This document shows, piece by piece, positions 1 to 64,000 of a DNA stretch of 64,000 nt. A program made the translations under genes and the position numbers. Numbering within the stretch: the first letter of the stretch is position 1; each line of letters begins with the position of its first letter. Origin of the DNA: an uncultured Candidatus Saccharibacteria bacterium (GTDB lineage: Bacteria > Patescibacteriota > Saccharimonadia > Saccharimonadales > JAGQNJ01); NCBI GenBank assembly GCA_965231045.1, contig OZ246406.1, positions 514,208 to 578,207 on the forward strand, given 5' to 3'. The notes beneath the pieces were generated by a model. The model was given only the letters and a program-made list of their open reading frames with translations, made no database searches and was not told where the DNA came from.

Positions 1-252
1 AAAAAAATAGGTGTAGATATTGAACTAGCCGATCCACATCGCGCATTTGTAAACGGTCCGAGCAAACTCAGGGCTGCAGATGTTGTCTGCCCTAATGGTA
101 TTCGACCAGCCGTCATGTTACTTATAGGCATGCTAGCCGCACCTGGAATATCAATGCTGCGAAATGTTTATACCATCAACCGTGGTTACGAAGACTTAGC
201 CGAGCGCCTGAACTCACTGGGCGCCAAAATCACCGTATTGCACGAACTTTAG
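1..252 (+). CDS. murA: UDP-N-acetylglucosamine 1-carboxyvinyltransferase, C-terminal fragment (5' end lies outside the window)
   Basis: Frame-1 translation ends ...PNGIRPAVMLLIGMLAAPGISMLRNVYTINRGYEDLAERLNSLGAKITVLHEL*. This matches the conserved MurA C-terminus (the ..DRGYE..(E/D)KL..LGA.. pattern). Stop TAG at 250-252. Confidence 0.8.
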   Translation, partial: KKIGVDIELADPHRAFVNGPSKLRAADVVCPNGIRPAVMLLIGMLAAPGISMLRNVYTINRGYEDLAERLNSLGAKITVLHEL

Positions 253-258
253 TAAGTG

Positions 259-753
259 CTAGCCGACTCGTTGAGTAATCTGTACTACTGCGGTAGCATC
301 ATTGACACGTGAATCATTGCAGAAACGAATTGCCGTACCACCAACTTGTACGGTAACTGGATTAAATGAGTTATTTTGAGCTACTTTAATGTTTAGCCCA
401 GCCTCCTTTGCTGGTAGCCGCAAATCAACGCAATTGTTACCATTTTGGCTTTTTGCCAAATCAACTTCTTCAGTTTCATCATAAGGGATAGTTTGACCAT
501 CTTTCATCCCCTCCGTTGGTAATGTATATAAATCACCTTGGAACTGGATTCTTACTGGATCTGGTGCATGGACAAGCGTGCCCATACTACTATCAAAATC
601 ACGTTTCATATGAGCTTGCATTTCATCTAATTCTGCCGGGCTATACTGTTTATCATATCCTGGATGAAATTCGCCGGTCCTGTCTCCACATCCAGTCACC
701 AATGCTCCAAACAATATGCTTCCACCCATAACTAATCCAGTTGCTTTTTTCAT
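259..753 (-). CDS. Putative lipoprotein, function unknown
   Basis: 164-aa ORF. N-terminus MKKATGLVMGGSILFGALVTGCGD has a signal peptide plus a lipobox (LVTG|C). Confidence 0.6.
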   Translation of the reverse strand: MKKATGLVMGGSILFGALVTGCGDRTGEFHPGYDKQYSPAELDEMQAHMKRDFDSSMGTLVHAPDPVRIQFQGDLYTLPTEGMKDGQTIPYDETEEVDLAKSQNGNNCVDLRLPAKEAGLNIKVAQNNSFNPVTVQVGGTAIRFCNDSRVNDATAVVQITQRVG

Positions 754-810
754 AATAACTCCTTAGAACAACAATAGATAAGTTAATTGTTGATTGCAAG
801 CATGTGCGTT

Positions 811-1398
811 TTATTTCTTTGTTCCGCGTTTTGAATTTGGTGGTGTGTATCGTTTTGATTTCTTTGGAGTGGTCTTTTTTCTATTTGGAATAGAGCTAAC
901 ACCCATAACTGTTTTTTGTCGCAGGAGCTGTTTGATACGCGCCTGGACTTCTGGACTTTGCTCATCTACACCAGCAAATTGACGAACTTCTTGGCAACTC
1001 AAACTTCCTTTTACAAAATCTTTGCAAACTTGTGGACGTTGTTCGTAAGCGCTACAATGCTCCCAACCGTCTTCATCTTCTTTAAGATAGCCACATTTGC
1101 CAATCAACATGTAGCGTCCAAACCCTGCGGGCAAAGGTTTATATGGATCCTTAGGATCAAGCAGAAATCTTATAGTTTCTTTAGCAGCGTCAACAATGTA
1201 ATCATAAGGGTACCTGGCTTGTTCACGATATATTGTATCAGGCTCAACCACGGTTTTAAGAATCACTCCAGGTCTACGCATAAATTCTAGTTCTTGACTA
1301 GAAAGATCCATTGTAATTGGACCCCGGCAACAAGCACCACTACAATTATGACAATTTATTTCTACAGGTTCAGAAGCTACTTCAATTGACGAGGGCAC
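811..1398 (-). CDS. YkgJ/UPF0153-type zinc/iron-chelating (CxxCxxCC) domain protein with a lysine-rich C-terminal tail
   Basis: CHNCSGACCRGP motif near the N-terminus, with further Cys residues downstream (CGYL, HCSAYEQRPQVC). GTG start at 1396-1398 preceded by AAGGAT about 9 nt upstream. Basic tail NRKKTTPKKSKRYTPPNSKRGTKK. Confidence 0.7.
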   Translation of the reverse strand: MPSSIEVASEPVEINCHNCSGACCRGPITMDLSSQELEFMRRPGVILKTVVEPDTIYREQARYPYDYIVDAAKETIRFLLDPKDPYKPLPAGFGRYMLIGKCGYLKEDEDGWEHCSAYEQRPQVCKDFVKGSLSCQEVRQFAGVDEQSPEVQARIKQLLRQKTVMGVSSIPNRKKTTPKKSKRYTPPNSKRGTKK

Positions 1399-1546
1399 TT
1401 TTTATATCCTTGGTTATTTGCTTGTAACAGCTTATGCACAGGTGAATTTTTTTGACTTCACTTTTCTTATTTGGTGGGCTAAGCAAAATTGCACCAAATT
1501 CAGTCAATTCATCTCCGCATTTGTCACACTTTGGTTTTATAGCCAT
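1382..1546 (-). CDS. Small 54-aa four-cysteine (zinc-ribbon-like) protein, below the ORF-track size cutoff
   Basis: Hand translation: MAIKPKCDKCGDELTEFGAILLSPPNKKSEVKKIHLCISCYKQITKDIKSALVN*. It carries two CxxC pairs (C7/C10, C37/C40). It overlaps the GTG start of the downstream YkgJ-like gene by 17 nt. No obvious SD. Confidence 0.45.
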   Translation of the reverse strand: MAIKPKCDKCGDELTEFGAILLSPPNKKSEVKKIHLCISCYKQITKDIKSALVN

Positions 1547-1638
1547 AACTTAACTATATCAAAATTGGAACCTGGTCATGTTAAGTAGTCTTTTACCCAT
1601 TTTGTGAGAGGATTCACGAAATAGAAAGGAGATATCAA

Positions 1639-1695
1639 AATGAGCTTGGTGAATTTTTCTGTTACTTGATCGCAGAAAAATTCACCAAGCTCATT
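1639..1695. repeat. Perfect 23-bp inverted repeat (hairpin with 11-nt loop) just downstream of tRNA-His
   Basis: 1639-1661 AATGAGCTTGGTGAATTTTTCTG is the exact reverse complement of 1673-1695 CAGAAAAATTCACCAAGCTCATT. On the minus strand it follows the tRNA-His 3' end and is followed by TTTGATATC. Confidence 0.85.
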
Positions 1696-1709
1696 GTACG
1701 ATATCGACG

Positions 1710-1787
1710 TGGGGCGAGCGATGGGACTTGAACCCACTACCTTCGGAACCACAACCCGACGCTCTAACCAGGTGAGCTACACTCGCC
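1710..1787 (-). tRNA. tRNA-His (anticodon GTG) with genome-encoded G-1 and CCA
   Basis: Reverse complement folds as G(-1) GCGAGTG TA GCTC..GAGC TCGGG TTGTGGT TCCGA AGGTA GTGGG TTCAAGT CCCAT CGCTCGC C CCA. The extra 5' G opposite discriminator C is the His identity feature. Confidence 0.9.
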
Positions 1788-1814
1788 ACAACTGTCTATT
1801 CTTTTTGAGAATAC

Positions 1815-1830
1815 AACAGGGGTGATTATA
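1815..1830 (-). promoter_or_regulatory. Putative tRNA-His promoter: -10 TATAAT followed by NN-CCCCTGTT
   Basis: The minus strand reads TTGTTA-17 nt-TATAAT-CA-CCCCTGTTG about 30 nt upstream of the tRNA 5' end. The same TATAAT/GATAAT-NN-CCCCTGTT arrangement recurs upstream of tRNA-Pro and tRNA-Lys. Confidence 0.4.
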
Positions 1831-1988
1831 CTTTAGATTATCAAAATTAACAACAAATTAATGTTTTAGGAAATCAATGCCAACAATAGCAATCACCACA
1901 GCTCCCATTACTTTCAGGAAATCTTTGGTCAGTTTATTCTTTTTCTCGGGCTGAGGCGCTTTCTCGCTCACACCTTAATTATAGCGAA

Positions 1989-2210
1989 CTATTCCCCACC
2001 TTTTTGAATGTAAGATTTCACAAATTCTTCAGCGTTTTCTTCCAGTACTTCATCAACCTCATCCAAAAGATCATCTAACTGACCTTTTATGGCCTCACCG
2101 ACAGCTTTAACACGATCAGCACGTTGGGCATCTTGCTCGACAATTGCCTGATCCACCATTGCTTCAGTTTCTTGTGGAGATGGTTTTTGTACACGTTCTT
2201 GTCCTGGCAT
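1989..2210 (-). CDS. pup: Prokaryotic ubiquitin-like protein Pup (C-terminal GGE form)
   Basis: 73 aa, acidic and disordered-looking. The C-terminal half QLDDLLDEVDEVLEENAEEFVKSYIQKGGE closely matches the Pup signature (..DDLLDEID.VLE.NAE.FV..YVQKGG[QE]). Strong SD TAAGGAGGACAT directly upstream of the ATG. Confidence 0.85.
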   Translation of the reverse strand: MPGQERVQKPSPQETEAMVDQAIVEQDAQRADRVKAVGEAIKGQLDDLLDEVDEVLEENAEEFVKSYIQKGGE

Positions 2211-2271
2211 ATGTCCTCCTTATTATATGGATGATAATACTCGTCGAGTTTTGGTTTGGATATTGTAAATT

Positions 2272-3549
2272 CTACTTAAACGGATTGGCTAGAGTTGTAT
2301 GTGGTACTATTTCGGCAATGCGCAGTAGTTCATTATATTTTGCCAGTCGCTCACTTCTAGAAAACGAACCGGTCTTGATTTGCCCACTATTTAAGCCAAC
2401 TGCTAGGTGGGCTATTGTATTATCCTCTGTTTCACCTGAACGATGAGAAACAATTGTTCGCCATCCGGCCTTCTGTGCCGTAACTACGGCTTCGATAGTT
2501 TCGCTTAGTGTCCCTATCTGATTTGGTTTTATCAAAATTGCATTACACGCCTTTTGCTCGATCGCTTTGTTCAATAAATGTGTGTTGGTAACCAGTAAGT
2601 CATCGCCAACCAGCTGAATTTTATGGCCTAGTTTTTGGTTAAGTTCCTGCCAGCCTGCCCAATCATCCTCTGCCAAACCATCTTCGATTGAAACTATCGG
2701 GAAGTCAGCACAAAGCTCACTGTACCAATCAATCAACTCACTTGCCGAGTACTTTTTATTTTCAACGGCAAAGTTATAAACTTCCCCATTTTTTAGTTCT
2801 GATGCGGCAACGTCGAGCGCAAAACTAATGTCATCACCAAGCTTATAACCAGCAACTTGTATTGCATCGGAAATTAATTCCAGAGCTTCTTTGGTACCAC
2901 CCTTGAGATTGGGCGCATAACCGCCTTCGTCCCCAACTGTGGTTGCATAACCATGTTTGTCCAATACTTTGTGCAAAGCGTGAAAAGTTTCGCTACACAT
3001 CTGGAGAGCCGTATCAATTGTTTCAGCGCCTTTTGGAATTATCATAAACTCTTGAATGTCCGTTGAGTGCGCGGCATGAGCTCCACCGTTCAATATGTTG
3101 CACATGGGCATGGGTAAAGAAATTTCATCATTGTGACTCAATCCAGCGATGTAGCGAAATAATGGTTGCTGTTTGTGTGCCGCCATGGCTTTGGCTACAG
3201 CCAGTGAAACGCCAAGAACTGCATTCGCGCCAAGGTTACTTTTATTTTCGGTTCCATCTAAGGCTATAAGATGTTTATCAAGCATGGCTTGATTTTCGGC
3301 GGGATAACCAACTAAGGCTGAAGAAATCTGTTTGTTGACATGATCAACAGCTTGTTGCACACCTTTACCTTCAAAATATTTTCCACCGTCGCGCAATTCT
3401 AAGGCTTCTTTGCTACCGGTTGACGCACCTGAGGGAACAGCGGCACGCCCCATACTGCCATCTTCTAAATAAGCATCTACTTCAAGAGTTGGAAAACCTC
3501 GTGAATCATAAATTTGGCGAGCTTTTATTTTTACGATTTTCATAAGCAT
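2272..3549 (-). CDS. eno: Enolase (phosphopyruvate hydratase)
   Basis: 425 aa, full-length match to the enolase pattern (KIKARQIYDSRGFPTLEVD.., ..SHRSGETED..IAHLAVG..GQIKTGS..RSERLAKYN). The start could also be the second ATG at 3543. Confidence 0.97.
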   Translation of the reverse strand: MLMKIVKIKARQIYDSRGFPTLEVDAYLEDGSMGRAAVPSGASTGSKEALELRDGGKYFEGKGVQQAVDHVNKQISSALVGYPAENQAMLDKHLIALDGTENKSNLGANAVLGVSLAVAKAMAAHKQQPLFRYIAGLSHNDEISLPMPMCNILNGGAHAAHSTDIQEFMIIPKGAETIDTALQMCSETFHALHKVLDKHGYATTVGDEGGYAPNLKGGTKEALELISDAIQVAGYKLGDDISFALDVAASELKNGEVYNFAVENKKYSASELIDWYSELCADFPIVSIEDGLAEDDWAGWQELNQKLGHKIQLVGDDLLVTNTHLLNKAIEQKACNAILIKPNQIGTLSETIEAVVTAQKAGWRTIVSHRSGETEDNTIAHLAVGLNSGQIKTGSFSRSERLAKYNELLRIAEIVPHTTLANPFK

Positions 3550-3575
3550 AAGGACTATCCTATAATATCACTTAA

Positions 3576-5238
3576 TATGGCCCAAATTACTTTCTATGAT
3601 GTGAGCCAAATTGATCGTCAGCAACTTGAAGCCTTGCTCAGAGATCACCCTGAGCACAGTACTCGATACGTTGTCGAATCAATTTCGGACCAAAACATTA
3701 ATCCTGACGCAGAGGTTATCAGTGTGTTTGTAACCAGCAGCGTCAACGATGCGCTTATGGCCAAAATGCCAAATCTGAAACTTATCGCCTGTCGCTCGAC
3801 TGGGTTTAATACAATTGATCTTGATGCCGCCAAAGCACGTAATATTAAAGTTGTAAATGTCCCGACTTACGGCGAAAATACAGTTGCTGAATACGCCTTT
3901 ACATTAATTCTAGCCCTGACCCGTAAACTTTTTGATACAAAATCAGCCGTTAATTCTTCAAGAATTGACCCTAGTGAATTAACTGGTATGGACTTGAGTG
4001 GAAAAACCATTGGCATAGTAGGTATGGGACACATCGGAGCTCACATGGCCAAAATCGCCAAGGGTTTTGATATGAACGTTATCGCCTACGATCCAAAACA
4101 AAATATCGAATTAGCGAAAGAGGTTGGGTTTACCTATAAATCGCTCGATGAACTTATACGCAGTAGTGATATAGTTTCGATCCATGTTCCATACATGCCT
4201 GCAACACATCATCTTATTAATGACACCCTGCTTAGGAGTGCGAAACGTGGTCAGGTGTTAATCAACACGGCTCGTGGTGAGATCATCGATACTAAAGCTT
4301 TAGTCCAAGCTTTACAGTCAAAAACAATTGCAGCCGCTGGGCTCGATGTCATTGAGGGCGAAAAACTTTTGAATATTAATGAAGAATTACTATTGCTCAG
4401 ACGCGATAAAATTCCTTTTGAAATGCTAGAGGAAAGCATGGAGATAAACATACTTAAAACCATGTCCAATGTAATAATAACGCCACATAACGCCTACAAC
4501 ACCAGTGAAGCAATTAAACGAATTAACCGTACAACTGTTGATAATATTATTGCTTTTCTTGATGACAAACCAACCAACGAAGTTAAACCTGACGCCAACG
4601 TCACTCCAGGAAAATTGTTTTTAATTCGCCATGGGGAGTCAGAGTGGAATGCACTAGGAAAGTGGACTGGCACAACTGACGTTCACTTAACTGAAAAAGG
4701 GTTCCGTGAAGCTGCAATGTTCGGGCAAAAACTACAGAATGAAAAAATTGATTTCGCTTTCACTTCAGAGCAAATTAGAGCCCTTGAAACACTTGAGGGC
4801 ATTATGGATGCCTCTCAACAATTTGATATACCTTTTGAGCGAACTAGTGCTTTTAACGAAAGAGATTACGGCGATTACACTGGAAAGAACAAATGGGAGA
4901 TGAAAGAAATTTTGGGTGAAGATGCTTTTAATCACCTCCGTCGTGATTGGGACTACCCGGTGCCAGGTGGTGAAACACTAAAGCAAGTCTTTGAACGTGC
5001 TGTACCGTTTTATAAGGACAAAGTAATGCCCTTGATTAACTATGGCAAAAACGTGCTGATAGTATCACACGGCAACTCAATGCGCGCACTCATGAAGTAC
5101 ATCGAGAAGATTGATGATAAGGAAATTTCAAATCTTGAAATGCCGTTTGGTAACATTATTATGTACCAAGTTGATAAGGATGGCTACGCTACCAAAAAAG
5201 CAATTCGCACTATAGACACTACGCCACCCAAAGCCTAA
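3576..5238 (+). CDS. Fusion protein: D-isomer-specific 2-hydroxyacid dehydrogenase (N-terminal) plus 2,3-bisphosphoglycerate-dependent phosphoglycerate mutase-type histidine phosphatase (C-terminal)
   Basis: N-terminal part has the NAD fold GIVGMGHIGAHMA and the catalytic-type NTARGE / DVIEGE / TPHNAY motifs. C-terminal part begins LFLIRHGESEWN and carries SHGNSMRAL. The ORF-track start at 3514 overlaps eno, so the ATG at 3576 (MAQITFYD) is preferred. Confidence 0.85.
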
Positions 5239-5241
5239 ATA

Positions 5242-6153
5242 TTACCAACTCTTAAAGTTACGATACTTGTAGGATTGCGGCTTAATACAAACCGCAACGA
5301 AATCCCCAGCTGAAATATGCAAAATAGGCGGAACGACCGCGTGCTTTCCGGCAATCCTTGGTCTTAAGATGCGATTATAAATTTCTTCTGAAAGTTTTGG
5401 ATCACGTTCAATTTCAGCCGTACCACTAATTTGAAGGGTTTGCATTGTTTGTGTATCGAAAATGGTTAAAGCGATCTGGTGATAGGATAATATGTCCTGT
5501 GCTTTATGAGTCTCGCTTTTGGTGACGAAAAATATTTCATCATCACTACCAAGAACATAGTAAACTACTGCTCCGTGAACGTTGCCCTTCCCGTCTACTG
5601 TCGAAACCACGCCAATATCATGTGAGGTCAGAAATATCTTGGCTTCTTGATTTAGGTTTGTAACTGGTATAGTCAGATCTTGTTCTTTTTTTATTGGTAA
5701 TTTATCGACTTTATTTTCATGATTGCGTTCAAGCTGAATGTTCTCAACAAAATGTACGAAATGATTAGCTGTTCTCACGCTTACATATCGAAGCGTAAAG
5801 TCTCCTAGTTTGGTATGCACTGTTACGGCCGCATAGTCACCTTGCTTATTGTAGCTAACTCCACTTAGGACAAAATAAGAGATTTCTTCCGTTTTCTTAA
5901 AAAATAACTTATGGTCAAGATATAGTAGTCGCATATCTGTTGCCACAAGCATGGCGCCAGTACCTTCCGCCCTACCATAAATAGCGGCACCAATATGCTC
6001 ATCCTCATGAATAATACTTGGTAAATGTCGGGTTTCTGTTTTCAGCAATCCATATTTATTCATACCGACTGCTTCAAGCTCTTTTCTAATACGGGCGCTG
6101 TGATTTTCGTCAAACTTTATTTGATTCATTAACTTAATAATACCAGAGATCAC
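5242..6153 (-). CDS. Two-domain protein: bacterial PH (YokE-like) domain plus pyridoxamine 5'-phosphate oxidase-like FMN-binding split barrel
   Basis: The N-terminal half resembles bacterial PH-domain proteins (..GRAEGTGAMLVATDMRLLYLD..). The C-terminal half (GVVSTVDGKGNVHGAVVYYVLGSDDEIFFVTKSETHKAQDI) resembles the PNPOx-like fold. Assigned from motif memory only. Confidence 0.55.
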   Translation of the reverse strand: MISGIIKLMNQIKFDENHSARIRKELEAVGMNKYGLLKTETRHLPSIIHEDEHIGAAIYGRAEGTGAMLVATDMRLLYLDHKLFFKKTEEISYFVLSGVSYNKQGDYAAVTVHTKLGDFTLRYVSVRTANHFVHFVENIQLERNHENKVDKLPIKKEQDLTIPVTNLNQEAKIFLTSHDIGVVSTVDGKGNVHGAVVYYVLGSDDEIFFVTKSETHKAQDILSYHQIALTIFDTQTMQTLQISGTAEIERDPKLSEEIYNRILRPRIAGKHAVVPPILHISAGDFVAVCIKPQSYKYRNFKSW

Positions 6154-6446
6154 TCATCAATGGTGCCGTGAATTACAGCATGCCAAACCGTGGGAAATAT
6201 TTGCCTATAGGACTTGTGTTTCATAATTGCAGCGACCTGTTTACCAACAAGCGCCAGACCAATAAGACCAACAATTGTCTGCACAATTAATATGCCAATA
6301 AGTAATCTTGATTGTCCTTGCGGGCTATTGATTGAAAAAATAACAGCAAAGAATGGTTGAAGTAGCCAGAAAGGAATCCACCACACTAACAGTAATACAA
6401 TGCCGATTCTTAGTCGCTTAGAAGATACTGTTACGCTCTGGGCCAT
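6150..6446 (-). CDS. Small integral membrane protein, unknown function
   Basis: 98 aa with 3 predicted hydrophobic helices. 4-nt overlap (ATGA type) with the downstream gene. Confidence 0.5.
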   Translation of the reverse strand: MAQSVTVSSKRLRIGIVLLLVWWIPFWLLQPFFAVIFSINSPQGQSRLLIGILIVQTIVGLIGLALVGKQVAAIMKHKSYRQIFPTVWHAVIHGTIDE

Positions 6447-6582
6447 AATAAGATGTTACCTTATTTTATGAACTTGTAACACCTAATACTAAAAAGCATG
6501 AGTACTATGGATGTTAGATAGATAATGTTGTATTATTTAAGTAGTACTCCCAAGAGAGAGACACAAATGAGGATAAAAATAA

Positions 6583-7593
6583 ATGAGTCGGGTTGTAACT
6601 TACGAGGTGCCATTTCTTGGCGGCGATCTTAAGCCTGCCAAAAGACATCATCAGTTAGATAAACATAGTCGAATATTTAGTTATGTTCTAGCTATTTTGG
6701 CATTTATTCTGATCTTGTTATGCGCTGGGGCTGTAGTGTATACACGAGCTTACCATTCTGTAGCTCCAATCAACCAAGAGGCCGTTACCAAATCTACAAG
6801 TACACTTGTTAGCAATAGTAGTTTTGCAGATACAATTCAAAAAATCGAAAACCAAAACGTTACATTAGTGATAGGCGGGAGCAATGTTGTGGTGCCAAAA
6901 CAAGATATTCAAAAGTGGATTATAACCACTCCGGCAGAGGATAGTAACCAAAAGATTACTATAAATACGCCTGGGCTACAAAATTACTTTGATCAACTTT
7001 CCCGCAGATACTTAATAAAACCTTCCGACCAAATTGTAGTTGTATATTCTAATGGCGATACAGAAGTTATGGTTCCAGGTAGTAATGGTTTTGTACTAGG
7101 CGATACTACAGCGGCGCAGTCTCAAATTGAAGCCCAGCTAGCTTTAGGCCAAGGAATGAATATAGAACTGCCTGGTTCAACCGTACCATTCAAAACATCA
7201 ACTACTGCCCAGGCAGCAAAATACATCGAAGTTGATATTACAAAAAAACGGCTTTATGCTTATGAAAATAACATCTTAGTTAAGACATTCCTTGTTACGG
7301 CCGGCGCAAATGCAACACCTACCCCAACTGGTACATATTCAATTTGGCAGAAGTTATTATCACAAGATATGCGAGGGTTAAATGCTGATGGTAGTGAGTA
7401 CTATCAACCTAGCGTTTCGTGGGTTAGTTACTTTGATCACCGAGGTGATGCAATTCATGGAAACTACTGGCGTCCAGCTAGCGTATTTGGTAACGTCAAC
7501 ACATCACATGGATGTGTTGGCCTAACAAATGCCGATGCTAAGTGGATATACAATTGGGCTCCTATTGGAACCAGGGTTACTATTCACCGCTAA
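6583..7593 (+). CDS. L,D-transpeptidase (YkuD domain) with N-terminal membrane anchor
   Basis: C-terminal domain has HGNYW...SHGCVGL, the catalytic His/Cys signature. An N-terminal TM helix is present (IFSYVLAILAFILILLCAGAVVY). Confidence 0.85.
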   Translation: MSRVVTYEVPFLGGDLKPAKRHHQLDKHSRIFSYVLAILAFILILLCAGAVVYTRAYHSVAPINQEAVTKSTSTLVSNSSFADTIQKIENQNVTLVIGGSNVVVPKQDIQKWIITTPAEDSNQKITINTPGLQNYFDQLSRRYLIKPSDQIVVVYSNGDTEVMVPGSNGFVLGDTTAAQSQIEAQLALGQGMNIELPGSTVPFKTSTTAQAAKYIEVDITKKRLYAYENNILVKTFLVTAGANATPTPTGTYSIWQKLLSQDMRGLNADGSEYYQPSVSWVSYFDHRGDAIHGNYWRPASVFGNVNTSHGCVGLTNADAKWIYNWAPIGTRVTIHR

Positions 7594-7644
7594 TGGAACT
7601 CTGAGCAGGATAATCGCACTTTAGTTATAACCTAGCCCCATTAA

Positions 7645-7672
7645 CAATGAGCCAAGGGGATTTGGCTCATTG
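7645..7672 (+). terminator. Stem-loop after the L,D-transpeptidase gene (no clear T-tract)
   Basis: CAATGAGCCAA-ggggat-TTGGCTCATTG, an 11-bp perfect stem about 50 nt after the stop codon. Confidence 0.35.
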
Positions 7673-7680
7673 CAAGGAGC

Positions 7681-7736
7681 AAAACTAAAGACCTCGCCCG
7701 ATTTTGGCAACCAGGTGGCCAAAATTGATGCGAGGT
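7681..7736 (-). terminator. Long hairpin plus T-rich tract downstream (minus orientation) of tRNA-linked element A
   Basis: The minus strand reads ACCTCGC..TTTTGGC-loop-GCCAAAA..GCGAGGT followed by CTTTAGTTTTGC. Confidence 0.45.
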
Positions 7737-7753
7737 TGTAATTATTTGCGACG

Positions 7754-7863
7754 TGGTACCCCGGGCAGGATTCGACTCACCTCCAGCGAGCCCGAAACTT
7801 CGTGATTGAAAACAAGTTTTCATCAGAAGGTTTCCTTGCGAACTGCCACCGGCAGTTCTCACC
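7754..7863 (-). ncRNA. Candidate structured RNA, copy A: an 88-nt conserved module ending in an exact copy of the 3' terminal 22 nt (with CCA) of tRNA-Arg
   Basis: 7754-7775 is identical to 7942-7963. 7776-7863 aligns to 18142-18230 with 75 of 89 columns identical in my hand alignment. The hairpins are conserved and show compensatory changes. Strand is inferred from tRNA orientation and flanking terminators. Confidence 0.5.
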
Positions 7864-7905
7864 ACGACCTTTAAGGTTCCCGAATCGAACCTTCACACAC
7901 TACAA

Positions 7906-7941
7906 TCCTCCACACTTTGCCAAAAGGCAAACAATGGAGGA
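7906..7941 (-). terminator. Hairpin abutting the CCA end of tRNA-Arg
   Basis: TCCTCCA..TTTGCC-AAAA-GGCAAA..TGGAGGA (plus-strand reading). On the minus strand it is followed by TTGTAGTGTGTG, a weak T-tract. Confidence 0.4.
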
Positions 7942-8018
7942 TGGTACCCCGGGCAGGATTCGAACCCGCGACCTTGACGTTAGAACCGTCTTGCTCTATC
8001 CAGCTGAGCTACCGGGGC
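7942..8018 (-). tRNA. tRNA-Arg (anticodon TCT), CCA encoded
   Basis: 77-nt cloverleaf: GCCCCGG TA GCTC AGCTGGATA GAGC A AGACG GTTCTAA CGTCA AGGTC GCGGG TTCGAAT CCTGC CCGGGGT A CCA. Confidence 0.9.
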
Positions 8019-8093
8019 TGGTGCGGGATGGGGTAGTCGAAACCCCATCTCAAGTTTGGAAAACTTGCATATTAGCCGTTATACGAATCCCGC
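8019..8093 (-). tRNA. tRNA-Gly (anticodon TCC), CCA encoded, directly abutting tRNA-Arg
   Basis: 75-nt cloverleaf: GCGGGAT TC GTAT AACGGCTA ATAT G CAAGT TTTCCAA ACTTG AGAT GGGGT TTCGACT ACCCC ATCCCGC A CCA. Confidence 0.9.
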
Positions 8094-8153
8094 TTGAACA
8101 CTGGGGAGGCTAGCGTATTTGCCACGCTTGCGACACCCGCATTGAACTACTAG

Positions 8154-8162
8154 ATTATACCA
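8154..8162 (-). promoter_or_regulatory. Putative extended -10 promoter (TGGTATAAT) for the tRNA-Gly/tRNA-Arg unit
   Basis: The minus strand reads AACACTTTTCAATCTGGTATAATC about 55-60 nt upstream of the tRNA-Gly 5' end. The AACACTTTTCA..TATAATC string is shared with the tRNA-Pro upstream region. Confidence 0.35.
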
Positions 8163-8189
8163 GATTGAAAAGTGTTAGATGATAAATAA

Positions 8190-8582
8190 TTGACCGCTTA
8201 TGATTACTTTGACAAAATATCTTCAATGGATTCAGAAATTTTCAAAAGCATCATTGAATTTGTTAGTACCGTACTGGATGTTATTGGTGTATTTATAATC
8301 ATCGGTGGCTTTACATTATCTACCATCCGTCTAGCCAAAAAAATATTCATTTCTAAAGATCATATACTATATAAGATATATCGACGGGGTCTGGCAAATA
8401 GTATTTTGCTCGGTCTAGAGTTTTTGGTGGCCGGTGATATTATTCGAACTGTAGCTGCAGGTAAACTATCTCTGCAGCAAGCTGGCGTGTTGGCGATTAT
8501 CGTACTTATTCGTGCTTTACTTGACTGGCAATTCAACAAAGAAACCAGCGGCGATTGGGATTTAGACGAAAGTAATAAATAA
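8190..8582 (+). CDS. DUF1622-like small membrane protein
   Basis: 130-aa ORF with a TTG start in the track; an internal ATG at 8226 is an alternative. Hydrophobic helices and an LGLEFLVAGDIIRTV motif are typical of that family (from memory). Confidence 0.55.
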   Translation: MTAYDYFDKISSMDSEIFKSIIEFVSTVLDVIGVFIIIGGFTLSTIRLAKKIFISKDHILYKIYRRGLANSILLGLEFLVAGDIIRTVAAGKLSLQQAGVLAIIVLIRALLDWQFNKETSGDWDLDESNK

Positions 8583-8583
8583 T

Positions 8584-11010
8584 CTAGTGTTCGTTTAAGA
8601 TGCGCTGTATGTCGGGTGCATCAAATTGTATTGTTGAGCCAGGTGGCACATTGCCAGCCAGCATACGCTGAGCAACTAGATTTTCAACTGCTCGTTGAAC
8701 AACACGCCTTAGTGGCCGGGCACCAAGACGAGGATCGTAGCCTGTTTGGGCTAACAGCTGCTTTGCTGCAGGCGTAAGCGATACAACGACCTTTTGGGCC
8801 GACAGTCGCTTGTTTAGTGAATTCATCAACAGATCAACAACTTGCATAAGTTCATCTGTGGTAAGTGGCCTAAATAGTATTATTTCATCAAAACGGTTTA
8901 AGAATTCTGGGCGGAATGTATTTGAATCAATTAGCTCATTAACAAACGCTTCTTCAAATTGCTCAAGTTGCTCACCCTTCTGAATGTGGGCACGAATGCG
9001 ATCCGCACCAGCGTTACTTGTCGCGATAATAATCGCATCGCGGAAACTAACCGGCTTGTTCTGGGCATCACGCAACATTCCTTCGTCGAGCATTTGCAGA
9101 AGGAGGTTCAAAACATTTGGATGGGCCTTTTCGATTTCATCCAAGAGAACAACGCTAAAAGGCTGTTTGGCGATTTGTGCACACAAACTATATGGATCAG
9201 TACCGCCAGTAGCCAACAAACGCGTTGTGTCATTGGGCTGAGAAAATTCATTGAGGTCAATCCGAACCATTCGTTCTTCACCACCAAAATAAACCGCGGC
9301 CAAAGATTTAGATAGCTCTGTCTTACCTACACCTGTTGGACCAAGGAATAAGAAAGTTCCGATGGGCTTATTCTCGTTGCGCACACCTGCACGTGCACGA
9401 CGCAGGGCATCGCTAACAAGTTTAACCGCTCGAGTCTGGTTGATCATTCTTTGGTGAATTCGATTCTCTAGTGATAGCAAGACGTCGCGCTCTTCTTGGG
9501 TATCAGCACTTTGAACTTTTACATCAAAAGTCTTTTCAACTGCCTCTTTGACCGAACGGCTACTGATGAATACTTTTTGTTCAGGAAAACCTGAGGCCGC
9601 TTCTAGTAACTTAATAGCTTTACCAGGAAAGGCTTGTTCGTGTATGAAACGGTCGGCAAGTTTGTAGGCCTCTTTTAATGTTTGGTGCATATAAACAACA
9701 TGGTGTTGAGCCTCGAGTAAAATAATCTGGTCTTCCATTATTCGAACCGTGTCGTGTAGATCGAGCGGCTTAACAATTACGCGATTCATCATTTGAGCCA
9801 GCCCAGGATTATTTTGACTGAGTCGCACCCATTCTTGATCGTTTAGCGAAAGGATAATCCTAAGTGCACCGCCCTCGATAACCGGCAACAACAAGTTTGA
9901 TAAATCTACGGCTCCCGTTCCTTCGCGCAAGAAAAGTTGTGCTTCGTCCAAAAATAGAATGACATTTTTGGCGGCAATGGCTTCATTAAACAAATGGATC
10001 AATAGTTCTTCGAGTTGTCCCCTGCCCTTGGCATTGGCAATTAAGTTAGCGGCATCGAGCTCAATAACCTGATGATACCTAAGATCTGCGGGAACGCTTT
10101 TTGGATTCTCTAACAGTCGCTGGGTCAGCGTATGTACAATCGTAGTTTTACCAACCCCAACTTCACCAACCAAAACCGCATTGCGTCTACCTGGCTGAGC
10201 CAGTAAATGAAAAACTTGATCAATAACTTGGTCATGTGCCTGAACCGAGCGGCGAAGTAATCCACCATTCTCAATGTTTTCAGTTATATTAAATCCAACG
10301 CTGTTTAGAAGTGGTGCCCAGCCAAAGGCCAAATCGCGTCCAATTCCACCGTAGCTTCGGCGTTGTTGATGATATTCGATAACTTTATTTATATGAACAA
10401 ACCAAGCTACTCCTGCAAGAATGTCTTCGCCATCGATTTGAAGTGGAGCAAGTACAGCGTCATAATTTGGTATCGCATATATAAGAGCGGCCATTGTAAT
10501 TCCGCTGTCAATTTCTGTAACTTTCAAGCTATCAGCCAAAAAGATGGCATTATGCCATATCTTAACTGTTGAGCGTTGATCATCGTTGGAAAGCTGTTGT
10601 ATAAAGTTTGCGCTAACCCCAAAACGGCTGGCATAAAAATACCCGCCTCGTTGTTTGCTCATAATCTTGGCGATATCTTTTGGCGACATATTTGGCTTAA
10701 GCAAGGCTAGTATGTGGCGGCTGATGACCTGTGAGGCATCTGTAACATTTGTCATCGGTTGAGTAGCTGGCAAGTGTTTTAGCTCTCCGTTGTACCAGAT
10801 CAACATAACAGCCAGTGGTCCAACCAAAACCAACAACAAATGAGCAACTATGACCCCTTGGAACATGGCAAACCAACCCCATGCTACGAGCAGAGTAATA
10901 ATGATCACCCCGAAGCCTATTCTCAGGGCGCGGTTATCAAATGGCGCCCCAAAGCGAGCTTTTTTAGCACGGGAAGAATTAAGATTACAAACGAGTTCTT
11001 GTTCGCTCAT
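8584..11010 (-). CDS. Membrane-anchored double-AAA+ Clp/Hsp100-family ATPase (ClpB/ClpC-like, no obvious ClpP-docking loop)
   Basis: Two Walker A sites (GEVGVGKTTIV and GPTGVGKTELSK), Walker B ILFLDEAQLF and VVLLDEIEKAH, and a sensor GARPLRR. The N-terminus carries two hydrophobic helices (IGFGVIIITLLVAWGWFAMF, VIVAHLLLVLVGPLAVMLIW) ahead of Clp-N-like repeats. No IGF/VGF tripeptide was seen after SNAG. Confidence 0.85.
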   Translation of the reverse strand: MSEQELVCNLNSSRAKKARFGAPFDNRALRIGFGVIIITLLVAWGWFAMFQGVIVAHLLLVLVGPLAVMLIWYNGELKHLPATQPMTNVTDASQVISRHILALLKPNMSPKDIAKIMSKQRGGYFYASRFGVSANFIQQLSNDDQRSTVKIWHNAIFLADSLKVTEIDSGITMAALIYAIPNYDAVLAPLQIDGEDILAGVAWFVHINKVIEYHQQRRSYGGIGRDLAFGWAPLLNSVGFNITENIENGGLLRRSVQAHDQVIDQVFHLLAQPGRRNAVLVGEVGVGKTTIVHTLTQRLLENPKSVPADLRYHQVIELDAANLIANAKGRGQLEELLIHLFNEAIAAKNVILFLDEAQLFLREGTGAVDLSNLLLPVIEGGALRIILSLNDQEWVRLSQNNPGLAQMMNRVIVKPLDLHDTVRIMEDQIILLEAQHHVVYMHQTLKEAYKLADRFIHEQAFPGKAIKLLEAASGFPEQKVFISSRSVKEAVEKTFDVKVQSADTQEERDVLLSLENRIHQRMINQTRAVKLVSDALRRARAGVRNENKPIGTFLFLGPTGVGKTELSKSLAAVYFGGEERMVRIDLNEFSQPNDTTRLLATGGTDPYSLCAQIAKQPFSVVLLDEIEKAHPNVLNLLLQMLDEGMLRDAQNKPVSFRDAIIIATSNAGADRIRAHIQKGEQLEQFEEAFVNELIDSNTFRPEFLNRFDEIILFRPLTTDELMQVVDLLMNSLNKRLSAQKVVVSLTPAAKQLLAQTGYDPRLGARPLRRVVQRAVENLVAQRMLAGNVPPGSTIQFDAPDIQRILNEH

Positions 11011-11384
11011 AACTTAACCCCCATGCTCATCATGGCAAACCCAATAACTGGCAACAGTGGAATGAACGGCCAGATAATAAGTGTACAAATCGCCACTACG
11101 AATACAACCATTAATCCCACAAGTGACATACAAATAAGAAAGAATCTAACGATAAAGCCGATCACTCGTGAAATTAAGGTGTCGAAAAAGGCTCGAAGCC
11201 TAACTTCTAATGAGCCTTTGACCTTACCGGCAAAAGTTTGTCGATACGGAGCAAACAGTGTTCTCAGCAGATCTGAGGTTGAAAATGTCTCTAGAACCCA
11301 GTTGCTACGATTCACGAGAACACTCTGCAATACCCACTGCCAGCCTGCGCCGTACCACCAGCGTAGACATAAAAAGACTACCAT
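11007..11384 (-). CDS. Small multi-pass membrane protein, translationally coupled to the AAA+ ATPase
   Basis: 125 aa, hydrophobic. Its stop overlaps the ATPase start (4-nt overlap). Confidence 0.55.
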   Translation of the reverse strand: MVVFLCLRWWYGAGWQWVLQSVLVNRSNWVLETFSTSDLLRTLFAPYRQTFAGKVKGSLEVRLRAFFDTLISRVIGFIVRFFLICMSLVGLMVVFVVAICTLIIWPFIPLLPVIGFAMMSMGVKL

Positions 11385-11467
11385 AAGCAGTATTTTAGCA
11401 TGTTATCCCTGTTATAATATATACAAGACAAATGTATTATATTAACCAACAAGGGAGTATATAAAAA

Positions 11468-13312
11468 GTGCTGAAAAAAGTTAGTGATTTCTTTAAAGAA
11501 TACCTACATTTTGGTCTGGTAGTCATCGCGATAATAATCTCCGTAATTCTAGTCCTGACAGGTTATAGTAAAGCTTCTCACATATTACTTGGAGCTACTG
11601 CCTTAATCTCTGCATTACCGATTCTTTGGGATATTTATCAATCTCTAAGGCGTGGCGAATATGGTGTGGATATTTTGGCCGCTACGGCAATTATTACATC
11701 TGTGTTATTAGGAGAAGTATGGGCGGGCATCATAATCGTCTTGATGCTAACGGGTGGCGAAGCACTCGAGGATTATGCTGAAAAACGAGCCAAGAGTGAG
11801 CTCAGTGCCTTAATGGACCGCGCGCCAAAACAAGCTCATGTAATTAAGGGCCGCAAAACTGTTGATGTCCCAGTTAAGAAAGTTCAAACTGGCGACAAGC
11901 TATTAATAAAACCTGGTGAAGTCGTCCCGGTCGATTGTGTAATTATTGAGGGTTCATCAAGTTTGGATGAATCAAGCCTAACTGGTGAGCCGCTGCCAAT
12001 CGATAAAAAGGCAGGTGATCAACTACTCAGTGGTTCAATCAATCAGGAAAGTGCCCTGACTGTAAAAGCTCTGCATACATCAGAAGACAGTCAATATGAG
12101 CAAATCATAAAGTTGGTACAGGCCGCCTCTTCTAGTCAGTCACCTTTCGTTCGACTAGCCGATCGATATAGTATTCCATTTACAATTATTGCTTTTGCCA
12201 TTGCCGGTGGCGCTTGGGCAATATCAGGCGAAGTAATTCGATTCCTTGAAGTTTTGGTTGTGGCCACACCTTGTCCACTTATTCTTGGGGCACCTATTGC
12301 TCTTATATCTGGAATGAGTCGAGCTGCAAAACAAGGAATTATTATCAAAACCGGTGGATCTCTAGAGCGACTTGCTCAAACTCAAACAATAGCTTTCGAT
12401 AAGACAGGAACATTAACTAAAGGCGAACCGGTTGTTCATAAAATTACTGCTTTTGGTAAGTCCGACCAAAATGAAGTATTAGAACTAGCTGCGTCTGTCG
12501 AACAAAACTCAACCCACATTTTAGCCAAAGCAATTGTCGACAAGGCTAAAGAACATCAATTGAAATTACCTAAAATAAAAGGCGTACAAGAAATCCCTGG
12601 ACAAGGCCTAGCAGCAACTCTAAAGGGTCAAGAAATATACGTAGGAAAGCTTTCGTTCATGAAAGAAAAAGGTGTATCTATCACCAAGATTCCAACTAGT
12701 GTCCAAACTCAAACAGCGGCATATGTCGCCAAAGGCAACACCTTGCTTGGTGTTATAAATTTTGCTGATGAAATCCGAACCGAAACCAAATCGACGATAG
12801 CAAAACTAAAAGAATTGGGAATCAAACATTTCTTAATGGTGACTGGCGATAACAAAACAACAGCCAACAATATTGCTCGCAAACTAGGTATTGACCGTAT
12901 TGAGGCCGAGTGTTTACCTGCCGACAAATTACTGGCTGTCGAAAATATCAAAGAACGCCCGGTTGCTTTTGTGGGTGACGGAGTAAATGACGCCCCTGTG
13001 TTGACTGCTTCTGATGTTGGCATTGCTCTTGGCGCTAGAGGGTCAACTGCTGCTAGTGAATCTGCGGACGTCGTAATAATGCTCGATGATATATCCCGCG
13101 TTGGTGATTCATTAGAAATTTCAAAACGAACCCTGTTTATTGCCAAACAAAGTATCCTGATTGGTATATTCATAAGTATCGGTTTAATGTTCATCTTTGC
13201 CACCGGAAAGTTTAAGCCTGTTTATGGTGCAGTTATTCAGGAATTTGTTGATGTGACGGTCATAATTAATGCTCTAAGAGCCCACGGCTCGTGGTCAAAA
13301 ACCAAGTCTTAA
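11468..13312 (+). CDS. Heavy-metal P1B-type ATPase, PCP-motif subtype, with no N-terminal metal-binding domain
   Basis: DKTGTLT, TGDN and GDGVNDAP motifs. The transmembrane metal-site motif is ATPCPL (PCP rather than CPC/SPC). GTG start preceded by AAGGGAG. Confidence 0.9.
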   Translation: MLKKVSDFFKEYLHFGLVVIAIIISVILVLTGYSKASHILLGATALISALPILWDIYQSLRRGEYGVDILAATAIITSVLLGEVWAGIIIVLMLTGGEALEDYAEKRAKSELSALMDRAPKQAHVIKGRKTVDVPVKKVQTGDKLLIKPGEVVPVDCVIIEGSSSLDESSLTGEPLPIDKKAGDQLLSGSINQESALTVKALHTSEDSQYEQIIKLVQAASSSQSPFVRLADRYSIPFTIIAFAIAGGAWAISGEVIRFLEVLVVATPCPLILGAPIALISGMSRAAKQGIIIKTGGSLERLAQTQTIAFDKTGTLTKGEPVVHKITAFGKSDQNEVLELAASVEQNSTHILAKAIVDKAKEHQLKLPKIKGVQEIPGQGLAATLKGQEIYVGKLSFMKEKGVSITKIPTSVQTQTAAYVAKGNTLLGVINFADEIRTETKSTIAKLKELGIKHFLMVTGDNKTTANNIARKLGIDRIEAECLPADKLLAVENIKERPVAFVGDGVNDAPVLTASDVGIALGARGSTAASESADVVIMLDDISRVGDSLEISKRTLFIAKQSILIGIFISIGLMFIFATGKFKPVYGAVIQEFVDVTVIINALRAHGSWSKTKS

Positions 13313-13968
13313 CTTACGCGTTGCAAAACACTAAGAATTAGTGCCACAAAAACAGGCACAGTAACATTATCGATGCCAAATATCGATATGCTCTCCAGCA
13401 ATGCCGCGGAAACGGGCATTAGAACTAAAAGTGGCGCAGCCACAATGGCAAGCTGATCGGGCAAATATGTAATAAGTGCCGATATAATTACCAATGATGT
13501 CATCCAAAATGCAATACTGCCTGCCCAACTTTTCTTTTGCCCCAAAATAGAGTAACTGTATTTTTTCCCGAATTTATTACCAATGATAGCGGCCATGCCA
13601 TCACCAATACTAAGGTGAAGTATTGCAGCCGTGAATATCCATGGAGATGACGAAACGTAAGTCGCAACCAAAATACCGATCGGGAAAAATATATCACCGA
13701 CTGTTCTTCTTTTAACACTATGGACTGATTTAAATACATGTAAATGTCGGTCAATAATAACTACAACCAAGAATGCTAAGCAAAGAATTCTAATTTGATC
13801 CCATGTTAAATATATCGGCCAGAAAGCAACAAAGGTTCCGACACTCATGTGCACAAACTTTCGCGCTAATTCCCCTTTGATGTGTTTTTTGCGACGCAGG
13901 TACTCTGCAAGTAACAGAAGTAAAAATACTGCCAGCAATGTAATCGCCATGGAAATCATGCCTAACAT
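13309..13968 (-). CDS. Polyprenol/dolichol (phytol) kinase-type CTP-dependent membrane kinase, cytidylyltransferase family
   Basis: 219 aa, multi-pass. Motifs RKFVHMSVG, RRTVGDIFFP, IGDGMAAIIGNKFGK and KSWAGS resemble the CdsA/dolichol-kinase superfamily. Confidence 0.55.
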   Translation of the reverse strand: MLGMISMAITLLAVFLLLLLAEYLRRKKHIKGELARKFVHMSVGTFVAFWPIYLTWDQIRILCLAFLVVVIIDRHLHVFKSVHSVKRRTVGDIFFPIGILVATYVSSSPWIFTAAILHLSIGDGMAAIIGNKFGKKYSYSILGQKKSWAGSIAFWMTSLVIISALITYLPDQLAIVAAPLLVLMPVSAALLESISIFGIDNVTVPVFVALILSVLQRVS

Positions 13969-14041
13969 TGTACGCCTTTTCTGTGTTTAGAAAGCAGTTT
14001 TTTCATACAATCATTCCTGTTATACTTAACTTATACTTATT

Positions 14042-15895
14042 ATGATTTTGGGGAATAAAAAATTACCGCTGGTTATTGGGATAGGGCTACTTACCTTCTC
14101 CGGGGTTTTATTATTCTCCCCGCACAAAGCCTTGGCCGCAACATTTACTGTGAATTCTACCGGCGACGCTAGTGATGCCGTTGCAGGTGATGGTAACTGT
14201 GATGATGGTGGCGGCAACTGTACATTACGCGCTGCAATTCAGGAGACCAATGCTCTTGTTGGTGCTGATACAATCAATTTCAATATTGCTGGAAGTGGCC
14301 TGCACACAATTAGTCCAGCAACAGTATATCCAGACATAGGAGACTCATTGACTATTGATGGTTCGACCCAATCTGGAGCAAGTTGTGGCACGCTTGTACC
14401 AACAAACCTACCGGCAACTTCAAACACACCTCATAACTTACTAGTAGAAATAGACCTTAGTAATTTAGTGGGCGGGAATGGGTTTACCTTAAATGGCAAT
14501 GCAGGCAATACAACAATTCGTGGACTAATTTTAAACGGCATAGTGAATGGTGGCGCAATAGTTAATAATGGTGCGCCAGTCACAACTATAGAGTGTAATT
14601 ATTTTGGCACCAATGCATCAGGCACTACGGCTGTACCAAATAATTATTCCGCAATAATCTTTAACTCAATAAATGTTACCACTATTCAAAATAATCTTAT
14701 TTCAGGATCAGGCTCTGCCATCAATGGAAGCGGTTCAAATCTTACTATTAGTAATAACCTTATAGGTACAAACGCTGCCGGCACAAGTTCTCTTGGCGCT
14801 AATGCAAGTGGAATATCTGGTACTTTTAGCACCGCTCTTATACAACATAATGTTGTCGTTGGTAGTGTAAATGATGGCCTGTTCATAGTCGGTGACAATT
14901 TTGATATCAAAGGTAATTACATTGGTGCTGGTCTATCTGGTAATGCGCTTGGTAATGGTGGCTCAGGTATAACCGTTTACTCTAGCAGTAACTTCAGGAT
15001 AGGCGGCACGACTGACGCTGATAGAAACATCATATCTGCAAATACCGGGGATGGTATACACATTTACTCCAACTGTGGTGGAGGGGCTGTTTACTTGTCG
15101 ATGATATTTGGTAATTATGTTGGGACAAAGACCGACGGGACAGTTGCCAATGGCTATGGTAATCATCAAGCAGGTATAGAAGTTAATGAATACCAAGGTT
15201 CATGCGGGTCTGTTTACCAGCATCAAATTGGTGGCGATAATGCCGGTGAGGCAAATATTATTGCTGGGAATGATCAACAAGGAGTATTAATTCATCAAGA
15301 TAATAATCACGATGTATTTAGCATTGCGGTTTTACACAATAAAATATTTGGAAATGGCCAGATCGGAATTGATCTTGCTAATGATGCAGGTGGTGATGGA
15401 GTTGCAACCGATGATTTAGGGCCAAACCCACTTAATGGTCTGCACATTACATATCCAACCGCCAACAGCAATAACTACTTAAACCGACCGACTGTAAACT
15501 CTTCGGTCTATAGCTCTGGAAAGCTTACAGTAAACTATAACTTCATAGCAAACTTAGTTGATGATAGCGGTGATGGTTTCAGTATGCTAGCAAAAGATCT
15601 TGTCGGGTACCGTTTAGATTTTTATATAAATGATAATGCAACTGATGGTGCCTTTCCAGGTTATGCCCAGCAGCAAACCTATTTAGGAAGCTTCATTATT
15701 GACGGAAATGCAACAAATGCAACTCATACATTTGATTTGCCATCATACAAGAATGGTCAAACGATTACCGCAACTGCAACTCTGCTTTGGACAAAAACAC
15801 CAGGTGACGCAACAATACCGCAAGGTTGTAACGGTACATCTGAGAGAACTGGGAATAGTCCACCATATAGTTATCTTAATAGTTGCCCGAATTAA
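14042..15895 (+). CDS. Secreted right-handed parallel beta-helix repeat protein with an N-terminal CSLREA-type motif
   Basis: Signal peptide (..LLFSPHKALA|AT), motif GNCTLRAAIQETNA, and many G/N/I-rich pseudo-repeats (NNLISGSGSAINGSGSNLTISNNLIGTN..). No C-terminal anchor. Confidence 0.7.
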   Translation: MILGNKKLPLVIGIGLLTFSGVLLFSPHKALAATFTVNSTGDASDAVAGDGNCDDGGGNCTLRAAIQETNALVGADTINFNIAGSGLHTISPATVYPDIGDSLTIDGSTQSGASCGTLVPTNLPATSNTPHNLLVEIDLSNLVGGNGFTLNGNAGNTTIRGLILNGIVNGGAIVNNGAPVTTIECNYFGTNASGTTAVPNNYSAIIFNSINVTTIQNNLISGSGSAINGSGSNLTISNNLIGTNAAGTSSLGANASGISGTFSTALIQHNVVVGSVNDGLFIVGDNFDIKGNYIGAGLSGNALGNGGSGITVYSSSNFRIGGTTDADRNIISANTGDGIHIYSNCGGGAVYLSMIFGNYVGTKTDGTVANGYGNHQAGIEVNEYQGSCGSVYQHQIGGDNAGEANIIAGNDQQGVLIHQDNNHDVFSIAVLHNKIFGNGQIGIDLANDAGGDGVATDDLGPNPLNGLHITYPTANSNNYLNRPTVNSSVYSSGKLTVNYNFIANLVDDSGDGFSMLAKDLVGYRLDFYINDNATDGAFPGYAQQQTYLGSFIIDGNATNATHTFDLPSYKNGQTITATATLLWTKTPGDATIPQGCNGTSERTGNSPPYSYLNSCPN

Positions 15896-15913
15896 GGGAA
15901 TTAAGGAGAACCT

Positions 15914-16207
15914 ATGTATAGATTGAAACAATTCATCAGATTATCAGTCACTCCTATGTTGATAATTGCCATCCTCCTACTAATTGGAGGTGGTACTGTA
16001 GCCGCCGCAGAGATAACACCGGATCCGACTTCATACAGTTATGGTTCAACGTCTGAAATTTCACCATCATCTACAATAACTACTAACCCTAGTTCATTGG
16101 CAAGTACGGGCGACCCAGCAAATATTATAAAGATTGCTGCGGTAGTTCTAATATTAACTGGCGTTGGTTTTGGGGCTCGAGCTATCCTGAAAAAACGTAA
16201 GGCCTAG
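15914..16207 (+). CDS. Minimal sortase-substrate-like protein (signal peptide, about 40-aa S/T-rich stalk, LASTG motif, TM helix, KKRKA tail)
   Basis: The C-terminus SSLASTGDPANIIKIAAVVLILTGVGFGARAILKKRKA has the tripartite cell-wall sorting signal layout, with LASTG in place of LPXTG. Confidence 0.6.
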   Translation: MYRLKQFIRLSVTPMLIIAILLLIGGGTVAAAEITPDPTSYSYGSTSEISPSSTITTNPSSLASTGDPANIIKIAAVVLILTGVGFGARAILKKRKA

Positions 16208-17079
16208 GCTTTTTTTGCCTGAACTTTGTGCCGAATATTTGGAACTATTAGTAACACTCCTCCGACTGCTAGTACTAACACGGCAACTACAATTAGTATT
16301 TGAGTCTGGTTATTAAAAGTACCGATAAAGGCATTGTAGAGATTGCTAACAACCGTTCGGGCATCCGGGCTTGGTACTTTTGATAGCACTGGCGGTCGGA
16401 ACAATGGACCTAATAGTAGCGCTAGCAGCCCAGCCCCAAGTAAAGCGCCCGCCTGTATCATCATTATGACCTTGTAGTTCTTGTGCCATTTTACGTATGG
16501 GTAAGCTACCAGAACAATTGCACCAATAAGCGCGATTGGGCCAAGCCATAAGAACACAATTCCATACTTATAAAAATCAGGAATATTATCTTTATTAACT
16601 AGTACAATTTCTGAAGGAATATTATCGGGATTAATTTTTACTTGTCGCTGTGTGCTCACCACATCAACAACTTTAGTAATAAATTCTTTTGGTCCTTGTA
16701 GATCAATAGTCAGTGACTGTGGATCGCTTGATGTGAACGAAACTTGAAGTTTGCTAATTGCCTTTCCTAGTACATTCTCAACTTGATCGGTGCCCAAAAC
16801 ACCACTTACTACTTTGGTAATGGTATTGCCGGCAATATTCTTAGCCGTAGGATAATCTGCTAAAAGCTTATCGGTAATTTCTGAGGCAATGGCATCGCGG
16901 CTACTTTCTGACGTCAATGATGTTGTTGCGACACTGCTAAAGTTGTTTGTATCAAAAATATAGTTGTTAACCCAAAAGGCCGAATTAGCAATTACAAAAA
17001 GTATGGCGGCAAAAATTGCCGAGACAATTGTTGGCCTTAGCCATGTGTGTTTAGTTTGAGATTTAACTTGTGTAGGCAT
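16204..17079 (-). CDS. Membrane protein, unknown function
   Basis: 291 aa with an N-terminal TM helix, a soluble middle part and C-terminal TM helices. 4-nt overlap with the convergent upstream gene end. Confidence 0.55.
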   Translation of the reverse strand: MPTQVKSQTKHTWLRPTIVSAIFAAILFVIANSAFWVNNYIFDTNNFSSVATTSLTSESSRDAIASEITDKLLADYPTAKNIAGNTITKVVSGVLGTDQVENVLGKAISKLQVSFTSSDPQSLTIDLQGPKEFITKVVDVVSTQRQVKINPDNIPSEIVLVNKDNIPDFYKYGIVFLWLGPIALIGAIVLVAYPYVKWHKNYKVIMMIQAGALLGAGLLALLLGPLFRPPVLSKVPSPDARTVVSNLYNAFIGTFNNQTQILIVVAVLVLAVGGVLLIVPNIRHKVQAKKA

Positions 17080-17131
17080 AATAAACTCCTCTTATAAGGA
17101 TATTGTATGCCCATGAGCTCAGACTGCAAGC

Positions 17132-18007
17132 TTAAGGGTTACCTAATGGGTTTGGATGAGGAGGTAAAGGACGTGGCGGTGTTGTTGTGGTTGCTACTTG
17201 CTGAACCGGTAGATTGGCCTGTGGTGCTGGAGCCAAGCTTGGGGTCTGCAATACGGTTGTGGTTGGAAGTTGAGTCGCAGGGCCTGTAGCCTCAACCACA
17301 ACTGGTGTGTGCTGCGGTACGTGAGATAGTCTTTCTTTGTCGAGTTTAACTGCCTTATTAAAGTATATGAATAGAGCTACGTTAAGTCCTATGCCAATTG
17401 CTACTCCAGTTAAGATTAGTATTGACTCACTCATTAAACAAAAATCATAAAACCCATGAATACCTGCAATGATAAAGAATGGCCCGAGTATCTTATAAAG
17501 TGGTTTCCCTTTTATATTGTTACCGGCAAAATAAAATCCGAGTATACCGGTAAGTGCAGCATGGAAGTAAAGTGCAATTATTATCCGAGCAAAGCCAGTC
17601 CCAGGACCTAGAATAGATAAATACATCACGTCTTCAATCAGCCCAAAAAATAGACCGATAAAACCAAAATAAATCATTCCGTCAGTGTACTGATCGAAGT
17701 AGCTTTTCTTGTGCAAAAAAAATGCTGCAGGCCAAAACTTGCATGCTTCTTCAATAATCCCAACACCAATTGTCGCAACAAATAATCCTGCAATGGGTAA
17801 AGTTATTTTATCCGCACTTGTTGGATCCAATGGTATAAAGATCTCGTTAAGAATTGACCCGGCTATTATTGCTAATAGACCAAAGCCGATAGGCACTCCC
17901 CAGAGTGCTTTTTTGGGTTCTCTAGAGCCTGGATGTCTCTTTAGAAAAAATACTGGCAAAAAGATGGCCGACGCTAAAAAAAGATATAAACAAATAAGTG
18001 TTAGCAT
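17132..18007 (-). CDS. PrsW-family intramembrane protease with a proline-rich C-terminal tail
   Basis: Multi-pass protein with EEACKF, HAALTG and HGFYDF motifs (the PrsW-type E-E..H..H arrangement). C-terminal tail PPRPLPPHPNPLGNP. Confidence 0.75.
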   Translation of the reverse strand: MLTLICLYLFLASAIFLPVFFLKRHPGSREPKKALWGVPIGFGLLAIIAGSILNEIFIPLDPTSADKITLPIAGLFVATIGVGIIEEACKFWPAAFFLHKKSYFDQYTDGMIYFGFIGLFFGLIEDVMYLSILGPGTGFARIIIALYFHAALTGILGFYFAGNNIKGKPLYKILGPFFIIAGIHGFYDFCLMSESILILTGVAIGIGLNVALFIYFNKAVKLDKERLSHVPQHTPVVVEATGPATQLPTTTVLQTPSLAPAPQANLPVQQVATTTTPPRPLPPHPNPLGNP

Positions 18008-18090
18008 ATTTTTGTATTAATGTAATTAACTCAATAAACATAAGTATAGTTTATATACGGTAATAAATCACTCTAACTACTTTCTAAACC

Positions 18091-18113
18091 AAAAAAGACC
18101 CGAAAAGGGTCTT
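18091..18113 (-). terminator. Intrinsic terminator immediately after tRNA-linked element B
   Basis: The minus strand reads AAGACCC-TTTTC-GGGTCTT followed by a T run (TTTTTTGG). No plus-strand gene is nearby to use it. Confidence 0.6.
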
Positions 18114-18120
18114 CTTTGGT

Positions 18121-18230
18121 TGGTCGGGGTGAAAGGACTCGGTCACCTCCGGCGACCCCGAAACTTCGTCTTTGAAAACAAGTTTTCAAGAGAAGATTTC
18201 CTTGCGGATTGCCATCAGGCAATCCTCACC
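18121..18230 (-). ncRNA. Candidate structured RNA, copy B: an 89-nt conserved module ending in an exact copy of the 3' terminal 21 nt (with CCA) of tRNA-Pro
   Basis: 18121-18141 is identical to 18301-18321. 18142-18230 is homologous to 7776-7863. It is bracketed by a promoter-like TTGGTT-17-TTAGAT and an intrinsic terminator, both on the minus strand. Confidence 0.5.
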
Positions 18231-18237
18231 TTCGCCC

Positions 18238-18266
18238 ATCTAAGCTCGATACATCGCTCAAACCAA
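18238..18266 (-). promoter_or_regulatory. Putative promoter for element B (TTGGTT-17 nt-TTAGAT)
   Basis: -35 lies at 18261-18266 and -10 at 18238-18243 (minus-strand reading). The predicted start falls within a few nt of the first conserved base of the element (18230). Confidence 0.35.
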
Positions 18267-18268
18267 CT

Positions 18269-18291
18269 AAAAAACCGGAGACAAGCTCCGG
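18269..18291 (-). terminator. Intrinsic terminator of tRNA-Pro
   Basis: The minus strand reads CCGGAG-CTTGT-CTCCGG followed by TTTTTTAG, beginning about 10 nt after the tRNA CCA end. Confidence 0.65.
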
Positions 18292-18300
18292 CATTTTAGT

Positions 18301-18377
18301 TGGTCGGGGTGAAAGGACTCGAACCTTCGACCTCACGGTCCCAAACCGCGCGCGCTAGCCAACTGCGCCACACCCCG
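18301..18377 (-). tRNA. tRNA-Pro (anticodon TGG), CCA encoded
   Basis: 77-nt cloverleaf: CGGGGTG TG GCGC AGTTGGCTA GCGC G CGCGG TTTGGGA CCGTG AGGTC GAAGG TTCGAGT CCTTT CACCCCG A CCA. The C1-G72 pair is typical of bacterial tRNA-Pro. Confidence 0.9.
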
Positions 18378-18483
18378 ATTGTATGAGACAAACCTACGGT
18401 TTTTCTCATCGCTCGGTCAGCTAAGCTGAGTTTTCCAAAAGCAAACCAAGCCTCGCTGCTCTTTTCCCTAAATGACCATTAAG

Positions 18484-18499
18484 AACAGGGGAGATTATA
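18484..18499 (-). promoter_or_regulatory. Putative tRNA-Pro promoter -10 (TATAAT-CT-CCCCTGTT)
   Basis: The minus strand reads AACACTTTTCAGTTATAATCTCCCCTGTTC. This implies a leader of about 110 nt before the tRNA. Confidence 0.35.
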
Positions 18500-18564
18500 A
18501 CTGAAAAGTGTTGTTAATACCAGTACTAAACATCGTATTTATATGCTAGATATGCAATAATTGT

Positions 18565-18729
18565 ATGAATATGAGGTATGCGTCAATTTTTGCCACCATA
18601 TTACTGATCTGGGTTGCAGTAATAATCATGGCTTTGACACGTAAAAACGCCAATGAAATTTTTGAACTATACCTTGGGGCAGTGTGCTCAACCGCGATCT
18701 TGTTCTTGATCGGTTTCGCCAGGAAATAG
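18565..18729 (+). CDS. Small 54-aa two-helix membrane protein (below the ORF-track cutoff)
   Basis: Hand translation: MNMRYASIFATILLIWVAVIIMALTRKNANEIFELYLGAVCSTAILFLIGFARK*. It ends 4 nt before the ABC1 kinase start. Confidence 0.4.
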   Translation: MNMRYASIFATILLIWVAVIIMALTRKNANEIFELYLGAVCSTAILFLIGFARK

Positions 18730-18733
18730 GTTT

Positions 18734-20263
18734 ATGCGAAACATTGCCGCGATAAAGCGCTACCGTACCCGCAAAATGGCTAGTCTCGGAACAAGAGCTT
18801 ACTATTTGTACCGTCGTGGCAAAATGGATAAAATGGCAACCTTAATATGCGAAGAATTCATTGATCTTGGTGGTGTATATGTAAAGTTTCTACAAGGCGT
18901 AATGCTTAAAAGCAAGCTAATGAAGGGCTGGAAGACCAATAACCGCCTAAAAGTTTTTGAAAATCTTGATAGTGAACATATAAATGTACGCGCCATTCTC
19001 AAGCATGAGCTTGGAACTGATGTGGTGGAACAAAACTTTAGAATCATACAGCCTGAGCCGTTTGCTGCTGGAAGTTTTGGACAAGTCTACTTTGGGGAGC
19101 TTAATGACGGTAGTCAAGTAATTATTAAGGTTTTGCGTCCAATGATTCGTGAACTTCTAAAATATGATTTGACTCTACTCAGTTGGTTCAGCCGTCGATT
19201 CATGAAGTATTACACCTCAATGGAAGTTAATATGCAGCAAGCAGTTCAAGACTTCCGAAAAGCAACGCTGCGTGAAACCGACTACATCGCCGAAGCAGAA
19301 TTTGCAGCCGAGATGCATGAAGAGTACAAAGATCACCCGACTATGTTTATACCAAAAACCTATCTAGAATTCTGCTCACCAAATGTTATCGTCCAGGAAT
19401 ATGTCGGCGGAATATCGGCCGCGCAATTATTAGCACTCAAAGAACAAGGAATTGACCCCCGGCAATATGTTTGGGAACAACTTGGATCAGATATTGATGT
19501 CCAACTAGAGTCTCTTGGTGTCGAAGGCTTAAAGTCAATATTCACCTTGGAACGAATACAGGGCGATCCTCACCCAGGTAATGTTCGGTTTCTATCAAAT
19601 AATAAAGTTGGTCTTATCGATTTTGGTATCTCTGCCCAAACCCCCAAAAACAAAGCTGCGTTTTTTGGGCTGCTCGAAGAATGGAGTCGACTATACAATG
19701 ATAGCCAGAATATAAGTAAACTCTTCGAACAATTTATGCGGTTTTTTGTAAGCGATCTCTATCGAGCGTTGCAACGACTTGGGTCACTATATTCATCGAG
19801 TGATCTTAACTTTACTGAGAAAGTCGGTAAGATTGCCCAAGAGTCATTTTCGCGTATTACAGGTCAGCAGGATATTATGCCACTTGTGCAAGATGGGCGA
19901 GCACTTATTATTATCAACCAAATGATAAACAAAAATAACCGCTTTGGTTTAATAGTAAAGGTTGAGGCATCCGACATACTAAGGGCTGCTCAAACTTACT
20001 TTACACTTATTGAGAGTTTTGGAAGACGAAATACCGTTATGCCAAGAGTTTTGATGCGCGTTGTTAACGAAATATCTACCGAGCATCCAGAGATACGCCA
20101 CCATAACGAAGAAACTATGAGTATTCACGACGCGGTACAGACTGTTACTTCTTGGCTAGAAAGAGTTGCCGAGCGTGACCCTTCCCTCTTTTCTCAGTTG
20201 ATCGCACGTATTAAAATAAAACCAGATGTAACACCACCCCCAGTAGGAGGACAAAATGCTTAA
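18734..20263 (+). CDS. ABC1/UbiB-family atypical protein kinase
   Basis: 509 aa with FAAGSFGQVYFGEL..VIIKVLRP (glycine-rich loop plus Lys), GDPHPGNV and LIDFG motifs characteristic of the ABC1/ADCK family. Confidence 0.85.
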   Translation: MRNIAAIKRYRTRKMASLGTRAYYLYRRGKMDKMATLICEEFIDLGGVYVKFLQGVMLKSKLMKGWKTNNRLKVFENLDSEHINVRAILKHELGTDVVEQNFRIIQPEPFAAGSFGQVYFGELNDGSQVIIKVLRPMIRELLKYDLTLLSWFSRRFMKYYTSMEVNMQQAVQDFRKATLRETDYIAEAEFAAEMHEEYKDHPTMFIPKTYLEFCSPNVIVQEYVGGISAAQLLALKEQGIDPRQYVWEQLGSDIDVQLESLGVEGLKSIFTLERIQGDPHPGNVRFLSNNKVGLIDFGISAQTPKNKAAFFGLLEEWSRLYNDSQNISKLFEQFMRFFVSDLYRALQRLGSLYSSSDLNFTEKVGKIAQESFSRITGQQDIMPLVQDGRALIIINQMINKNNRFGLIVKVEASDILRAAQTYFTLIESFGRRNTVMPRVLMRVVNEISTEHPEIRHHNEETMSIHDAVQTVTSWLERVAERDPSLFSQLIARIKIKPDVTPPPVGGQNA

Positions 20264-20444
20264 AGAAGTCGTACTATTTATCAAATACCCATACACGGCT
20301 GGAATTATTGCCACAATATGGCTAGGTAGTGCTATCCTTTTGGCAATAAATCATAACATTCCATTTGTTAGAGTCATGCTAATTAATATGTTCTGTAGTG
20401 TACTCATTGCCGCTATCGGTTTTAGCGGAAAACACGAAGTTTAG
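20256..20444 (+). CDS. Small membrane protein
   Basis: 62 aa with two hydrophobic helices. It overlaps the kinase stop by 8 nt. Confidence 0.4.
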   Translation: MLKEVVLFIKYPYTAGIIATIWLGSAILLAINHNIPFVRVMLINMFCSVLIAAIGFSGKHEV

Positions 20445-20992
20445 AGAATTTCGCTTTTTATTATTTCTAGCAACTCCGGAAACTGATTAAATCTAGGGTC
20501 GAGTCCATAGCTAAAATGTCCCATGCCATGAAATATTTTTAGGCTAGCATTCAACTCATCGGCAATCCACTTTGCCCCATCAAGTGGACAATATGGATCA
20601 TCATCAGAATGAACCACTACAAATTTGTCAGCTTTACTCTTTATTTTTGCGTAGTCAAACTCCTTATTAACACCTTTTAGTGATTTCCAGCCCAAGTCCC
20701 CGCGAAATGTTCCAACCAAAACACCAGCTTTTATACGAACATTTTCTGGCAATACTTCCATAAGTGCCATGACTTCAACTGACCCAGAGGAGTGTCCAAT
20801 CAAAAGATTGTCGGAAAAATCCCAACCACTAGCTAGCAAAAATTCATTGTATTTATCGATGTGTGGTTCTTCTGCCCCAGGAAGATCTGGCACCCAAACT
20901 TCGTGCCCAAGTTTTTCAAGTTCTGACTTTAGCCAAGGAAACCAGTTTTGAGTATGATCTGCACTAGTACCGTGCAGAATAACTACTTTCAT
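20441..20992 (-). CDS. Alpha/beta hydrolase, YdeN/RBBP9-like serine hydrolase
   Basis: 183 aa with the nucleophile elbow GHSSG, a conserved HSDDDP and a GMGHF tail typical of this small esterase family. Confidence 0.75.
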   Translation of the reverse strand: MKVVILHGTSADHTQNWFPWLKSELEKLGHEVWVPDLPGAEEPHIDKYNEFLLASGWDFSDNLLIGHSSGSVEVMALMEVLPENVRIKAGVLVGTFRGDLGWKSLKGVNKEFDYAKIKSKADKFVVVHSDDDPYCPLDGAKWIADELNASLKIFHGMGHFSYGLDPRFNQFPELLEIIKSEIL

Positions 20993-20996
20993 GTTG

Positions 20997-21641
20997 TTAT
21001 TCTACCAGCTTTAAAAATTCATCCCAACTATTGGCTACCATTGTTGGTTTGGTATTTAGTAGATCCTGTTTGTGATAATACTCCGATCTTTCGTCCATCC
21101 AGAACAAACATGAGTCCACTCCTGCATTATGGGCCGCTTGTATATCACCAATACCATCACCAATCATAATACATTCACTTCTATCGGCACCTAATTCTTC
21201 CATGGCTTTAAACAGCGGTTCAGGATGAGGTTTGTGCTCTTTGACATCTTCGTAGCAAATCACTGCATCAAAACCGCCGATAAGATCGTGGGCTTCTAGC
21301 ATATTTCCGACAACTTCTCTAAATGCTCTTGTTACTAGCGCCGATTTACACCCATTTTCATGAAGCACTTTTAGCATATCCAAAACGCCAGGAAATAGCG
21401 GAAGGTTTTTGATATATTTTGGTGCAATTTTTTCACCATGTTTTCTCATGCTAAGCCACTTATCTTCAGAAATATCGACATAATTTCGCAAATATACCCA
21501 GTGATTCATGCATCTCAACTGTTGGGCTTTAGTGAGTTTTACTTCGCCATATCGAAGAATTTCTTCGAATACCTCAAACCATGCAGGCGTTGAGTCCAGT
21601 AGTGTTCCATCCCAGTCAAAAAGAAATGTATTGTATTTCAT
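20997..21641 (-). CDS. HAD-superfamily phosphatase
   Basis: Motif I FDWDGTLLDS and motif IV GDGIGDIQAA. Confidence 0.8.
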   Translation of the reverse strand: MKYNTFLFDWDGTLLDSTPAWFEVFEEILRYGEVKLTKAQQLRCMNHWVYLRNYVDISEDKWLSMRKHGEKIAPKYIKNLPLFPGVLDMLKVLHENGCKSALVTRAFREVVGNMLEAHDLIGGFDAVICYEDVKEHKPHPEPLFKAMEELGADRSECIMIGDGIGDIQAAHNAGVDSCLFWMDERSEYYHKQDLLNTKPTMVANSWDEFLKLVE

Positions 21642-22168
21642 AATTCGAATTCATAAATTTCAGTATTTTTGAAGCCCTCAAACTTGTACATGTCACCATG
21701 ATGCATATCTTTATCAACAATTCTTATCATACGACCTGTTGAGCCGTGACTAACTAATACTACGTTATTTGCATCTAGTTTTTTTAGCCACTCGAAGCCA
21801 TCAGCTACACGTTTTTTCATATGTTCCGCAGACTCCATACCTTCCTCATTACCAGCCAGAACTGCCGCTCGATATTCGGAATGTGGCCGTCCTGAATATT
21901 TACCAAACTCGCGTTCAATAAACGCTTCGTTTTGGAGAATACTGTTCGGATTAATACCAAGTTCTTTAGCAATAATTTGAGCAGTTTCTACGGTGCGGCC
22001 AAGTGGAGAACAAACTATTAAATCAATCGACTTATCCTTAAGATCCTTACCAACTTTTCGGGCTTGCTCACGACCATTCTCGGTCAACTGTGTTATGTGC
22101 TCGCCACCCGAAGCAATACCGGCAACATTCGCTTCACTTTCACCATGTCTTACGTAGTAAACTTTCAT
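21638..22168 (-). CDS. Histidine phosphatase (phosphoglycerate-mutase-like) family protein
   Basis: YYVRHGESEAN catalytic motif and LVSHGSTGR. 4-nt overlaps on both sides. Confidence 0.8.
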   Translation of the reverse strand: MKVYYVRHGESEANVAGIASGGEHITQLTENGREQARKVGKDLKDKSIDLIVCSPLGRTVETAQIIAKELGINPNSILQNEAFIEREFGKYSGRPHSEYRAAVLAGNEEGMESAEHMKKRVADGFEWLKKLDANNVVLVSHGSTGRMIRIVDKDMHHGDMYKFEGFKNTEIYEFEL

Positions 22169-22722
22169 ATCTCAAACTCCCATCCTGGCATCCATTCATA
22201 GCCGGATTGTATCTTTTCCTCTATAGGGATTCCCCGTATATGGAAGTCCAGACCGTAGTGAACAGCATGTCCGCCAATAATAACTACTCTATTGAAACTC
22301 GATTTAGACAAGTCATCAATAAAACTTCCTATGCGATCAACGGCATGATCATAACTCTCGCCTTGATAGAAGCCACCCAGAGGGCTTTCTCCAGCAGGAA
22401 ATGCGCTATGTATACGGTTGGGTTTTTCTGCCTCTACCTTATCTTTGGCCCAACCAGTCATAGCACCATAATCACATTCTCTTAAGCGATGATCGATGAA
22501 TAGTGTTCTCGGGGTGATGCCCACAAAAGCCCTGGTAGCAGTTTGTATTCCTCGTTGTAGATCGGGCACAAATACGGCATCCGTATCCGGGTAATCATGT
22601 CTGCGTCCAATGCGCTCAGCCTGCTTTCGACCGTTTCTTGTGAGTGACGGGTCGCTCCAGCCTGAAGCTATATTTCTCCTACTGTGATGTGTTTCACCAT
22701 GTGTTTCAAAAAAAATTTGCAT
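22165..22722 (-). CDS. Divergent histidine-phosphatase-like protein (RHG motif replaced by THG)
   Basis: The N-terminus FFETHGETHHSRRNIASGW aligns to the L.RHGET..N motif but has Thr for the first Arg. GGHAVH lies near the C-terminus. Confidence 0.6.
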   Translation of the reverse strand: MQIFFETHGETHHSRRNIASGWSDPSLTRNGRKQAERIGRRHDYPDTDAVFVPDLQRGIQTATRAFVGITPRTLFIDHRLRECDYGAMTGWAKDKVEAEKPNRIHSAFPAGESPLGGFYQGESYDHAVDRIGSFIDDLSKSSFNRVVIIGGHAVHYGLDFHIRGIPIEEKIQSGYEWMPGWEFEI

Positions 22723-22798
22723 ATGAATATAGTTAATAATTGCTTGGCATATCCTAATTATTCTATAAGGGTTTAGTATTTTACCGCAACTTAAAAGG

Positions 22799-25258
22799 TT
22801 ACTTTGTATTTTTTTGTATTACTGTTTTTCGGACTAATCCTAATGAACCAGCCAGCAATAGAAGTATTGCCAGCAAATAGAGTGGCTTTGTATCCTCACC
22901 GGTCGATGCCAAAGTAGAGCTACTCGTCCCAGAAGAAGTAGACGCGTTAGCAGTAGCTAGGCCAATTGGGTCAACTATTGTTCCGTTGGCAACCCCATCC
23001 TGATCTAAAGATCCCCCGTCCGTAATTGAGTAGGTTAGCTGTAGAGCGTGGTGACCGCTAGCTGATGTTTCTGTAAGCGTGTAACTTGGTATGGTGCTAT
23101 AGCCATGTGTAGTGCTGTTATATTTTCGTGGAGTAACCTGTGATGGCGTAAGATCAGTTACAAAAGTTAAGGATACTTGGTTAGTGGAACCATTGCTAAC
23201 TGAAAAACAGAAATTCACAACACCTAGGGGATAGCTGTAATTAGAGTCTTGGCTGGATAGGCTAGATGCCGACACAGAGTTTGCACAAGTTATATCAGTG
23301 CTATTTGGCACTGATAGAGTGACATTAGCTGGACTGCCTGTAACTGGAGCATTGTTGAAAGTATAGCTAGTTGTAGAAGGATAGGTGAATTTCTGGATCC
23401 TAGAGTTATTACTTTCATTTGTATATAACTGCCCAAACCTATCAATATGCACCCCATTTACAAAAAAGAATTGCCCATTTGCTCGGCCAAAAGAGCCCCA
23501 TTTAGTTATGAAATTACCACTGGAGTCGAATTTTTGAATACGGTTATTAGAGGAGTCAGCCACATATAGATTATTCAATACATCCATGGAAATACCACCG
23601 GCTCCATTAAATTGTCCGTCGCCAGATCCAAAAGAGCCCCATTTAGTTATGAAATTACCACTGGAGTCGAATTTTTGGATACGGTTATTGTCTGATACAT
23701 ATACGTTATTGTAGGAATCTATAGCCAACCCACCAATGGTTGAAAATTGGCCGTCGCCAGATCCAAAAGAGCCCCACTTAGTTATGAAATTACCACTAGA
23801 GTCGAATTTTTGGATACGATAGTTATAGTAATCAACAATGTAAATATTATTGCTAGAATCAGAAGCAACATAAGATGGTAAATTAAACTGGCCGTCGCCC
23901 GCACCAGCTGTTCCCCACTTAGTTATGAAATTACCGTTACTGTCGAATTTTTGGATACGGTTATTATTAGTTTCATTAACATAGATGTAATCGTTCGAGT
24001 CAACTGTGACACTATTTGGATAATCAAATTGGCCGTCGCCCGCACCAGTTGTTCCCCAATGCATAAGATGAACACCATTTTTGTCGAATTTTTGGATACG
24101 GTTATTATTACTATCTGGAGCATAAATATTGCCTAGTGAATCAGTCCCCAGTTCTGCGATACCACTTATCGAGTCTTCAGGCAAGGTAATAGTATTAAAC
24201 TGCGACTGGTAAGTTCCGGATGTGTTAAATTTTTGAACTCGCGAATTGCTTGGCGGCGCTTGATCAGCGACATATACATTATTAGAGCTATCAATAGCAA
24301 CACCAACTGCATAGGTAAATTGTCCGTTGCCTGTTCCGTATGAACCCCATTGTGACGTGTATACGCCACTATTGGTAAATTTCTGGATTCTTTTATTACC
24401 ACTTGAGCCAGAGTTACCGGTATCAGACACATACACATTATTTGAGCTGTCCAAAGCAATACCCGTAGGGTTAGTAAATTGTCCGTTACCAGTGCCTGAC
24501 GAGCCCCATTTAGTAATGTAGTTACCACTTGAGTCGAATTTTTGTACACGCTTATTTCCCTTCTCAGCAACATATATATTACCGGATGAATCGAAGGCAA
24601 TTCCCTGTGGATTATTAAACTGGCCATTGCCAGATCCAAAAGTTCCCCATTTAGTTATGAAATTACCACTGGAGTCGAATTTTTGGATACGGTTAGACGA
24701 ATCTGAAATATAAACATTCCCGCTAGAATCAACAGCAAGCCCTCTTGGGGTATTGAGTTGACCATCTGAAAAGCCATACGAACTCCACTCACCTAGAAAA
24801 GTGCCGGAATTTGAAAATACGCTTACTGGCGACTGAACATCATAGGCGTTACACCCATCAGCAATGTACACATTCCCGTTTGATTGATTGACAGCAATTG
24901 GAAATAGTGACGGAGGATTTCCTCCACAGGTAACATAGAAAAACCATTCCTTTACATATGCGCCACTTGAGTTATATTTAACAACTCGATTATTAGAGTA
25001 GTCCAAAACAAATACATTCCCACTGGCATCTGTAGCAATGCCTTGTGCAGTGCTTAGTGTCGATGGAATTGCCGCAAAACTCCCGGTAAAACTCCCGACT
25101 GTATTGGAGTAGCTTGGTACATCAGTTGACCCAGGAATTGAGGCATAAGCGTTTCTTATTGGAATCAAAGATAGAAGTAGAATAAATCCAAAACTAGCTA
25201 AACTGAAAAGCCAAGGTCTAAAATAACTAATCTTTTTGTTTCCCAAAACCTTATACAC
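22799..25258 (-). CDS. Large NHL-repeat (beta-propeller) surface protein with a LASTG cell-wall sorting signal
   Basis: 819 aa with a signal peptide and about 18-20 repeats of the ..NRIQKFDSSGNFITKWGS.G.G.GQF..P.G.A.DS.GN.YV.D.. type. The C-terminus is TLASTGEDTKPLYLLAILLLLAGSLGLVRKTVIQKNTK. Confidence 0.85.
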   Translation of the reverse strand: MYKVLGNKKISYFRPWLFSLASFGFILLLSLIPIRNAYASIPGSTDVPSYSNTVGSFTGSFAAIPSTLSTAQGIATDASGNVFVLDYSNNRVVKYNSSGAYVKEWFFYVTCGGNPPSLFPIAVNQSNGNVYIADGCNAYDVQSPVSVFSNSGTFLGEWSSYGFSDGQLNTPRGLAVDSSGNVYISDSSNRIQKFDSSGNFITKWGTFGSGNGQFNNPQGIAFDSSGNIYVAEKGNKRVQKFDSSGNYITKWGSSGTGNGQFTNPTGIALDSSNNVYVSDTGNSGSSGNKRIQKFTNSGVYTSQWGSYGTGNGQFTYAVGVAIDSSNNVYVADQAPPSNSRVQKFNTSGTYQSQFNTITLPEDSISGIAELGTDSLGNIYAPDSNNNRIQKFDKNGVHLMHWGTTGAGDGQFDYPNSVTVDSNDYIYVNETNNNRIQKFDSNGNFITKWGTAGAGDGQFNLPSYVASDSSNNIYIVDYYNYRIQKFDSSGNFITKWGSFGSGDGQFSTIGGLAIDSYNNVYVSDNNRIQKFDSSGNFITKWGSFGSGDGQFNGAGGISMDVLNNLYVADSSNNRIQKFDSSGNFITKWGSFGRANGQFFFVNGVHIDRFGQLYTNESNNSRIQKFTYPSTTSYTFNNAPVTGSPANVTLSVPNSTDITCANSVSASSLSSQDSNYSYPLGVVNFCFSVSNGSTNQVSLTFVTDLTPSQVTPRKYNSTTHGYSTIPSYTLTETSASGHHALQLTYSITDGGSLDQDGVANGTIVDPIGLATANASTSSGTSSSTLASTGEDTKPLYLLAILLLLAGSLGLVRKTVIQKNTK
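23487..24710 (-). repeat. Near-identical in-frame DNA repeats inside the NHL gene (periods 135-141 bp)
   Basis: The 62-nt stretch 23487-23548 recurs at 23628-23689 with one mismatch. Related copies begin near 23763, 23898 and 24638. Confidence 0.8.
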
Positions 25259-25310
25259 TTCTTGATTTACCCCTCTTACCTACATTTTAGCATAAGAAGT
25301 ACGGTGTAGA

Positions 25311-26825
25311 TTATTTAGCAAATTCGATAGCTCTGGTCTCGCGAATTACGTTAACTTTTATAGTTCCAGGATACTGCATGGTTGACTCAATCTTGTTTGC
25401 AATATCACGAGCAATTTTAATAGCTGTGAGATCATCAACTTGGTGTGGTCGAACAAATACACGAACCTCTCGACCAGCACTAATGGCATATGATTTCTCA
25501 ATACCTTCAAAACTATTTGCAACGTTTTCAAGATCTTTCATTCGTTCCATATAGTTTTCGGCACTTATGTTCCTGGCACCTGGGCGTGATGCACTCATGG
25601 CATCAACAACTCGTACGATCAAAGCTTCAACAGTAGTAGCTTCAACATCATCGTGATGCTGTTCAGCGGCTAACGCTACCTCTTCTGGTGCACCATACTT
25701 ACGAAGAACTTCGCCACTAATATGGTGGTGCTTACCTTCCATCTTGTGTGTTAAAGCCTTACCTAGATCATGAACCAGGGCGGCATACTTAGTTGTCTTA
25801 ACATCAGCGCCGACTTCTTCAGCAATCATACCGGCAATATGCGCCATCTCCGTACTATGCTTCAAAACGTTTTGGCCATAGCTGGTTCGGAAACGAAGCT
25901 CACCGAGTAGTTGTAAAATCTCTTTTGGAATACCAATAATTCCAGCTTCTCGAGCAGCATCTTCACCTGCCCTAACAACATCTTTTTGGACATTCTTTTG
26001 AGCCTTTTCGACAACTTCCTCAATTCGTCCTGGATGAACACGTCCATCTTTTAATAGCATCTCAAGGGCTTGTCGGGCAACCTCGCGACGGACAGGGTCA
26101 AAACTGCTAAGCACAATGTATCCCGGTGTATCATCAACCAAAATATCAACACCAGTTGCTTTTTGGAGAGCCTGAATATTTCGGCCTTCTTTACCGATAA
26201 TTCGGCCTTTCATTTCTTCGTCTTCAAGCTTGATACTGGTAATAGTTCGCTCGGCAGTTACTTCACTAGCCATACGCTCCATGGCGCTTGTGATAATAAG
26301 TGCAGCTTGCTCCTCGGCGTTTTCCTTGGCTTCGTTTTGAAGCTTTGCAACAAGTCCAGTCAAATCACCACGTATGTCTCGCTCAGTCATTTGCATAAGC
26401 TTATCAACGGCGTCGCCTTTGCTTAGCTTAGCAATTTTCTCTAGTTTCTCTTGTTGTTTTGTTCGTATCGCGCGAATCTCGTCTTTCAGACCTTCAACCT
26501 CATCCTCTGACTTGCGTAGAGCTTCGGCTCGTTTATCGAGTTGGTCTAATTTTTTATCAAGTGTTTCTTCGCGATCAAGCAGACGTTGCTCAATTGTCTT
26601 TAGCTCCTTGCGACGTGTTTGTTCATCTCTTCGTGCCTCTTCGGCTAACTGAGCTGCTTCTTCACGAGCCTTAGCAAGTTGTTTTTCGGCCTCTTTTTTT
26701 GCTTTATCAAGTTCTTTTTGAGCGTTAGCCTCGCTATTGCCTAGCTTCTTTTTTGTTACTGCGGTGCTAGCACCAAAACCTACAGCAATACCCAGCACAG
26801 CCAGCACTATGGTTATTGGATCCAT
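25311..26825 (-). CDS. rny: Ribonuclease Y
   Basis: N-terminal TM helix, long K/E-rich coiled coil, KH domain (IGKEGRNIQAL) and HD domain (HSTEMAHIAGMIA..VHDLGK). Confidence 0.93.
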   Translation of the reverse strand: MDPITIVLAVLGIAVGFGASTAVTKKKLGNSEANAQKELDKAKKEAEKQLAKAREEAAQLAEEARRDEQTRRKELKTIEQRLLDREETLDKKLDQLDKRAEALRKSEDEVEGLKDEIRAIRTKQQEKLEKIAKLSKGDAVDKLMQMTERDIRGDLTGLVAKLQNEAKENAEEQAALIITSAMERMASEVTAERTITSIKLEDEEMKGRIIGKEGRNIQALQKATGVDILVDDTPGYIVLSSFDPVRREVARQALEMLLKDGRVHPGRIEEVVEKAQKNVQKDVVRAGEDAAREAGIIGIPKEILQLLGELRFRTSYGQNVLKHSTEMAHIAGMIAEEVGADVKTTKYAALVHDLGKALTHKMEGKHHHISGEVLRKYGAPEEVALAAEQHHDDVEATTVEALIVRVVDAMSASRPGARNISAENYMERMKDLENVANSFEGIEKSYAISAGREVRVFVRPHQVDDLTAIKIARDIANKIESTMQYPGTIKVNVIRETRAIEFAK

Positions 26826-26994
26826 GATGTTTTCCTCTCTTTGCTGAAGTAGATTCTACTTGGCGATCACTATCACTTCATTAGCCAATTGATCACTCCA
26901 GAAGTTCAAATAAATTAAGTTTGGATTCACTCCCAAATCGACGAAAATCCTAACTTAATAATAGTCGAGATTTTACAAATCCACAATGCAAATA

Positions 26995-27387
26995 TTATCG
27001 TTTTTGCTTGGTTATGTGAGCTTCCTGCCCATATTCTGGCAAAACAATTTTGTCATCTCCGTGATCAAGTAATCGATTGATACCGTCTTGAATCCAGTCA
27101 GCACCATTGCTGCCAACAATTGGTATTTCTAAAGTAGTTGATACTGTATTAGCCACTGTCAGCCCAATTCTAAGACCGGTAAAGCTACCGGGACCTCGAT
27201 AGCAAACTATGCCATTTATGTCTTGCCAAGATTTTTCTTTTTCCTTTAGCAATGCTTCAATTTTGGAATGTATAGTTGTTGAAAGCTGTCGGTGACCTTC
27301 CCACTTGGTGTAGGCCAATTGGGTTTGACCATCGTACAAACCAATTTCAGCTTCGGGCTTGTCTGTCCGAATTATCAGAACTATCAT
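26995..27387 (-). CDS. tsaB: tRNA t6A biosynthesis protein TsaB, short form (N-terminal domain only)
   Basis: 130 aa with GPGSFTGLRIGLTVANT. Only about half the usual TsaB length. Confidence 0.7.
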   Translation of the reverse strand: MIVLIIRTDKPEAEIGLYDGQTQLAYTKWEGHRQLSTTIHSKIEALLKEKEKSWQDINGIVCYRGPGSFTGLRIGLTVANTVSTTLEIPIVGSNGADWIQDGINRLLDHGDDKIVLPEYGQEAHITKQKR

Positions 27388-27420
27388 GCAGCTATTGTAG
27401 CAGTTATAAATCTTTGGTTT

Positions 27421-27900
27421 TTAATTAGTGATACCTTGGCTTACGTAATTTAGTGCTTCTGGCCTTGAAAAAGTTATGGCTCGATCATCCTCTGAAATGG
27501 TCTTTATACTAATTGTCACCTTTTGTTCAGGAAGTACATGGGTCACAACATCAGACCACTCAACTATTACCACATCTTTAGGATCTTCTAGCTTTTCTTT
27601 TAGCTCATGCTCAATAAGCCCAGCTTCCGGTAAACGATAAAAATCAAAATGATGAATATCAAAATCTTTTGTCTTATATATATTACTTATAGTGTAGGTC
27701 GGACTAGAAACATGATCACCGCTTCCAGCACCCTTAACCAATCCCCGGACAAAAGTAGTTTTGCCGCCGCCTAAATCACTAACAAGTTCAATTACTTCAC
27801 CGCCCTTAAGATGAGCTCCCAGTTGTTGGCCGATCTTTTCGGTTTCTTCTGAACTTTTGGATATGATTTGCAATGTCTGATCTGTACTCATATGCTGCAT
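27421..27900 (-). CDS. tsaE: tRNA t6A biosynthesis ATPase TsaE
   Basis: GDLGGGKTTFVRGL P-loop, SPTYTI, and the HFDFYRL motif. Confidence 0.85.
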   Translation of the reverse strand: MQHMSTDQTLQIISKSSEETEKIGQQLGAHLKGGEVIELVSDLGGGKTTFVRGLVKGAGSGDHVSSPTYTISNIYKTKDFDIHHFDFYRLPEAGLIEHELKEKLEDPKDVVIVEWSDVVTHVLPEQKVTISIKTISEDDRAITFSRPEALNYVSQGITN

Positions 27901-29218
27901 ATCCTAACGCAAGAGTAGCCACTCCAGCAAGCAGTAATGGGCTGGTGTGTAATTTTTTATTCTCATTTGTTGCCACACTGCCACCAACATCCGATCTTTT
28001 TGATTTTGGGGTAGATTTAGGTTTGGTCGTCTTGGCACTAGCCACTTTTGTAGTACTAACTTTAGCTGTCTTTGGTTTTGTTGGTGATCTTTTAGGACTT
28101 TTACTTACAGGTGTAGCCATTGCAGACAAAGTGGTGATATTTGGCGCTCCAGGAGTTGGCGTTAAACTCCATATCCATGTATTGCCATTATATATCCACG
28201 CTTTGTCATCATCAGCTTGATCATATAAGTCTGTTTCGCTTATTACTTCCCCGCCTGGGTTAAGTATCCTGGCCTTGCCGCCAGAATTCGCAAGAACTAG
28301 ATTAGTATCTTTAGAGTAAAAAGCAACGTATGCTTGAGGTGCAATTGTCTGTGTGGCAAAAGTGTAATGATAGCTAAAGTCGTTACCAGTTTCTAATCTA
28401 TACCCTTCAAGCTGTACTTCAATATTGTTTGGATTATAAACTTCTATAAACTCATCATCAGAGTCCGTTTTAGGAGAACCTGGATTTGGTAACAACTCGG
28501 TTATTTGAACAGCAAGGTAACTTGGTGGCTGGCTTATGTCTTCATCTCCGCCTGTTGGCAATGGATCCTCTACTGGTATTGGCTTTGGATCGCTTGGTAA
28601 TTCAGGCAGCGTAACATCAGGAGGGGTTATTGGCTCGTTTGTTGACTCAGGTGTAGGACTTATCGATACTTCAAAATCATCAAAATTATTCCCGGTATCA
28701 ACGTACGTGCCATCGCTTAATATTTTGCGCGCTAAACTTTCACCACCATTTGGTGCTGGAGAGGCAAGCCCATTTGGCTTAGTGGCAGTTCCCCACCCTA
28801 CTAAATCGTGAACAATTGTCTGGTTAGATTGATCTTCTACAAGCCTTATATGTCCACCAGTCTTAGCAAGAGTAGCCGCATATGAACTGCTCGCCTGAGA
28901 TGACAAATATCCTGTGCTGGCAAGAAGGTATCTGCCCCCGGGGTAAAGAGTGCCGCTAAGTGCAATGTTACGGCTTGGGGTTGAAAAGTTAGTCGTACCT
29001 GCTGAAAAGTACTCAACGCGATAACTAGCAAGATTAAGCGTTAGGGAGCTTTGATTATAAAGTTCGATGAATTCTTCGCTTGCTGAGTTTGTGCTGCCAG
29101 TTTGAATTTCGCAAATCAAGAGTCCGCGCTGATTTTGTTCGGCACGGACTTGAATAACTGGGGTAAAAATAATAGTGAGCACTCCTACGAGCACCCACAC
29201 CAACTTTTTCATGGCCAA
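27806..29218 (-). CDS. Secreted, membrane-tethered protein with two lamin-tail-domain (LTD) modules
   Basis: Signal peptide, two LTD-like starts (LLICEIQTGS..EFIELYN and ITELLPNPGS..DEFIEVYNP), P/T/K-rich linkers and a C-terminal TM helix. The 3' end overlaps the annotated tsaE start by about 95 nt. Confidence 0.7.
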   Translation of the reverse strand: MAMKKLVWVLVGVLTIIFTPVIQVRAEQNQRGLLICEIQTGSTNSASEEFIELYNQSSLTLNLASYRVEYFSAGTTNFSTPSRNIALSGTLYPGGRYLLASTGYLSSQASSSYAATLAKTGGHIRLVEDQSNQTIVHDLVGWGTATKPNGLASPAPNGGESLARKILSDGTYVDTGNNFDDFEVSISPTPESTNEPITPPDVTLPELPSDPKPIPVEDPLPTGGDEDISQPPSYLAVQITELLPNPGSPKTDSDDEFIEVYNPNNIEVQLEGYRLETGNDFSYHYTFATQTIAPQAYVAFYSKDTNLVLANSGGKARILNPGGEVISETDLYDQADDDKAWIYNGNTWIWSLTPTPGAPNITTLSAMATPVSKSPKRSPTKPKTAKVSTTKVASAKTTKPKSTPKSKRSDVGGSVATNENKKLHTSPLLLAGVATLALGYAAYEYRSDIANHIQKFRRNRKDRPTTGSSS

Positions 29219-29328
29219 AATTGTATACCCAAAATTTGGGGTTGCAAGGGTTTTTTATACATCAATTTTTGCATCAGTGGTATAGTGTATCGTACCTAAA
29301 TACCTTCTCTGAATTTGTTATAATATAA

Positions 29329-29859
29329 GTGATTATGCTAACTCTTGGGCAAGCATTACTAAATAAGAAAGTTTTAAGCCTACGCAATAGTGCACCGATT
29401 GGGCTTATTATGGGCGTGCTAATTGATCCTAATAGTCTTAAGATCGAAGGTTGGTTTGCAAAAGATAGTTTTAATAAAGATACTAGAGTACTTCTTTCTA
29501 AGGAGATCCGCGATATCATCCCGCAGGGCTTTGTAGTAGATGATGATAATGCCTTGAGCATCCCTCATGACCTTGTTCGGCTTCAGCCAATTCTTCAGTT
29601 AAACTTCACCTTGATTGATAAACCAGTACTAACCGAAGATAAGCATCGCCTGGGTAAAGTAACCGATTTTGCCTTTGATCGAGATAGCTACTTTATACAA
29701 AAGATTTACGCCAGCCAATCTGTTCTCAAAAGTTTTAGTGGTGCCACACTCCCGATCGATCGTACACAAATTGTTGAAGTAACAAACCGAAAAATTGTCG
29801 TAAAGGATGCGACCGTACCTGATCGATCACCCGTACCAGTGGCGCAGTTGGCTAATTAG
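29329..29859 (+). CDS. PRC-barrel-like domain protein (two copies), unknown function
   Basis: 176 aa. The weak pattern ..KVLSLRNSAPIGLIMGVLIDPNSLKIEGWF.. repeats later in the protein (..DKHRLGKVTDFAFDRDSYFIQKIY..). Confidence 0.45.
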   Translation: MIMLTLGQALLNKKVLSLRNSAPIGLIMGVLIDPNSLKIEGWFAKDSFNKDTRVLLSKEIRDIIPQGFVVDDDNALSIPHDLVRLQPILQLNFTLIDKPVLTEDKHRLGKVTDFAFDRDSYFIQKIYASQSVLKSFSGATLPIDRTQIVEVTNRKIVVKDATVPDRSPVPVAQLAN

Positions 29860-30454
29860 TTTCTTTAACTACTGATTTGACATCATCGTAGTTAAAGCCT
29901 TGCCGCATCAAATACTGCATGAGCTTTGTGTCGTCTTGATAGCGTGATTGTTGCCGCTTTTTGATAACTAAATCCCTAAGTACTTGCTGCTCATCTGTTT
30001 GATCATCAGCTAGCACCTCAGAAATTACTTCTTGATTAACTCGTTTTTGGCGGAGTTCCATAATGAGTTTACGTTTACTTGTAGATTTCAATAAACGCCG
30101 ATTATTTACCCAGGCTTCCGCAAACTTCTTATCATCTACATAACCTGCTCGGCTAAGTTTTTCTAGGATTTTTTCGATGACATCGGGTTCGTAGTCTTTA
30201 CGTTTCAAATAATCACGGACTTCCCACTCACTTCTTTGACGCCGCATAATTAAGTCCAAGCTCCGCATATAAGCTTTGTCTTCTATGGAAGTTTTTTTGA
30301 GCTTTTCTAATTCGCCATCATTAAATTCCTGGCCCACCCGCAGGCCTAGATCAAGCAGTTCATTTTCGGAGAAACTAAATACATATTTGCCATCAACATA
30401 AATCGAGTAGCGATCCTGCCGCTTAACTTGTTGCTTGATGTCAGTAATTTTCAT
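29852..30454 (-). CDS. recX: Recombination regulator RecX
   Basis: 200 aa of helical repeats with the typical RecX pattern (RYSIYVDG.., ..AL..L..R..SE.E....L). It lies downstream of recA. Confidence 0.8.
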   Translation of the reverse strand: MKITDIKQQVKRQDRYSIYVDGKYVFSFSENELLDLGLRVGQEFNDGELEKLKKTSIEDKAYMRSLDLIMRRQRSEWEVRDYLKRKDYEPDVIEKILEKLSRAGYVDDKKFAEAWVNNRRLLKSTSKRKLIMELRQKRVNQEVISEVLADDQTDEQQVLRDLVIKKRQQSRYQDDTKLMQYLMRQGFNYDDVKSVVKETN

Positions 30455-30969
30455 ACAAAATTGCAGTCAATAAGAACTTTTCTAAGGCTTGGGGTCATTA
30501 ATTCAGGTTGCTTTTCAATCATTTCTACAATTTCAGCTTTTGTAAACCATCTTAGTTCAGTGACTTCTTCGTCTTGTTTTTTAAGTTTTATATTCCTATC
30601 TAGTTTTACGACATATACTTTATTAAAACGTTTTAACTGGTAGCCCTTATATTCATCAATAGTTTGGTAGTACTTAATCTCTTCTAGCTTAACGCCTGTT
30701 ACACCCGCTTCTTCGGCAAGTTCTCGTGTGGCAGATTCGTCATAATTTTCGCCTTCATCAACATGCCCGGCCGCTGAGTGGTCCCAATGATTTGGGTAGA
30801 TTTTCATTTTGGATGAGCGCAGCTGAAGTAACACTGAGCCGTCGTCTGCTTGAGCCATAACCCTAACAATTCTGTGCCATTTACCATTTTTCCAAGCTTC
30901 TTCCATTGCGGCACCGCCGATTGGATTATCGTTTTCATCAACTATTTGAATCTTAGGATAACCACTCAA
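30451..30969 (-). CDS. NUDIX hydrolase
   Basis: Nudix box GHVDEGENYDESATRELAEEAGV. Confidence 0.85.
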   Translation of the reverse strand: MSGYPKIQIVDENDNPIGGAAMEEAWKNGKWHRIVRVMAQADDGSVLLQLRSSKMKIYPNHWDHSAAGHVDEGENYDESATRELAEEAGVTGVKLEEIKYYQTIDEYKGYQLKRFNKVYVVKLDRNIKLKKQDEEVTELRWFTKAEIVEMIEKQPELMTPSLRKVLIDCNFV

Positions 30970-30971
30970 AA

Positions 30972-32015
30972 CTATTCCTTAGCAGCGTTTGCTCGAACTT
31001 GCTTAGAGATTTCTTCTAGGACTTTCGGATTTTCCTCTAGATACCTTTTGGCAGCTTCACGGCCCTGAGCAATCTTTTCGTCTTTGTAGGCAAACCAAGC
31101 ACCAGATTTTTCAACAATTCCTTGCTCGGTGGCGAGGTCTAATACATCACCCGATTTACTAATACCTTGGTTATACATAATATCGAATTCGGCCACTCGA
31201 AACGGTGGAGCAATTTTGTTCTTAACAACTTTTACGCGGGTTCGGTTACCGATAATCTCCTCGCCTTGCTTGATTTGCGATATTCGGCGAATGTCCATAC
31301 GAACTGATGCGTAGAATTTCAAAGCGTTTCCACCAGTGGTTGTTTCTGGGTTACCAAACATCACACCAATCTTCATACGAATCTGATTAATAAAGATCAC
31401 TGTGGCATTTGAACGACTAATCACACCCGTAAGTTTTCGCAGCGCTTGACTCATAAGACGAGCTTGTAAGCCCATGTGGCTATCGCCCATATCACCTTCT
31501 ATTTCAGCTCGTGGTACTAATGCCGCAACGGAGTCAACAACAATAAGATCAACCGCATTGGAACGAACCAATGTTTCAGTGATTTCAAGTGCTTGCTCAC
31601 CATTGTCTGGTTGGCTTAAAAGAAGATTTTCGACATTTACACCAATTCGTTTGGCATAGGCTGGATCAAGAGCATGCTCAGCATCGATGAATGCTGCTGT
31701 GCCACCTTGTTTTTGGATCTCGGCAATCGCATGGAGTGTCAGCGTCGTTTTACCGCTAGATTCAGGACCATAAATCTCAATGACGCGACCCTTTGGGATA
31801 CCCCCACCAAGGGCAATATCTAACGACAGGCTACCCGTTGGTATGCACTCAACGTTGACCTTGTGGGCTTCGCCTAACTTCATAATTGAACCTTTACCAA
31901 ATTGTTTTTCAATCTGGTCTAAGGCTAATCCAAGGGCTTTTGATTTACCGCCTTGCTCCCCACTCGTGCCTTTGTCTGCAGCCTTTGATTGCGCCATAAC
32001 TCCTCCTATTGCCAC
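30972..32015 (-). CDS. recA: Recombinase RecA
   Basis: [10 protein letters not shown] Walker [10 protein letters not shown], and a full-length RecA pattern. Confidence 0.97.
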
Positions 32016-32168
32016 CCGATCCCTTATTTAGTGCTCTACAGTATATCAATATCTTGCTAAGTGTACAGTGAAATATGTAGTGAAATTTGCCTATCTATAT
32101 TCTAACAACTTATAGGTTGTGTTGCCAAAGATCTGTAACCGAGTAAACTATTTAATAGGAATACGCTT

Positions 32169-32738
32169 ATGATAAAAAATAAACAAGGCTTCACGATTGT
32201 CGAACTATGCGTTGTCATGGTTGTTATAGGTATTCTAGCGGCACTAACTTACAGTATTATCGTCCCTCACTACAGAGAAAAGACCTACTATACTCGCTCT
32301 GTAACTGAAATGAATGCTATGTCAAATGCAACTAAATTATACGTTGCAAAATATAATGATTACCCTGCTGATGTAAGTCGTGACGTGCCTGCTGGGATTA
32401 AGGAATTTGTTCAAGGGCAACAGGATGCCGATAATTGGCCGAGTGCGCCATGGCCCGGCAGTGTTTATGACTGGGACAACTGGCCGCCCGACAGTAATGG
32501 TCCAATCCAAACATATCAAATCAGTGTTCGTATGTGTAACCCTGGAGACAATGCAACATGCAAGAAAAACGCTCAAAAATATCTTAAAGATTATGTTCCA
32601 CAATCTACCTTGGATAATTGGGATAGCTACAGTGCTGTGTACTATTGTATATCTGGTTCATGCCGATCTCATCAGAGCAAGCCAATGACTTGGCCAGGCT
32701 ACTGTGTTAACTGTGGCGGCAAAAGTACAATTTATTAG
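32169..32738 (+). CDS. Type IV pilin-like protein (class III signal, G|FTIVE)
   Basis: The N-terminus MIKNKQGFTIVELCVVMVVIGILAAL has the prepilin cleavage motif and Glu5. Cysteines are present in the C-terminal part. Confidence 0.8.
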   Translation: MIKNKQGFTIVELCVVMVVIGILAALTYSIIVPHYREKTYYTRSVTEMNAMSNATKLYVAKYNDYPADVSRDVPAGIKEFVQGQQDADNWPSAPWPGSVYDWDNWPPDSNGPIQTYQISVRMCNPGDNATCKKNAQKYLKDYVPQSTLDNWDSYSAVYYCISGSCRSHQSKPMTWPGYCVNCGGKSTIY

Positions 32739-32877
32739 TATCTATCAAAAGTGGTTATGTCTATATTTTTTCTATATAATACATATATAAGCGTTTATGC
32801 ACGCGCATTAAACCAATGGGGAAAAATATATAAAGATGCAACAAAACAATGGTTGATATTAAAGGTAAACTAATCTG

Positions 32878-34698
32878 ATGCAAATATCTGATACTCTTCT
32901 AGTTAAACTTCTGACTGAGTCAGGAAAAGTCAAAAAAGAGCAACTCGCTCAATTAAAAGACCAGGCTGCGGCAGAAAAAAAGAAACTACAGGACATGGTT
33001 ATAAAAGCCAACGTAATTTCTGAAAAAGACCTTACTAAGCTTTATGCCAAAGAAATTGATGCCCCTTATGTTGAGCTAAATCCTAAAGAGATCGAAAGAG
33101 AAGTTCTTAGGCTTATACCTGAACGTATCGCACGCCAGTATAATGTAGTTGTTTTTGGAGTTGATGAGAAGAGCAAGAAACTCCTAGCCATGGAAGATCC
33201 AGATGATGTTCAGGCAGTGGGTTTCCTGCAAAAGCAACTTGGCAATGACGTCAAGATATATATTGCTCCTGCCTCTAATATTCAATCTGCTATCGAACAA
33301 TATCATGGCAATAATATTAATAGTGAGCTAACGAAGGTAATCTCCGGCGAAGATGAGGATGAGAACAAGGAAGAAGAGGAAGTATCAGAAGAGGATTTAG
33401 CCGAAGATTCACCAATTGCTCAAACAGTAAACTTAATTATCGAATATGCCGTAAAAGCTGGTGCAAGTGATATTCATATAGAACCTCGCGAAGGCTATGT
33501 TTCTGTTCGATATCGTGTGGATGGTGTTTTACGAGAAGCAAACAAACTTCCAAAAAAAGTCATGGGGGCTCTAATATCACGCATAAAAATCCTGGCTAAT
33601 CTTAAGATTGATGAACACCGAGCCCCACAAGATGGTCGATTTAAAATTAGCGCATCGGGGGGCGCCTTCGCCTTGCGTGTATCAACACTGCCAATTATGG
33701 ATGGTGAAAAAGTTGTCATGCGTATTCTAAATGAATCCTCTCAGGCATTAACTCTTGAAGATCTTGGATACTGGGGCCATTCTAAAGAAACTATTCAAAG
33801 AGCAATAGTTCAGCCCTACGGCATGATCCTTGTTACAGGGCCTACAGGTTCAGGAAAATCAACTAGCCTCTTTAGCGTTCTAAGTATGTTAAATCGCCCA
33901 GATGTTAACATCTCTACCGTAGAAGACCCGGTTGAGTACCGTGTTGTCGGTGCTAATCAAACACAAGTTAACCCGGTAGCCGGGATGACGTTTGTTAATG
34001 GCCTCCGAGCTTTGCTACGACAAGATCCAAACGTAATTATGGTTGGTGAGATTCGAGATGGTGAAACTGCCAACCTTGCAATTCAAGCAGCCTTAACTGG
34101 ACACTTAGTCTTCTCTACCCTTCACACAAATAATGCTGCAACCTGCTTACCGCGTTTGCTTGACATGGGTGTTGAGCCATTCCTTATAGCAAGCACAGTT
34201 CGTGCCGTAGTTGGACAACGGCTTGTACGTCGTCTTTGCGTCGATTGCCGTGAGTCTTTCAATCCAGACGAAGCAACTTTGAAGCAAGTTAATCATATAT
34301 TCCACACCGATCAGGCTGAAATGATGAAAACCATTCATAAGCTCGAACAAGAAGCTCTTGAAGCTGGAATTGGTAAAGCTAACCCATCCAAGAAAGGCAA
34401 AGAATCGACTTCAGAACTCTCCACAACAGATGCAAAGATCGCTAAACTCTGGAAAGCCCATGACGGGGGATGCGACAGCTGTAACCATACTGGCTATAAA
34501 GGTAGAATGGGTATCTACGAAGTTTTGGAAAATAGTTCGGAGATCCAAAAACTTATTGTTTCTAATGAGACGAGTGAAAATATTCAGCAACAGGCAATTA
34601 AAGAAAATATGGTTACCATGCAGACCGATGGATTTATTAAAGCCCTTCGTGGTCAAACAAGTATTGAAGAAATTCTAAGAGTTACAACAGAAACCTAG
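32878..34698 (+). CDS. pilB: Type IV pilus assembly ATPase PilB (GspE family)
   Basis: Walker A GPTGSGKST, Asp/His boxes, and the tetracysteine CVDC...CDSC. Confidence 0.93.
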   Translation: MQISDTLLVKLLTESGKVKKEQLAQLKDQAAAEKKKLQDMVIKANVISEKDLTKLYAKEIDAPYVELNPKEIEREVLRLIPERIARQYNVVVFGVDEKSKKLLAMEDPDDVQAVGFLQKQLGNDVKIYIAPASNIQSAIEQYHGNNINSELTKVISGEDEDENKEEEEVSEEDLAEDSPIAQTVNLIIEYAVKAGASDIHIEPREGYVSVRYRVDGVLREANKLPKKVMGALISRIKILANLKIDEHRAPQDGRFKISASGGAFALRVSTLPIMDGEKVVMRILNESSQALTLEDLGYWGHSKETIQRAIVQPYGMILVTGPTGSGKSTSLFSVLSMLNRPDVNISTVEDPVEYRVVGANQTQVNPVAGMTFVNGLRALLRQDPNVIMVGEIRDGETANLAIQAALTGHLVFSTLHTNNAATCLPRLLDMGVEPFLIASTVRAVVGQRLVRRLCVDCRESFNPDEATLKQVNHIFHTDQAEMMKTIHKLEQEALEAGIGKANPSKKGKESTSELSTTDAKIAKLWKAHDGGCDSCNHTGYKGRMGIYEVLENSSEIQKLIVSNETSENIQQQAIKENMVTMQTDGFIKALRGQTSIEEILRVTTET

Positions 34699-34706
34699 GG
34701 TGGAAC

Positions 34707-35984
34707 ATGGCTCAATTTAGTTATACAGCATTAAAAGGAAGTAAGAAGGTCACCGGGGCTCTTGAGGCCCCAAGTCAAGAGGCAGCTATGGCCACGTTGC
34801 GCAAACAGGAGCTTCACCCGTTAGTCGTTAAAGTTCAGGGTGGTCATTTCCTATCAAAGCTACACAAAAGTAGGAAGGTAAAGCTAAAAGACCTTGCTAT
34901 CTTTACTAGACAGTTATCAACAATGGTTTCGGCAGGTGTACCTTTAAATCGCTCTTTAAATACCTTGCAGGCTCAGACAGATAGTAAATACTTTCAAAAA
35001 GTAATCCTTAACATTAGTAAGGATGTTGAGAGCGGTAAACCACTGGCTGATAGTTTTGCTAAATACCCAAACATTTTCTCAGATGTGTATGTAAATATGG
35101 TCCGAGCTGGAGAAGCTGGTGGAATTTTAGACGAAATCCTCAAACGTATTGCCTCGCAAGTTGAACAAGATTCTACCATGCGTAAAAAAATAAAAAGCGC
35201 TATGATGTACCCGATTGTGATTTTGAGCATCACTGTTATCGCCTTCTTTGGAATTATGCTATTTATTATCCCTAAGATCGGAAAAATTCTGACTGACCTT
35301 GGCGGCCCAGATGCAAAGTTACCAATTTATACCCAAGTAATGCTTAGTATTAGTGGATTTTTGGTGAGCAACAGTATCATCAACCTGATTCCTGGCATCA
35401 ATTTGATCCCACTTATCAACAAAATACCGAACGCCTTCTTTATTGGTATTATACTTGCCATAGCGCTATTCTTTGTACGTCGTTATATTAAGACGGCTAA
35501 AGGCAAATACAAATTTCATAGTTTACTTCTTAGAATACCGGTATTAAAAACTGTACTGATTAAGATTGCGATCGCTCGTTTTGCGCGAACCTTTGCATCT
35601 TTGATGTCTGCTGGCGTTGGTGTCCTTGATGCCCTTGAAGTCACCGGCGGTGCAATTGGTAATAAGGTGATCGAAAAAGAACTTCAAGATGCAGCCAAAG
35701 AAGTTAAGAATGGTAAGCAACTATCACAGCCTCTGAATGGGAGTAAATACTTTCCGCCTATTGTTTCTCAAATGCTTGCTGTTGGCGAAGAAACAGGCCA
35801 GATTGATACGATACTGGTCAAAGTTGCTGATTTTTACGAAGAAGAGGTTGAAACCACCATTGACGGCCTCAGCTCAATAATTGAGCCACTAATGATTGTG
35901 ATACTTGGTAGCATTGTTGGCCTGATTGCCGCGAGTGTTATGGGGCCAATTAGCTCTTTGAGCAAGAATATTGGCAACCAATAG
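34707..35984 (+). CDS. pilC: Type IV pilus platform protein PilC (GspF family)
   Basis: 425 aa with the duplicated GspF domain pattern (..FTRQLSTMVSAGVPL.., ..FARTFASLMSAGVGVL..). Confidence 0.92.
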   Translation: MAQFSYTALKGSKKVTGALEAPSQEAAMATLRKQELHPLVVKVQGGHFLSKLHKSRKVKLKDLAIFTRQLSTMVSAGVPLNRSLNTLQAQTDSKYFQKVILNISKDVESGKPLADSFAKYPNIFSDVYVNMVRAGEAGGILDEILKRIASQVEQDSTMRKKIKSAMMYPIVILSITVIAFFGIMLFIIPKIGKILTDLGGPDAKLPIYTQVMLSISGFLVSNSIINLIPGINLIPLINKIPNAFFIGIILAIALFFVRRYIKTAKGKYKFHSLLLRIPVLKTVLIKIAIARFARTFASLMSAGVGVLDALEVTGGAIGNKVIEKELQDAAKEVKNGKQLSQPLNGSKYFPPIVSQMLAVGEETGQIDTILVKVADFYEEEVETTIDGLSSIIEPLMIVILGSIVGLIAASVMGPISSLSKNIGNQ

Positions 35985-36030
35985 CCCTATCTTTATATCC
36001 ACAGGTGTTATGTAGCAATAAATTTCAGAC

Positions 36031-36058
36031 TTGACCGAGAGATGCTTATGTTTATAAT
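36031..36058 (+). promoter_or_regulatory. Near-consensus promoter for the major pilin gene (TTGACC-16 nt-TATAAT)
   Basis: -35 at 36031-36036 and -10 at 36053-36058, with a strong SD AAGGAGGGTGGG before the ATG at 36138. Confidence 0.55.
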
Positions 36059-36137
36059 GATACCTAGCTAGAACCTATAGAAGTAGGATCTTAGTAATTG
36101 TTAAATAATAAAAAGTAACTAAGGAGGGTGGGTCCCT

Positions 36138-36584
36138 ATGACTTCACTAAAACTTAAACAACGCGGTTTTACGATCGTTGAACTTTTGATCGTAATCGTC
36201 GTTATCGGTATCTTGGCAGCACTTGTCATTACAACATTTACCGGTATTCAACAAAAAGCTCGAAACACAGAGCGACAAACAGACATTAAGGCTATTCACG
36301 GCCAGGTTGAGGCATACTATGCTCAAAACGGTCGTTATCCAACTTTGGGTAACCTAAATGACTCTGCATGGCGCGGAAGCAACATGAAAGGTCTTGATCC
36401 AGAAGCTTTGAAAGATCCTAAGGGAGCTGCTCAAACACTTGCTGACACAGCTGGTGCTAACGTTTACTCTTACGTAGTAACCCCAGCTAACTGTGACAAC
36501 GGTGCTAACGGTGACTGTACTGGCTACACCTTGACTGCTACATATGAAGGTGGTGGTACATTTAGCAAGACAAACCTTAACTAA
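36138..36584 (+). CDS. pilA: Major type IV pilin
   Basis: MTSLKLKQRGFTIVELLIVIVVIGILAAL. It has its own strong promoter, SD and terminator, and a C-terminal Cys pair (CDNGANGDC). Confidence 0.85.
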   Translation: MTSLKLKQRGFTIVELLIVIVVIGILAALVITTFTGIQQKARNTERQTDIKAIHGQVEAYYAQNGRYPTLGNLNDSAWRGSNMKGLDPEALKDPKGAAQTLADTAGANVYSYVVTPANCDNGANGDCTGYTLTATYEGGGTFSKTNLN

Positions 36585-36602
36585 GACTTAAAGTTTTAGG
36601 AG

Positions 36603-36631
36603 AAAGAGCGCTCAACAACGAGCGCTCTTTT
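36603..36631 (+). terminator. Intrinsic terminator after pilA
   Basis: AAAGAGCGCTC-AACAAC-GAGCGCTCTTT followed by T(A)ATT. The stem is GC-rich and perfect. Confidence 0.75.
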
Positions 36632-36675
36632 AATTGTGGCAGAAGTGGTTTAACAGCGTATAATAGTTAGTAAGC

Positions 36676-37098
36676 ATGAGCAAGTTAATTAGAAACGAAA
36701 CTGGCTTTAGTATTGTTGAGCTTTTAATCACGCTTATTATTATTGCTGTGGCTTTTGGTGCATTTATGGTTACATTTACCAGCATTCAAGGTATTAACAA
36801 GAAATCTATAGATATAAACAATGCAACTGAGTCTGCTTACACAAAGCTTCAGGAATACGAAAATAAAAGCTTCTCCACCCTACCTACCACATCACCCTCA
36901 GGAACACTTGTGCAAGTTGAAGATTTTAGCAGCAGTGTACCTGCAGGTCTTGAAAAACCATATACAGCACTCGTATATGTCAATACTCAGTCACCAACCC
37001 TCAAGCAAGTTGTGGTAAGTATTAAGTTTGGTAGTGGATCAGGCCAACGTGTTATTGAGTTTGGGACTTTAATACAAAAGAATGGGCTTGGACGATGA
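36676..37098 (+). CDS. Minor pilin / pseudopilin
   Basis: The N-terminus NETGFSIVELLITLIIIAVAFG has the prepilin motif. Confidence 0.7.
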   Translation: MSKLIRNETGFSIVELLITLIIIAVAFGAFMVTFTSIQGINKKSIDINNATESAYTKLQEYENKSFSTLPTTSPSGTLVQVEDFSSSVPAGLEKPYTALVYVNTQSPTLKQVVVSIKFGSGSGQRVIEFGTLIQKNGLGR

Positions 37099-37811
37099 AA
37101 GATCAACATGGCTTTACACTTGTCGAAGTTCTAATCATGGCTCCGATTATGATTCTAACAATTGTGTTTTTGATGAGTTTCTTGTTTTCTCAATATGGGG
37201 ACCTCACCAAGCAAGGTGCTCAAATTAACTTACAGACAGAGGCTCAAGTTATTACCTTCAGTATGGAAGATGATGTATTTTTCTCAAATGCATTTGTCCA
37301 AGATCTAAATGCCGGTCTTATTGATACCTACCAGCCATCTGGTGGCTGGAAGTACAATACCACACCACAAACCTTAATTATCTCTGAACCTGCAATAACA
37401 AAAAATCGACGAGATCCAGATAGACAGCCAGTTTTTATTAATACAGTGGGATGCGATACAAGTGTTATTGAAGATAATTCTCCCTTGTATAACAACATAA
37501 TTTACTTTGTAAGTGGCACAAACTTGTACAAAAGAGTAGTAAGTGCGCCGGCAACAATGTCAACTTGTGGAACCAGCTTTATGAAACAAACATGTCCTCA
37601 GGCACATGCCAGCACTAGTTGCCCGGCTGATAAATTACTCACTGATAAGCTTGATACATTCGCTGTTACTTACTTAGATACAAATAACAATGCTGTAAGT
37701 GATCCTGAACAAGCTGAACGGCTTAAGGTTGTATTGACGCTCAAAGATAGGGCATACGCTGAGGATATACACAGCACTTCAACAATAACCCTAAGAAAGC
37801 TTAACCAATGA
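37095..37811 (+). CDS. Minor pilin / pseudopilin
   Basis: The N-terminus KDQHGFTLVEVLIMAPIMIL has the prepilin motif. 4-nt overlaps with both neighbours. Confidence 0.7.
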   Translation: MKDQHGFTLVEVLIMAPIMILTIVFLMSFLFSQYGDLTKQGAQINLQTEAQVITFSMEDDVFFSNAFVQDLNAGLIDTYQPSGGWKYNTTPQTLIISEPAITKNRRDPDRQPVFINTVGCDTSVIEDNSPLYNNIIYFVSGTNLYKRVVSAPATMSTCGTSFMKQTCPQAHASTSCPADKLLTDKLDTFAVTYLDTNNNAVSDPEQAERLKVVLTLKDRAYAEDIHSTSTITLRKLNQ

Positions 37812-39718
37812 TCCACAAGAATCTAAAACACTTAAACATAATGAACGAGCAAGGCTTTGCAATGCCTATGGTGATAATGCTAATGGTCATTATGACTTTT
37901 ATCGCATATGCGGCCCTGCTTCAAGCAAATAATGGCCTTAACCTAGCCTATAAACAGGCCTATATTCAAATGGCACGTACAGCTTCAAAAGCATCTATCG
38001 ATTATGCTCAGGAGCAATTTGATAATTCCTTATGTGGTAATTACAATGGCTCATCTGAAAAAGACCTAGTAAATAACAGCCGCTATCGAGTTACTTATAA
38101 AGCTGAGGTACTCAGCACTTCAGCTGACGGCCTTGAGAAGACTATAAAGGGAACGGGTAGTGTTTATTTACCTAAGGTATCCAATACCGCCCAATATGTA
38201 TTCGATATTCGATCTGAAGTCGTTAGAACTTTTGCAGCATGTAAAACGCCAGATAATTATAGTCCTACTCTTTGGCTTGACAGTAGTGATTTAACAACCC
38301 TATTTAAACCCGGTAGTACTTCTTCAGCCACAATCACTCCAACCACTACTTTTGGTTCTGCCGGTGGAACGTCACGCGACACTCTTGAGGAGCGGGCCGA
38401 TAATGGTGCTCAAACAACTAATTCATGGCAAAGCACTGATCTTGAAATGCACACCTGTGATTCAACCGAATTTACTAGTACAGTATGTTCAAGCAACACA
38501 ACAAAATACCTGTATGACGGAATAATCTTCCAAAACGTAAACCTTCCAAAAAACTCGACAATTACTTCAGCAATAATTAACTACGACTGTGGTGCTGGTG
38601 GAACCTCCGGTCCATTAACACATCAAATATTTGGCATCTATAAATCAGCTACTAACTTACACCCTGATTTATTTACTAGCACCGGTAGTAATCAACTTAA
38701 AACTCCAATGACAACAAATGGTTTACATACTTCTAGTTCAGCCACACTTTCCACCAACAATTGTCCCCCAGGAAATGGCAACACTATGGACATAACAAGT
38801 GTTGTTCAAGAGATTGTTAATAATTCAAACTGGGATCCGTCCACAGGTGGTGGCCGTATGGGTTTCGCTATGCAGCGAACGAGTGGTAATGGTGCTCGAA
38901 AATTCAACAAAGATAATATTCGCCTAGCAATTACCTACAGTAGTACCGGTGGACCAACACCAACTACCGCAAATAACGATTCGATTGCAGAGTGGCATGA
39001 CAAATCAGGCAACGGAAATAATGCTATATCAACTTACGGTAATATCCCGACTCGTATTGATGGTCAAATAAATAATAAGCCGATCGTCAGATTTAATAAC
39101 GGAGCTATGCTCAGTGCACTAAATACAGCCCTTGCTAACAAGCGTGAGATGACGGTTTTTGCAGTTATGAAAGCTAATTATGGTACAAGTAGTAGTGACG
39201 GCCGTGTAATAAGTGGCATGACCAACACAACAAGTGACGACACTACCGGTACATCGACGATAATACCGCTCCTCAGAAATGGAACAAATTCAGGGTTTAG
39301 CAATATTTATGCAAGTAGTACTGCTTCCAACCGTACAGACTACATCTGTAATGCAACATGTGCTAGCAATCCTTATATATATACCTCGGTATTCACGAAT
39401 CAAGACGCAAACCACACGACTTCTACACTTAAAGGCCAGGGGGCTCCCGCTACATCGAAAACCGGCATTAGTCCTTCAGGATCCAGTACCTATGTGTATG
39501 GCATTAATCAGCTATATATTGCAGGTCGCAGAACTGGAACTTCGCCAGGAAGTGGTACCAATTACTTTAATGGTGACTATGCTGAGTTAGTAGTTTACGA
39601 TCATGCATTAACTTGTCGGCAAGTTGAATCAATTGAGGAGTATTTGCGGGCCAAGTGGAATATCACTGCTTCAGCCTATGAAACAACCTGTCCACCAGAC
39701 ACCGTTCCAACACTATAA
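37808..39718 (+). CDS. Large pilus-associated protein: pilin-like N-terminus lacking Glu5, plus a C-terminal LamG/concanavalin-like domain (candidate tip adhesin)
   Basis: The N-terminus NEQGFAMPMVIMLMVIMTFIAYAAL is PilX/GspK-like. The C-terminal part ends ..NYFNGDYAELVVYDHALTCRQVESIEEYLRAKW, typical of LamG-type jelly-roll domains. Confidence 0.6.
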   Translation: MIHKNLKHLNIMNEQGFAMPMVIMLMVIMTFIAYAALLQANNGLNLAYKQAYIQMARTASKASIDYAQEQFDNSLCGNYNGSSEKDLVNNSRYRVTYKAEVLSTSADGLEKTIKGTGSVYLPKVSNTAQYVFDIRSEVVRTFAACKTPDNYSPTLWLDSSDLTTLFKPGSTSSATITPTTTFGSAGGTSRDTLEERADNGAQTTNSWQSTDLEMHTCDSTEFTSTVCSSNTTKYLYDGIIFQNVNLPKNSTITSAIINYDCGAGGTSGPLTHQIFGIYKSATNLHPDLFTSTGSNQLKTPMTTNGLHTSSSATLSTNNCPPGNGNTMDITSVVQEIVNNSNWDPSTGGGRMGFAMQRTSGNGARKFNKDNIRLAITYSSTGGPTPTTANNDSIAEWHDKSGNGNNAISTYGNIPTRIDGQINNKPIVRFNNGAMLSALNTALANKREMTVFAVMKANYGTSSSDGRVISGMTNTTSDDTTGTSTIIPLLRNGTNSGFSNIYASSTASNRTDYICNATCASNPYIYTSVFTNQDANHTTSTLKGQGAPATSKTGISPSGSSTYVYGINQLYIAGRRTGTSPGSGTNYFNGDYAELVVYDHALTCRQVESIEEYLRAKWNITASAYETTCPPDTVPTL

Positions 39719-39774
39719 GCAATGAATGCAATCTGTTATACTAACATTAACCCGCTTACGTTTAAATAACGCAT

Positions 39775-40839
39775 ATGAACAAAACATATTTCTACAAAGA
39801 TAAACCCATATTCGGCCTTGACATTGGCTTTACCAGCGTCAAGATCATGCAAGCCGCCCCAGGCCCAAAAAAATACACCGTAACAGGTTACGGCGTAAAC
39901 AATTTTGATCCAAAAGCAGTGGATAACGGAACTATAGTTGATATCGAAAATATTGCTAGTTCAATTCATGATTTATTCAAGAATCACCTTGTAGGCGACA
40001 TTACAACTCACCGGGTGGCAATGTCAGTACCCGCCGCCCGAACCTTTACGCGTATTCTCACCCTACCAAATCTTGATGAAAAAGATACAACTGAAGCTGT
40101 AAAATTAGAAGCAGAACAATATATACCCGTACCTATTGATGATCTGTATATAGACTTTCAACAAATAAGAAAGACTGAAAAAGATCAAGATTTCCTTGTT
40201 GTAGCCGTTCCCAAAAAGATAATTAACTCTTACCTTGATCTAGCTAATATCCTTGGCTTAGAGGTTATCGCAATGGAGACAACACTCGGTTCCACAGGTC
40301 GTTTGTTCCAACATACCGATCAACAAAATCTTCCGACCGTAATTATTGATTTTGGGTCGGTGTCAGCAGATGTAACAATTTATGATAACAAAAGTCTCGT
40401 TGTAACTGGTACTGTTCCTGGTGGTGGAGATGATTTTACTAACCTAATTGCACAAAATCTAAACGTAACAAACCAAGAGGCACACGTCATTAAGACAAAA
40501 TATGGTCTAGGAGTAAGTAAAAAACAGAAAGAGATCATAAAAGCACTTGAGCCAAAACTAGATGTTATCGTTAAAGAAATTAAGCGCATGCTTCGTTACT
40601 ATGAAGAGCGAACTGATGCCAACAAAAAAATTGGACAAATTATTACCCTTGGTGGTGGTGCAAATATGCCTGGACTCAGCGAGTACCTTACCGATACACT
40701 ACGCGTCCCAGTGCGTGCATGTAACCCATGGGATAATCTAAGTTTTGATCATCTGCAGCCACCAAGTACCCTAGAAAAGTCTATTTATCTTACTGCTGCA
40801 GGGCTTGCACTTATTAATCCTCGGGAGATATTTTCATGA
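39775..40839 (+). CDS. pilM: Type IV pilus assembly protein PilM (actin-like ATPase fold)
   Basis: FGLDIGFTSVKIM N-terminus, ..IIDFGS..T.., and ..LGGGANMPGL. Confidence 0.88.
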   Translation: MNKTYFYKDKPIFGLDIGFTSVKIMQAAPGPKKYTVTGYGVNNFDPKAVDNGTIVDIENIASSIHDLFKNHLVGDITTHRVAMSVPAARTFTRILTLPNLDEKDTTEAVKLEAEQYIPVPIDDLYIDFQQIRKTEKDQDFLVVAVPKKIINSYLDLANILGLEVIAMETTLGSTGRLFQHTDQQNLPTVIIDFGSVSADVTIYDNKSLVVTGTVPGGGDDFTNLIAQNLNVTNQEAHVIKTKYGLGVSKKQKEIIKALEPKLDVIVKEIKRMLRYYEERTDANKKIGQIITLGGGANMPGLSEYLTDTLRVPVRACNPWDNLSFDHLQPPSTLEKSIYLTAAGLALINPREIFS

Positions 40840-41426
40840 TAAATTTACTACCTCCCGAAGAAAAATCAAACATATTATACGCAAGACGTAATACTGTATT
40901 GCGTCATTGGGTTTTCGCATTATTAGCTGTACTGGCTGGGTCTATTGTATTTTTAGCCGCGGGCCAGGTATATATTGCGCAAACCACCTCCCACCTAAAC
41001 AAGCAGGTAACTGCTCAGCGTGAATCATTGAAAGAACAAAAACTTGATGAAACTCAGAAGCGACTATCTGACCTGTCCAACAACCTTAAGCTCATTATTC
41101 AAGTCCTTTCTAGAGAAGTCTTATTTTCTAAACTACTACGTCAAGTTGGTGCAGTCATGCCTCAAGGATCCGTTCTATCTTCTATTGAGTTAAGCAAAGT
41201 TGAAGGTGGGATCGATTTAAGTGCAGAGGCTGCTGATTATAATACTGCAACACAAATCCAGGTTAACCTTCAAGATCCCAGTAATAAGTTGTTTGATAAA
41301 GTTGATATAATTCAGGTTAGTTGTGCGCAAGCAAAAGGTGACCCCTATCCTTGTAAGGTAACCTTACGAGCCTTGTTTGCAAAGAACAATCCTTTCCTAT
41401 TCATTAATAATGGAGCTAAGCAATGA
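40836..41426 (+). CDS. pilN: PilN-like bitopic protein
   Basis: MINLLPPE start motif, a single TM helix and a coiled-coil segment. Its position after pilM, with a 4-nt overlap, supports the call. Confidence 0.7.
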   Translation: MINLLPPEEKSNILYARRNTVLRHWVFALLAVLAGSIVFLAAGQVYIAQTTSHLNKQVTAQRESLKEQKLDETQKRLSDLSNNLKLIIQVLSREVLFSKLLRQVGAVMPQGSVLSSIELSKVEGGIDLSAEAADYNTATQIQVNLQDPSNKLFDKVDIIQVSCAQAKGDPYPCKVTLRALFAKNNPFLFINNGAKQ

Positions 41427-42079
41427 GTCCAAAACGCGCATATTACATGATGATTGGGCTTGTAGTGTTGCTCAGCACAGCTGTAATTGGCAGCCTTATT
41501 GGTGGAAACATATTCTTAGAAAATCAAGCAAAAAAGCTAAACTCACTTAAGGTTGAGGATAAGGTGTTGGAGGAGCAACAGAATGCACTTAATCAAGCAA
41601 ATAAAGATATCGTGAAATATGCTGAGCTTGAAAAGGATGCCAAATCAGTAGTACCACAGGACAAGGATCAAGCAAAGGCTGTGTTGGAAATAATTCAAAT
41701 TGCAAAAGCTAGTAATATATCCATAAAAAGCATAACGTTTCCTAGTTCAAACCTTGGGGCCAAAGCTGCCCCAACAACAAACTCTAGTGATTCTAGCGAA
41801 AAAAGTGGCTCAAGCAGTACCCCGGTAACACCGCCAATTAGTCAAGCAAAACCTGTTGATGGTATTAAAGGTGTATACAGTTTAGAAATGAATATTGTGC
41901 CTGAATCCGATAATGGTAACGTGATAAGCTACTATCAGTTCCTAGACTTTTTGCAAAGGCTTGAAAACAACCGTCGAACTGCCCAGGTAACTCAAATTAG
42001 AATATCTCCTAAAACTAGCGATAAACAAAGCCCCATTATCACTTTCACATTAACACTTAATATATTTGTAAAGCCGTAA
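41423..42079 (+). CDS. pilO: PilO-like bitopic protein
   Basis: Single TM helix, a coiled coil, then an alpha/beta domain. Assigned by position after pilN and by architecture. Confidence 0.55.
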   Translation: MSPKRAYYMMIGLVVLLSTAVIGSLIGGNIFLENQAKKLNSLKVEDKVLEEQQNALNQANKDIVKYAELEKDAKSVVPQDKDQAKAVLEIIQIAKASNISIKSITFPSSNLGAKAAPTTNSSDSSEKSGSSSTPVTPPISQAKPVDGIKGVYSLEMNIVPESDNGNVISYYQFLDFLQRLENNRRTAQVTQIRISPKTSDKQSPIITFTLTLNIFVKP

Positions 42080-42083
42080 TATC

Positions 42084-42383
42084 ATGAAGTTAGATATTAA
42101 ATCTATACCAAAGAAAGCCACAAGTATACTTAAAAAATTAAGTAAGTATTCTGTGTTCATTTTTGTCATTTTTGTATTACTAGCTTATGGGTTTATAGTG
42201 GTTAGAATCCGAACTCTAGCAAGTACTGAACCAAGTGACGACGCAGTTTCTGAACAGTTAAATACCTTGAGTAAGCCAAAGATTGATAAGCAAACTATTG
42301 ATAAAATACAAAAGCTTCAAGACAGTAATGTCCAGGTTAAGGCCCTATTTGATCAAGCTCGCGATAATCCATTCCAAGATTAA
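42084..42383 (+). CDS. Small bitopic protein ending the pilus operon
   Basis: 99 aa with one TM helix (VFIFVIFVLLAYGFIVV). No recognisable family. Confidence 0.45.
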   Translation: MKLDIKSIPKKATSILKKLSKYSVFIFVIFVLLAYGFIVVRIRTLASTEPSDDAVSEQLNTLSKPKIDKQTIDKIQKLQDSNVQVKALFDQARDNPFQD

Positions 42384-42384
42384 G

Positions 42385-42954
42385 CTATGGATTTGTGTTG
42401 GTAGTTTGAATAGCATTATTATTAAATGCTTGTTCGCAATCAGAAATTTGCTTGGCAACATAGTTTGCATCTGGACAATAATCAAAATGGAAGTTGGCCT
42501 GTTCTCCAGCTGTTTCTACATAAACTGTCCCATACTTTAATAAAGAAGCAAAAATACCTTTTTGTACAGCACTAACGTCCTCAACGTCACCTAGACTTAA
42601 TTGAGAAATTTTTCGATTGAATAGCCCAATTTGGTTAACTTGGGTGATATTAGTATGTGTTACTACTAGCTGGCTTCTTCTGTAAACAAAAGTGGCCAAT
42701 GCCAGCACTACGGCAGTTAAGGCCAAGATTAAAATAAGTACCAAACTTCCAATGCCATATACTTGTGTCTTGTTATTTCCAGCCAACGACGGTACTAAAA
42801 ACGCAAATAGTGCAAAAACTGCAATTATTCCTAACAGCGCTTCTATATAAAGAACAATTAACCCAAATATATGTTTATGCACAGAAATAACAATTTGGTC
42901 AGGTGGTTTTGGGTTTGTGTTTCCAACTACAGGCCCTTTCGGTACTTGATCCAT
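42385..42954 (-). CDS. Membrane protein with a bacterial PH (YdbS/YdbT-like) domain
   Basis: Two TM helices followed by ..QLVVTHTNITQVNQIGLFNRKISQLSLGDVEDV.., typical of the DUF304/bPH family. Confidence 0.55.
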   Translation of the reverse strand: MDQVPKGPVVGNTNPKPPDQIVISVHKHIFGLIVLYIEALLGIIAVFALFAFLVPSLAGNNKTQVYGIGSLVLILILALTAVVLALATFVYRRSQLVVTHTNITQVNQIGLFNRKISQLSLGDVEDVSAVQKGIFASLLKYGTVYVETAGEQANFHFDYCPDANYVAKQISDCEQAFNNNAIQTTNTNP

Positions 42955-42961
42955 GACGATA

Positions 42962-43996
42962 TTATAACAGTTTCGATTGATCGTTAGATGATAATTTTTT
43001 GCCTAAGTGTTTATAGGCTTTGTGCGTAGCTTTTCGCCCGCGCGGGGTTCTTTCGAGCATGCCTATTTGCAGTAAATATGGTTCCACAAAATCTTCAATA
43101 GTGACTTTTTCTTCGGCGGTCAAGGCGGCAAGAGTATCAAGACCAACCGGACCACCATTATAGTTTTCGATGATTGCATTTAAGAGCATTCTGTCGGCAG
43201 GGTCTAGACCAAGTTCATCAATCTCTAACAGCTTAAGTGCCTTGTGGCTTGTTGGCTGATCAATAATACCGTCACCATTTATATCAGCATAATCACGAAC
43301 TCGTTTTAGTAAGCGATTAGCAATCCTTGGTGTAAGCCTGGAACGTCGTGCCAACTCCTGTGCAGCTTTAGTATCAACCTTAACACCCAAAATCCCAGCA
43401 GCACGTTTAACAATTTGAGAAATTTCTTCTGGACTATAGAACTCCAACCTATGAATCATTCCAAAACGATCACGCAACGGTGCGGCTAGTGAACCAGTAC
43501 GAGTAGTAGCACCAATAATCGTAAATTGTGGTAGATCAAGGCGCAGACTTTTAGCACTTGGCCCTTTGCCGAGCATTATATCCAATTTGAAATCTTCCAT
43601 GGCACTATATAGAACTTCTTCGACTGAACGATGTAGTCGGTGTATTTCATCAATAAACAAAATGTCCCCATCCTGCAAATTAGTCAGAAGACTTGCTAGA
43701 TCCCCTGCCCGCTCTACAGCCGGGCCTGAAGTAATTCTGATCTGGGCACCCATCTCGTTAGCAATTACAGTGGCCATTGTCGTCTTACCGAGCCCAGGCG
43801 GGCCATAAAGCAATATGTGATCAATTGGCTCGCCACGTTTTTTGGCAGCAGCAATTGCAAGTTTAAGGTTTTGTTTTATTCTCTCTTGGCCAATGTAACT
43901 AGAAAAATCCTTTGGGCGTAGAGTGTTTTCAAACTGCTCTTCTTCTTTATTGTCTTCAGAACTAGTTTGTATAATTCGCTCAATCGCCATATTCAA
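42962..43996 (-). CDS. ruvB: Holliday junction helicase RuvB
   Basis: [12 protein letters not shown] Walker [11 protein letters not shown], and the RuvB C-terminal winged helix. Confidence 0.96.
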
Positions 43997-44562
43997 CCTT
44001 TAAGAGCCTGTCTTATGCGATCTTCGGTTGGCAGTTTTGTATCAACTCCAGCCAGTGCAGTTTGTGCGTCTTGCAAACTATAACCAAGTGCAACAAGCCC
44101 CTGAACAGCCTCGTCTTTTATACCTGCACTACTACTAAATATGTGATCAGTGTCACCTGCCACTAGTCCAACCTTATCTTTAAGATCAACTACTACTCGT
44201 TCAGCAACGCGTTTACCAACACCACTGGCTGTCTGTATGAATTTGGTATCGCCACCGGCGATTGCTGATCTTACTTCACCAGCATTGCCGAGATTAAGAA
44301 TAGCTATGGCCATTCTTGGACCAACCCCATTCACATTTAAAAGTTGCTCAAAGAGCTGCTTAGTATCAGCTTTACAAAAACCAAAAAGATCATGTGAGTT
44401 CTCGCGAATGTGCTCATAAATGTATAGCTTATTTTTGCCGCCGTTTTTCAGCACACTATGATCTTCGAGGGCAATACTAATCCCATAGCCAACTCCATTA
44501 ACGTCCAAGACTACCTGGTCGCCCAATACTTCACTAACTATTCCCTCTAGAGTTGCAATCAT
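43993..44562 (-). CDS. ruvA: Holliday junction DNA-binding protein RuvA
   Basis: MIATLEGIV start and a helix-hairpin-helix pair ([12 protein letters not shown].., ..[12 protein letters not shown]). Confidence 0.9.
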
Positions 44563-44577
44563 ACAGTTTCAATTATC

Positions 44578-45045
44578 TCATATGCTCATGCTGCAACAAA
44601 TAGCAGCCGCTAAAGCATCAGCTGCGTCGTCTGGCTTAGGCGTTTCTTTAAGCTTTAGATGTAATCGAACCATTTCTTGCATTTGGGCCTTGGTAGCACT
44701 TCCATAGCCAGTAATCGCTTGTTTGATTTGGTTTGGCGTGTACTCATGAAGCTCTAGGCCATGTTGTTTGCCAAGCAATAAGACAACTCCACGAGCTTGG
44801 CTTACCGACATAGCTGTTGTAACGTTTTTGGAAAAAAACAATTTTTCGACTGCCATTACCTCTGGCTTTATTTCTTTGATTAGTGAGTTTAGCTCGTCAA
44901 AGATTGTTTTAAGCCGATCACTGTCTTCTTGTTTAACTGGAGTTTTAATAACGCCGGCATCGATCAAAACATTGTTGCCGTTTTTTACCTCAATAGCACC
45001 AAAACCTAATATTCCCGTTCCTGGATCAATCCCTAAAATTCTCAT
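44578..45045 (-). CDS. ruvC: Holliday junction resolvase RuvC
   Basis: MRILGIDPG.., ..AVEKLFF.., and ..DAADALAAAIC catalytic acidic residues. Confidence 0.92.
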   Translation of the reverse strand: MRILGIDPGTGILGFGAIEVKNGNNVLIDAGVIKTPVKQEDSDRLKTIFDELNSLIKEIKPEVMAVEKLFFSKNVTTAMSVSQARGVVLLLGKQHGLELHEYTPNQIKQAITGYGSATKAQMQEMVRLHLKLKETPKPDDAADALAAAICCSMSI

Positions 45046-45518
45046 AATTTTTCAACTATTTTTCGCCAGTCAAAACTAGATTTGACTTTTATCCTTGGCA
45101 AATCTTCAAGCGGTATCCATTCAGGCATTTCGGCGTATTCTTTTTCTTGTTCATCAAAACCGTCAATTGAAAATTCACCATCAATAAATTCACACTCATA
45201 ATAAAACAAAAGTGACTGGTGACACGCTCCATTATCGTGCGTCATTTTGAAAAAGTTTGATTTTACATCTAGTAATTTTGGGCTAGAAACGTTGATGCCT
45301 GTTTCTTCTTTAACTTCACGGACCACTGCTTCTTCAAGGCTCTCACCTAAATCAATGCCCCCTCCAGGCAAATCATACCCATCGACGAACTGTTTTGAGA
45401 GCAAAATCTTTTTATCTTTAATAACAATTCCGTATGCTGAAGGTCGCCATGTTAAATCACTAACTGACACATCATATTTTTTGCCATTTATATCTACACA
45501 TGTAACCGTCTTGGCCAT
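45042..45518 (-). CDS. NUDIX hydrolase
   Basis: Nudix box GGGIDLGESLEEAVVREVKEETGI. Confidence 0.8.
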   Translation of the reverse strand: MAKTVTCVDINGKKYDVSVSDLTWRPSAYGIVIKDKKILLSKQFVDGYDLPGGGIDLGESLEEAVVREVKEETGINVSSPKLLDVKSNFFKMTHDNGACHQSLLFYYECEFIDGEFSIDGFDEQEKEYAEMPEWIPLEDLPRIKVKSSFDWRKIVEKL

Positions 45519-45521
45519 CAG

Positions 45522-46238
45522 CTATTCCTTAATATCAAAGTTAGTATGGGTGTTTACGACATCATCACAATCCTCGAGCGCATCCATAACTCGCATGAGC
45601 TTGCCGATTGTTGCTTCGTCGGTAATTTCTACTGTATTGTTTGGTACAAATGTTAGCTCAGCTTCTTTTATCTTCAAACCCTGCTTGTTAAGTTCATCTC
45701 GAACTTTATTTAGCTCCTTGGGTTCAGTGTATACAATCGTTTCATTATCTTCTTCTACGGCATCATCGGCACCAGCATCCAAAACTTGTAAAAGTAAATC
45801 TTCGCCCGTACCTTCAACTCTGATCATACCTTTTCTATCAAACTGAAAGGCTACTGCGCCTTTTTCGGCAATGCTTCCACCATGTTTGCTAAAGGCTAAT
45901 TTTACTTCTGGGTAAGTTCGGTTAACATTATCAGTTGCACACTCAACTAAAACTGCTGCGCCACCGGGCCCGTAACCTTCATACATAACTTCCTGGATTT
46001 GATCACCACCAAGTTTACCGGAGCCACGATCGATTGAGCGTTGAATATTAGCATTGGGTACATTTGCAGCCTTAGCTTTATCAATCGCCAAACGAAGCGC
46101 AAAGTTAGTATCAGGATCGGCCCCACCACGAGCGGCAACTGCAATAGTATTGCCAAGTTTTGTAAACAAAGCACCACGCTTTGCATCATTAGCGCCTTTT
46201 TGTCGTTTAATGGTTTCCCATTTGCTATGTCCGGACAT
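45522..46238 (-). CDS. yebC: YebC/PmpR-family DNA-binding transcriptional regulator
   Basis: MSGHSKWETIKRQKGANDAKRG N-terminus is diagnostic. Confidence 0.93.
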   Translation of the reverse strand: MSGHSKWETIKRQKGANDAKRGALFTKLGNTIAVAARGGADPDTNFALRLAIDKAKAANVPNANIQRSIDRGSGKLGGDQIQEVMYEGYGPGGAAVLVECATDNVNRTYPEVKLAFSKHGGSIAEKGAVAFQFDRKGMIRVEGTGEDLLLQVLDAGADDAVEEDNETIVYTEPKELNKVRDELNKQGLKIKEAELTFVPNNTVEITDEATIGKLMRVMDALEDCDDVVNTHTNFDIKE

Positions 46239-47689
46239 TAAAAACTCTCTTTCTTATCTGTTATTATATCATCGTTTGGTTTATTTTTAAGCGTCAATAT
46301 TATTACGATGATACCTATTAAGGCATAGATGCAGAGCAACATAACATTGCTAATTGGATAGTTAATAATGCTGTGGGGGAGGTTGCTGAAATATTTAGCC
46401 ACATCAAGCATGTATGCAAGAACAATTTTGGCTGGTAATGCTATGATCCCAGAAACCTGAGCGAACAGCATACCAGCAAGGCCTGCAAAAAGCGATAAAA
46501 GCATAGCCAACGGAACAAAAGGTACAACCAGAAGATTTGCAAAAATACTAAACAAGGACATTTGCCCAAAAACATACAAAATAATTGGCATCGTCATAAC
46601 TTGAGCGGCCAACGTTTCGGCCAGTAAGTAAACAATAATTGGTGGTTTAGATTTCTTAGAAAACTTCTTAACTAGCAACGGGGCAATAACTAGTACGCCA
46701 AAGAATGCCAAAAACGAAAGATACCAACTTATATCAGACCAAATATAAATCGGATAATATCCAGCCGTTAATGCAGCAACTAGGGCAATAAGAACCATTG
46801 GCCTGATTTTCCGACCATAGTACCAGGCCACAATACTTAAGCCACTAACCATTGCAGCTCTAAAAATCGAGGGACTATTGCCGACTAACAGCACGAACAA
46901 AAATATCAAGCTTAGTGAAAAAATGACAGCTTGATATCTGGATTTTTTAGCTATAAGTTTTTTAACCGAGTCAATAATTATGGTGAGATTGTAGCCAGAT
47001 ACAGCCACGATGTGCGTTAGTCCGGCTGCGGTTAGCGCCAAGGTTACCTCACTTGGCAATGTACTTCGCTGGCCGATCAACAAACCTAGTGCAAACGAAC
47101 CCAGTGGCTCAGGCAAGGCTGTAAACACCCCAGCAATAAACCTATGACGTACTTTACTTATTAGGTCTTCGTGATGATCAAGCACTTTGGTTGTGCTGTA
47201 CTGCATGCTTCCCTGTTTGCCTCCTCTAATCGGGAAAATCTTACCACTTACTTCAACTCGATCCCCTCTATAAACCATCGATGCGCCGAAACCGGAAACC
47301 GAAATCTGACCGGCTAGTTTTTTATTCGATTCTCTAATAACAACATGATCAACTACAAAATCTAGTTGGGAATGATCACCATATGCACCGTCTTGTACTA
47401 CCGTGCCAGTTATAACAATTGGCTTTTTATAAATCGAATCGTACTCTTTCAGACGGTTCATAAACTGAGACCCACGAAAAATGCCAAACAAAAAACACGA
47501 GGCCAATAATATTGTTACGGAGATTGTTCGAAACTTTTTCCTTATCAGAACACCAAACCCGGCAAGAAGCACCGGGCAGATTAGTTCAATACTAAGTCCG
47601 GCCCTTGCTACAGCTATTCCAGCCAATAACAAAAGTAAGGCCCAAAGAATAATCGTTGTTCGCCTTACTCGACTTAACATGTTTGCCAT
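46238..47689 (-). CDS. comEC: ComEC/Rec2-family DNA internalisation channel (competence domain only, no metallo-beta-lactamase domain)
   Basis: 483 aa, polytopic, with GLTHIVAVSGYNLTII and an N-terminal OB-like segment. Confidence 0.8.
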   Translation of the reverse strand: MANMLSRVRRTTIILWALLLLLAGIAVARAGLSIELICPVLLAGFGVLIRKKFRTISVTILLASCFLFGIFRGSQFMNRLKEYDSIYKKPIVITGTVVQDGAYGDHSQLDFVVDHVVIRESNKKLAGQISVSGFGASMVYRGDRVEVSGKIFPIRGGKQGSMQYSTTKVLDHHEDLISKVRHRFIAGVFTALPEPLGSFALGLLIGQRSTLPSEVTLALTAAGLTHIVAVSGYNLTIIIDSVKKLIAKKSRYQAVIFSLSLIFLFVLLVGNSPSIFRAAMVSGLSIVAWYYGRKIRPMVLIALVAALTAGYYPIYIWSDISWYLSFLAFFGVLVIAPLLVKKFSKKSKPPIIVYLLAETLAAQVMTMPIILYVFGQMSLFSIFANLLVVPFVPLAMLLSLFAGLAGMLFAQVSGIIALPAKIVLAYMLDVAKYFSNLPHSIINYPISNVMLLCIYALIGIIVIILTLKNKPNDDIITDKKESF

Positions 47690-47741
47690 GTTGGTTCGGT
47701 ATTATTCCATACCTCAGCAATTTAACAAATTGTAATTTTGA

Positions 47742-49571
47742 CTATTTGTTATTAGCGCCTATATACCCACCGCTTTGGTGAGCCCAAAGCTTGGCATAAA
47801 TGCCTTTTGTATCTTTTAGTAACTCGTAGTGAGTTCCAACTTGTACTACTTTGCCTTTGTCCATAACAACTATTCGATCCATTCTCTGAATTGTGCTAAG
47901 TCTATGCGCAATCACAAGTGCTGTGCGCCCCTTCATTAATTGCCAAAGAGCTTTTTGAATATATTTCTCACTCTTACTATCCAGTGAGCTAGTGGCTTCA
48001 TCCAGAATAAGTATCGGGGAGTTTTTAAGTAGAGCCCTAGCAATAGCTACCCGCTGTCTTTGGCCACCACTTAACTTGATACCACGCTCGCCCACGAATG
48101 TACTATAACCATCAAGCAAAACCTTAACGAATTCATCTACGTAGGCTGCTTTGCCAGCTTTTTCAATTTCGGATTTTTTAGCACTTGGTTTACCGTATGC
48201 AATGTTCTCCTCAATACTGCGATGAAATAACAATGGTTCCTGAGGAACATAAGCTATGTGCTTGCGTAAATCTTTTTGGGCGACATCGCGGATATCTAAT
48301 CCCCCGATTTTAATTGCGCCTTCAGTAACATCCATAAAACGTAGCAATAATTTTGTTAACGTTGTTTTGCCACTACCCGAATATCCAACCAAACCAATCT
48401 TTTCACCTGGCTTAATATCTAAGGTAAATTTTTTGATAGCCGAAATATTATTGGCGGCATCATTATATTTGAAAGTTACGTTATCAAAAGAAATTGTCGG
48501 TTCTGTAGTTTTTGATAGTTTCTTTACTTCTTTTTTGTCGACAACTTTTGGTTGAATAAGCATGGTCTTCATTGATTCATGTGCGGCACTCATTATTGAT
48601 TCATAGCTTTTAATCAAATCAGCTATATCAAAAGTAGAGATGATTAATTTAATAACGTAGAGCTGGACTAAAATAACAATCGCAATAGATATTGAATTAT
48701 TTTGATAAAGTCGAGCCGTAAGTACTAATAGAAAGAAGGTTGCGATTGAGGCAAGAAGCATTCTTCCAAGATCAACGGGAATTGATGACATCCAAGTCCA
48801 GTATTGTGCGTTAGCATGTCTTTTAACAACTTTGTCCAATCGATTTTTTTCGTATGCCTCGGCACCAAAACTTTTTACTGTTGTTCCATGCCCGAGCGCA
48901 TCTCCAACTACTCCAGCAGTCTCACTACTCGTTTCGCTCAGCAGTCGTCTGTACTTTAGTCGCCAGGTAGTACTTAACATTGTAAATGCCAGTACCAAAC
49001 CCATAGAGGCTATTGTAACCACAGCCAACGAAACCGACTGCCAAGCAATAATTGCGATGCTGCTAACAACAATAATAAGTTGTTTTGTAACACCATTAGT
49101 AAGAACGACCTCGTATTCATTAAATGCTTCTCGTATACGAGTTGCTTGTGAGCCAAGACTACCAAGATAAGTATTGTTAAAAAACTCGTAGTCCTTATCT
49201 AAGTAATTACTGAACACCGTCTTCTGCAAGTACTCTGTTCCAATGCGCCCATTGCGACAAATTGCTAATCCGCCTAATCCCCACAGAACACAATAAGCAA
49301 TCGCCAAAAAGATTACATTAATTGCATAATGACTAACTTGGTCGAACTTACGAGTCACAATTGCTTGTAGGCTATAAGCTATAGCAAAAGGAATTAGGAT
49401 GTTATAAATAAACAGAGCTGGTGGACGAGTAAATAACCAAATAACAAACGTTGGCCAATCAGCAAGATTAGCTCGCCAGAATAGAATGTGAGTTGCTCGT
49501 GATGCCTCCCGATCCCTTGCAGTAAAAGTTTTAGACATGACAAGTATTATTCCACGAAAAAAGTCATCCAC
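47742..49571 (-). CDS. ABC exporter, fused permease/ATPase (MsbA-like half transporter)
   Basis: 6-TM domain plus GYSGSGKTT Walker A, LSGGQRQRVAIARAL signature and ILILDEATS Walker B. The track start is GTG at 49571; an ATG at 49538 is an alternative. Confidence 0.9.
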   Translation of the reverse strand: MDDFFRGIILVMSKTFTARDREASRATHILFWRANLADWPTFVIWLFTRPPALFIYNILIPFAIAYSLQAIVTRKFDQVSHYAINVIFLAIAYCVLWGLGGLAICRNGRIGTEYLQKTVFSNYLDKDYEFFNNTYLGSLGSQATRIREAFNEYEVVLTNGVTKQLIIVVSSIAIIAWQSVSLAVVTIASMGLVLAFTMLSTTWRLKYRRLLSETSSETAGVVGDALGHGTTVKSFGAEAYEKNRLDKVVKRHANAQYWTWMSSIPVDLGRMLLASIATFFLLVLTARLYQNNSISIAIVILVQLYVIKLIISTFDIADLIKSYESIMSAAHESMKTMLIQPKVVDKKEVKKLSKTTEPTISFDNVTFKYNDAANNISAIKKFTLDIKPGEKIGLVGYSGSGKTTLTKLLLRFMDVTEGAIKIGGLDIRDVAQKDLRKHIAYVPQEPLLFHRSIEENIAYGKPSAKKSEIEKAGKAAYVDEFVKVLLDGYSTFVGERGIKLSGGQRQRVAIARALLKNSPILILDEATSSLDSKSEKYIQKALWQLMKGRTALVIAHRLSTIQRMDRIVVMDKGKVVQVGTHYELLKDTKGIYAKLWAHQSGGYIGANNK

Positions 49572-49596
49572 AAAGGATGACCGTTTTGCAAAATTT

Positions 49597-49673
49597 TGGA
49601 GGGCCCAGTGAGACTCGAACTCACGACACCCTGCTTAAAAGGCAGGTGCTCTAACCGACTGAGCTATGGGCCC
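49597..49673 (-). tRNA. tRNA-Lys (anticodon TTT), CCA encoded
   Basis: GGGCCCA TA GCTC AGTCGGTTA GAGC A CCTGC CTTTTAA GCAGG GTGTC GTGAG TTCGAGT CTCAC TGGGCCC T CCA. Confidence 0.9.
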
Positions 49674-49677
49674 GCAA

Positions 49678-49716
49678 AACAGGGGTTATTATCTCTGTTT
49701 TAGGTGAAAAAGTCAA
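49678..49716 (-). promoter_or_regulatory. tRNA-Lys promoter (TTGACT-17 nt-GATAAT-AA-CCCCTGTT)
   Basis: -35 at 49711-49716 and -10 at 49688-49693 (minus reading). The CCCCTGTT block at 49678-49685 lies immediately before the tRNA. Confidence 0.5.
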
Positions 49717-49745
49717 CGTTTTAATAGTCTGTTACAATTAAGCAT

Positions 49746-49916
49746 ATGAAGATTATGATTTACGTTGGTGCTAGCATCGGTGGCCTAGTGGGTGCATATA
49801 TACCTATTTTGTTCATGCACGCTAATGGTTTATCGGGCTGGAGTTTGCTGGGCGGATTTATTGGAACTATTGTTGGTATCTGGCCAGGTTATAAAATCGG
49901 TCAATATTTTGAATGA
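49746..49916 (+). CDS. Small 56-aa glycine-rich two-helix membrane protein (below the ORF-track cutoff)
   Basis: Hand translation: MKIMIYVGASIGGLVGAYIPILFMHANGLSGWSLLGGFIGTIVGIWPGYKIGQYFE*. ATGA overlap with the next ORF. Confidence 0.45.
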   Translation: MKIMIYVGASIGGLVGAYIPILFMHANGLSGWSLLGGFIGTIVGIWPGYKIGQYFE

Positions 49917-50191
49917 AAAAAGTTGAAAGATCTTTTTGGAATCGCTTTTGGTACGATTCTACAGGTAAATTGTCAGTGTTTGAATCACCAAACATACCCC
50001 TGTTGCTTGGTCTAGGGTTTTTAGCACTAAGTAAATTAGCTGAACACACAAGCTTAGGTAAAACTTTGTCTAATCTTGAGTTTGGGCTCTTATTTGTTTG
50101 GTGCTGGCTAGAGATTACTGAAGGTAACAGTTACTTCCGTAGGCTTTTGGGTTTGTTTGTTCTAATAGTTTTGCTCTATAGCCGAGTTTAA
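49913..50191 (+). CDS. Small membrane protein
   Basis: 92 aa with 2-3 hydrophobic helices, coupled to the preceding small ORF. Confidence 0.45.
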   Translation: MKKVERSFWNRFWYDSTGKLSVFESPNIPLLLGLGFLALSKLAEHTSLGKTLSNLEFGLLFVWCWLEITEGNSYFRRLLGLFVLIVLLYSRV

Positions 50192-50680
50192 CTATTTCTT
50201 GCGCTTTTTGCTGCGCTTTTCGCCACCACTATTGAGAATCCACAATGCGATAAGTTGCAAGAATACAATAGCTCCAATTACTATGCTGTCCATCCCAATG
50301 AACTTAGCAGTTAACTGATTATTTTGGATAATTTCTTGGACTGATCCAGGCAACACCGCAAGCATAAACGACGCATAAACTACTCCTGTAACAATTAAGG
50401 GGACAATGTGCAGAATAGTTTTACCACGGCTAAGTGATCCTTTTAGAAAAACAGCCGTTAAAATCATTGGCAAAGTTAGCAATATAGCCTGACCATATCC
50501 AGCGAATTGAGTACTTCGAGTAAATGATTCAATCACTGAAAAGGCATCAGTTCCAAAATATCTGGCCAGCAACTCGCCGGCCATAACACTAAAAAATATG
50601 TGTGACGCACTAACGCGCATGAAAAGTCCAAGCAGTAGCGGTAGGGCAATTAAAGCGCCGATAATAATGAATGCTGTCAT
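50192..50680 (-). CDS. Multi-pass membrane protein, unknown function
   Basis: 162 aa with about 5 hydrophobic helices and a KRSKKRKK tail. Confidence 0.5.
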   Translation of the reverse strand: MTAFIIIGALIALPLLLGLFMRVSASHIFFSVMAGELLARYFGTDAFSVIESFTRSTQFAGYGQAILLTLPMILTAVFLKGSLSRGKTILHIVPLIVTGVVYASFMLAVLPGSVQEIIQNNQLTAKFIGMDSIVIGAIVFLQLIALWILNSGGEKRSKKRKK

Positions 50681-50704
50681 TAGCTAAATAATACCATGAG
50701 CAGT

Positions 50705-51232
50705 TTAAAAATAGAGCTGTTGACCTTCTGATAGACCAAGTTTTTGAGCTCTGTCAGCATTGATCTCCAAAACATACTGAGCTGGACTACTAGGACAAAA
50801 AGATGTCGGGTATGATGATGGTGATACATTGGGCTCAACATGCACAATCTTTTTTTCTTTACTAAGCCAAACTATATCTAGGTTAAACTTCATATCTTTC
50901 ATCCAAAAACATCGGTCACCTTCGCTTTCAAATACAAACATCATACCTTCGTTACTAGGCAATGAATTACGGTTTCCCAACCCCTTTTCCTGCGAGGCTT
51001 GGTCAAGTGCAAAGTCTAGCCTAACTATGCATTCACTTGAGGTTAACTTTCTCAAACACGGTTTATGCTCTTGTAGTTTTTGTTGCCCTAAAATAACCAA
51101 CCAAAATAAAGTGGTTAGTAGTACAACCAATATAATTCCAACCACAATTCTGTTAGTGAGGAGAGGTTTGTTGGGCCGCTTAGGCGCCAACTCGATCTTT
51201 TCGGTGTTGTTTTTTGGCGTTTTGTTCGACAT
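50705..51232 (-). CDS. DUF192-family protein with an N-terminal membrane anchor
   Basis: ..GLGNRNSLPSNEGMMFVFE..FWMKDMKFNLDIVWL..YVLEINA.. matches the DUF192 pattern (from memory). The annotated start overlaps the rimK 3' end by 53 nt. Confidence 0.65.
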   Translation of the reverse strand: MSNKTPKNNTEKIELAPKRPNKPLLTNRIVVGIILVVLLTTLFWLVILGQQKLQEHKPCLRKLTSSECIVRLDFALDQASQEKGLGNRNSLPSNEGMMFVFESEGDRCFWMKDMKFNLDIVWLSKEKKIVHVEPNVSPSSYPTSFCPSSPAQYVLEINADRAQKLGLSEGQQLYF

Positions 51233-52082
51233 ACTCGATTATTTTTTCTGCTACATTTCGGCCAGTAACTTTTTCAATTCCAAAACCGGGGCTAGCATTA
51301 ACCTCTAGCACTAGTGGCCCACGATCTGAACGCATCATATCAACACCACAGATTGGCAGTCCCATAGCCTTGGCTGCTTTTTGAGCCGTCTTACGTTCCT
51401 CGTCAGTTAATTTAATCGAGCTGCCTTCACCACCTTGGTGTAAGTTTGAGCGAAAGTCATCGTCCAAGCTCTGACGCTTCATACTAGCTACAACTTTACC
51501 CCCAACAACAAAGGCACGGATGTCAGTACCGGCCGATTCCTTAACAAATTCTTGTACTAAAAAGTTCACGCCCTCAACATAGAAGGCCTGCATTACAGCC
51601 TCAGCCGCTTTTTGAGTTTCTGCCAACACGACACCTTTACCGTGCGTTCCTCGGGCAACCTTAATAATTAGCGGAACCCCGCCAGCCTGAGTTATAACGT
51701 CATCCAGATCAGCAGTTTCACGAGCAAACACGGTTTTTGGAATACCAACACCGGCTCTTGCTAGTAATTGTGTAGCGCGCAACTTGTCTCGTGTTCTGTT
51801 AATTGCCAGCGAACTAGCCGTTGAGTAGACACCTTGCATTTCAAATTGTCGAACTACAGAGCTACCATATTTGGTCAAACTTGTAGCAATACGAGGAATT
51901 ATTACATCAACATCACTAAGGTTTTCCCCTTTGTAACGAACTACTGGCGTACTGCTCTCTAGTGTTACGTAGCACTTGGCGTAGTTAATAACCCGGACAT
52001 TATGGCCACGTTCGGTTGCCACCTCTTTAAGGCGTCTTGTTGAGTAGTTGGCTGATCCCTTTGATAGAATTACGATATTCAT
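51180..52082 (-). CDS. rimK: RimK-family ATP-grasp alpha-L-glutamate ligase
   Basis: 300 aa. MNIVILS..NYSTRRL..HNVRVIN.. N-terminus, ATP-grasp core (..RGTHGKGVVL.., ..QEFVKES.GTDIRAFVVGGKVV.., ..GVDMM....GPLVLEVNASPG). Confidence 0.88.
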   Translation of the reverse strand: MNIVILSKGSANYSTRRLKEVATERGHNVRVINYAKCYVTLESSTPVVRYKGENLSDVDVIIPRIATSLTKYGSSVVRQFEMQGVYSTASSLAINRTRDKLRATQLLARAGVGIPKTVFARETADLDDVITQAGGVPLIIKVARGTHGKGVVLAETQKAAEAVMQAFYVEGVNFLVQEFVKESAGTDIRAFVVGGKVVASMKRQSLDDDFRSNLHQGGEGSSIKLTDEERKTAQKAAKAMGLPICGVDMMRSDRGPLVLEVNASPGFGIEKVTGRNVAEKIIEYVEQNAKKQHRKDRVGA

Positions 52083-52084
52083 GG

Positions 52085-53329
52085 TTAAATCCTCTGTAAC
52101 TTATTATTGAATGTCTTGTAAAGAAGCTGTAGTGATATCTTAGGATTATTTCCTTGCACATAGATTATAACGTCCTCTGGTCGTGCAAGGGAAGCAGCTT
52201 TTTTCAGTGCCGCCTCTTCCTCGATAATATGAAAAACATCTGACTTTGTCTCCACCTTAAGCATATCTGCAAATAACTTAGAAACATAGCCTACTTTTTC
52301 TTGGCGGAATGGATTATGCTTATCACTTGGCAAGCGGGTTTTGCCATCGATCTTGTCATAAATTACGAACGTGTCGAAGTCATTGGCAATGGCTTTAGCC
52401 GTCTCGGTAACTAAATCATCTGTGCGAGTTGGTGAAAGCCTTAAAACACCTATTATTTTTCCTTCTGGTGACAGGTGTTTGGCAAGTTTTGTTATTTCTT
52501 TCAATGATTCTTTTTCGTGGGCAAAATCAAATATTACATATCTGCCATCTTCTGTCTTAAAGGTAACTAACCGCCCACTTTCTTCTGTTGGTTCATAGGT
52601 CTTTAGGCTGTCTATTGCTGACTCTGGTAATTTGTCGTCAAAGTAGCCAATTAATGCTCCGATCACCAAAAGAACATTGTATGCACTTGGCTCAAAGCCT
52701 GGTTTGTACATTTTATAATCGGCAACTTGGCCTAGGTCATATTTTGTCTTTGAACCGTTACAAACGATCTCACCTGCTTCGTTTACATATAGATTAATAT
52801 CACCTGTTTTAACTTCATTTAATGAGCAGGCAATTTTGGTTACCATCTTTTTTGATGGCAAACGCTTTAGCTGAGCAGTAATAAGTGAATCGTCAGCATT
52901 ATAGACAGCATAACCTTCGTTCCCTATCCGAGAAAAAATGAAACTCTTGGCACTAGCAATATCTTCTTTAGTTTGGAGTGTCGCGTCTGCCCCTTTATGA
53001 TCTTCAAAAACATTCGTGAATACTCCGACTTTGTGGGTACTATAACCTAAACCACATGCCTTTGAACAAAATAGATTAGCTTCTAAGACCGCGCAGCGTT
53101 TGCCAGCCTTTTTAGCCAAAAGTGTAATGAACCTGCCTGGTGCATTGGCTGGGGCTAAGCCCCAAATAAGCTTGCTATCATCATGAGTTAATTCATGCTG
53201 ACCGTTTACCCACGCGCCCTCTGTATCAACGCGTAATAAATAATCAACGGTGGGCATTAAAACATGGTCTAACGCCCTCACTACCGAGGTCTTACCCTTT
53301 GTACCAGTTACGCTAAGTATAGGCAGCAT
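52085..53329 (-). CDS. Mur-ligase-family protein resembling the M domain of cyanophycin synthetase
   Basis: It starts directly at the P-loop (SVTGTKGKTS). It aligns by eye to CphA M-domain blocks (VLEAN..GLG, GVFTNVFEDH, YAVYNADD, SGRL, VIFDFAHEKESL, and an R.D-rich segment before FDTFVIYDK). Confidence 0.75.
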   Translation of the reverse strand: MLPILSVTGTKGKTSVVRALDHVLMPTVDYLLRVDTEGAWVNGQHELTHDDSKLIWGLAPANAPGRFITLLAKKAGKRCAVLEANLFCSKACGLGYSTHKVGVFTNVFEDHKGADATLQTKEDIASAKSFIFSRIGNEGYAVYNADDSLITAQLKRLPSKKMVTKIACSLNEVKTGDINLYVNEAGEIVCNGSKTKYDLGQVADYKMYKPGFEPSAYNVLLVIGALIGYFDDKLPESAIDSLKTYEPTEESGRLVTFKTEDGRYVIFDFAHEKESLKEITKLAKHLSPEGKIIGVLRLSPTRTDDLVTETAKAIANDFDTFVIYDKIDGKTRLPSDKHNPFRQEKVGYVSKLFADMLKVETKSDVFHIIEEEAALKKAASLARPEDVIIYVQGNNPKISLQLLYKTFNNKLQRI

Positions 53330-53338
53330 GGTTGTACC

Positions 53339-53737
53339 TTACTTTTTAAGCACCCCTGCTGGATCAACAATAAATTCATGACGCTTCAAAAATCTACGAC
53401 CAATAAGTACTGGGTATTTCATGTGTGAGCGATTAGCGAGTGTAATGCGGATTCTGTAAGCTTCTTTCTTAATAACTATGTCGGTCAATATAGAAAATCG
53501 TTGCTCTTCTGTGCCGTTTGAACTTCTAACTATAAGAACCCTGAATCGATTAGTAGAGTAATGCTTGTCGGTTCCGTGAATTTTGAAGTATAAGTGCTGA
53601 ATGCCGTTTTCCTCTTTGATAAACATTTCATCACAAAAAAGAGAGCCTGAATAAGCCCCAGTATCAACTTTTGCTCGCATCTCGAGGTTATCAAATTGCG
53701 GAAAAGTAACTTTAACTAGTGATCCGACTGTTCGCAT
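53339..53737 (-). CDS. Retropepsin-like aspartic protease of the RimK-associated type (annotated in databases as putative ATP-dependent zinc protease; RimB-like)
   Basis: 132 aa with KVDTGAYSGS (a D-T/S-G signature) and a ..PVLIGRRFL.. tail typical of the family found next to rimK. Confidence 0.7.
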   Translation of the reverse strand: MRTVGSLVKVTFPQFDNLEMRAKVDTGAYSGSLFCDEMFIKEENGIQHLYFKIHGTDKHYSTNRFRVLIVRSSNGTEEQRFSILTDIVIKKEAYRIRITLANRSHMKYPVLIGRRFLKRHEFIVDPAGVLKK

Positions 53738-53775
53738 GTGTTTATTATACCATATATTAAGTATTTATACAATGT

Positions 53776-53889
53776 TTAATGAGCTGCTCTGACTCTTAAG
53801 TAAACAAGCACAATTGCGGCTACAATCAGTACAATTAATAAAATAATCATTGGTATAAAGCCTTTTTGGTTTTGCTTAAGCTTCTTCAT
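53776..53889 (-). CDS. Possible 37-aa single-helix membrane peptide
   Basis: Hand translation: MKKLKQNQKGFIPMIILLIVLIVAAIVLVYLRVRAAH*. No clear SD. It lies between the GGDEF gene and the protease gene. Confidence 0.3.
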   Translation of the reverse strand: MKKLKQNQKGFIPMIILLIVLIVAAIVLVYLRVRAAH

Positions 53890-53943
53890 GTTTTTACTCT
53901 AATCTATTGGGCCAAAATTGTATACCTTACCCACTCAACATTT

Positions 53944-54858
53944 TTAAATACGACTATCTTTAAAATCAATTCCTTGCTCTTTAAGAAGTGCTCTTCGTTC
54001 ATTTTTGGCTGTGATCATGTCCCTGTCGACTCGACTGACAAACTCCTGCCAGGTTTCGCCGGGTGTAAGAACACCCCCTGCTATGCTAATACCTAAACCT
54101 AATTCATCAACGGGCAACCCAGCGCCTCGGTATGCGGAAACAATTGTTTCTTGAATAACCTGGGCACGAATATCAATATATTTATCTGGGGGAATATTTT
54201 CAGGGGACTTAAAATTCTGGAGTACGACCACAAACTCATCACCACCATACCTATATATAAGATCAATACCCGAACGAACTTGATCTTGCAGTTTTGCACC
54301 AGTAAGTGAAAGTACCTCGTCACCTTTTGCATGAGAAACGTTATCATTTAAACGCTTAAATCCATCTAGATCTGCAAATAATATCGCCAGAGGTTGTTGC
54401 CTATTAAGTGCTGCCTCTACCATCTCAGGAAACTCAGCACTAAAGGCGTTTCTATTACGGGCTTGGGTCAACAAGTCTATACGGCTTTCGTGACGTAATC
54501 TTTCGGTTAGGCGTGCATCCAGTTTGCGTTGCATTTTATGTGTATCATGAAGTTCGTCAATTTGAGCATGAAGTTCGTTTGCATGATCAACAAGTTCTTG
54601 TTTTTCTGCTGCATTAGTTACGGCATTACCGGCTAGAATTCGTCGAAAGGTACGACCTTCAACAGTATTAACTCTTTTGGTCGGGTCAAAAATAACATCG
54701 TTATTTTCGCCCTGCAAATGCCCACCTTCGCTTACTGGCTTTAATGAGTCTTCAGGATAATCAGCAAATATTCGGTTCGCAGCGTCAGAAGCATCATGGA
54801 TTAAAGCATCCTCGTCTGGATGCCCATCATGGCTTTGATTTAATTCCGCTTTATTCAT
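53944..54858 (-). CDS. GGDEF-domain diguanylate cyclase with an N-terminal coiled-coil region
   Basis: LAILFADLDGFKRLND..GD..L, and RYGGDEFVVVL with an intact GGDEF. The track start (TTG at 54924) overlaps dnaJ, so the ATG at 54858 (MNKAELNQ) is preferred. No canonical RxxD I-site lies 5 residues upstream (the sequence is RSGID). Confidence 0.8.
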   Translation of the reverse strand: MNKAELNQSHDGHPDEDALIHDASDAANRIFADYPEDSLKPVSEGGHLQGENNDVIFDPTKRVNTVEGRTFRRILAGNAVTNAAEKQELVDHANELHAQIDELHDTHKMQRKLDARLTERLRHESRIDLLTQARNRNAFSAEFPEMVEAALNRQQPLAILFADLDGFKRLNDNVSHAKGDEVLSLTGAKLQDQVRSGIDLIYRYGGDEFVVVLQNFKSPENIPPDKYIDIRAQVIQETIVSAYRGAGLPVDELGLGISIAGGVLTPGETWQEFVSRVDRDMITAKNERRALLKEQGIDFKDSRI

Positions 54859-54914
54859 GTTTATTGTTTTCTCTATCTGTATGTATAGTAACCGCCGTAA
54901 GGGATGTGTGCAAG

Positions 54915-56009
54915 TTATTGCCAAAAGCCTTTGTGCTTTTCGAACTCTTCTAGTATCTCGCGTTGTCGCTTACTAAGTTTTTGTGGAATATCAACAATGA
55001 CCGTAACAATATGAGCCCCCCTAGACTTTGATCTTAGATGCGGGACACCATGTCCAGATAATTTAAAGTCCGTTCCACTCTGTGTACCACTTGGTATTTT
55101 GATTGTTATAGGGCCGTCAACCGTATCAACCTCTTTTTCACTACCAAGTGCCGCATCAATCATGCTGACGTGTTCTTCACTAAGTATCAAATCACCTTCG
55201 CGAGTAAATTTCTTGTGTGGTTTTACACGTATATTTACATAAAGATCACCCTTAGGACCATTAGCCACAGCCTCGCCACGTTCACGCAAGCGAATCGTTG
55301 CACCATCATCAATTCCGGCAGGAACCTTGAGTTTAATTTCTTGTTTCTTTGGTTGAACGCCTTTGCCATGGCAAACTGAACAAACCTTTTCTGGAATCTT
55401 ACCTTTGCCCCGGCAAGTACTACAAACCACTGCTTGTTGAATATTACCGAAGACTGTACGCGTAACTGTCATTACTTGGCCCGAACCTTTGCATGTTTCA
55501 CAAGTCTTAAGTTCATAGCCTGGCTCAGTTGTCGTGCCCTTGCAGTGTTCACAGTTATCCTCAATGTTGAGTGATAGGTCAATGTCAGTTCCAAAAACAG
55601 CTTGTTCGAAAGTTAGATCAACGTTTGTTTGAACATCGTGCCCACGGGATTGTCTTTGGCCACGTTGACCACCAGCACCACCAAAAAAACTACTAAAAAT
55701 ATCGCCAAGGCCTAGATCACCAAAATCGAAGTGGACATTTTGCCCTTGGCCACCAAAGCCAGCAAACGGGTCACCGCCATCACTTGCGGCGCTACTACCA
55801 ACACCCGCGTGACCAAACTGATCGTAACGCTGACGTTTACGCTCATCTTTCAACACTTCGTACGCTTCGTTTATTTCTTTAAATTTGGCCTCGTCGCCAC
55901 CTTTATCTGGGTGATGTTCAATAGCCGCCTTGCGAAATGCTTTTTTGATTTCATCAGGGCTAGCACTTTTACCTACGCCTAGTACTTCATAATAATCACG
56001 CTTGCTCAT
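54915..56009 (-). CDS. dnaJ: Chaperone DnaJ (type I: J domain, G/F region, four CxxCxGxG zinc-finger repeats)
   Basis: HPDK J-domain motif, a GG/F-rich linker, and CEHCKGTT, CETCKGSG, CSTCRGKG, CSVCHGKG. Confidence 0.96.
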   Translation of the reverse strand: MSKRDYYEVLGVGKSASPDEIKKAFRKAAIEHHPDKGGDEAKFKEINEAYEVLKDERKRQRYDQFGHAGVGSSAASDGGDPFAGFGGQGQNVHFDFGDLGLGDIFSSFFGGAGGQRGQRQSRGHDVQTNVDLTFEQAVFGTDIDLSLNIEDNCEHCKGTTTEPGYELKTCETCKGSGQVMTVTRTVFGNIQQAVVCSTCRGKGKIPEKVCSVCHGKGVQPKKQEIKLKVPAGIDDGATIRLRERGEAVANGPKGDLYVNIRVKPHKKFTREGDLILSEEHVSMIDAALGSEKEVDTVDGPITIKIPSGTQSGTDFKLSGHGVPHLRSKSRGAHIVTVIVDIPQKLSKRQREILEEFEKHKGFWQ

Positions 56010-56250
56010 AGGGATCTCCGTTATTCATCGAATGGCTTATACGCAATGCCTTTAGAACTTCTTCTGGTGAGAGATCAAATTCGCTACCAACATGTGCTAA
56101 TCGCTCGGCAACTTCTTCTATATCTGTAAATTCATACTTACGAAAATCCGTAATATAAGGATGTTCTGCGGCATGTTCAACCGGATCAACTCTGTTTGAG
56201 ACGTATGCGATCCCAAGACATTCTACATTTGTTTGAATAATATCAGCCAT
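55996..56250 (-). CDS. Small acidic hypothetical protein
   Basis: 84-aa ORF in the heat-shock unit. It overlaps the dnaJ start by 14 nt and the upstream gene by 8 nt. Confidence 0.45.
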   Translation of the reverse strand: MADIIQTNVECLGIAYVSNRVDPVEHAAEHPYITDFRKYEFTDIEEVAERLAHVGSEFDLSPEEVLKALRISHSMNNGDPYEQA

Positions 56251-56512
56251 ATATCAATATTCCTATAACAACGCTTAGTTGCAATGTGAACCATAAAATT
56301 TGCGTTATCCATACTGGTTTTAAATTATGTGCCAGGCCATAAGCCAGAAATGCCAGACCAAGAATACAGTAACCCGCCCAAGTAATTATTGATAGTCCTG
56401 AGACACTATGGGTTGAGTAGACTTTCCATACTTGCGGTACGGTCATTAATGGCTGTAAAACACCTGCAATTAAGGCAATCTTCTCAGTTGTTTTTTTATA
56501 ATCTTTAGCCAT
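56243..56512 (-). CDS. SemiSWEET (PQ-loop) three-helix transporter
   Basis: From MAKDYKK: IALIAGVLQPLMTVPQVWKVYSTHSVSGLSIITW.. carries the PQ-loop motif followed by K..S..G.S. About 89 aa with 3 TM helices. The track ORF extends to 56608, but the ATG at 56512 fits the family length. Confidence 0.65.
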   Translation of the reverse strand: MAKDYKKTTEKIALIAGVLQPLMTVPQVWKVYSTHSVSGLSIITWAGYCILGLAFLAYGLAHNLKPVWITQILWFTLQLSVVIGILIYG

Positions 56513-56759
56513 TATTTTCTCCAAGTAATTCTTGATCAAGTGCATTAATAATAGCATTAGCGCCCATTTCCGGATCAATGTCATACGCATTCTGAATGGC
56601 CATAGCAACCTTTATTGCACGTGAGGCGATGTAGGGTACTGGCTCATCGGCTAGTGAGGCAGTCTGGTCGATCATAAACTTATAAGCTTTCAGGCCTTGA
56701 TCCCTACCAAATGCTTCGCTTGGATTTAGATCTCCCGACAATGCATCTGGTGTAAGCAT
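56505..56759 (-). CDS. Small acidic hypothetical protein
   Basis: 84-aa ORF, tightly packed (1-nt junction with the SRPBCC gene). Confidence 0.45.
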   Translation of the reverse strand: MLTPDALSGDLNPSEAFGRDQGLKAYKFMIDQTASLADEPVPYIASRAIKVAMAIQNAYDIDPEMGANAIINALDQELLGENNG

Positions 56760-57193
56760 TATTTCTTGCCTTCTACATATTTTTTAACGGCTTTATGCTG
56801 ATCAGGTAATGTGTCGGCGATTTGTTTTTGAAAAAATTTCTTGGCAAACAGGTTGGCAAATGGACCCGTTGCTACGACTTCTTCTTCAAACAGTATTTTA
56901 TTACCTTTTGGCACTAAACGCTTAGTCAAAGTTAATGCCCCGAAAGGCAAGCCAGATTTTGTCACAACTTCGTGGTTTGATTCGTCAACTTTTGTTACTT
57001 TGAAACCAAAGGCACCTGGAGAATCTTCAGTTTTCATCTTACCTTTTATTCCAACATCCAGCTTATCAACCGGAAAGATAACTTCTCGGTAGTGCTTTGG
57101 ATCAGCCTTAGCCCAAAACTTTGGCGTTATCAATAATTCCCAAGCTTTGTTTATTGAACCATCGATTATTGAGCTATGTTCTGTTTTCCACAT
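56759..57193 (-). CDS. SRPBCC (START/polyketide-cyclase-like) ligand-binding domain protein
   Basis: 144 aa. The pattern ..INKAWELLITPKFWAK.. is typical of SRPBCC family N-termini. Beta-rich middle and a C-terminal helix. Confidence 0.6.
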   Translation of the reverse strand: MWKTEHSSIIDGSINKAWELLITPKFWAKADPKHYREVIFPVDKLDVGIKGKMKTEDSPGAFGFKVTKVDESNHEVVTKSGLPFGALTLTKRLVPKGNKILFEEEVVATGPFANLFAKKFFQKQIADTLPDQHKAVKKYVEGKK

Positions 57194-57206
57194 TTAGTTA
57201 GTCTTT

Positions 57207-57467
57207 CTATTTATCTTCTGTCTCAGCTATTGATCCATCACGACCTTCTTGAAGTTCAGCAAGTTTGGCTTCCACCCGACTTACGTAGTCATCAACATCT
57301 CTAGCACGACCTGCTGCTTCAGCACGTGTAAGTCTCATGCCCGATCCTTTCATTATATCGTCAACTCTTTGCTCAAATTCTGGATCGTAGCCTTGGCTTA
57401 CAAGAGCTTGGTCGGCGTGTGGTCTTATTTCTGGAGAACCGCCATCAAGACCCTCAGCGCCTGGCAT
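57207..57467 (-). CDS. Small acidic hypothetical protein
   Basis: 86-aa ORF directly abutting the dnaK stop. Confidence 0.45.
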   Translation of the reverse strand: MPGAEGLDGGSPEIRPHADQALVSQGYDPEFEQRVDDIMKGSGMRLTRAEAAGRARDVDDYVSRVEAKLAELQEGRDGSIAETEDK

Positions 57468-59368
57468 TACTTTTCTTCCTTGTCTTTATCGTCGACGACT
57501 TCGCCCTCCACCGGTTCGTCTTTGGCTTCTGTTTTTTCTTCGCCGTCTTCACTTGGCTTCTCGGCAGATTCGTACATCTTGGCACCAATCGGCATGATTT
57601 TGTCATTAAGCTCTTTGGCCGCAGCTTCAAGGGCTTCCTTGTCTGACTTCTCATCGGCCACAACTTTTTTAGCTGCTTCAACGGCCTCGTCTAGAGTCTT
57701 GGCGTCTTCTTCACTAATCTTGTCCTTGTTATCGTTCTTGAGTTTTTCAGCTTGGTATATTGCACTATCCAGCTGATTTCGGACTTCGATTGCCTCACGC
57801 TTTTTCTTGTCTTCATCAGCATGAGCTTCAGCTTCTTTGGCAGCTTTTTCAATATCTTCTTTGCTCAAATTACCACTGTTTTGGATAGTAATACTTTGCT
57901 CTTTGCCGGTACCTTTGTCCTTAGCAGTCACGTTCAAAATACCATTGGCATCAAGGTTAAATGTTACCTCGATTTGTGGTACACCGCGCGGTGCTGGTGG
58001 AATACCATCAAGTACAAAGCGACCCAGGCTCTTGTTGTCGGTAACCATTTCGCGCTCACCTTGAACTACGTGAATTTCAACTTGATTCTGATTATCGGCT
58101 GCCGTTGAGAACACTTCACTCTTGCTAGTTGGAATAGTTGTATTGCGCTCAATCAACTTAGTCGCAACTCCACCAAGCGTCTCAATACCAAGACTTAGTG
58201 GTGTAACGTCTAGTAGCAAAACGTCTTTGACGTCACCTTGTAGAACTCCACCTTGAATAGCAGCACCAACGGCTACTACTTCGTCTGGGTTTACACCTTG
58301 TTTTGGATCTTTACCAAAAATTTTCTTAACTTTCTCGATCACGGCTGGCATACGAGTCATACCACCAACCAAGATTACTTCGTTTATGTCCTTGGCCTCT
58401 AGCTTGGCATCTTTCAAAGCTTTTTTGCATGGATCTTCGGTCTTATCGATCATGTCCTGAACAAGTTCAACAAGTTTAGCACGAGTAAGTTTGTACTCGA
58501 AGTGCTTTGGACCTTCTGCATCAGCCGTCAAGAATGGCAGGTTAATATCGGCAACTTCAGTTGTTGAAAGTTCCTTCTTGGCTTTTTCGGCCTCTTCTTT
58601 AAGTCGCTGCATAGCGGCTTTGTCTTTCTTGATGTCAATGCCGTGTTCACTCTTGAACTCATCAACAAAGTGATTAACGATCTTGAGGTCAAAATCTTCA
58701 CCACCAAGATGCGTATCACCATTGGTTGCAAGCACTTCAAAGACACCATCGCCTAACTGCAGAATTGAAACATCGAACGTTCCACCACCAAGGTCGAAAA
58801 CAGCAATCTTTTCTTCCTTACCTTTATCAAGTCCGTAAGCAAGTGCGGCTGCGGTTGGCTCATTAATGATTCGCTTCACTTCAAGCCCGGCAATTTTACC
58901 AGCATCTTTAGTTGCTTGGCGCTGAGCATCATCAAAGTAAGCCGGCACGGTAATTACCGCCTCAGTTACTGGTTCACCCAAGAACGCTTCGGCATCAGTT
59001 TTGAGTTTTCCAAGAATCATGGCGCTGACTTCTTCTGGGCTGTATTCCTTATCGCCCATTTTGACCTTAACGCCATTGCCACTCTTAACGATTTCGTATG
59101 GCATAAGTTCAATATCTTTTTGAACTTCTTTGTCATTAAACTTGCGGCCAATCAATCGTTTAACACCAAAGATTGTGTTTGTAGCATTGGTAACACGTTG
59201 ACGGTTAGCCACTTGGCCAACCAAGCGTTCACCGTTTTTATTGATCGCAACTACACTTGGCGTTGTACGATTACCCTCACTGTTGGCAATAATCTCAGGT
59301 TTACCTGATTGCATTACTGCCATTGCAGAGTTTGTTGTTCCTAAATCAATTCCAATAATTTTTCCCAT
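57467..59368 (-). CDS. dnaK: Chaperone DnaK (Hsp70)
   Basis: [28 protein letters not shown], and an acidic EEK tail. Confidence 0.98.
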
Positions 59369-59371
59369 TTA

Positions 59372-59596
59372 TTATTCTCCTTCCCCTTCAACTGCTAAAC
59401 CCATTCCAACAAAAGCATCATCAATAGCATCATCAATCCTACGCAGTGCTGCAGATGGTACAGTAATAGTTTTCCTATAATCTTCTGGCTTATCCTCAAA
59501 CTTTGGAAGTTGGAAGCCTGCCTTTTGCAAGGCGTCACCTTCTTGGTTTACAAGTGTCTCCATATCTTGTCGACTATTTGCGTGATATTGTGTCAT
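59372..59596 (-). CDS. Small acidic hypothetical protein
   Basis: 74-aa ORF between grpE and dnaK, 3 nt from the dnaK start. Confidence 0.45.
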   Translation of the reverse strand: MTQYHANSRQDMETLVNQEGDALQKAGFQLPKFEDKPEDYRKTITVPSAALRRIDDAIDDAFVGMGLAVEGEGE

Positions 59597-59608
59597 ATTA
59601 TTTCTCCT

Positions 59609-59836
59609 TTAACTTACTCTTTTTCTCGAATTAACTTCTTTATCAGATGGTCCTAAAATTACCTTAAAAAGTAATATCATCCCCTGGACGATCATCGATA
59701 AACCGATTATCAGCCCAATAGATGCCTGGCCCCATTTAAAATGTCCGTAACTGCCAAACGCCCCCATAAACCAACCAAACCACGAAACAATTATGCCGCC
59801 AGCAATCAATAATATAGCTCCAATAAAGCGTGTCAT
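59609..59836 (-). CDS. Small two-helix membrane protein
   Basis: 75 aa: [28 protein letters not shown].. Its start overlaps the grpE stop codon by 1 nt (both at 59836). Confidence 0.5.
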   Translation of the reverse strand: MTRFIGAILLIAGGIIVSWFGWFMGAFGSYGHFKWGQASIGLIIGLSMIVQGMILLFKVILGPSDKEVNSRKRVS

Positions 59837-60303
59837 TATTTATTACTCTCCATTTTTACTTTAACCATGGCATGCCGGATAACTTCGCCATCAACGACGT
59901 AGCCTGGTTGAAGTTCCTCGCAAACAATTTCAACCTCACCGTCACCATCTTCCATGCCAACTGCCTCATGTAAGGCAGGGTCAAACACTTCGCCAGTCGT
60001 TTTGATCTTGGTCACACCAAGGTCGCCTAAGACTTTGTCGAACTGCTTGACTGTGCCTTCCACGCCTTTTACATAATCATTGCCGATCAATTCTTTGGGG
60101 ACATGTTTCAGCGCCCGTTCCAAGTTATCAATCGCTGGCAAAAGCTCACGAATAACTTTAGCTTTTACTAAATTCTGCAGTTGGGCATATTGTTCATCAT
60201 GACGTCGACGAATATTCTCAGCATCAGCACGTTCACGTTGCAAAGCTTCGGTCAGCTCGTCAATTCGATCAGCAAGCTCCTCAAGTGTTGGCTTTTTACT
60301 CAT
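59836..60303 (-). CDS. grpE: Nucleotide exchange factor GrpE
   Basis: The coiled-coil N-terminus ([12 protein letters not shown]) and the C-terminal beta domain (..FDPALHEAV.., ..V.EE.Q.GY...G.VIR.A.V.V) are both present. Confidence 0.93.
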
Positions 60304-61016
60304 ACCAGCATCCTTTCGAGTGATTTACTTACATAGTCAACAAGTCCTATAACTTGGCTGTAATTCTGTCTGGTTGGTCCGATAACCGCAATAAACCCCT
60401 GGCCATCAGGAGTCTTTACTCTACCGATAATAGAACTCGCACCGGCAGATTGAAACATAGGGTTCTCCTGACCGATACAAACAGTCACGCGATTGTTGTC
60501 ATCATAAATTTGCTTAATAACTTCCGGCAAACTTTCGACCAAACGGGCGATTTCCAGCGCTTCAGGGCCACCAAAAAATTCGGGGTGACCAAGTAAGCCA
60601 GCTAAACCATACTGGTAAATACGATTGTTCCAAATGCCAATGCTAAAATTATCTGTTGTCACTGCTAAAGCATGAATAGCATTAGTAATTGCTTGCTCAA
60701 TTTCGCCAGAATCCTTAATCTGCCGCTCTATGGCGTATGCCTGTCTAGAAACTCTGTCATCATCATTCTGGCCCAAGCTGTTTACATAGTGACGATAACC
60801 CTTGTCGGTCGGTATACGACCAGCACTAGTGTGTGGCTGAGTTATAAAGCCTTTTCGCTCCAATTCGGCCATTTCCGACCGAATGGTCGCCGAGCTAACA
60901 TTAAAAACTTTAGCCAATAAACTAGAACCAACAGGGCTAGCAACTTCAGCATATTGCTCAACAATTGCCTGTAATATCTTTTCTTGACGTGGAGTTAAAA
61001 TGGCACTGTCACTCAT
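60300..61016 (-). CDS. hrcA: Heat-inducible repressor HrcA, short form
   Basis: [21 protein letters not shown]......SSATIR.EMA.LE..G...[16 protein letters not shown]. 238 aa against the usual length of roughly 340. A CIRCE operator lies immediately upstream. Confidence 0.88.
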
Positions 61017-61024
61017 ATAGTGCT

Positions 61025-61054
61025 AGTATAAACCACTTGGCACTCATGGGTCAA
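61025..61054 (-). promoter_or_regulatory. Putative hrcA promoter embedded in CIRCE (TTGACC-18 nt-TATACT), with a very short or absent leader
   Basis: The minus strand reads TTAGCACTCTTGACCCATGAGTGCCAAGTGGTTTATACTAGCACTATATG. The -35 lies in the CIRCE spacer, the -10 ends 8 nt before the ATG, and no SD is present. Confidence 0.4.
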
Positions 61055-61063
61055 GAGTGCTAA
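61037..61063. promoter_or_regulatory. CIRCE operator (HrcA binding site)
   Basis: TTGGCACTC-N9-GAGTGCTAA against the consensus TTAGCACTC-N9-GAGTGCTAA (one mismatch). It sits about 20 nt upstream of the hrcA start. Confidence 0.85.
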
Positions 61064-61509
61064 TTACCTTGTAGAGGAAGTTTTGAGATTGCACTTAGCG
61101 CCTCTGTTATAATGCGAGGGACACCAGCGTGTTCAGCCGTTCCGTAACTTTCTCCCAAATTTAGTGATGTTCCTTGCCATGGCGATCTGTCATCTGGATC
61201 TATATAAGCATTAACTGTAGCATTAAACATATCTGCAGAAACTTGTACACATATAGTTTTCCGGATGTCATCCGTCCCATCATCTTCCCAAATTTCAACT
61301 GTAGTGCATGCGTCATCGATGCTAGACGAAGAAGTCACATTTGCTGAAAAACGACTTCTGTACATGTCCGAATAAACTCCAGGTTGTAATTTTGCTACTT
61401 GGCTCGTAATTCTCCAGTGATAATATATTTGTCTTAATTTCCCAAGCTGTATGTGCCTTGCTGGTTCTATACTTTCTGGCCCACCTTCTGTAAATTTTTC
61501 AATTGTCAT
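61060..61509 (-). CDS. Hypothetical protein
   Basis: 149-aa ORF with no recognised motifs. Its stop codon lies inside the CIRCE element. Confidence 0.5.
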   Translation of the reverse strand: MTIEKFTEGGPESIEPARHIQLGKLRQIYYHWRITSQVAKLQPGVYSDMYRSRFSANVTSSSSIDDACTTVEIWEDDGTDDIRKTICVQVSADMFNATVNAYIDPDDRSPWQGTSLNLGESYGTAEHAGVPRIITEALSAISKLPLQGN

Positions 61510-61558
61510 ATATTAAAGCTACTCTTTGGTAGGCATGGATGCAAGCGCTAGCAGTTTA

Positions 61559-62296
61559 CTAAAGAGTGCTGAGGTATTCTTCGGTTTTTTCGAGTAATTC
61601 CTCAAGGACTTTGCGATTTTTGGCTTGTCGCTCTTCACTAGTAGGGGTGTTTCTCATAGAAAGCCGTTCGATATACGAAACGGTATCATCGAGCTTGTCG
61701 TTAACAATTATCCAGTAATGGTCTTTTGATAGGGCGACTTTGAATTCTTTAGCCGCACTTTTTAGACGCCGGTTGTACTCTGATAATTCCAGACGACCTC
61801 TGTGTTTTAGACGCTTTTGCCATTCTTCAAAGCTTGGTGGAATTATAAATAAACACAGTGTGTCAGGTTTTGCTCTGATGATATTCTCCGAACCAACAAC
61901 TTCAATATCAGTTATGGCAATTTTGCCATTGTCCTGCGCCTTCTTAAGCTCAGTAATGCTTATTCCTGACACTTGTTGTTCATGGATAATTGCTGCTTCT
62001 AACATTTTGCCAGCACGCAAATTATCAAGCATTTCCTCTTCAGTCTTAAACCAATACTCAACACCATCCTTCTCTATTACGCCATCGTTTTCTCGAGGTT
62101 TACGCGTAGTGTCAGAAACGATGTAATGATAATGTCCCGTTTTAAGCAGTTCTCTAAAGATTGTGTTTCGACCAGCAGAAGTTGCGGCTGCAAAAAGCAT
62201 TAAATTTGTATCATCCAGAATTTCTCTGTTTTCATCAGATACATGATAATCTGCTAGGATTTTCTTAAATTCGTCTAGGTGTTTTAATGCATTCAT
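61559..62296 (-). CDS. Guanylate-kinase-like protein with a degenerate P-loop
   Basis: Core ..SDTTRKPRENDGVIEKDGVEYWF.. and later blocks align to Gmk (S.TTR.PR..E..G..Y.F). The Walker A position reads AAATSAGRNT instead of G/SPSGxGKS/T. It also has a 40-aa N-terminal extension. Confidence 0.65.
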   Translation of the reverse strand: MNALKHLDEFKKILADYHVSDENREILDDTNLMLFAAATSAGRNTIFRELLKTGHYHYIVSDTTRKPRENDGVIEKDGVEYWFKTEEEMLDNLRAGKMLEAAIIHEQQVSGISITELKKAQDNGKIAITDIEVVGSENIIRAKPDTLCLFIIPPSFEEWQKRLKHRGRLELSEYNRRLKSAAKEFKVALSKDHYWIIVNDKLDDTVSYIERLSMRNTPTSEERQAKNRKVLEELLEKTEEYLSTL

Positions 62297-62351
62297 AGCT
62301 CTATTGGAATACTACATTATAGCCCACATTAAAGTAAGCGCAAGTAAGATA

Positions 62352-64000
62352 TCAGTCTCGTTTTAGCATTACTGTGAATGCCTCGCTTGGAATCTCTACA
62401 TTGCCAAACATTTTGGCACGAGCTTTACCGCGTTTTTGTTTCTCTAACAGTTTTTTACGCCGCGTTACATCACCACCATAAAGTTTTGCTGTTACGTCTT
62501 TTCTATATGCACTGATGTCTTCACGGGCAATAAACTTCCCGCCGATTCCGGCCTGTAAACTGACTTTAAAGTTTTGACGTGGGATAACGTCTTTTAGTTT
62601 TTCGACAATTTGCCTGCCTAAGCTCGGTGCTTCACTCCGATGCACCATAATACTTAGTGCTTCTACAATCTCGCCAGCTACATAGAAATCAACACGCACT
62701 AGATCTTCTGCGCGATAATCAGCCAACTCATAATTAAATGAGCCGTATCCAGAAGTTACACTTTTAAGTTGATCATAAAAGTCAGTAAGTAAGTTGGCCA
62801 ATGGTGCCTCAAAATTAAGAACGGCTAATTCATCGACATAGCTAGTATTTTTTTGCAATCCCCGTTTGCTTGAAACCAGCTGAATCACAGCACCTAGAAA
62901 TTGTTTTGGTACTACAACCTCGCCTTTTATCCACGGTTCTTTTATTTCAGCAATTGTTGCAGGATCTGGTAAATCACTTGCCGATCGAATATCTAAATCT
63001 TCACCATTTTGCAACACCACATGATAGTCCGTTGATGGGTTGGTAATTATAAGGCCAATGTTATATTCACGTTCCAGGCGTTCTTTAATAATGTCCATGT
63101 GCAGTAAGCCAAGGAAACCAACGCGCATACCAAAACCAAGAACTGGGGAATTTTCTGGCTCAAATCTAAGAGCAGAATCACTCAGGCTTAGTTTTTCGAT
63201 CGCATCCTTTAGTAAATTGTAGTTTTCGTTGCTGTCCGGGAAAAACCCTGCATAAACAAAAGGCTGAACGTCTTTATAACCAGGCAGCGGCTCAGTAGCC
63301 TTATCCTTGGTCAGGGTAACTGTGTCGCCAACTTTAGCTTCGCGTGTTGACTTAAGGTTAGTAACCACATACCCGATCTCGCCTTGCTCTAAACCAGACA
63401 TGGCCTGCATATTTGGTTTTAGGGCACCGACTTCAAGCGCAATTCCATCAGTATGTGTTGCCATCATAGTAATTTCGCTATTTTTAGAAATTTGCCCGCC
63501 AAAAACTCTTACATACAAAATAACTCCTCGGTAATCGTCATAATAACTGTCAAAAATTAAAGCTCTAGTTTGGCTTGTATCTACCGCCTTTGGCGCTGGT
63601 ATCTTTGCAACAATTCTTTCCAGGACGTCTTCTACTCCTTGACCGGTCTTGGCTGAAATCATCAAGATATCTTCCTTCTTGCACCCTAGAAGTGATATAA
63701 CTTCAGCACTTACTTTTTCAACATCAGCCGCTGGCAAATCAATTTTGTTCAGCACCGGAATAATAGTTAGGTCTTGTTCCATTGCTAAGTAAACATTTGC
63801 CAGGGTTTGGGCTTGAATACCTTGGCTAGCATCCACAACTAATAATGCACCTTCGCAAGCTTGTAAGCTACGTGAAACTTCATAACTAAAATCAACATGG
63901 CCAGGAGTGTCGATCAAGTTTAGCTCATAATCTTTGTATTGCATGCGCACAGGAGCAAGCTTAATGGTTATGCCCTTTTCGCGTTCCAAATCCATACGAT
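62352..64000 (-). CDS. lepA: Translation elongation factor 4 (LepA), N-terminus outside the window
   Basis: ..DLEREKGITIK..LIDTPGHVDFSYEV..NKIDLP.. GTPase motifs and the LepA-specific C-terminal domain. The ORF runs off the window edge. Confidence 0.95.
   Translation of the reverse strand, partial: RMDLEREKGITIKLAPVRMQYKDYELNLIDTPGHVDFSYEVSRSLQACEGALLVVDASQGIQAQTLANVYLAMEQDLTIIPVLNKIDLPAADVEKVSAEVISLLGCKKEDILMISAKTGQGVEDVLERIVAKIPAPKAVDTSQTRALIFDSYYDDYRGVILYVRVFGGQISKNSEITMMATHTDGIALEVGALKPNMQAMSGLEQGEIGYVVTNLKSTREAKVGDTVTLTKDKATEPLPGYKDVQPFVYAGFFPDSNENYNLLKDAIEKLSLSDSALRFEPENSPVLGFGMRVGFLGLLHMDIIKERLEREYNIGLIITNPSTDYHVVLQNGEDLDIRSASDLPDPATIAEIKEPWIKGEVVVPKQFLGAVIQLVSSKRGLQKNTSYVDELAVLNFEAPLANLLTDFYDQLKSVTSGYGSFNYELADYRAEDLVRVDFYVAGEIVEALSIMVHRSEAPSLGRQIVEKLKDVIPRQNFKVSLQAGIGGKFIAREDISAYRKDVTAKLYGGDVTRRKKLLEKQKRGKARAKMFGNVEIPSEAFTVMLKRD

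Follow-up and report, generated by a model that had tools for sequence, protein, structure and literature searches.

An actinobacterial-type pup gene without nearby partner genes in a small genome of non-actinobacterial gene content

[quoted passage not shown] The gene belongs to the Pup family, it is under purifying selection, its sequence is of the actinobacterial type (A-type), and no partner gene is found within about -6.7 to +62 kb of it. On balance we lean to the view that it encodes a functional PupE that was transferred anciently, and that its ligase is encoded elsewhere in the genome, as is common in comparable small genomes. The product itself belongs to a well-known family; what is unusual is the gene context and the host.

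The pup gene and its immediate surroundings comprise the following features.

1989..2210, minus strand: pup, ATG start, encoding a 73-aa PupE with the tail SYIQKGGE and an A-type (actinobacterial) C-terminal half
2215..2221, minus strand: Shine-Dalgarno sequence AAGGAGG, 4 nt upstream of the pup ATG, conserved in the variant L068
2211..2271, minus strand: eno-pup spacer, 61 nt, 87% identical in L068
2272..3549, minus strand: eno (enolase), the upstream same-strand neighbour of pup; Enolase_C 380.7 bits and Enolase_N 183.9 bits (Pfam)
1858..1971, minus strand: small ORF directly downstream of pup, 37 aa, GTG start, one hydrophobic helix: VSEKAPQPEKKNKLTKDFLKVMGAVVIAIVGIDFLKH
1710..1786, minus strand: tRNA-His (GTG), found by ARAGORN, Rfam 58.4 bits; the downstream boundary of pup
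1853..1825, minus strand: promoter-like site TTGTTA-17-TATAAT on the tRNA-His side, from a promoter scan
2291..2262, minus strand: weak promoter-like site TAGCCA-18-TACAAT, a 9/12 match that overlaps the end of eno

An earlier note on this DNA, made from the sequence by a model, had placed the gene between tRNA-His and eno behind a very strong Shine-Dalgarno sequence, and had read it as a Pup homolog to be checked by a profile search. The position and the ribosome-binding site are as described. The profile search of the open reading frame, MPGQERVQKPSPQETEAMVDQAIVEQDAQRADRVKAVGEAIKGQLDDLLDEVDEVLEENAEEFVKSYIQKGGE (73 aa; its C-terminal end was quoted in the note as EEFVKSYIQKGGE), gave 70.7 bits (E 2e-19; gathering score 27) against Pfam PF05639 and 61.5 bits (cutoff 41.45) against NCBIfam TIGR03687, pupylate_cterm. 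Pups have been described as proteins of 50-90 aa with a terminal G[EQ] signature (PMC2588565), for which the pattern [FY][VI]QKGG[QE] at the extreme C-terminus was used in practice; the window product has 73 aa and runs YIQKGGE into the stop codon. Residues 39-73 align without a gap to the M. tuberculosis Pup solved with Mpa (3M91, 3M9D, 7PX9) and likewise to the Pup chains solved with Dop/PafA (7OY3, 7OXY, 4BJR), and the conserved helical C-terminal segment for binding of Mpa and PafA/Dop is, by this alignment, present. Judged from its sequence, 1989..2210 on the minus strand encodes a clear Pup, and a chance match is impossible. Assignment to UBact is unnecessary because of the 70-bit Pfam Pup match and the 87% identity of the C-terminal part to actinobacterial Pups.

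Among 5.8 billion proteins, the close relatives of the window Pup are its own cluster and an 89% variant, and the next sequences stand at about 60% identity. A scan of one genome per species yielded at least 51 loci, almost all from Actinomycetota and mostly from Acidimicrobiia; the best matches among the loci listed have 58-59% identity over the full length and include Microthrixaceae. The tail SYIQKGGE is the commonest one in the best 120 matches (57/120). The earlier note read the GGE end correctly and gave it special weight; the latter does not hold, as GGE is the majority state among the closest relatives (88 of the best 120 matches end in GGE, as against 32 in GGQ), and the GGE end was set aside as a special feature. 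PupE forms are well documented (PMC3511204).

An HMM of 118 A-type Pups, from which the window sequence was left out, gives the window Pup 94.5 bits, whereas an S-type (Saccharibacteria-type) HMM built from only 3 sequences gives it 52.4 bits compared with 103-125 bits for its members, a comparison that is somewhat biased in that the 118 A-type Pups were picked for similarity to the window Pup. By these scores the window Pup does not belong to the S-type. The last 30 residues have a mean identity of 87% to the same 118 actinobacterial-type Pups. At the level of sequence, the C-terminal half is actinobacterial and Acidimicrobiia-like, and it is unlike that of the S-type Pups of small genomes.

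An assembly or binning artefact, in which an actinobacterial fragment has been joined to a foreign contig, would account for a Pup whose closest relatives, among the matches listed, are Actinomycetota. Such a reading is refuted by the order eno-pup-small ORF-tRNA-His, which recurs in 8 independent Logan assemblies and in L068. At least 9 contigs, assembled independently from different runs, encode the identical Pup protein, and in each case pup comes straight after eno. The Pup protein also maps to one NCBI contig of 840,197 bp, as do the enolase, DnaK, AAA+, PilB, RNase Y, and YebC of the window. The base composition argues the same way: pup has a GC of 0.43 and a GC3 of 0.26, no higher than the genes around it; this matches the host genome (window GC 0.41) and is unlike high-GC Actinomycetota. 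Because of the GC3 of 0.26 and the eno-pup junction in at least 9 independent assemblies, pup is neither a contaminant nor part of a chimera, and we give the artefact practically no credence.

A gene that stands alone without its usual operon partners could also be a remnant, decaying and without function, of a lateral transfer long ago. When the window is compared with L068, the 89%-identical variant, pup differs by 20 synonymous and 8 non-synonymous changes, which corresponds to a dN/dS of 0.076; the fragment of the adjacent eno compared in the same way has a dN/dS of 0.087. Purifying selection thus acts on pup as strongly as on the gene for a glycolytic enzyme, and since the two values are similar, pup is no relic. 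In addition, the strong Shine-Dalgarno sequence is intact and conserved, and at least 10 assemblies, as well as two further sequence variants, have the ORF unbroken. The remnant is effectively refuted by the selection test, its omega of 0.076 being as low as that of a housekeeping neighbour, and it is highly improbable.

The transfer of pup must be old because its codon composition is fully adapted. Recent horizontal transfer from a high-GC actinomycetote was considered and rejected, since pup exceeds the genome level in neither GC nor GC3. The window contains hrcA-grpE-dnaK and dnaJ on one strand, RNase Y, ComEC, and the type IV pilus genes PilB/PilC/PilM with a prepilin, together with many small hydrolases and few biosynthetic genes. 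Such a gene content is atypical of Actinomycetota. The host genome appears to be small and AT-rich, and its gene content argues against Actinomycetota; taken with the 840-kb contig and the GC of 41%, it points to a CPR/Patescibacteria organism, probably a Saccharibacteria-like one. Lateral acquisition had been offered before as one of several explanations; it gains support from the combination of an actinobacterial-type Pup with a non-actinobacterial genome content.

With regard to its expression, pup is probably co-transcribed with eno; a scan of 1600..3700, which includes the eno-pup spacer, found 0 terminator-like sites. The 37-aa ORF downstream differs from its counterpart in L068, in an alignment read by eye, by 7 synonymous changes and one I->L replacement. 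It is probably a real gene for a small membrane protein, and it is taken here as part of the context of pup only.

The short-read assemblies on the pup side (L001-L008 and L068) all end 248 nt past the pup stop, inside tRNA-His (at about 1741), and the longest contig on the left side, L069, starts near tRNA-His. An integrated island at tRNA-His was considered as the reason for this break and rejected, as the genes beyond the break are housekeeping genes (MurA-like, GlyA, MurB). The simpler explanation, and the probable one, is that metagenome graphs break at the conserved tRNA sequence.

The absence of PafA/Dop, Mpa/ARC, and 20S genes from the 64 kb, which had been noted at first reading, was borne out by two kinds of search. 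Pfam scans of all plausible window ORFs of at least 150 aa gave no Pup ligase/Dop, Mpa/ARC, or 20S subunit. Local HMMs made from fetched sequences were run with filters off against all six-frame stop-to-stop segments of at least 40 aa of the window, and these were blank as well: the best E value was 0.89 for the Pup ligase HMM (51 sequences; no PF03136-like sequence), 0.9 for PrcB (37 sequences), 0.48 for PrcA (28 sequences), and 0.68 for the N-terminal coiled-coil/OB region of Mpa, and the full Mpa/ARC HMM gave at most a weak P-loop similarity to RuvB.

The pup gene is about 2 kb from the left edge of the window, and the earlier note overlooked how little of that side is covered. The left side was therefore extended by about 4.7 kb via Logan contigs that carry the leftmost window gene. 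This extension encodes a MurA-like protein, GlyA, MurB, and an HTH protein, and it contains no ligase, Pup, Mpa, or 20S match, so that the partner-free span around pup reaches from about -6.7 to +62 kb (~69 kb). Neither in the window nor in the 4.7 kb further left does pup adjoin a PafA/Dop homologue, and the window lacks the canonical locus in which arc/mpa, dop, prcB, prcA, and pafA are clustered with pup. The adjacency of pup to PafA/Dop is a contextual regularity and no part of the sequence definition of the Pup family.

This regularity is strong in Actinomycetota. A ligase homologue adjoins pup in 49/51 of the loci fetched from the matches listed. In the usual layout, one ligase homologue is directly upstream of pup and another one 1.5-4 kb downstream, with PrcB/PrcA-like ORFs between the two and the ARC ATPase upstream. 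The adjacency of pup and ligase has been termed invariable (PMC2588565), and the gene order of the Pup locus rigidly conserved (PMC3511204). An unlinked A-type pup is unusual on account of the 49/51 linked loci among those listed and of this literature. In one Actinomycetota MAG (isolate SAR1), the Pup gene (L047:8638-8727) has about 9-10 kb free of ligase homologues to its left and to its right, so that a detached pup is found, if rarely, in Actinomycetota too (1-2 of the 51 listed loci).

Other genes of the window that deserve mention are listed here.

8584..11010, minus strand: AAA+ protein of the Clp/Hsp100 kind, made up of two AAA modules and ~250 aa that are specific to the lineage
3514-5238, plus strand: fusion protein of D-2-hydroxyacid dehydrogenase and histidine-phosphatase (phosphoglycerate-mutase-like) domains, divergent from eno
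20441-22722, minus strand: two further His_Phos_1 genes, a HAD phosphatase, and a serine hydrolase in tandem
51180-53329, minus strand: RimK-type ATP-grasp ligase of 300 aa, encoded immediately after a 414-aa Mur-ligase-like protein, apparently in the same operon
14042-15895 (plus), 16204-17079 (minus), 37095-39718 (plus), and 41423-42079 (plus): ORFs of 617, 291, 238, 636, and 218 aa with no Pfam match

The AAA+ protein had been called Clp-like and membrane-anchored, a description with which its two AAA modules and the strongly hydrophobic N-terminal residues 27-77, consistent with a membrane anchor, agree. It scores far below every equivalog cutoff (ClpB, 434 vs 1232 bits). An exhaustive search returned ~40 representative clusters with the full-length architecture at 37-49% identity, and the relatives examined are on contigs of <750 kb (at most 745 kb). 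The Pfam-blank ORFs at 37-42 kb, which are inside the type IV pilus cluster, may be lineage-specific pilus components.

The RimK-type and Mur-ligase-like proteins may form a module for peptide or poly-glutamate ligation. As both are ATP-dependent carboxylate-amine ligases and both are encoded in the window (51180..53329, minus strand), an enzyme other than PafA, such as this pair, might conjugate Pup. The pair is 49 kb away from pup, however, with no evidence of co-occurrence, and RimK family members carry the annotation of glutamate ligases whose target is ribosomal protein S6. Moreover, the C-terminal half of the window Pup appears to be kept in the exact form that binds PafA/Dop-type enzymes, and we regard conjugation by such a pair as very unlikely.

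How pup and its ligase are arranged in other small genomes bears directly on the question of a distant ligase. Nine distinct ligase contexts from Saccharibacteria and other small-genome MAGs were examined for pup over ±10 kb. The ligase-clade loci are the following.

L053: 5969-7624
L060: 9769-11476
L066: 7949-11494
L062: 10001-12830
also L064, L065, L067, L073, and L077

An adjacent pup is present in 3/9 of these loci (L053, L060/61, and L066), and all three Pups are GGQ-ended. In the remaining 6/9 there is no pup within ±10 kb, and one of the six has two tandem ligase paralogues. Because 6/9 loci are without an adjacent pup, unlinked arrangements of pup and ligase are common in the small-genome clade. 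No 20S subunits were found within the nine loci. The Candidatus Saccharibacteria MAG L053 encodes a 473-aa Pup_ligase protein (195.5 bits on PF03136) right behind its pup, the product of which ends in FRQKGGQ. The MAG L066 is one contig of 872,946 bp, on which ATPase, pup, and ligase form a trio; the ATPase is a bona fide proteasome-type one, with 584 bits on the equivalog model TIGR03689 (cutoff 505). The adjacent Pups end in GGQ, yet there is one ligase homologue nearby; could one enzyme perform both deamidation and ligation?

The small-genome ligases score about equally on the PafA and Dop equivalogs, at 78-172 bits (cutoffs 551 and 492), and neighbour-joining places them together in a clade of their own, separate from the Dop and PafA branches of Actinobacteria. 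Several of those recovered are named 'PafA2 family protein' by NCBI (Candidatus Saccharimonas / Saccharimonadales), so annotation pipelines already name such Saccharibacteria proteins. Saccharibacteria and small-genome lineages are absent from the phylum lists of PMC2588565 and PMC7947786, and a full-text literature search that paired pupylation terms with Saccharibacteria, Patescibacteria, or CPR brought up no paper on the subject. A tblastn comparison of the window ORFs with the Saccharibacteria loci revealed no shared orthologues, and the matches were at the level of paralogs only (24-43%).

The ligase of the window genome was sought in two ways. A single-sequence search with the L053 ligase gave 51 matches and a search with a 49-sequence ligase profile gave 70, all listed in both cases, and none of them is recorded on the window genome's 840,197-bp contig; the same assignment to that contig works for 6/6 well-defined window proteins. 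Both searches were word-indexed, and their reach is the small-genome ligase clade, with only 3 actinobacterial-type enzymes recovered of the thousands expected. Two ligase clusters were considered as a secondary contig of the same assembly and rejected, as they come from other samples and their loci have 46-48% GC. A ligase, and possibly an ARC ATPase as well, most likely has its gene at another place on the ~840-kb chromosome, away from pup, though this is unproven.

The alternative is that the genome encodes no Pup ligase at all and that pup is a true orphan, acting through the pupylation machinery of another cell or as a non-covalent ligand in its own cell. The partner-free span from -6.7 to +62 kb is what such an orphan would show, and so is a contig to which no small-genome-type ligase could be assigned. 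That an actinobacterial-type pup almost always adjoins the genes for its enzymes speaks for the orphan too, as does a Pup that resembles those of Actinomycetota and mismatches those of the small-genome ligase clade; the strong purifying selection implies some partner, which an orphan might find in another cell. Against this, an actinobacterial-type ligase may be encoded elsewhere in the genome, since it was the small-genome clade that the ligase searches reached. We know of no genome with Pup only that has been described as functional. An orphan Pup is the main rival reading, although we consider it unlikely. The suggestion in the earlier note that this lineage uses Pup in a different context may also apply.

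In a variant of this idea, Pup might be a substrate, decoy, or inhibitor of the PafA, Dop, or Mpa of a host, for example an actinobacterial host on which the bacterium lives as an epibiont. More specifically, the PupE of an episymbiont without a ligase gene could be a mimic that is conjugated by the host PafA or that competes for the host PafA/Dop/Mpa. However, pup has no secretion signal and no link to a delivery system, the epibiont lifestyle and the actinobacterial host are assumptions, and the best Actinomycetota Pups listed are just 58-61% identical overall, which does not point to the mimicry of any specific host. This specific form of the idea is decidedly unlikely.

If a functional PupE with a distant ligase is the right reading, as we favour, the following course of events is envisaged. 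A small-genome, non-actinobacterial lineage, probably CPR/Saccharibacteria-like, would have acquired pup laterally and long ago, and the gene would be translated from its strong ribosome-binding site. A PafA-type carboxylate-amine ligase, as known from the family, would use ATP to phosphorylate the gamma-carboxylate of the C-terminal Glu and then couple this group to the side chains of lysines in target proteins, and the terminal Glu would make prior deamidation unnecessary. The conserved helical C-terminal half would be, again by analogy with the family, the part that docks to the ligase, the depupylase, and an Mpa/ARC-type ATPase, and these partner enzymes would be encoded at a distance from pup on the same chromosome. 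The chemistry, the co-transcription with eno, the distal ligase, and the lineage are the parts of this scheme that we infer.

In the usual view, pupylation belongs to Actinobacteria and its genes form a rigidly conserved cluster. The window pup departs from this in two respects: an A-type Pup is kept under strong selection in a small, AT-rich, non-actinobacterial genome, and it is fully detached from its enzymes. Taken together with the small-genome ligase clade and the Mpa-Pup-ligase trio, it suggests that minimal, proteasome-free pupylation is wider and more modular than described. Should a ligase be present in the genome, the window holds an ordinary Pup with an unusual gene order, and should the genome have none, the role of a lone Pup is a real puzzle. 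If the mimicry of a host were true, it would be the first cross-organism ubiquitin-like effector among bacteria.

Compared with known systems, the closest counterpart is the PupE of Actinomycetota of the Acidimicrobiia type, encoded in an arc-dop-pup-prcB-prcA-pafA locus. It belongs to the same family by PF05639/TIGR03687 and has the same SYIQKGGE tail, and the N-terminus of the window Pup (MPGQERVQKP) resembles that of Acidimicrobiia (MPEREQVRKP), whereas its middle part is longer and lineage-specific. In gene arrangement the two differ, as Actinomycetota loci cluster the ligases, the proteasome subunits, and ARC with pup, and the window pup adjoins none of these. Pupylation genes have moved from Actinobacteria to Nitrospirae and other phyla, with Acidimicrobiales suggested as the source (PMC3511204, PMC7947786); in these transfers the whole locus moved and was kept together, whereas the window shows only pup.

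The small-genome module consists of a single 'PafA2 family' ligase with or without pup and with or without Mpa, and its single ligases recall the single-copy planctomycete homologues of PMC7947786. The window Pup and the small-genome Pup modules are alike in that they occur in small, AT-moderate genomes, have no 20S subunits nearby, and are often unlinked. They differ at the tail, the small-genome Pups ending in GGQ (GFRQKGGQ, AFVQRGGQ, GFKQTGGQ) and the window Pup in GGE. Finally, Corynebacterium has arc, dop, pup, and pafA without prcBA; the ATPase is retained and pup directly precedes pafA (PMC3511204). The window pup is unlike it in having no ligase or ARC nearby, but Corynebacterium is a precedent for Pup function without a 20S proteasome and a plausible functional model for small genomes.

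Follow-up and report, generated by a model that had tools for sequence, protein, structure and literature searches.

The interval at 7754-7941 of the window, the whole 64,000-nt stretch of DNA that was analysed, probably represents one copy of an insertion of composite structure, about 170 bp long, in a tRNA-Arg gene. Its core, an 86-nt module termed M here, would be a non-autonomous mobile element that depends on its folded structure, and the composites in which it restores a tRNA gene would persist and spread. Inserts of this kind are found in many tRNA genes of the Saccharibacteria.

All features of the tRNA-Arg locus are given as read along the minus strand. The intact, working tRNA-Arg(TCT) gene (7942-8018; ARAGORN, and 58.4 bits with the Rfam tRNA model) ends in a stretch of 22 nt (7942-7963, the left direct-repeat copy), which repeat comparison found to be identical at 22/22 nt to 7754-7775, as the preliminary description of this DNA had stated. 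Directly 3' of the rebuilt gene, where that description had placed a hairpin, folding recovered a terminator-like hairpin (7906-7941, UCCUCCA...UGGAGGA). This is followed by a second hairpin (7873-7893, AAGGUUC-GAUUCGG-GAACCUU), which folding and comparison with other composites identify as a decayed inverted copy of the T-arm region, and by a direct pseudo-copy of the tRNA variable loop and T-stem 5' strand (7862-7872; AAAGGUCGUGG, corresponding to CAAGGUCGCGGG in the tRNA). Copy A of M (7776-7861, 86 nt, UGAG...GUGAG; 103.7 bits with the covariance model) comes next and abuts the displaced original 3' end of tRNA-Arg, which runs from T-loop position 55 to CCA and forms the right direct-repeat copy (7754-7775). 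The DNA 3' of this displaced end is unrelated to that 3' of the intact gene; it contains a long hairpin followed by a U-rich tail (7693-7736, with a terminator-like site at 7710-7694), probably the native tRNA-Arg terminator by analogy with the tRNA-Pro(GGG) locus L020 described below. The approximately 12 nt directly 5' of M, which had been overlooked, are also tRNA-derived, so that M interrupts the T-loop of a partial tRNA copy, where it takes the place of about two bases, and is not a module capped by a tRNA end.

The same arrangement is found on the minus strand at tRNA-Pro(TGG). The intact, working gene (18301-18377; ARAGORN and Rfam), whose last 21 nt form the left repeat, is followed by an intrinsic terminator (18266-18300, GCCGGAGCUUGUCUCCGG and a U run), a second hairpin with a direct pseudo-copy of the T-stem 5' strand (18229-18263, GGGCGAAGG), copy B of M (18142-18228, 87 nt; 103.9 bits with the covariance model) and the displaced original tRNA-Pro 3' end, from T-loop position 56 to CCA (18121-18141). 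The repeat (18121-18141 = 18301-18321) extends to 27 nt at 96% identity when flanking bases are included, and a hairpin with a U run past the displaced end (18095-18113, strand unassigned) is probably the native terminator. The homology of the two modules, proposed earlier from a hand alignment, was confirmed: copies A and B are 88% identical over 72 ungapped nt, and agree in 75/92 aligned columns. The number of chance matches expected in the window for the search pattern that matches both copies is 0.00. A covariance-model search of the 64 kb returned exactly two matches, copies A and B, at 104 bits each on the minus strand, while their opposite (plus) strand scored 11-18 bits with the same model.

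M folds into three hairpins, H1, H2 (with a CUUG loop) and H3. Across 95 members, 96.9% of cells in the family structure are paired, compared with 33-53% when the partners are slid. Double-sided changes occur in 18 of the 32 pairs (429 compensatory cells), a level reached by 0/500 shuffles, and RNAalifold, run independently, yields the same structure. The fold is thus strongly supported, and several details given in the preliminary description hold, including the two compensatory pairs that distinguish hairpin 1 of copies A and B, and the invariant CUUG-loop hairpin enclosed by the GAAAYCUUC/GAAGUUUC helix. The proposed pairing of a CGGG(C/G) block with the tRNA end is replaced by an internal one, as the block is the 5' strand of H3 in the 95 members, where the partner of its variable base lies at the 3' end of M itself (columns 82-97: GC in 57, CG in 34). 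In a test for guide-like pairing that included this proposed cap, no column of M covaried with the flanks. The anti-16S-like loop GGAGGUGA, to which attention had also been drawn, is present in just 4/95 members and is therefore accidental. One pair is G.U in 81/95 members and can form on one strand only; with the covariation and G.U pairs of H1 and H3, strand-specific hairpins lie near both ends of the module. Conserved unpaired motifs are GGUGAG, GCAAGG and the CUUG loop. The consensus ends, 5' (G)UGAG and 3' GUGAC, are not inverted with respect to each other, and comparison of the two revealed no terminal inverted repeats. In agreement with the earlier failure to match the element to tmRNA, SRP RNA, 6S RNA, RNase P RNA or a known riboswitch, searches of Rfam 15 (the whole window at the gathering threshold, and both copies at E up to 10) matched M to no family; the matches returned were tRNAs and chance-level ones, the best non-tRNA E-values being those of eukaryotic families.

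One pattern scan retrieved at least 118 stretches, almost all from Saccharibacteria, and the loci obtained contain about 135 strong covariance-model matches in about 100 Saccharibacteria assemblies. Scanning of viral contigs with two patterns gave one false match and otherwise none. All-against-all clustering of ORFs from 118 loci of up to 8 kb revealed no protein family recurring near M, the recurrent ORFs consisting only of housekeeping neighbours and of spurious ORFs that overlap M.

M adjoins tRNAs of at least 15 isotypes, almost always on the tRNA strand, in two layouts. In 45 downstream-type composites, the gap between tRNA and M measures 21-89 nt (median 76), and a terminator-like hairpin equivalent to 7906-7941 is seen in most of them. 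A further 34 composites are of an upstream type with the mirror layout and a promoter-like spacer, where M lies between the native tRNA promoter and the tRNA, and just 8-10 nt of tRNA sequence, without a CCA end, follow it. The duplicated tRNA segments are about 20 to 66 nt long and in every case extend to the gene end. Among the sampled loci, which were picked for containing M and therefore give a biased sample, a 3' partial duplicate with an insert is present at 70/164 tRNA genes and a 5' one at about 40; an insert-free 3'-end duplicate was found at 0/70 of the tRNAs having such a duplicate. Each tRNA-associated copy of M has beside it an inverted copy of the target that is free of M. In younger composites this inverted piece can be read clearly as the reverse complement of the tRNA between positions 41 and 64 or thereabouts. 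The inverted copy resembles the real tRNA more closely than it resembles the neighbouring direct copy. Unrelated inserts fill the same slot at other tRNAs.

Comparison of loci provides evidence for mobility. At orthologous tRNA-Pro(GGG) genes, M lies upstream in L003, L024, L037 and L116, and downstream in L020 and L075. Comparison of L020 with the empty sites of L003, L037 and L024 revealed that native flank follows the displaced fragment, and that the terminator behind the rebuilt tRNA is missing from the empty orthologous sites. The tRNA-Arg(TCT) gene lacks M in L008, L012 and L048. M also occurs alone in other hairpins outside the tRNA composites, nested within another M as a simple insertion of about 93 nt without target duplication, as tandem units (L014, L039), in truncated form (L012), and antisense to the tRNA (L066, L062). 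Pairs of M at different tRNAs of one genome are 98.8% and 94.1% identical; between genomes, identity averages 78.5% with a 95th percentile of 88%. When orthologous pairs were compared for signs of purifying selection on M in place, the identity of M averaged 0.81, close to the family background of 0.785, and spacers were 0.56-0.83 identical. The flanks of M are looser than a fixed motif, the 5' flank ending in a G-run (GGG, AGG or GAG) and the 3' flank beginning with C or UC. Target-site duplications of fixed length are lacking, as the nested insertions have none and the tRNA duplications vary; this, together with the lack of terminal inverted repeats, speaks against a mobile element. Among strains with the same flanking proteins, no empty site was found; their contigs are all identical to the window and are broken at the repeats, and the lack of presence/absence polymorphism among them also counts against the mobile reading. 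Some composites are old and common to several species, copy B with L009 and L035 being an example, so that maintenance by host selection is possible.

Three routes to the composite were rejected on these observations. A 'safe harbour' model, with spare tRNA fragments arising first and M entering them afterwards, conflicts with the 0/70 insert-free duplicates. Derivation of the terminator from native DNA by fold-back duplication conflicts with its absence from the empty orthologous sites. A role of the inverted piece as acceptor-stem partner of the displaced end conflicts with the lack of homology in the acceptor part of that piece, even in young copies.

We propose the following model for M as a small mobile insert. 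M, which would be confined to Saccharibacteria, would be recognised as a folded single strand and would enter hairpin loops on their 5' side, just past a G-run. Its targets include the anticodon loop, T-loop and D-arm of tRNAs, the third hairpin of M itself and further hairpins. In a dispensable target, it would remain as a simple insertion. In single-copy tRNA genes, the surviving insertions would be those coupled to a spare gene end, a 3' end being accompanied by a terminator and a 5' end by a promoter-like spacer. Along the tRNA strand, the layout at tRNA-Arg runs from the working tRNA, with its last 22 nt as replacement end, through the terminator-like hairpin, the decayed inverted and then direct copies of the T-arm 5' side and the 86-nt M, to the displaced original tRNA 3' end and native downstream DNA. 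We infer that the composite form arises because simple insertions in tRNA genes are lethal, and that a trans-acting enzyme moves M, most likely a single-strand DNA transposase or recombinase that binds hairpins. Since all tRNA-associated copies have an M-free inverted copy and none of the 70 duplicates is insert-free, formation of the composite looks coupled to insertion, by a route that looks underivable from any known transposition chemistry. Once formed, composites could persist for long and would spread between homologous tRNA genes by recombination, the tRNA sequence serving as homology, or by natural transformation. In a broader and speculative version of this proposal, which we hold to be possible but doubtful, Saccharibacteria carry a new multi-family class of structure-guided mobile elements in a large share of their tRNA genes. 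Insertion of these elements would itself generate the spare gene end, complete with terminator or promoter, and would leave behind the target in inverted and insert-free form, through a new transposition or recombination chemistry of folded single strands and not a variant of an integrase or IS mechanism. Candidate families in such a class are M, one that shares its first hairpin, and one with a CACGCRCAG...CGAGCAUG hairpin.

Other explanations were weighed against the mobile insert. M might instead be a structured RNA that benefits the host, either a cis element of the pre-tRNA leader or trailer or an sRNA freed by tRNA-processing enzymes, with the tRNA-derived flanks as processing or stability signals. 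The strong covariation argues for such a function, as do the near-constant orientation on the tRNA strand, the upstream-type copies placed between native promoter and tRNA, and the composites common to several species; the conserved G.U and unpaired motifs would suit an RNA function equally well, and count against the mobile reading. The displaced 3' end, perfectly conserved in 23/38 cases while the neighbouring pieces decay, points the same way. However, downstream-type copies, including both in the window, lie behind the terminator-like hairpin, and no promoter-like site was found in the window between that hairpin and M; read from sequence, the expression signals in the window do not fit a gene. 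The transcript context of M is also opposite in the two layouts, related genomes differ in the number and position of copies, copies may be nested, tandem, truncated or antisense, unrelated inserts take the same slot at other tRNAs, and Rfam has no match. We therefore regard this explanation as unlikely. The small RNA envisaged in the preliminary description, M plus a tRNA end mimicking a tRNA, is barely credible. Its structured body and a 3' end identical to that of the tRNA, including CCA, had suggested it, but no 5' partner for the acceptor 3' strand of the displaced end was found, ARAGORN and Rfam are negative, the claimed cap pairing is an internal hairpin, no promoter-like site was found and upstream-type M has no CCA end. 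The displaced original gene end accounts for the tRNA end next to M.

An intron-like RNA element, entering structured RNAs by reverse splicing and then fixed in DNA, with the partial tRNA copies as exons, would explain simple insertion without target duplication, twintron-like nesting, the conserved ends (5' GUGAG, 3' GUGAC), structure on the sense strand only and tRNA loops as insertion points, in a phylum, the Patescibacteria, that is unusually rich in tRNA introns (PMC13011429). Removal of M, however, regenerated a tRNA in 0/123 instances (154 boundary combinations each) when a hidden intron-bearing tRNA was sought. The host tRNA copies are truncated, some copies are antisense to the tRNA, 86 nt is far smaller than any self-splicing ribozyme core, the Rfam intron models, group I and group II included, do not match M at E up to 10, and PMC13011429 reports no group II introns from Patescibacteria; this origin is quite improbable. 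The remaining alternative sees the two ends as leftovers of larger integrase-bearing islands or prophages at the tRNA 3' end that lost their interior, and corresponds to the miniature remnants suggested in the preliminary description. The repeated 3' segment of the tRNA begins in the T-loop, as it does at classical attachment sites in tRNA genes; in addition, an element-borne copy restores the tRNA, and native flank lies past the displaced copy. A miniature element that targets tRNA 3' ends, with the repeats as attL/attR-like boundaries, comes close to these features, but the word remnant does not fit. In the 45 downstream-type cases the unit is small and of fixed size, it has a mirror 5'-side form, M inserts alone elsewhere, an insert is present at each of the 70 tRNAs whose 3' end recurs downstream of them, the viral contigs lack matches, and neither an intact integrase-bearing element between the repeats nor an integrase or other recurrent gene was found in the 118 loci. 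Such leftovers are thus highly improbable.

If the sample is roughly representative, tRNA loci would be a major site of mobile DNA in these symbiont genomes of about 1 Mb. The elements would illustrate a way for selfish DNA to inhabit a gene that is essential and present once in a minimal genome, namely by bringing along a replacement end and expression signals, and they offer a handle for finding an enzyme that recognises folded tRNA-gene DNA. In practice, composites of M break assemblies, M seeds spurious ORF calls, and the tRNA-like fragments can mislead annotation and attachment-site prediction.

We found no published description of these inserts, the literature showing only group I introns in Patescibacteria tRNA genes. 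Like the tRNA-gene introns of the same phylum, M is a structured insertion at loop positions of tRNA genes, including non-canonical ones; those introns interrupt functional genes and are spliced out to yield a tRNA, whereas M has no ribozyme core and interrupts a truncated copy with an intact one beside it. M resembles the Rickettsia palindromic elements in being a short, structured, geneless repeat tolerated in or near essential genes of a reduced genome, but these remain in the functional gene product, while the duplicated gene end keeps the working tRNA free of M. The terminal inverted repeats and fixed-length target duplications of MITEs are both absent from M, and so are, from the unit as a whole, the T-arm and the acceptor stem of 5' and 3' ends that mark tmRNA and tRNA-like molecules.

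M shares with the miniature derivatives of IS200/IS605 elements (PATEs) and with REP/RAYT its small, geneless and multi-copy nature, strand-specific folding of conserved hairpins near both ends, and, in nested copies, insertion without target duplication next to what may be a short motif. Those elements depend on an enzyme acting in trans, as M presumably does. In IS200/IS605-type elements, however, the hairpins lie 10-20 nt inside the ends and the target is a fixed tetra- or pentanucleotide, whereas the hairpins of M abut its ends, M targets a G-run where a hairpin loop lies, it replaces about two bases there, and insertions in tRNA genes bring rebuilt gene ends. The likeness to integron attC and the CTX-phage attP site used by XerCD is purely structural: the inverted and direct target copies could fold into a duplex that mimics the target and leaves additional sequence as a bulge, tandem arrays are seen, and integration appears difficult to undo. 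The better match of the inverted copy to the real tRNA than to the neighbouring direct copy weakens this model.

Relative to the tyrosine-integrase prophages and islands, CIMEs and mobilizable islands that target tRNA genes, the M unit differs in its size of about 170 bp, too small to accommodate a gene, in having no genes and no linked integrase in the 118 loci, in its mirror form that rebuilds the 5' end with a promoter-like spacer, in the inverted target copy that it contains, in the ability of the module to insert alone without a repeat, and in the presence of a single family at 15 or more isotypes. With these integrase-type elements it shares an insertion that starts in the T-loop or anticodon loop, a gene kept intact by a tRNA segment that the element supplies, and an original segment moved to the far end as a direct repeat with native flank next to it. 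Direct repeats of the tRNA segment are thus found at both ends of the M unit, and an intact tRNA at one end, as in integrase-type elements.

The two tRNA genes beside the repeats were identified by ARAGORN and Rfam on the minus strand, tRNA-Arg(TCT) at 7942-8018 and tRNA-Pro(TGG) at 18301-18377. Segment 7754-7775 (22 nt) matches the last 22 nt of tRNA-Arg exactly, and 18121-18141 (21 nt) the last 21 nt of tRNA-Pro. The sequences between each repeat pair, copies A and B of a module of about 86 nt, are homologous (72 nt ungapped at 88%; 75 of 92 aligned columns identical), in agreement with the preliminary description, whose tRNAs, exact repeats and homologous modules were all located where it had placed them. 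A pattern matching both copies has a chance expectation of 0.00 in the window, and a covariance model built on 95 distinct module copies gave exactly two matches there, each scoring 104 bits on the minus strand versus 11-18 bits on the plus strand. The Rfam search proposed in that description matched only tRNAs at gathering score, with chance matches only at E up to 10. The predicted fold of both copies comprises a terminator-like hairpin, a second hairpin and three module hairpins (H1-H3) closed by the leftover T-stem, with z-scores of -3.3 and -4.7; neither copy has a promoter-like site in the interval from terminator-like hairpin to module.

One pattern scan of species-representative genomes matched at least 118 stretches, nearly all from Saccharibacteria, and about 135 strong covariance-model matches were obtained in loci fetched from other assemblies (L-numbers below). 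Viral contigs scanned with two patterns held no true module copy, and no protein family recurs beside the module in the loci examined, so that any enzyme must act in trans. Genuine modules (78-110 bits) in L058 (a MAG labelled Limnocylindria), L081 (Gemmatimonadaceae) and L009 (Parcubacteria) likely reflect mis-binned Saccharibacteria contigs or loose labels. ORFs 74-141 aa long overlap either the module or the antisense strand (window 7641-7865, minus strand; locus clusters such as L057 2318-2744); they recur only because the module recurs, and are likely spurious 'hypothetical proteins' in annotations. Among public assemblies of the same strain (L120-L123, L125-L128), short-read contigs identical to the window stop inside or beside the module and tRNA-end repeats, indicating that these elements fragment assemblies. 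A group I intron (75 bits; L115 4421-4677, plus strand) and a lysM-TM7 RNA (88 bits; L019 5587-5735, minus strand) each lie within a few hundred bases of a module, on the opposite strand. Group I introns occur in Patescibacteria tRNA genes (PMC13011429).

On the tRNA strand, the module consensus runs from (GG)GUGAG through H1 (AACUGCC NGU GGCAGUU), GCAAGG and H2 (GAAAY CUUC nnn UGAAAA CUUG UUUUCA nnnn GAAG UUUC) to H3 (GGGGUCGC GRA CGUGACC). Across the 95 sequences, paired cells make up 96.9%, versus 33-53% with partners slid by 1-3 columns. Both sides change in 18 of 32 pairs, with 429 compensatory cells, and none of 500 shuffles attained these values; the invariance of eight H2 pairs is due solely to the search pattern, in which they were fixed. 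RNAalifold independently predicted the same three hairpins. G.U pairs join columns 85 and 94 in 81 of the 95 sequences and columns 81 and 98 in 37; the fold is therefore present on the tRNA strand only. The CGGG(C/G) block, previously proposed to pair with the cap (the tRNA 3' end beside the module), is instead the 5' strand of the internal hairpin H3, its variable base pairing with the 3' end of the module itself (GC 57, CG 34), and there is no covariation between module columns and flank positions. The loop GGAGGUGA, likened earlier to the 16S tail, occurs in 4 of 95 members, and its resemblance to a ribosome-binding site or 16S tail is thus accidental. At about 7745-7800 of L104 (module orientation), a module without H1 carries the anticodon arm of the displaced tRNA-Leu at that point, as if the tRNA hairpin substituted for H1.

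A same-strand tRNA lies within 120 nt of the module in 79 of 123 pattern matches examined (two of the 123 are false positives, which also fail the covariance model), and a predicted tRNA never overlaps the module. Two mirror layouts explain the 79 cases. The downstream type (n=45), to which both window copies belong, consists of an intact tRNA, a terminator hairpin, a reverse-complement copy of tRNA positions ~41-64, a few bases, a direct copy of positions ~41-54, the module, and then positions 55/56 to CCA, with a median tRNA-module gap of 76 nt. The upstream type (n=34) consists of the native promoter, tRNA positions 1 to p (in the T-loop, anticodon loop or D-arm), the module, 8-10 nt more tRNA, a module-free reverse complement across the insertion point, a spacer containing a TATAAT-like box, and finally the intact tRNA. 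Removing the module regenerates a tRNA in 0 of 123 cases.

Upstream of tRNA-Gly(TCC) in the window (8094-8141, minus strand), about 47 nt separate a TATAAT-like box from the tRNA start, beginning with GCGGGUGU, like the first 8 nt of this tRNA. As relatives L012 and L073 bear an upstream-type module at tRNA-Gly(TCC), this segment may be a scar left by an old composite (the ~170-bp unit of module, tRNA pieces, terminator or spacer, and rebuilt tRNA end). Upstream of tRNA-Pro (18378-18490, minus strand), the leader that separates another TATAAT-like box from the tRNA is unusually long, at ~110 nt, and contains a hairpin (AUGAGAAAAACCGUAGGUUUGUCUCAU). Elsewhere, a 141-nt unit with conserved sub-blocks occurs at least seven times in tandem at 23406-24695 (60-72% identity); the array probably encodes a repeat-domain protein.

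Immediately 5' of the element is a G-run (GGGG, GAGG or AGAG). The insert itself reads UGAG...GUGAC and the 3' flank begins (U)C, with about 2 bases replaced relative to the intact gene, as in GGGG|GU|UCGA or GAGGG|UU|CGA. The same rule fits insertions in anticodon loops, D-arms, other modules and other hairpins. Non-tRNA hairpins host the module in L016, L044, L050 and L078 (5' flank ...CCUACAGAGGGU) and in L019 and L091 (GGAGGG^...^CCCCUCC); these are apparently conserved intergenic elements that matched no Rfam family.

Evidence for movement comes from orthologous sites, the arrangement of copies and the identity between modules. At tRNA-Pro(GGG), with the same flanking genes, the module is upstream in L003, L024, L037 and L116 and on the downstream side in L020 and L075. 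In L020, the sequence 3' of the displaced fragment (the original tRNA segment beyond the insert), into the start codon of the next gene, is that found directly after the tRNA in unoccupied genomes, where the terminator following the rebuilt tRNA has no counterpart. The replacement end, terminator, inverted and direct pieces and module therefore arrived together, within the old gene's T-loop. L008, L012 and L048 have tRNA-Arg(TCT) without a module, representing empty sites for copy A. At tRNA-Pro(TGG), L009 and L035 carry a related composite, L008 a different insert and L012 a truncated module, indicating that copy B is old and that copies decay. Modules are found nested in the third hairpin of other modules as plain ~93-nt insertions without duplication, one displaced tRNA copy can hold two modules, and whole units can repeat in tandem. 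The module runs antisense at tRNA-Phe and tRNA-Gly(CCC), where it follows a G-run of the other strand. Within one genome, modules beside different tRNAs reach 98.8% (L033/L038) and 94.1% (L051/L059) identity, and those of different genomes average 78.5% (95th percentile 88%). The displaced tRNA copy sometimes derives from another tRNA lineage than the adjacent working gene (L003, L024, L075), which suggests that composites are transferred and recombined between genomes.

Other inserts occupy the same slot. Of 164 tRNAs in the fetched loci, 70 are followed within ~300 nt by a second copy of their last 18 nt, and ~40 have a 5' copy upstream; the sample is biased in that loci were picked for having the module, although neighbouring tRNAs were not picked for inserts or duplicates. 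The inserts at the 70 are this module in 39 cases and diverged or unrelated in 31; with the closest duplicate at least 116 nt away, an insert is always present. Among the other inserts are a family sharing H1 and one with a CACGCRCAG...CGAGCAUG hairpin; the tRNA, a terminator and an inverted T-arm copy precede the insert, and the displaced 3' end follows it. Inserts with no or partial relation to the module lie at L072 3361-3490, L006 3571-3760, L007 6634-6960 and L062 (downstream of tRNA-Asp), and in L094, L064, L069, L010, L032, L114 and L034, one insert being only ~25 nt long.

The module is most likely a non-autonomous mobile element that is recognised in folded, single-stranded form and inserts beside G-runs at hairpin loops. 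The main rival, a functional RNA, would account for the covariation, the conserved G.U pair and loops, the persistence of old copies and the fact that 23 of 38 displaced ends are perfectly conserved, but the transcript context of the module is inconsistent, copies are nested, tandem, truncated and antisense, and unrelated inserts take the same slot. Simple insertions and nesting would also suit an intron-like RNA element; this explanation fails because the hosts are truncated, the module is small, some copies are antisense and no ribozyme model matches. The fixed small size of the unit, its mirror 5' form and the absence of a linked gene disfavour remnants of integrase-bearing islands, and a tRNA-mimicking small RNA composed of module and cap found no support.

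In dispensable targets the module is a simple insertion, and at single-copy tRNA genes the only forms seen are composites that rebuild the gene; these would persist and pass from one homologous tRNA gene to another. Fold-back copying of native DNA as the terminator source was excluded by unoccupied orthologous sites without that terminator, and a pre-existing spare tRNA fragment by the lack of an insert-free duplicate among the 70 tRNAs with a 3' copy. A folded single-strand attachment site is weakened as a model, the inverted piece being closer to the real tRNA than to its neighbouring direct piece. A small circle that integrated by recombining within the tRNA segment would, on paper, give both layouts; this would account for the variable crossover points, not for the origin of the circles. 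It is a real possibility, though less likely than not, that the underlying mechanism is new.

No published description of these composites was found in the literature searched. In logic, the nearest known systems are tRNA-targeting integrative elements, where the gene is restored and direct repeats remain; in the properties of the module, hairpin-dependent single-strand transposon derivatives come closest. The element lacks defining features of each.

Follow-up and report, generated by a model that had tools for sequence, protein, structure and literature searches.

A structured insertion in tRNA gene fragments of Candidatus Saccharibacteria

Introduction

The element that recurs beside tRNA genes in the window (the whole 64,000-nt stretch of DNA analysed here) is a previously undescribed insertion of Candidatus Saccharibacteria. 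It is a non-coding module of ~87 nt, called M here, with three hairpins (P2, P3 and P4) on the tRNA-sense strand. The literature was searched, and no description of the M element was found. In copy B, the tRNA-like "cap" of the element is a real tRNA-Pro fragment with M inserted in its T-loop between T54 and C56. We put the chance at about even that M is a small mobile element that resides in tRNA fragments and moves as a folded single strand, and is not a purpose-built mimic. Saccharibacteria have genomes of ~1 Mb and single-copy tRNA genes. Despite these small genomes, M units stand at half of the window's tRNA loci and at most of those in loci selected for M.

Results

Locus B reads on the minus strand and begins with an intact tRNA-Pro(TGG) gene with an encoded CCA (18301–18377), which was called by ARAGORN and by the Rfam tRNA model (63.6 bits) and is 100% identical in the congeneric locus L144. 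The native terminator of this tRNA follows (18266–18300). It is a palindrome, ACTAAAA..TTTTAGT, in which the terminator scan places a stem at 18274–18292 and then T6. The terminator of L144, an ortholog that lacks M, aligns with it and shows compensatory stem changes. A spacer (18238–18265) leads to GGGCGAAGGT (18228–18237), a copy of tRNA-Pro 45–54 that takes in the variable loop, the T-stem 5′ strand GAAGG and T54, with 9/10 bases matching the tRNA. An inverted tRNA copy is unrecognisable in the spacer, where 0.18 of the bases matched. Module M occupies 18142–18227, or extends to 18228 (nhmmer E = 7.5e-23; fold z-score −3.1), with P2 at 18203–18228, P3 at 18160–18200 and P4 at 18141–18157. 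It is followed by an exact copy of tRNA-Pro C56–A76 (18121–18141), which comprises the remainder of the T-loop, the T-stem 3′ strand, the acceptor 3′ strand and ACCA. The order in copy B is tRNA-Pro 45–54, then M, then tRNA-Pro 56–76, and the GGGCGAAGGT segment pairs 5/5 with CCTTT at 18131–18135. Two boundary bases can be read in more than one way: T18228 is possibly the first base of M and not tRNA-derived flank, and C18141 belongs to the tRNA-Pro tail and also closes P4. The locus ends in a second terminator-like palindrome, ACCAAAGAAGACCC-TTTTC-GGGTCTTTTTTGGT (18088–18120), which pairs with the ACCA before it; the terminator scan finds a hairpin and T-run at 18091–18113, with its call on the opposite strand. 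The initial annotation had reported the tRNA-Pro, both terminators and the exact 21-nt repeat (18121–18141 = 18301–18321), and all of these hold. It had read the tRNA-like end as mimicry, a view we abandon because the end is a true piece of the adjacent tRNA gene, with M in its T-loop.

Locus A, also on the minus strand, has a similar arrangement. The genes that precede copy A (7942–8093) are tRNA-Gly(TCC) at 8019–8093 and tRNA-Arg(TCT) at 7942–8018. Directly 3′ of tRNA-Arg is a hairpin, TCCTCCA..TGGAGGA (7906–7941), of a type that recurs after tRNAs in L015 and L080. It has no T-run, and no terminator was called between tRNA-Arg and M. The spacer (7862–7905) holds a degenerate tRNA-derived palindrome, AAGGTTC..GAACCTT (7872–7893), and AGGTCGTGG (7862–7870) is the counterpart of tRNA-Arg 45–53. 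Module M (7776–7861; nhmmer E = 1.6e-25) aligns with copy B, and sequence comparison shows that an exact copy of tRNA-Arg T55–A76 follows it (7754–7775). The two copies are 88% identical over 72 nt without gaps, with four compensatory pair changes among the differences. A pattern made from the 25-nt core of M matches twice in the window, against 0.00 matches expected by chance. The conserved module earlier given as 89 nt is thus conserved and common to copy A, but its length is ~87 nt, and its 5′ side is tRNA-flanked as well.

The M pattern matched at least 118 loci in a genome scan, nearly all of them in Saccharibacteria MAGs, and nhmmer identified at least 144 copies in ~115 Saccharibacteria loci. 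The element is conserved in related genomes (>140 copies), and among the matches listed the family is almost confined to Candidatus Saccharibacteria. Two pattern scans of viral collections gave no M match. A metagenome scan, which used too strict a pattern for the 3′ end (P4 loop variants are common), gave 2 true copies among 20 matches. Consensus structure and covariation were computed over 116 aligned copies. In the consensus pairs 97.7% of cells are paired, and the helices contain 578 double-change cells versus 145 ± 9 in shuffles. The covariation score is 0.448, compared with at most 0.081 for slid partners. P4 covaries in 5/7 pairs, and basal P3 also covaries in diverged copies. The junctions UGA, GCAAG and GG are conserved. 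Since G·U pairs are common and A·C pairs rare, the active strand is the tRNA-sense strand. Truncated and degraded copies also occur.

When M loci were compared with Rfam 15, only tRNA and rRNA families reached the gathering threshold. Intron and ribozyme families gave nothing at E ≤ 10 on copy B or at E ≤ 5 on eight other loci. A 30.9-bit match of SMAD5-AS1_3 on copy B was not repeated on those eight loci and was therefore treated as chance. Known ribozymes were also considered by eye, but hammerhead, HDV-like, hairpin and group II/III boundary motifs misfit the helices supported by covariation.

The initial annotation proposed that the element is a separately promoted RNA of 110–140 nt with an acceptor/T-arm minihelix ending in ACCA, acting as a decoy or substrate. 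In copy B the two helices (CGGGGT/ACCCCG and GGAGG/CCTTT) can indeed be drawn with 6/6 and 5/5 pairs, and both flanking terminators are real. No other copy shows this full pairing. The helices average 2.88/6 and 2.71/5 pairs across the 34 copies whose tRNA tail is intact, versus 3.07 and 2.78 in permuted controls; with pairing at chance level in the 33 other copies, the minihelix is refuted as a property of the family. The same bases form P4 instead, which has the covariation described above. The minihelix in copy B is an accident of the tRNA-Pro sequence. The fold that the copies share is that of P2, P3 and P4. The proposed promoter (18266–18238), TTGGTT (18261–18266) and TTAGAT (18238–18243) at a spacing of 17, lies in the spacer together with 18266. 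Its −35 hexamer has 3/6 matches, and the promoter falls below the scan threshold. Sigma-70-like sites are not enriched in 54 homologous spacers (best score 6.19 versus 6.59 ± 0.19 in shuffles), so the promoter is not conserved. A terminator stands between tRNA and M in 38/54 homologous class-1 loci, that is, loci in which M is closed by the tRNA T-stem and the unit ends in the acceptor 3′ strand and CCA. A hairpin with a T-run follows the tail in 20/33 loci. From the earlier idea of a separate minus-strand RNA, the conserved, structured tRNA-sense element remains; a promoter of its own is unsupported, and the terminator upstream in 38/54 loci also speaks against it. We regard the separately promoted minihelix RNA as highly improbable.

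We found a tRNA within 300 nt of 110 M copies, and 110/110 are co-oriented with it. The insertion point is always a loop in a partial copy of the adjoining tRNA, and the one type of exception is a position inside M's own P4. The sites are mostly T-loop 54/55, with others in the anticodon loop, the D loop and the P4 of M itself. M is flanked by RGGT^(T)CG. On the 5′ side 107/116 aligned copies have RGGT, with G at −2 in 115/116, and the 3′ side reads (T)CRARTCC; one or two target bases are often replaced. In ~50 loci the forward 5′ flank corresponds to tRNA positions ~44–55. The T-stem halves on the two sides of M pair 4.32/5, compared with 3.57 ± 0.10 in controls. Every interrupted fragment has an intact tRNA beside it. 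An intron in a complete, functional tRNA gene was ruled out by splicing in silico: M was removed at 352 boundary combinations per copy from 128 copies, followed by tRNA calling. This never restored an intact tRNA; a junction-spanning call was obtained in only 5/128 copies, with inconsistent junctions. Neither ARAGORN nor Rfam RF00005 recognises the M unit as a tRNA. By eye, the ends of M (UGAG.. and ..GUGAC) show no mutual complementarity. The T-loop and the inverted T-loop (GTTCGAA/TTCGAAC) match the integron attC cores (RYYYAAC/GTTRRRY) at 5/7 positions, again by eye, and most units have no cassette gene. A guide-RNA reading, with M as scaffold and a 3′ guide matching the tRNA, was dropped because the 5′ flank is tRNA-derived too and contiguous with the 3′ flank.

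These sites bear on whether M units are scars of tRNA-targeting islands or phages that use a tyrosine or serine recombinase. The 21-nt repeat would then be a displaced att, M an arm beside attP, and the cargo deleted. M junctions lie in T and anticodon loops, which are reportedly the usual crossover places of tRNA integration. Some loci hold 1–4 kb between the tRNA and the tail after M, and in L099 a large serine recombinase, the sole recombinase among the scanned ORFs, lies there. The classic signature of an island is a regenerated tRNA whose 3′ end recurs as a direct repeat from the T-loop on (PMC4383910), and the displaced exact 21- or 22-nt 3′ fragment agrees with the Islander criterion. 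The interval of ~160 nt, however, holds no ORF for the integrase that this criterion places with attP between the repeats, and units of ~180 nt are without integrase. M abuts many different tRNAs with each tRNA's own sequence on both sides, so one attP cannot carry all of them. It also occurs in D loops and inside M, and the nested copies suggest that it can move with no tRNA sequence at its flanks. The tRNA-Pro terminator is native, being orthologous in L144, so the tRNA 3′ end was not replaced by the element. The island in L099 sits between the tRNA and a standard M unit and looks like a later insertion. We therefore consider the island scar improbable, and the 21 nt fail as the simple att core of a deleted island.

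The tRNA fragments themselves probably arose by duplication. About 50 loci have the geometry tRNA, terminator, inverted copy (RC[76..44]), then [44..54] M [55..76], and the tRNA-derived repeat often runs past CCA into the terminator. Such duplications beyond CCA weaken an RNA-mediated (cDNA) origin. A Campbell-like or CTX-phage-like integration that brings the tRNA 3′ end and first terminator is unsupported for copy B, whose terminator is orthologous in the M-less L144, and the inverted arm is never well preserved. Tandem M units are present in L063, L121 and L093. No recent, near-perfect duplication of a tRNA fragment was seen. Partial tRNA copies without any insert are rare, which suggests that duplication and insertion may be one coupled event. 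The 20–22-nt tail is exact in 28/54 class-1 loci, whereas the inverted copy never reaches 90% identity. This difference suggests that the tail is under constraint or is kept by gene conversion. Class-2 units, which begin with the 5′ three-quarters of the tRNA, preserve the 5′ part of the tRNA itself, preceded by a −10 box; from this arrangement they are probably transcribed.

Several lines of evidence point to mobility. M is nested in M at TTTCGGG^, and once the inner copy is cut out in silico the outer one is full-length again, with scores rising from 64.6 to 80.4, 56.2 to 67.8 and 49.7 to 63.7 bits. Within one genome, copies have an identity of 0.82, compared with 0.75 otherwise. The three most similar same-genome pairs at different tRNAs are 91–93% identical, and one 93% pair consists of an anticodon-loop copy and a T-loop copy. 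Loci without M were found for both copies. L144 has ABC1 at 89% identity besides the identical tRNA-Pro and the orthologous terminator, and has neither M nor tail. In the syntenic L146, tRNA-Gly/tRNA-Arg are present and copy A is absent; a search with the YkuD homolog gave no close ortholog, and a distant syntenic locus was the only one that could be used. The nested copies, the 91–93% pairs and the M-less orthologous loci together argue for a mobile element. No transposase, integrase, reverse transcriptase or intron core was found next to M, and no Y1 (HUH) transposase among 10 ORFs of the window and 6 ORFs from other loci. Between the likely orthologs L027 and L040, M differs by ~7% and the spacer by 17%, with a compensatory change in M.

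Host-useful companion RNAs, one per tRNA, would account for part of the same data. They might act in processing or stability, as a decoy for tRNA-end-reading enzymes or toxins, or as a regulator. The strong covariation and conserved junction bases fit this, as does a tail that stays perfect beside a decaying inverted copy. Where units are better preserved, tail and inverted copy pair into an acceptor/T-like closing helix that ends in ACCA, but this helix is not maintained, and the minihelix fold is not conserved either. Transcription can be argued both ways: class-2 copies retain the tRNA 5′ part behind a −10 box, and in copy A no terminator separates M from tRNA-Arg, but no promoter is conserved and most class-1 loci have a terminator before M. 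Between likely orthologs the spacer changes faster than M, yet the unit is absent in close relatives with an identical tRNA. Many copies are truncated, degenerate, nested or tandem, and in the window only 2/4 tRNA loci have a unit. Taken together, we rate companion RNAs as rather unlikely.

Several findings weigh against the mobile reading: the lack of a mobilising enzyme among the genes next to M, the absence of viral matches, the absence of recent, near-perfect duplications, the perfect tails beside inverted copies below 90% identity, and the rarity of partial tRNA copies that have no insert. Two more point the same way. The conserved unpaired junction bases of M resemble a folded functional RNA more than transposon ends. 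The slower change of M than of the spacer in L027/L040 is also what a host-useful RNA could yield.

Discussion

We propose the following course for the mobile-element reading. The tRNA fragments would arise by local duplication, tandem in copy B and forward-inverted-forward in many others, and would begin near tRNA position 44 and often include the terminator. M, moved as a folded single strand of DNA or RNA by an enzyme presumably encoded elsewhere in the genome, would insert on the 3′ side of RGGT where loops of tRNA genes are exposed. Insertion into the sole functional copy of a tRNA would be lethal, so surviving M copies would lie in redundant tRNA fragments. The exact 21-nt tail would then be the 3′ arm of the duplicated fragment and not a designed mimic. 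A more far-reaching version is tentative and, in our judgement, holds a smaller chance of being right. It states that a protein-free folded RNA or ssDNA of ~87 nt homes to tRNA-gene loops in CPR bacteria, accompanied by a rebuilt tRNA gene. M would then represent an unrecognised mobile class, a bacterial counterpart of the archaeal transposing tRNA introns that relies on a novel insertion chemistry or a novel host enzyme.

For the Thermoproteales tRNA introns and in the Caldiarchaeum disruption model, an origin from mobile elements has been proposed (PMC3293823; review PMC4090602). Like these, M is a short structured insert with related copies at several loop positions in many tRNA genes (D, anticodon, variable and T in archaea), and tRNA fragments are scattered beside intact genes in both cases. 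The archaeal introns lie in complete, functional genes and are removed by the splicing endonuclease at a bulge-helix-bulge (PMC3293823; PMC4090602). M, in contrast, is bacterial, never lies in a complete tRNA and shows no obvious bulge-helix-bulge pairing at its ends. The tRNA group I introns of Patescibacteria have the same phylum, host gene and loop preference as M. They are full self-splicing ribozymes at anticodon-loop 35/36 of functional genes, most without homing endonuclease genes (PMC13011429), whereas M has 87 nt, no Rfam intron match and a place in non-functional fragments.

M also resembles the miniature elements of IS200/IS605 (PATEs) and REP/BIME in being small, non-coding and strand-specific, with hairpins at or near both ends that are kept by covariation. 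As in these elements, insertion is 3′ of a short fixed motif, without target-site duplication (seen in the nested copies). M differs from them in its long conserved central hairpin, its conserved junctions and its terminal rather than subterminal hairpins, and it is nearly restricted to tRNA-derived loops, with one or two target bases often replaced. With tRNA islands and phages M units share an intact tRNA and, after it, a direct repeat that copies the tRNA 3′ end from the T-loop on, sometimes with cargo genes between. In M units, however, the would-be island spans ~160 nt and has no integrase, the module is common to many tRNAs and has tRNA sequence on both sides, and the native terminator is kept. 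The 3′ end, made of the T-arm 3′ strand, acceptor 3′ strand and ACCA, is like those of viral TLS, retroplasmids and mascRNA, and an inverted copy upstream can, in units that are better preserved, pair with the tail as in these tRNA-like ends. Unlike them, the 3′ end of M units is a literal gene fragment and not convergent mimicry, and its pairing partner decays.

A mobile M would be an element that homes to tRNA loops and lacks any recognisable enzyme or ribozyme core. As such it would offer a tractable bacterial model for how tRNA genes gain inserts, split and duplicate; archaeal genomes have so far supplied most of the arguments on this question. Should M prove to be a functional RNA, each tRNA would be matched by a companion RNA of its own, for which there is no precedent. 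M units are a potential lineage marker for Saccharibacteria. They also break assemblies, and the pseudo-tRNA fragments confuse annotation. We noted that the pseudo-tRNA copies gather other small inserts too.

Results and Discussion

On the minus strand of the window, tRNA-Pro(TGG) (18301–18377) is followed by a terminator found in the terminator scan (hairpin plus T6, stem at 18274–18292), a 28 nt spacer, GGGCGAAGGT (18228–18237) and copy B of a conserved module of approximately 87 nt (called M here; 18142–18228). The tail comes next (18121–18141), an exact copy of the last 21 bases of tRNA-Pro, and then a second hairpin with a T-run (18088–18120). This order of tRNA, terminator, conserved module, exact 21 nt tRNA 3′ copy and second terminator, described in the initial annotation, is indeed present. 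The observation was largely real apart from its promoter, and its view of a conserved, structured, tRNA-linked element holds; the fold, promoter and mimicry that it proposed are wrong. Copy A (7776–7861, minus strand) has the same layout after tRNA-Gly and tRNA-Arg, with an exact 22 nt copy of tRNA-Arg as its tail (7754–7775, minus strand). The two modules share 88% identity in an ungapped stretch of 72 bases, and four compensatory pair changes are among their differences. A 25 nt pattern of the M core matches the window only at these two copies, against 0.00 matches expected by chance. The features of the locus are therefore real.

A degenerate pattern of M matched at least 118 loci in the species-representative genome collection, nearly all of the listed matches being Candidatus Saccharibacteria or Saccharimonadales MAGs. 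A profile built from the pattern-matched loci recovered 144 copies among the fetched loci and none in the window beyond copies A and B. M is a large family, almost restricted to Saccharibacteria among the matches listed. The best matches of the window proteins are Saccharimonadales loci. Rfam contains no family for M: gathering thresholds gave none, nor did permissive E-values when nine loci were searched. One hit, SMAD5-AS1_3 (part of a mammalian lncRNA, modelled without structure), matched copy B at 18145–18281 (minus strand; 30.9 bits, E=7.7e-5 in a 601 nt search), and it was judged to be chance because it was absent from eight other M loci. The M element was not found described in literature searches; the nearest published account is of tRNA-borne group I introns in Patescibacteria (PMC13011429).

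Three hairpins emerge when 116 copies are aligned. P2 has 10 pairs, P3 has 17 interrupted by bulges, and P4 has 7 and a triloop; the conserved bases UGA, GCAAG and GG lie at the junctions. Pairing is seen in 97.7% of the cells (81.6% when shuffled), double changes in 578 (145±9 when shuffled), and the covariation score is 0.448, compared to at most 0.081 with the partners slid. The basal P3 sequence was fixed by the search pattern used to collect the copies, and it covaries in the more diverged copies recovered by the profile. G.U pairs are frequent (one wobble is conserved in 100 of 116 copies) and A.C pairs are rare; thus, the selected strand is the tRNA-sense strand.

The 3′ domain had been drawn previously as an acceptor/T-arm minihelix. 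The 34 copies with intact tails average 2.88 of 6 and 2.71 of 5 of these pairs, no better than permuted controls (3.07 and 2.78). The bases assigned to the acceptor (CGGGGT) and T-arm (GGAGG) are both strands and the loop of P4. Only copy B scores 6 of 6, a coincidence of the tRNA-Pro acceptor sequence, CGGGGTG. The M unit (tRNA fragment, M and tail) was rejected as a tRNA mimic. What actually closes M is the T-stem of the tRNA itself, whose two strands M separates: of the five bases on the 5′ side of M, 4.32 on average pair with the T-stem 3′ strand on its other side (control 3.57±0.10).

Both flanks of M consist of sequence from the neighboring tRNA, in which they adjoin each other. On the 5′ side the flank ends in RGGT (G at −2 in 115/116 copies) and on the 3′ side it begins (T)CRARTCC, which places the site in the T-loop between T54 and T55/C56. 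At other loci, M also occupies the anticodon loop of tRNA-Pro(GGG) fragments and the D loop of tRNA-Gly and tRNA-Glu fragments. In all 110 cases where a tRNA lies no more than 300 nt away, M has the same orientation as that tRNA. Two layouts were identified. Class 1, to which both window copies belong, accounts for 55 of the 128 pattern-matched copies (tail match of at least 10 nt), and runs intact tRNA, usually a terminator, a 62–97 nt spacer, tRNA ~44–54, M, and tRNA 55/56–76. Class 2 begins with a copy of the tRNA 5′ part (1–54, 1–37 or 1–21), followed by M, a short hairpin formed by the few tRNA bases that come next together with an inverted repeat of them, a −10 box and the intact tRNA. 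Both layouts surround a single tRNA-Glu at one locus (L107). Deletion of M in silico gave a complete tRNA in only 5/128 copies, with inconsistent junctions, so M is not an intron of a working gene. It was rejected both as a tRNA and as a known intron.

In about 50 class 1 loci, the full geometry is tRNA[1–76], terminator, a degenerate inverted 76..44, forward 44..54, M, and 55..76. The repeat often runs beyond CCA into the terminator and whole units are sometimes tandemly repeated, so the duplication took place at the DNA level and not by copying of mature tRNA. Copy B has no recognizable inverted piece. Its first terminator is the native one, orthologous in the congeneric tRNA-Pro locus (L144), and by our reading the sequence after each of its two terminators resembles the one post-terminator sequence at L144. 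The simplest history would be a tandem duplication of tRNA-Pro ~44–76 plus terminator, with M in the distal copy. Duplication could have come first, with M then colonizing the only tolerated target, or both could have occurred in one event; the rarity of insert-free partial tRNA copies hints that duplication and insertion are coupled.

Several observations speak for mobility. M is found nested in M, always at TTTCGGG^ within P4, a site resembling the T-loop target, and in silico removal of the inner copy restored a full-length, higher-scoring outer copy in three genomes. Copies within a genome are more similar (0.82) than copies between genomes (0.75). Among copies at different tRNAs, identity reaches 91–93% in the top three pairs, one of which, at 93%, joins an anticodon-loop and a T-loop copy. 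L144 retains an ABC1 kinase gene (89% identical), an identical tRNA-Pro and a leader ~93% identical; it lacks M and the 21 nt tail and has two unrelated ORFs instead. Copy A is absent from the syntenic tRNA-Gly/tRNA-Arg/YkuD locus of a relative that is further removed (L146). L055, an ortholog of the tRNA-Pro locus that is likewise more distant (ABC1 52% identical), carries a degenerate relic resembling M at the corresponding position. Some copies are truncated, diverged or tandem, pseudo-tRNA copies carry other small inserts too, and other module families have the same layout. In the best-supported reading, to which we give an even chance, M is a small, mobile, non-coding insertion of the sense strand; it would target RGGT^(T)CG in the loops of tRNA genes and persist only in tRNA fragments that are redundant. 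It resembles IS200/IS605-type miniature elements and transposing archaeal tRNA introns only partly, and no enzyme partner was found at the loci inspected.

The main rival, that the M unit is a companion RNA useful to the host, seems rather unlikely to us, and conservation and expression bear on it. The tail is exact in 28/54 class 1 loci; the inverted copy never reaches 90% identity (mean 51%, background 32%). By our reading, M differs by ~7% and the spacers by ~17% between two likely orthologs (L027 and L040), with one compensatory change in M. These data point to constraint or gene conversion acting in place on M and the tail, the source of which could be continued recombination with the adjacent tRNA or an RNA function. 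As for a separately promoted RNA, the proposed TTGGTT matches the −35 consensus at 3/6 positions and fails the promoter scan, and sigma-70-like sites in 54 class 1 spacers are no better than in shuffled sequence. A hairpin and T-run separates tRNA and M at 38/54 class 1 loci, and a further one follows the tail at 20/33 loci. Class 1 units thus seem to be insulated from transcription, except for copy A, where tRNA-Arg is not followed by a terminator. Class 2 units have a −10 box ahead of the tRNA fragment and sit behind apparent tRNA promoters. Together, the promoter and terminator data speak against a family of genes with promoters of their own; read-through RNA may be compatible with the data.

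In other assemblies of this strain the element is a break point, as is typical of repeats. Independent assemblies (L001–L005) stop inside the M unit or its tRNA, or beside them, and the contig of the M-less L146 ends within tRNA-Gly; contig breaks thus fall at tRNA/M-unit loci. Module families invisible to the M profile fill the same position (L015 4500–4699, L120, L049, L075, L098, L114), in the order tRNA, terminator, inverted T-loop, module and exact tRNA 3′ tail. A wider superfamily is suggested by the P2-like hairpin at the start of some of them. Hairpin inserts of 16–35 nt unrelated to M lie in the anticodon loop of pseudo-tRNA-Gln (L037, L124) and inside P2 of M (L071, L133). One M unit lies in an rRNA operon spacer (L130 2866–8000: 16S, tRNA-Ile, tRNA-Ala, terminator-like hairpin, M, tail), with about 1.1 kb between tail and 23S gene.

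At L099, a 4.2 kb island (1987–6100) between tRNA-Gln and its M unit encodes a large serine recombinase with Resolvase, Recombinase and Zn-ribbon domains, and perfect inverted repeats of 165 bp lie on either side of it. A second perfect pair (120 bp) surrounds two small ORFs, one giving a weak HEPN match. The island looks like a later arrival than the M unit, which was itself rejected as an integrase island.

The tRNA terminators of this lineage are long palindromes whose outer arms take in the tRNA's own ACCA and the following TGGT (window 18088–18120, 18266–18300; many loci); pairing between the trailer and the CCA end is therefore possible. A TCCTCC...GGAGGATTGT hairpin with no T-run directly follows tRNA CCA ends in different genomes (window 7906–7941; L015 4640–4699; L080) and may represent another conserved trailer element. 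Immediately 5′ of tRNA-Gly(TCC), a 10 nt pseudo 5′ end of a tRNA-Gly, GCGGGTGTCG (8131–8140, minus strand), lies in a region (8094–8147) where the leader GTTCAA(T) is duplicated (8141–8147 and 8094–8099) around an unrelated insert of ~31 nt; the region looks like a small class 2-like remnant without M. Finally, an ORF of 819 residues (22799–25258, minus strand) contains seven or eight tandem units of ~141 nt at 23406–24718, 60–80% identical, corresponding to repeats of ~47 residues.
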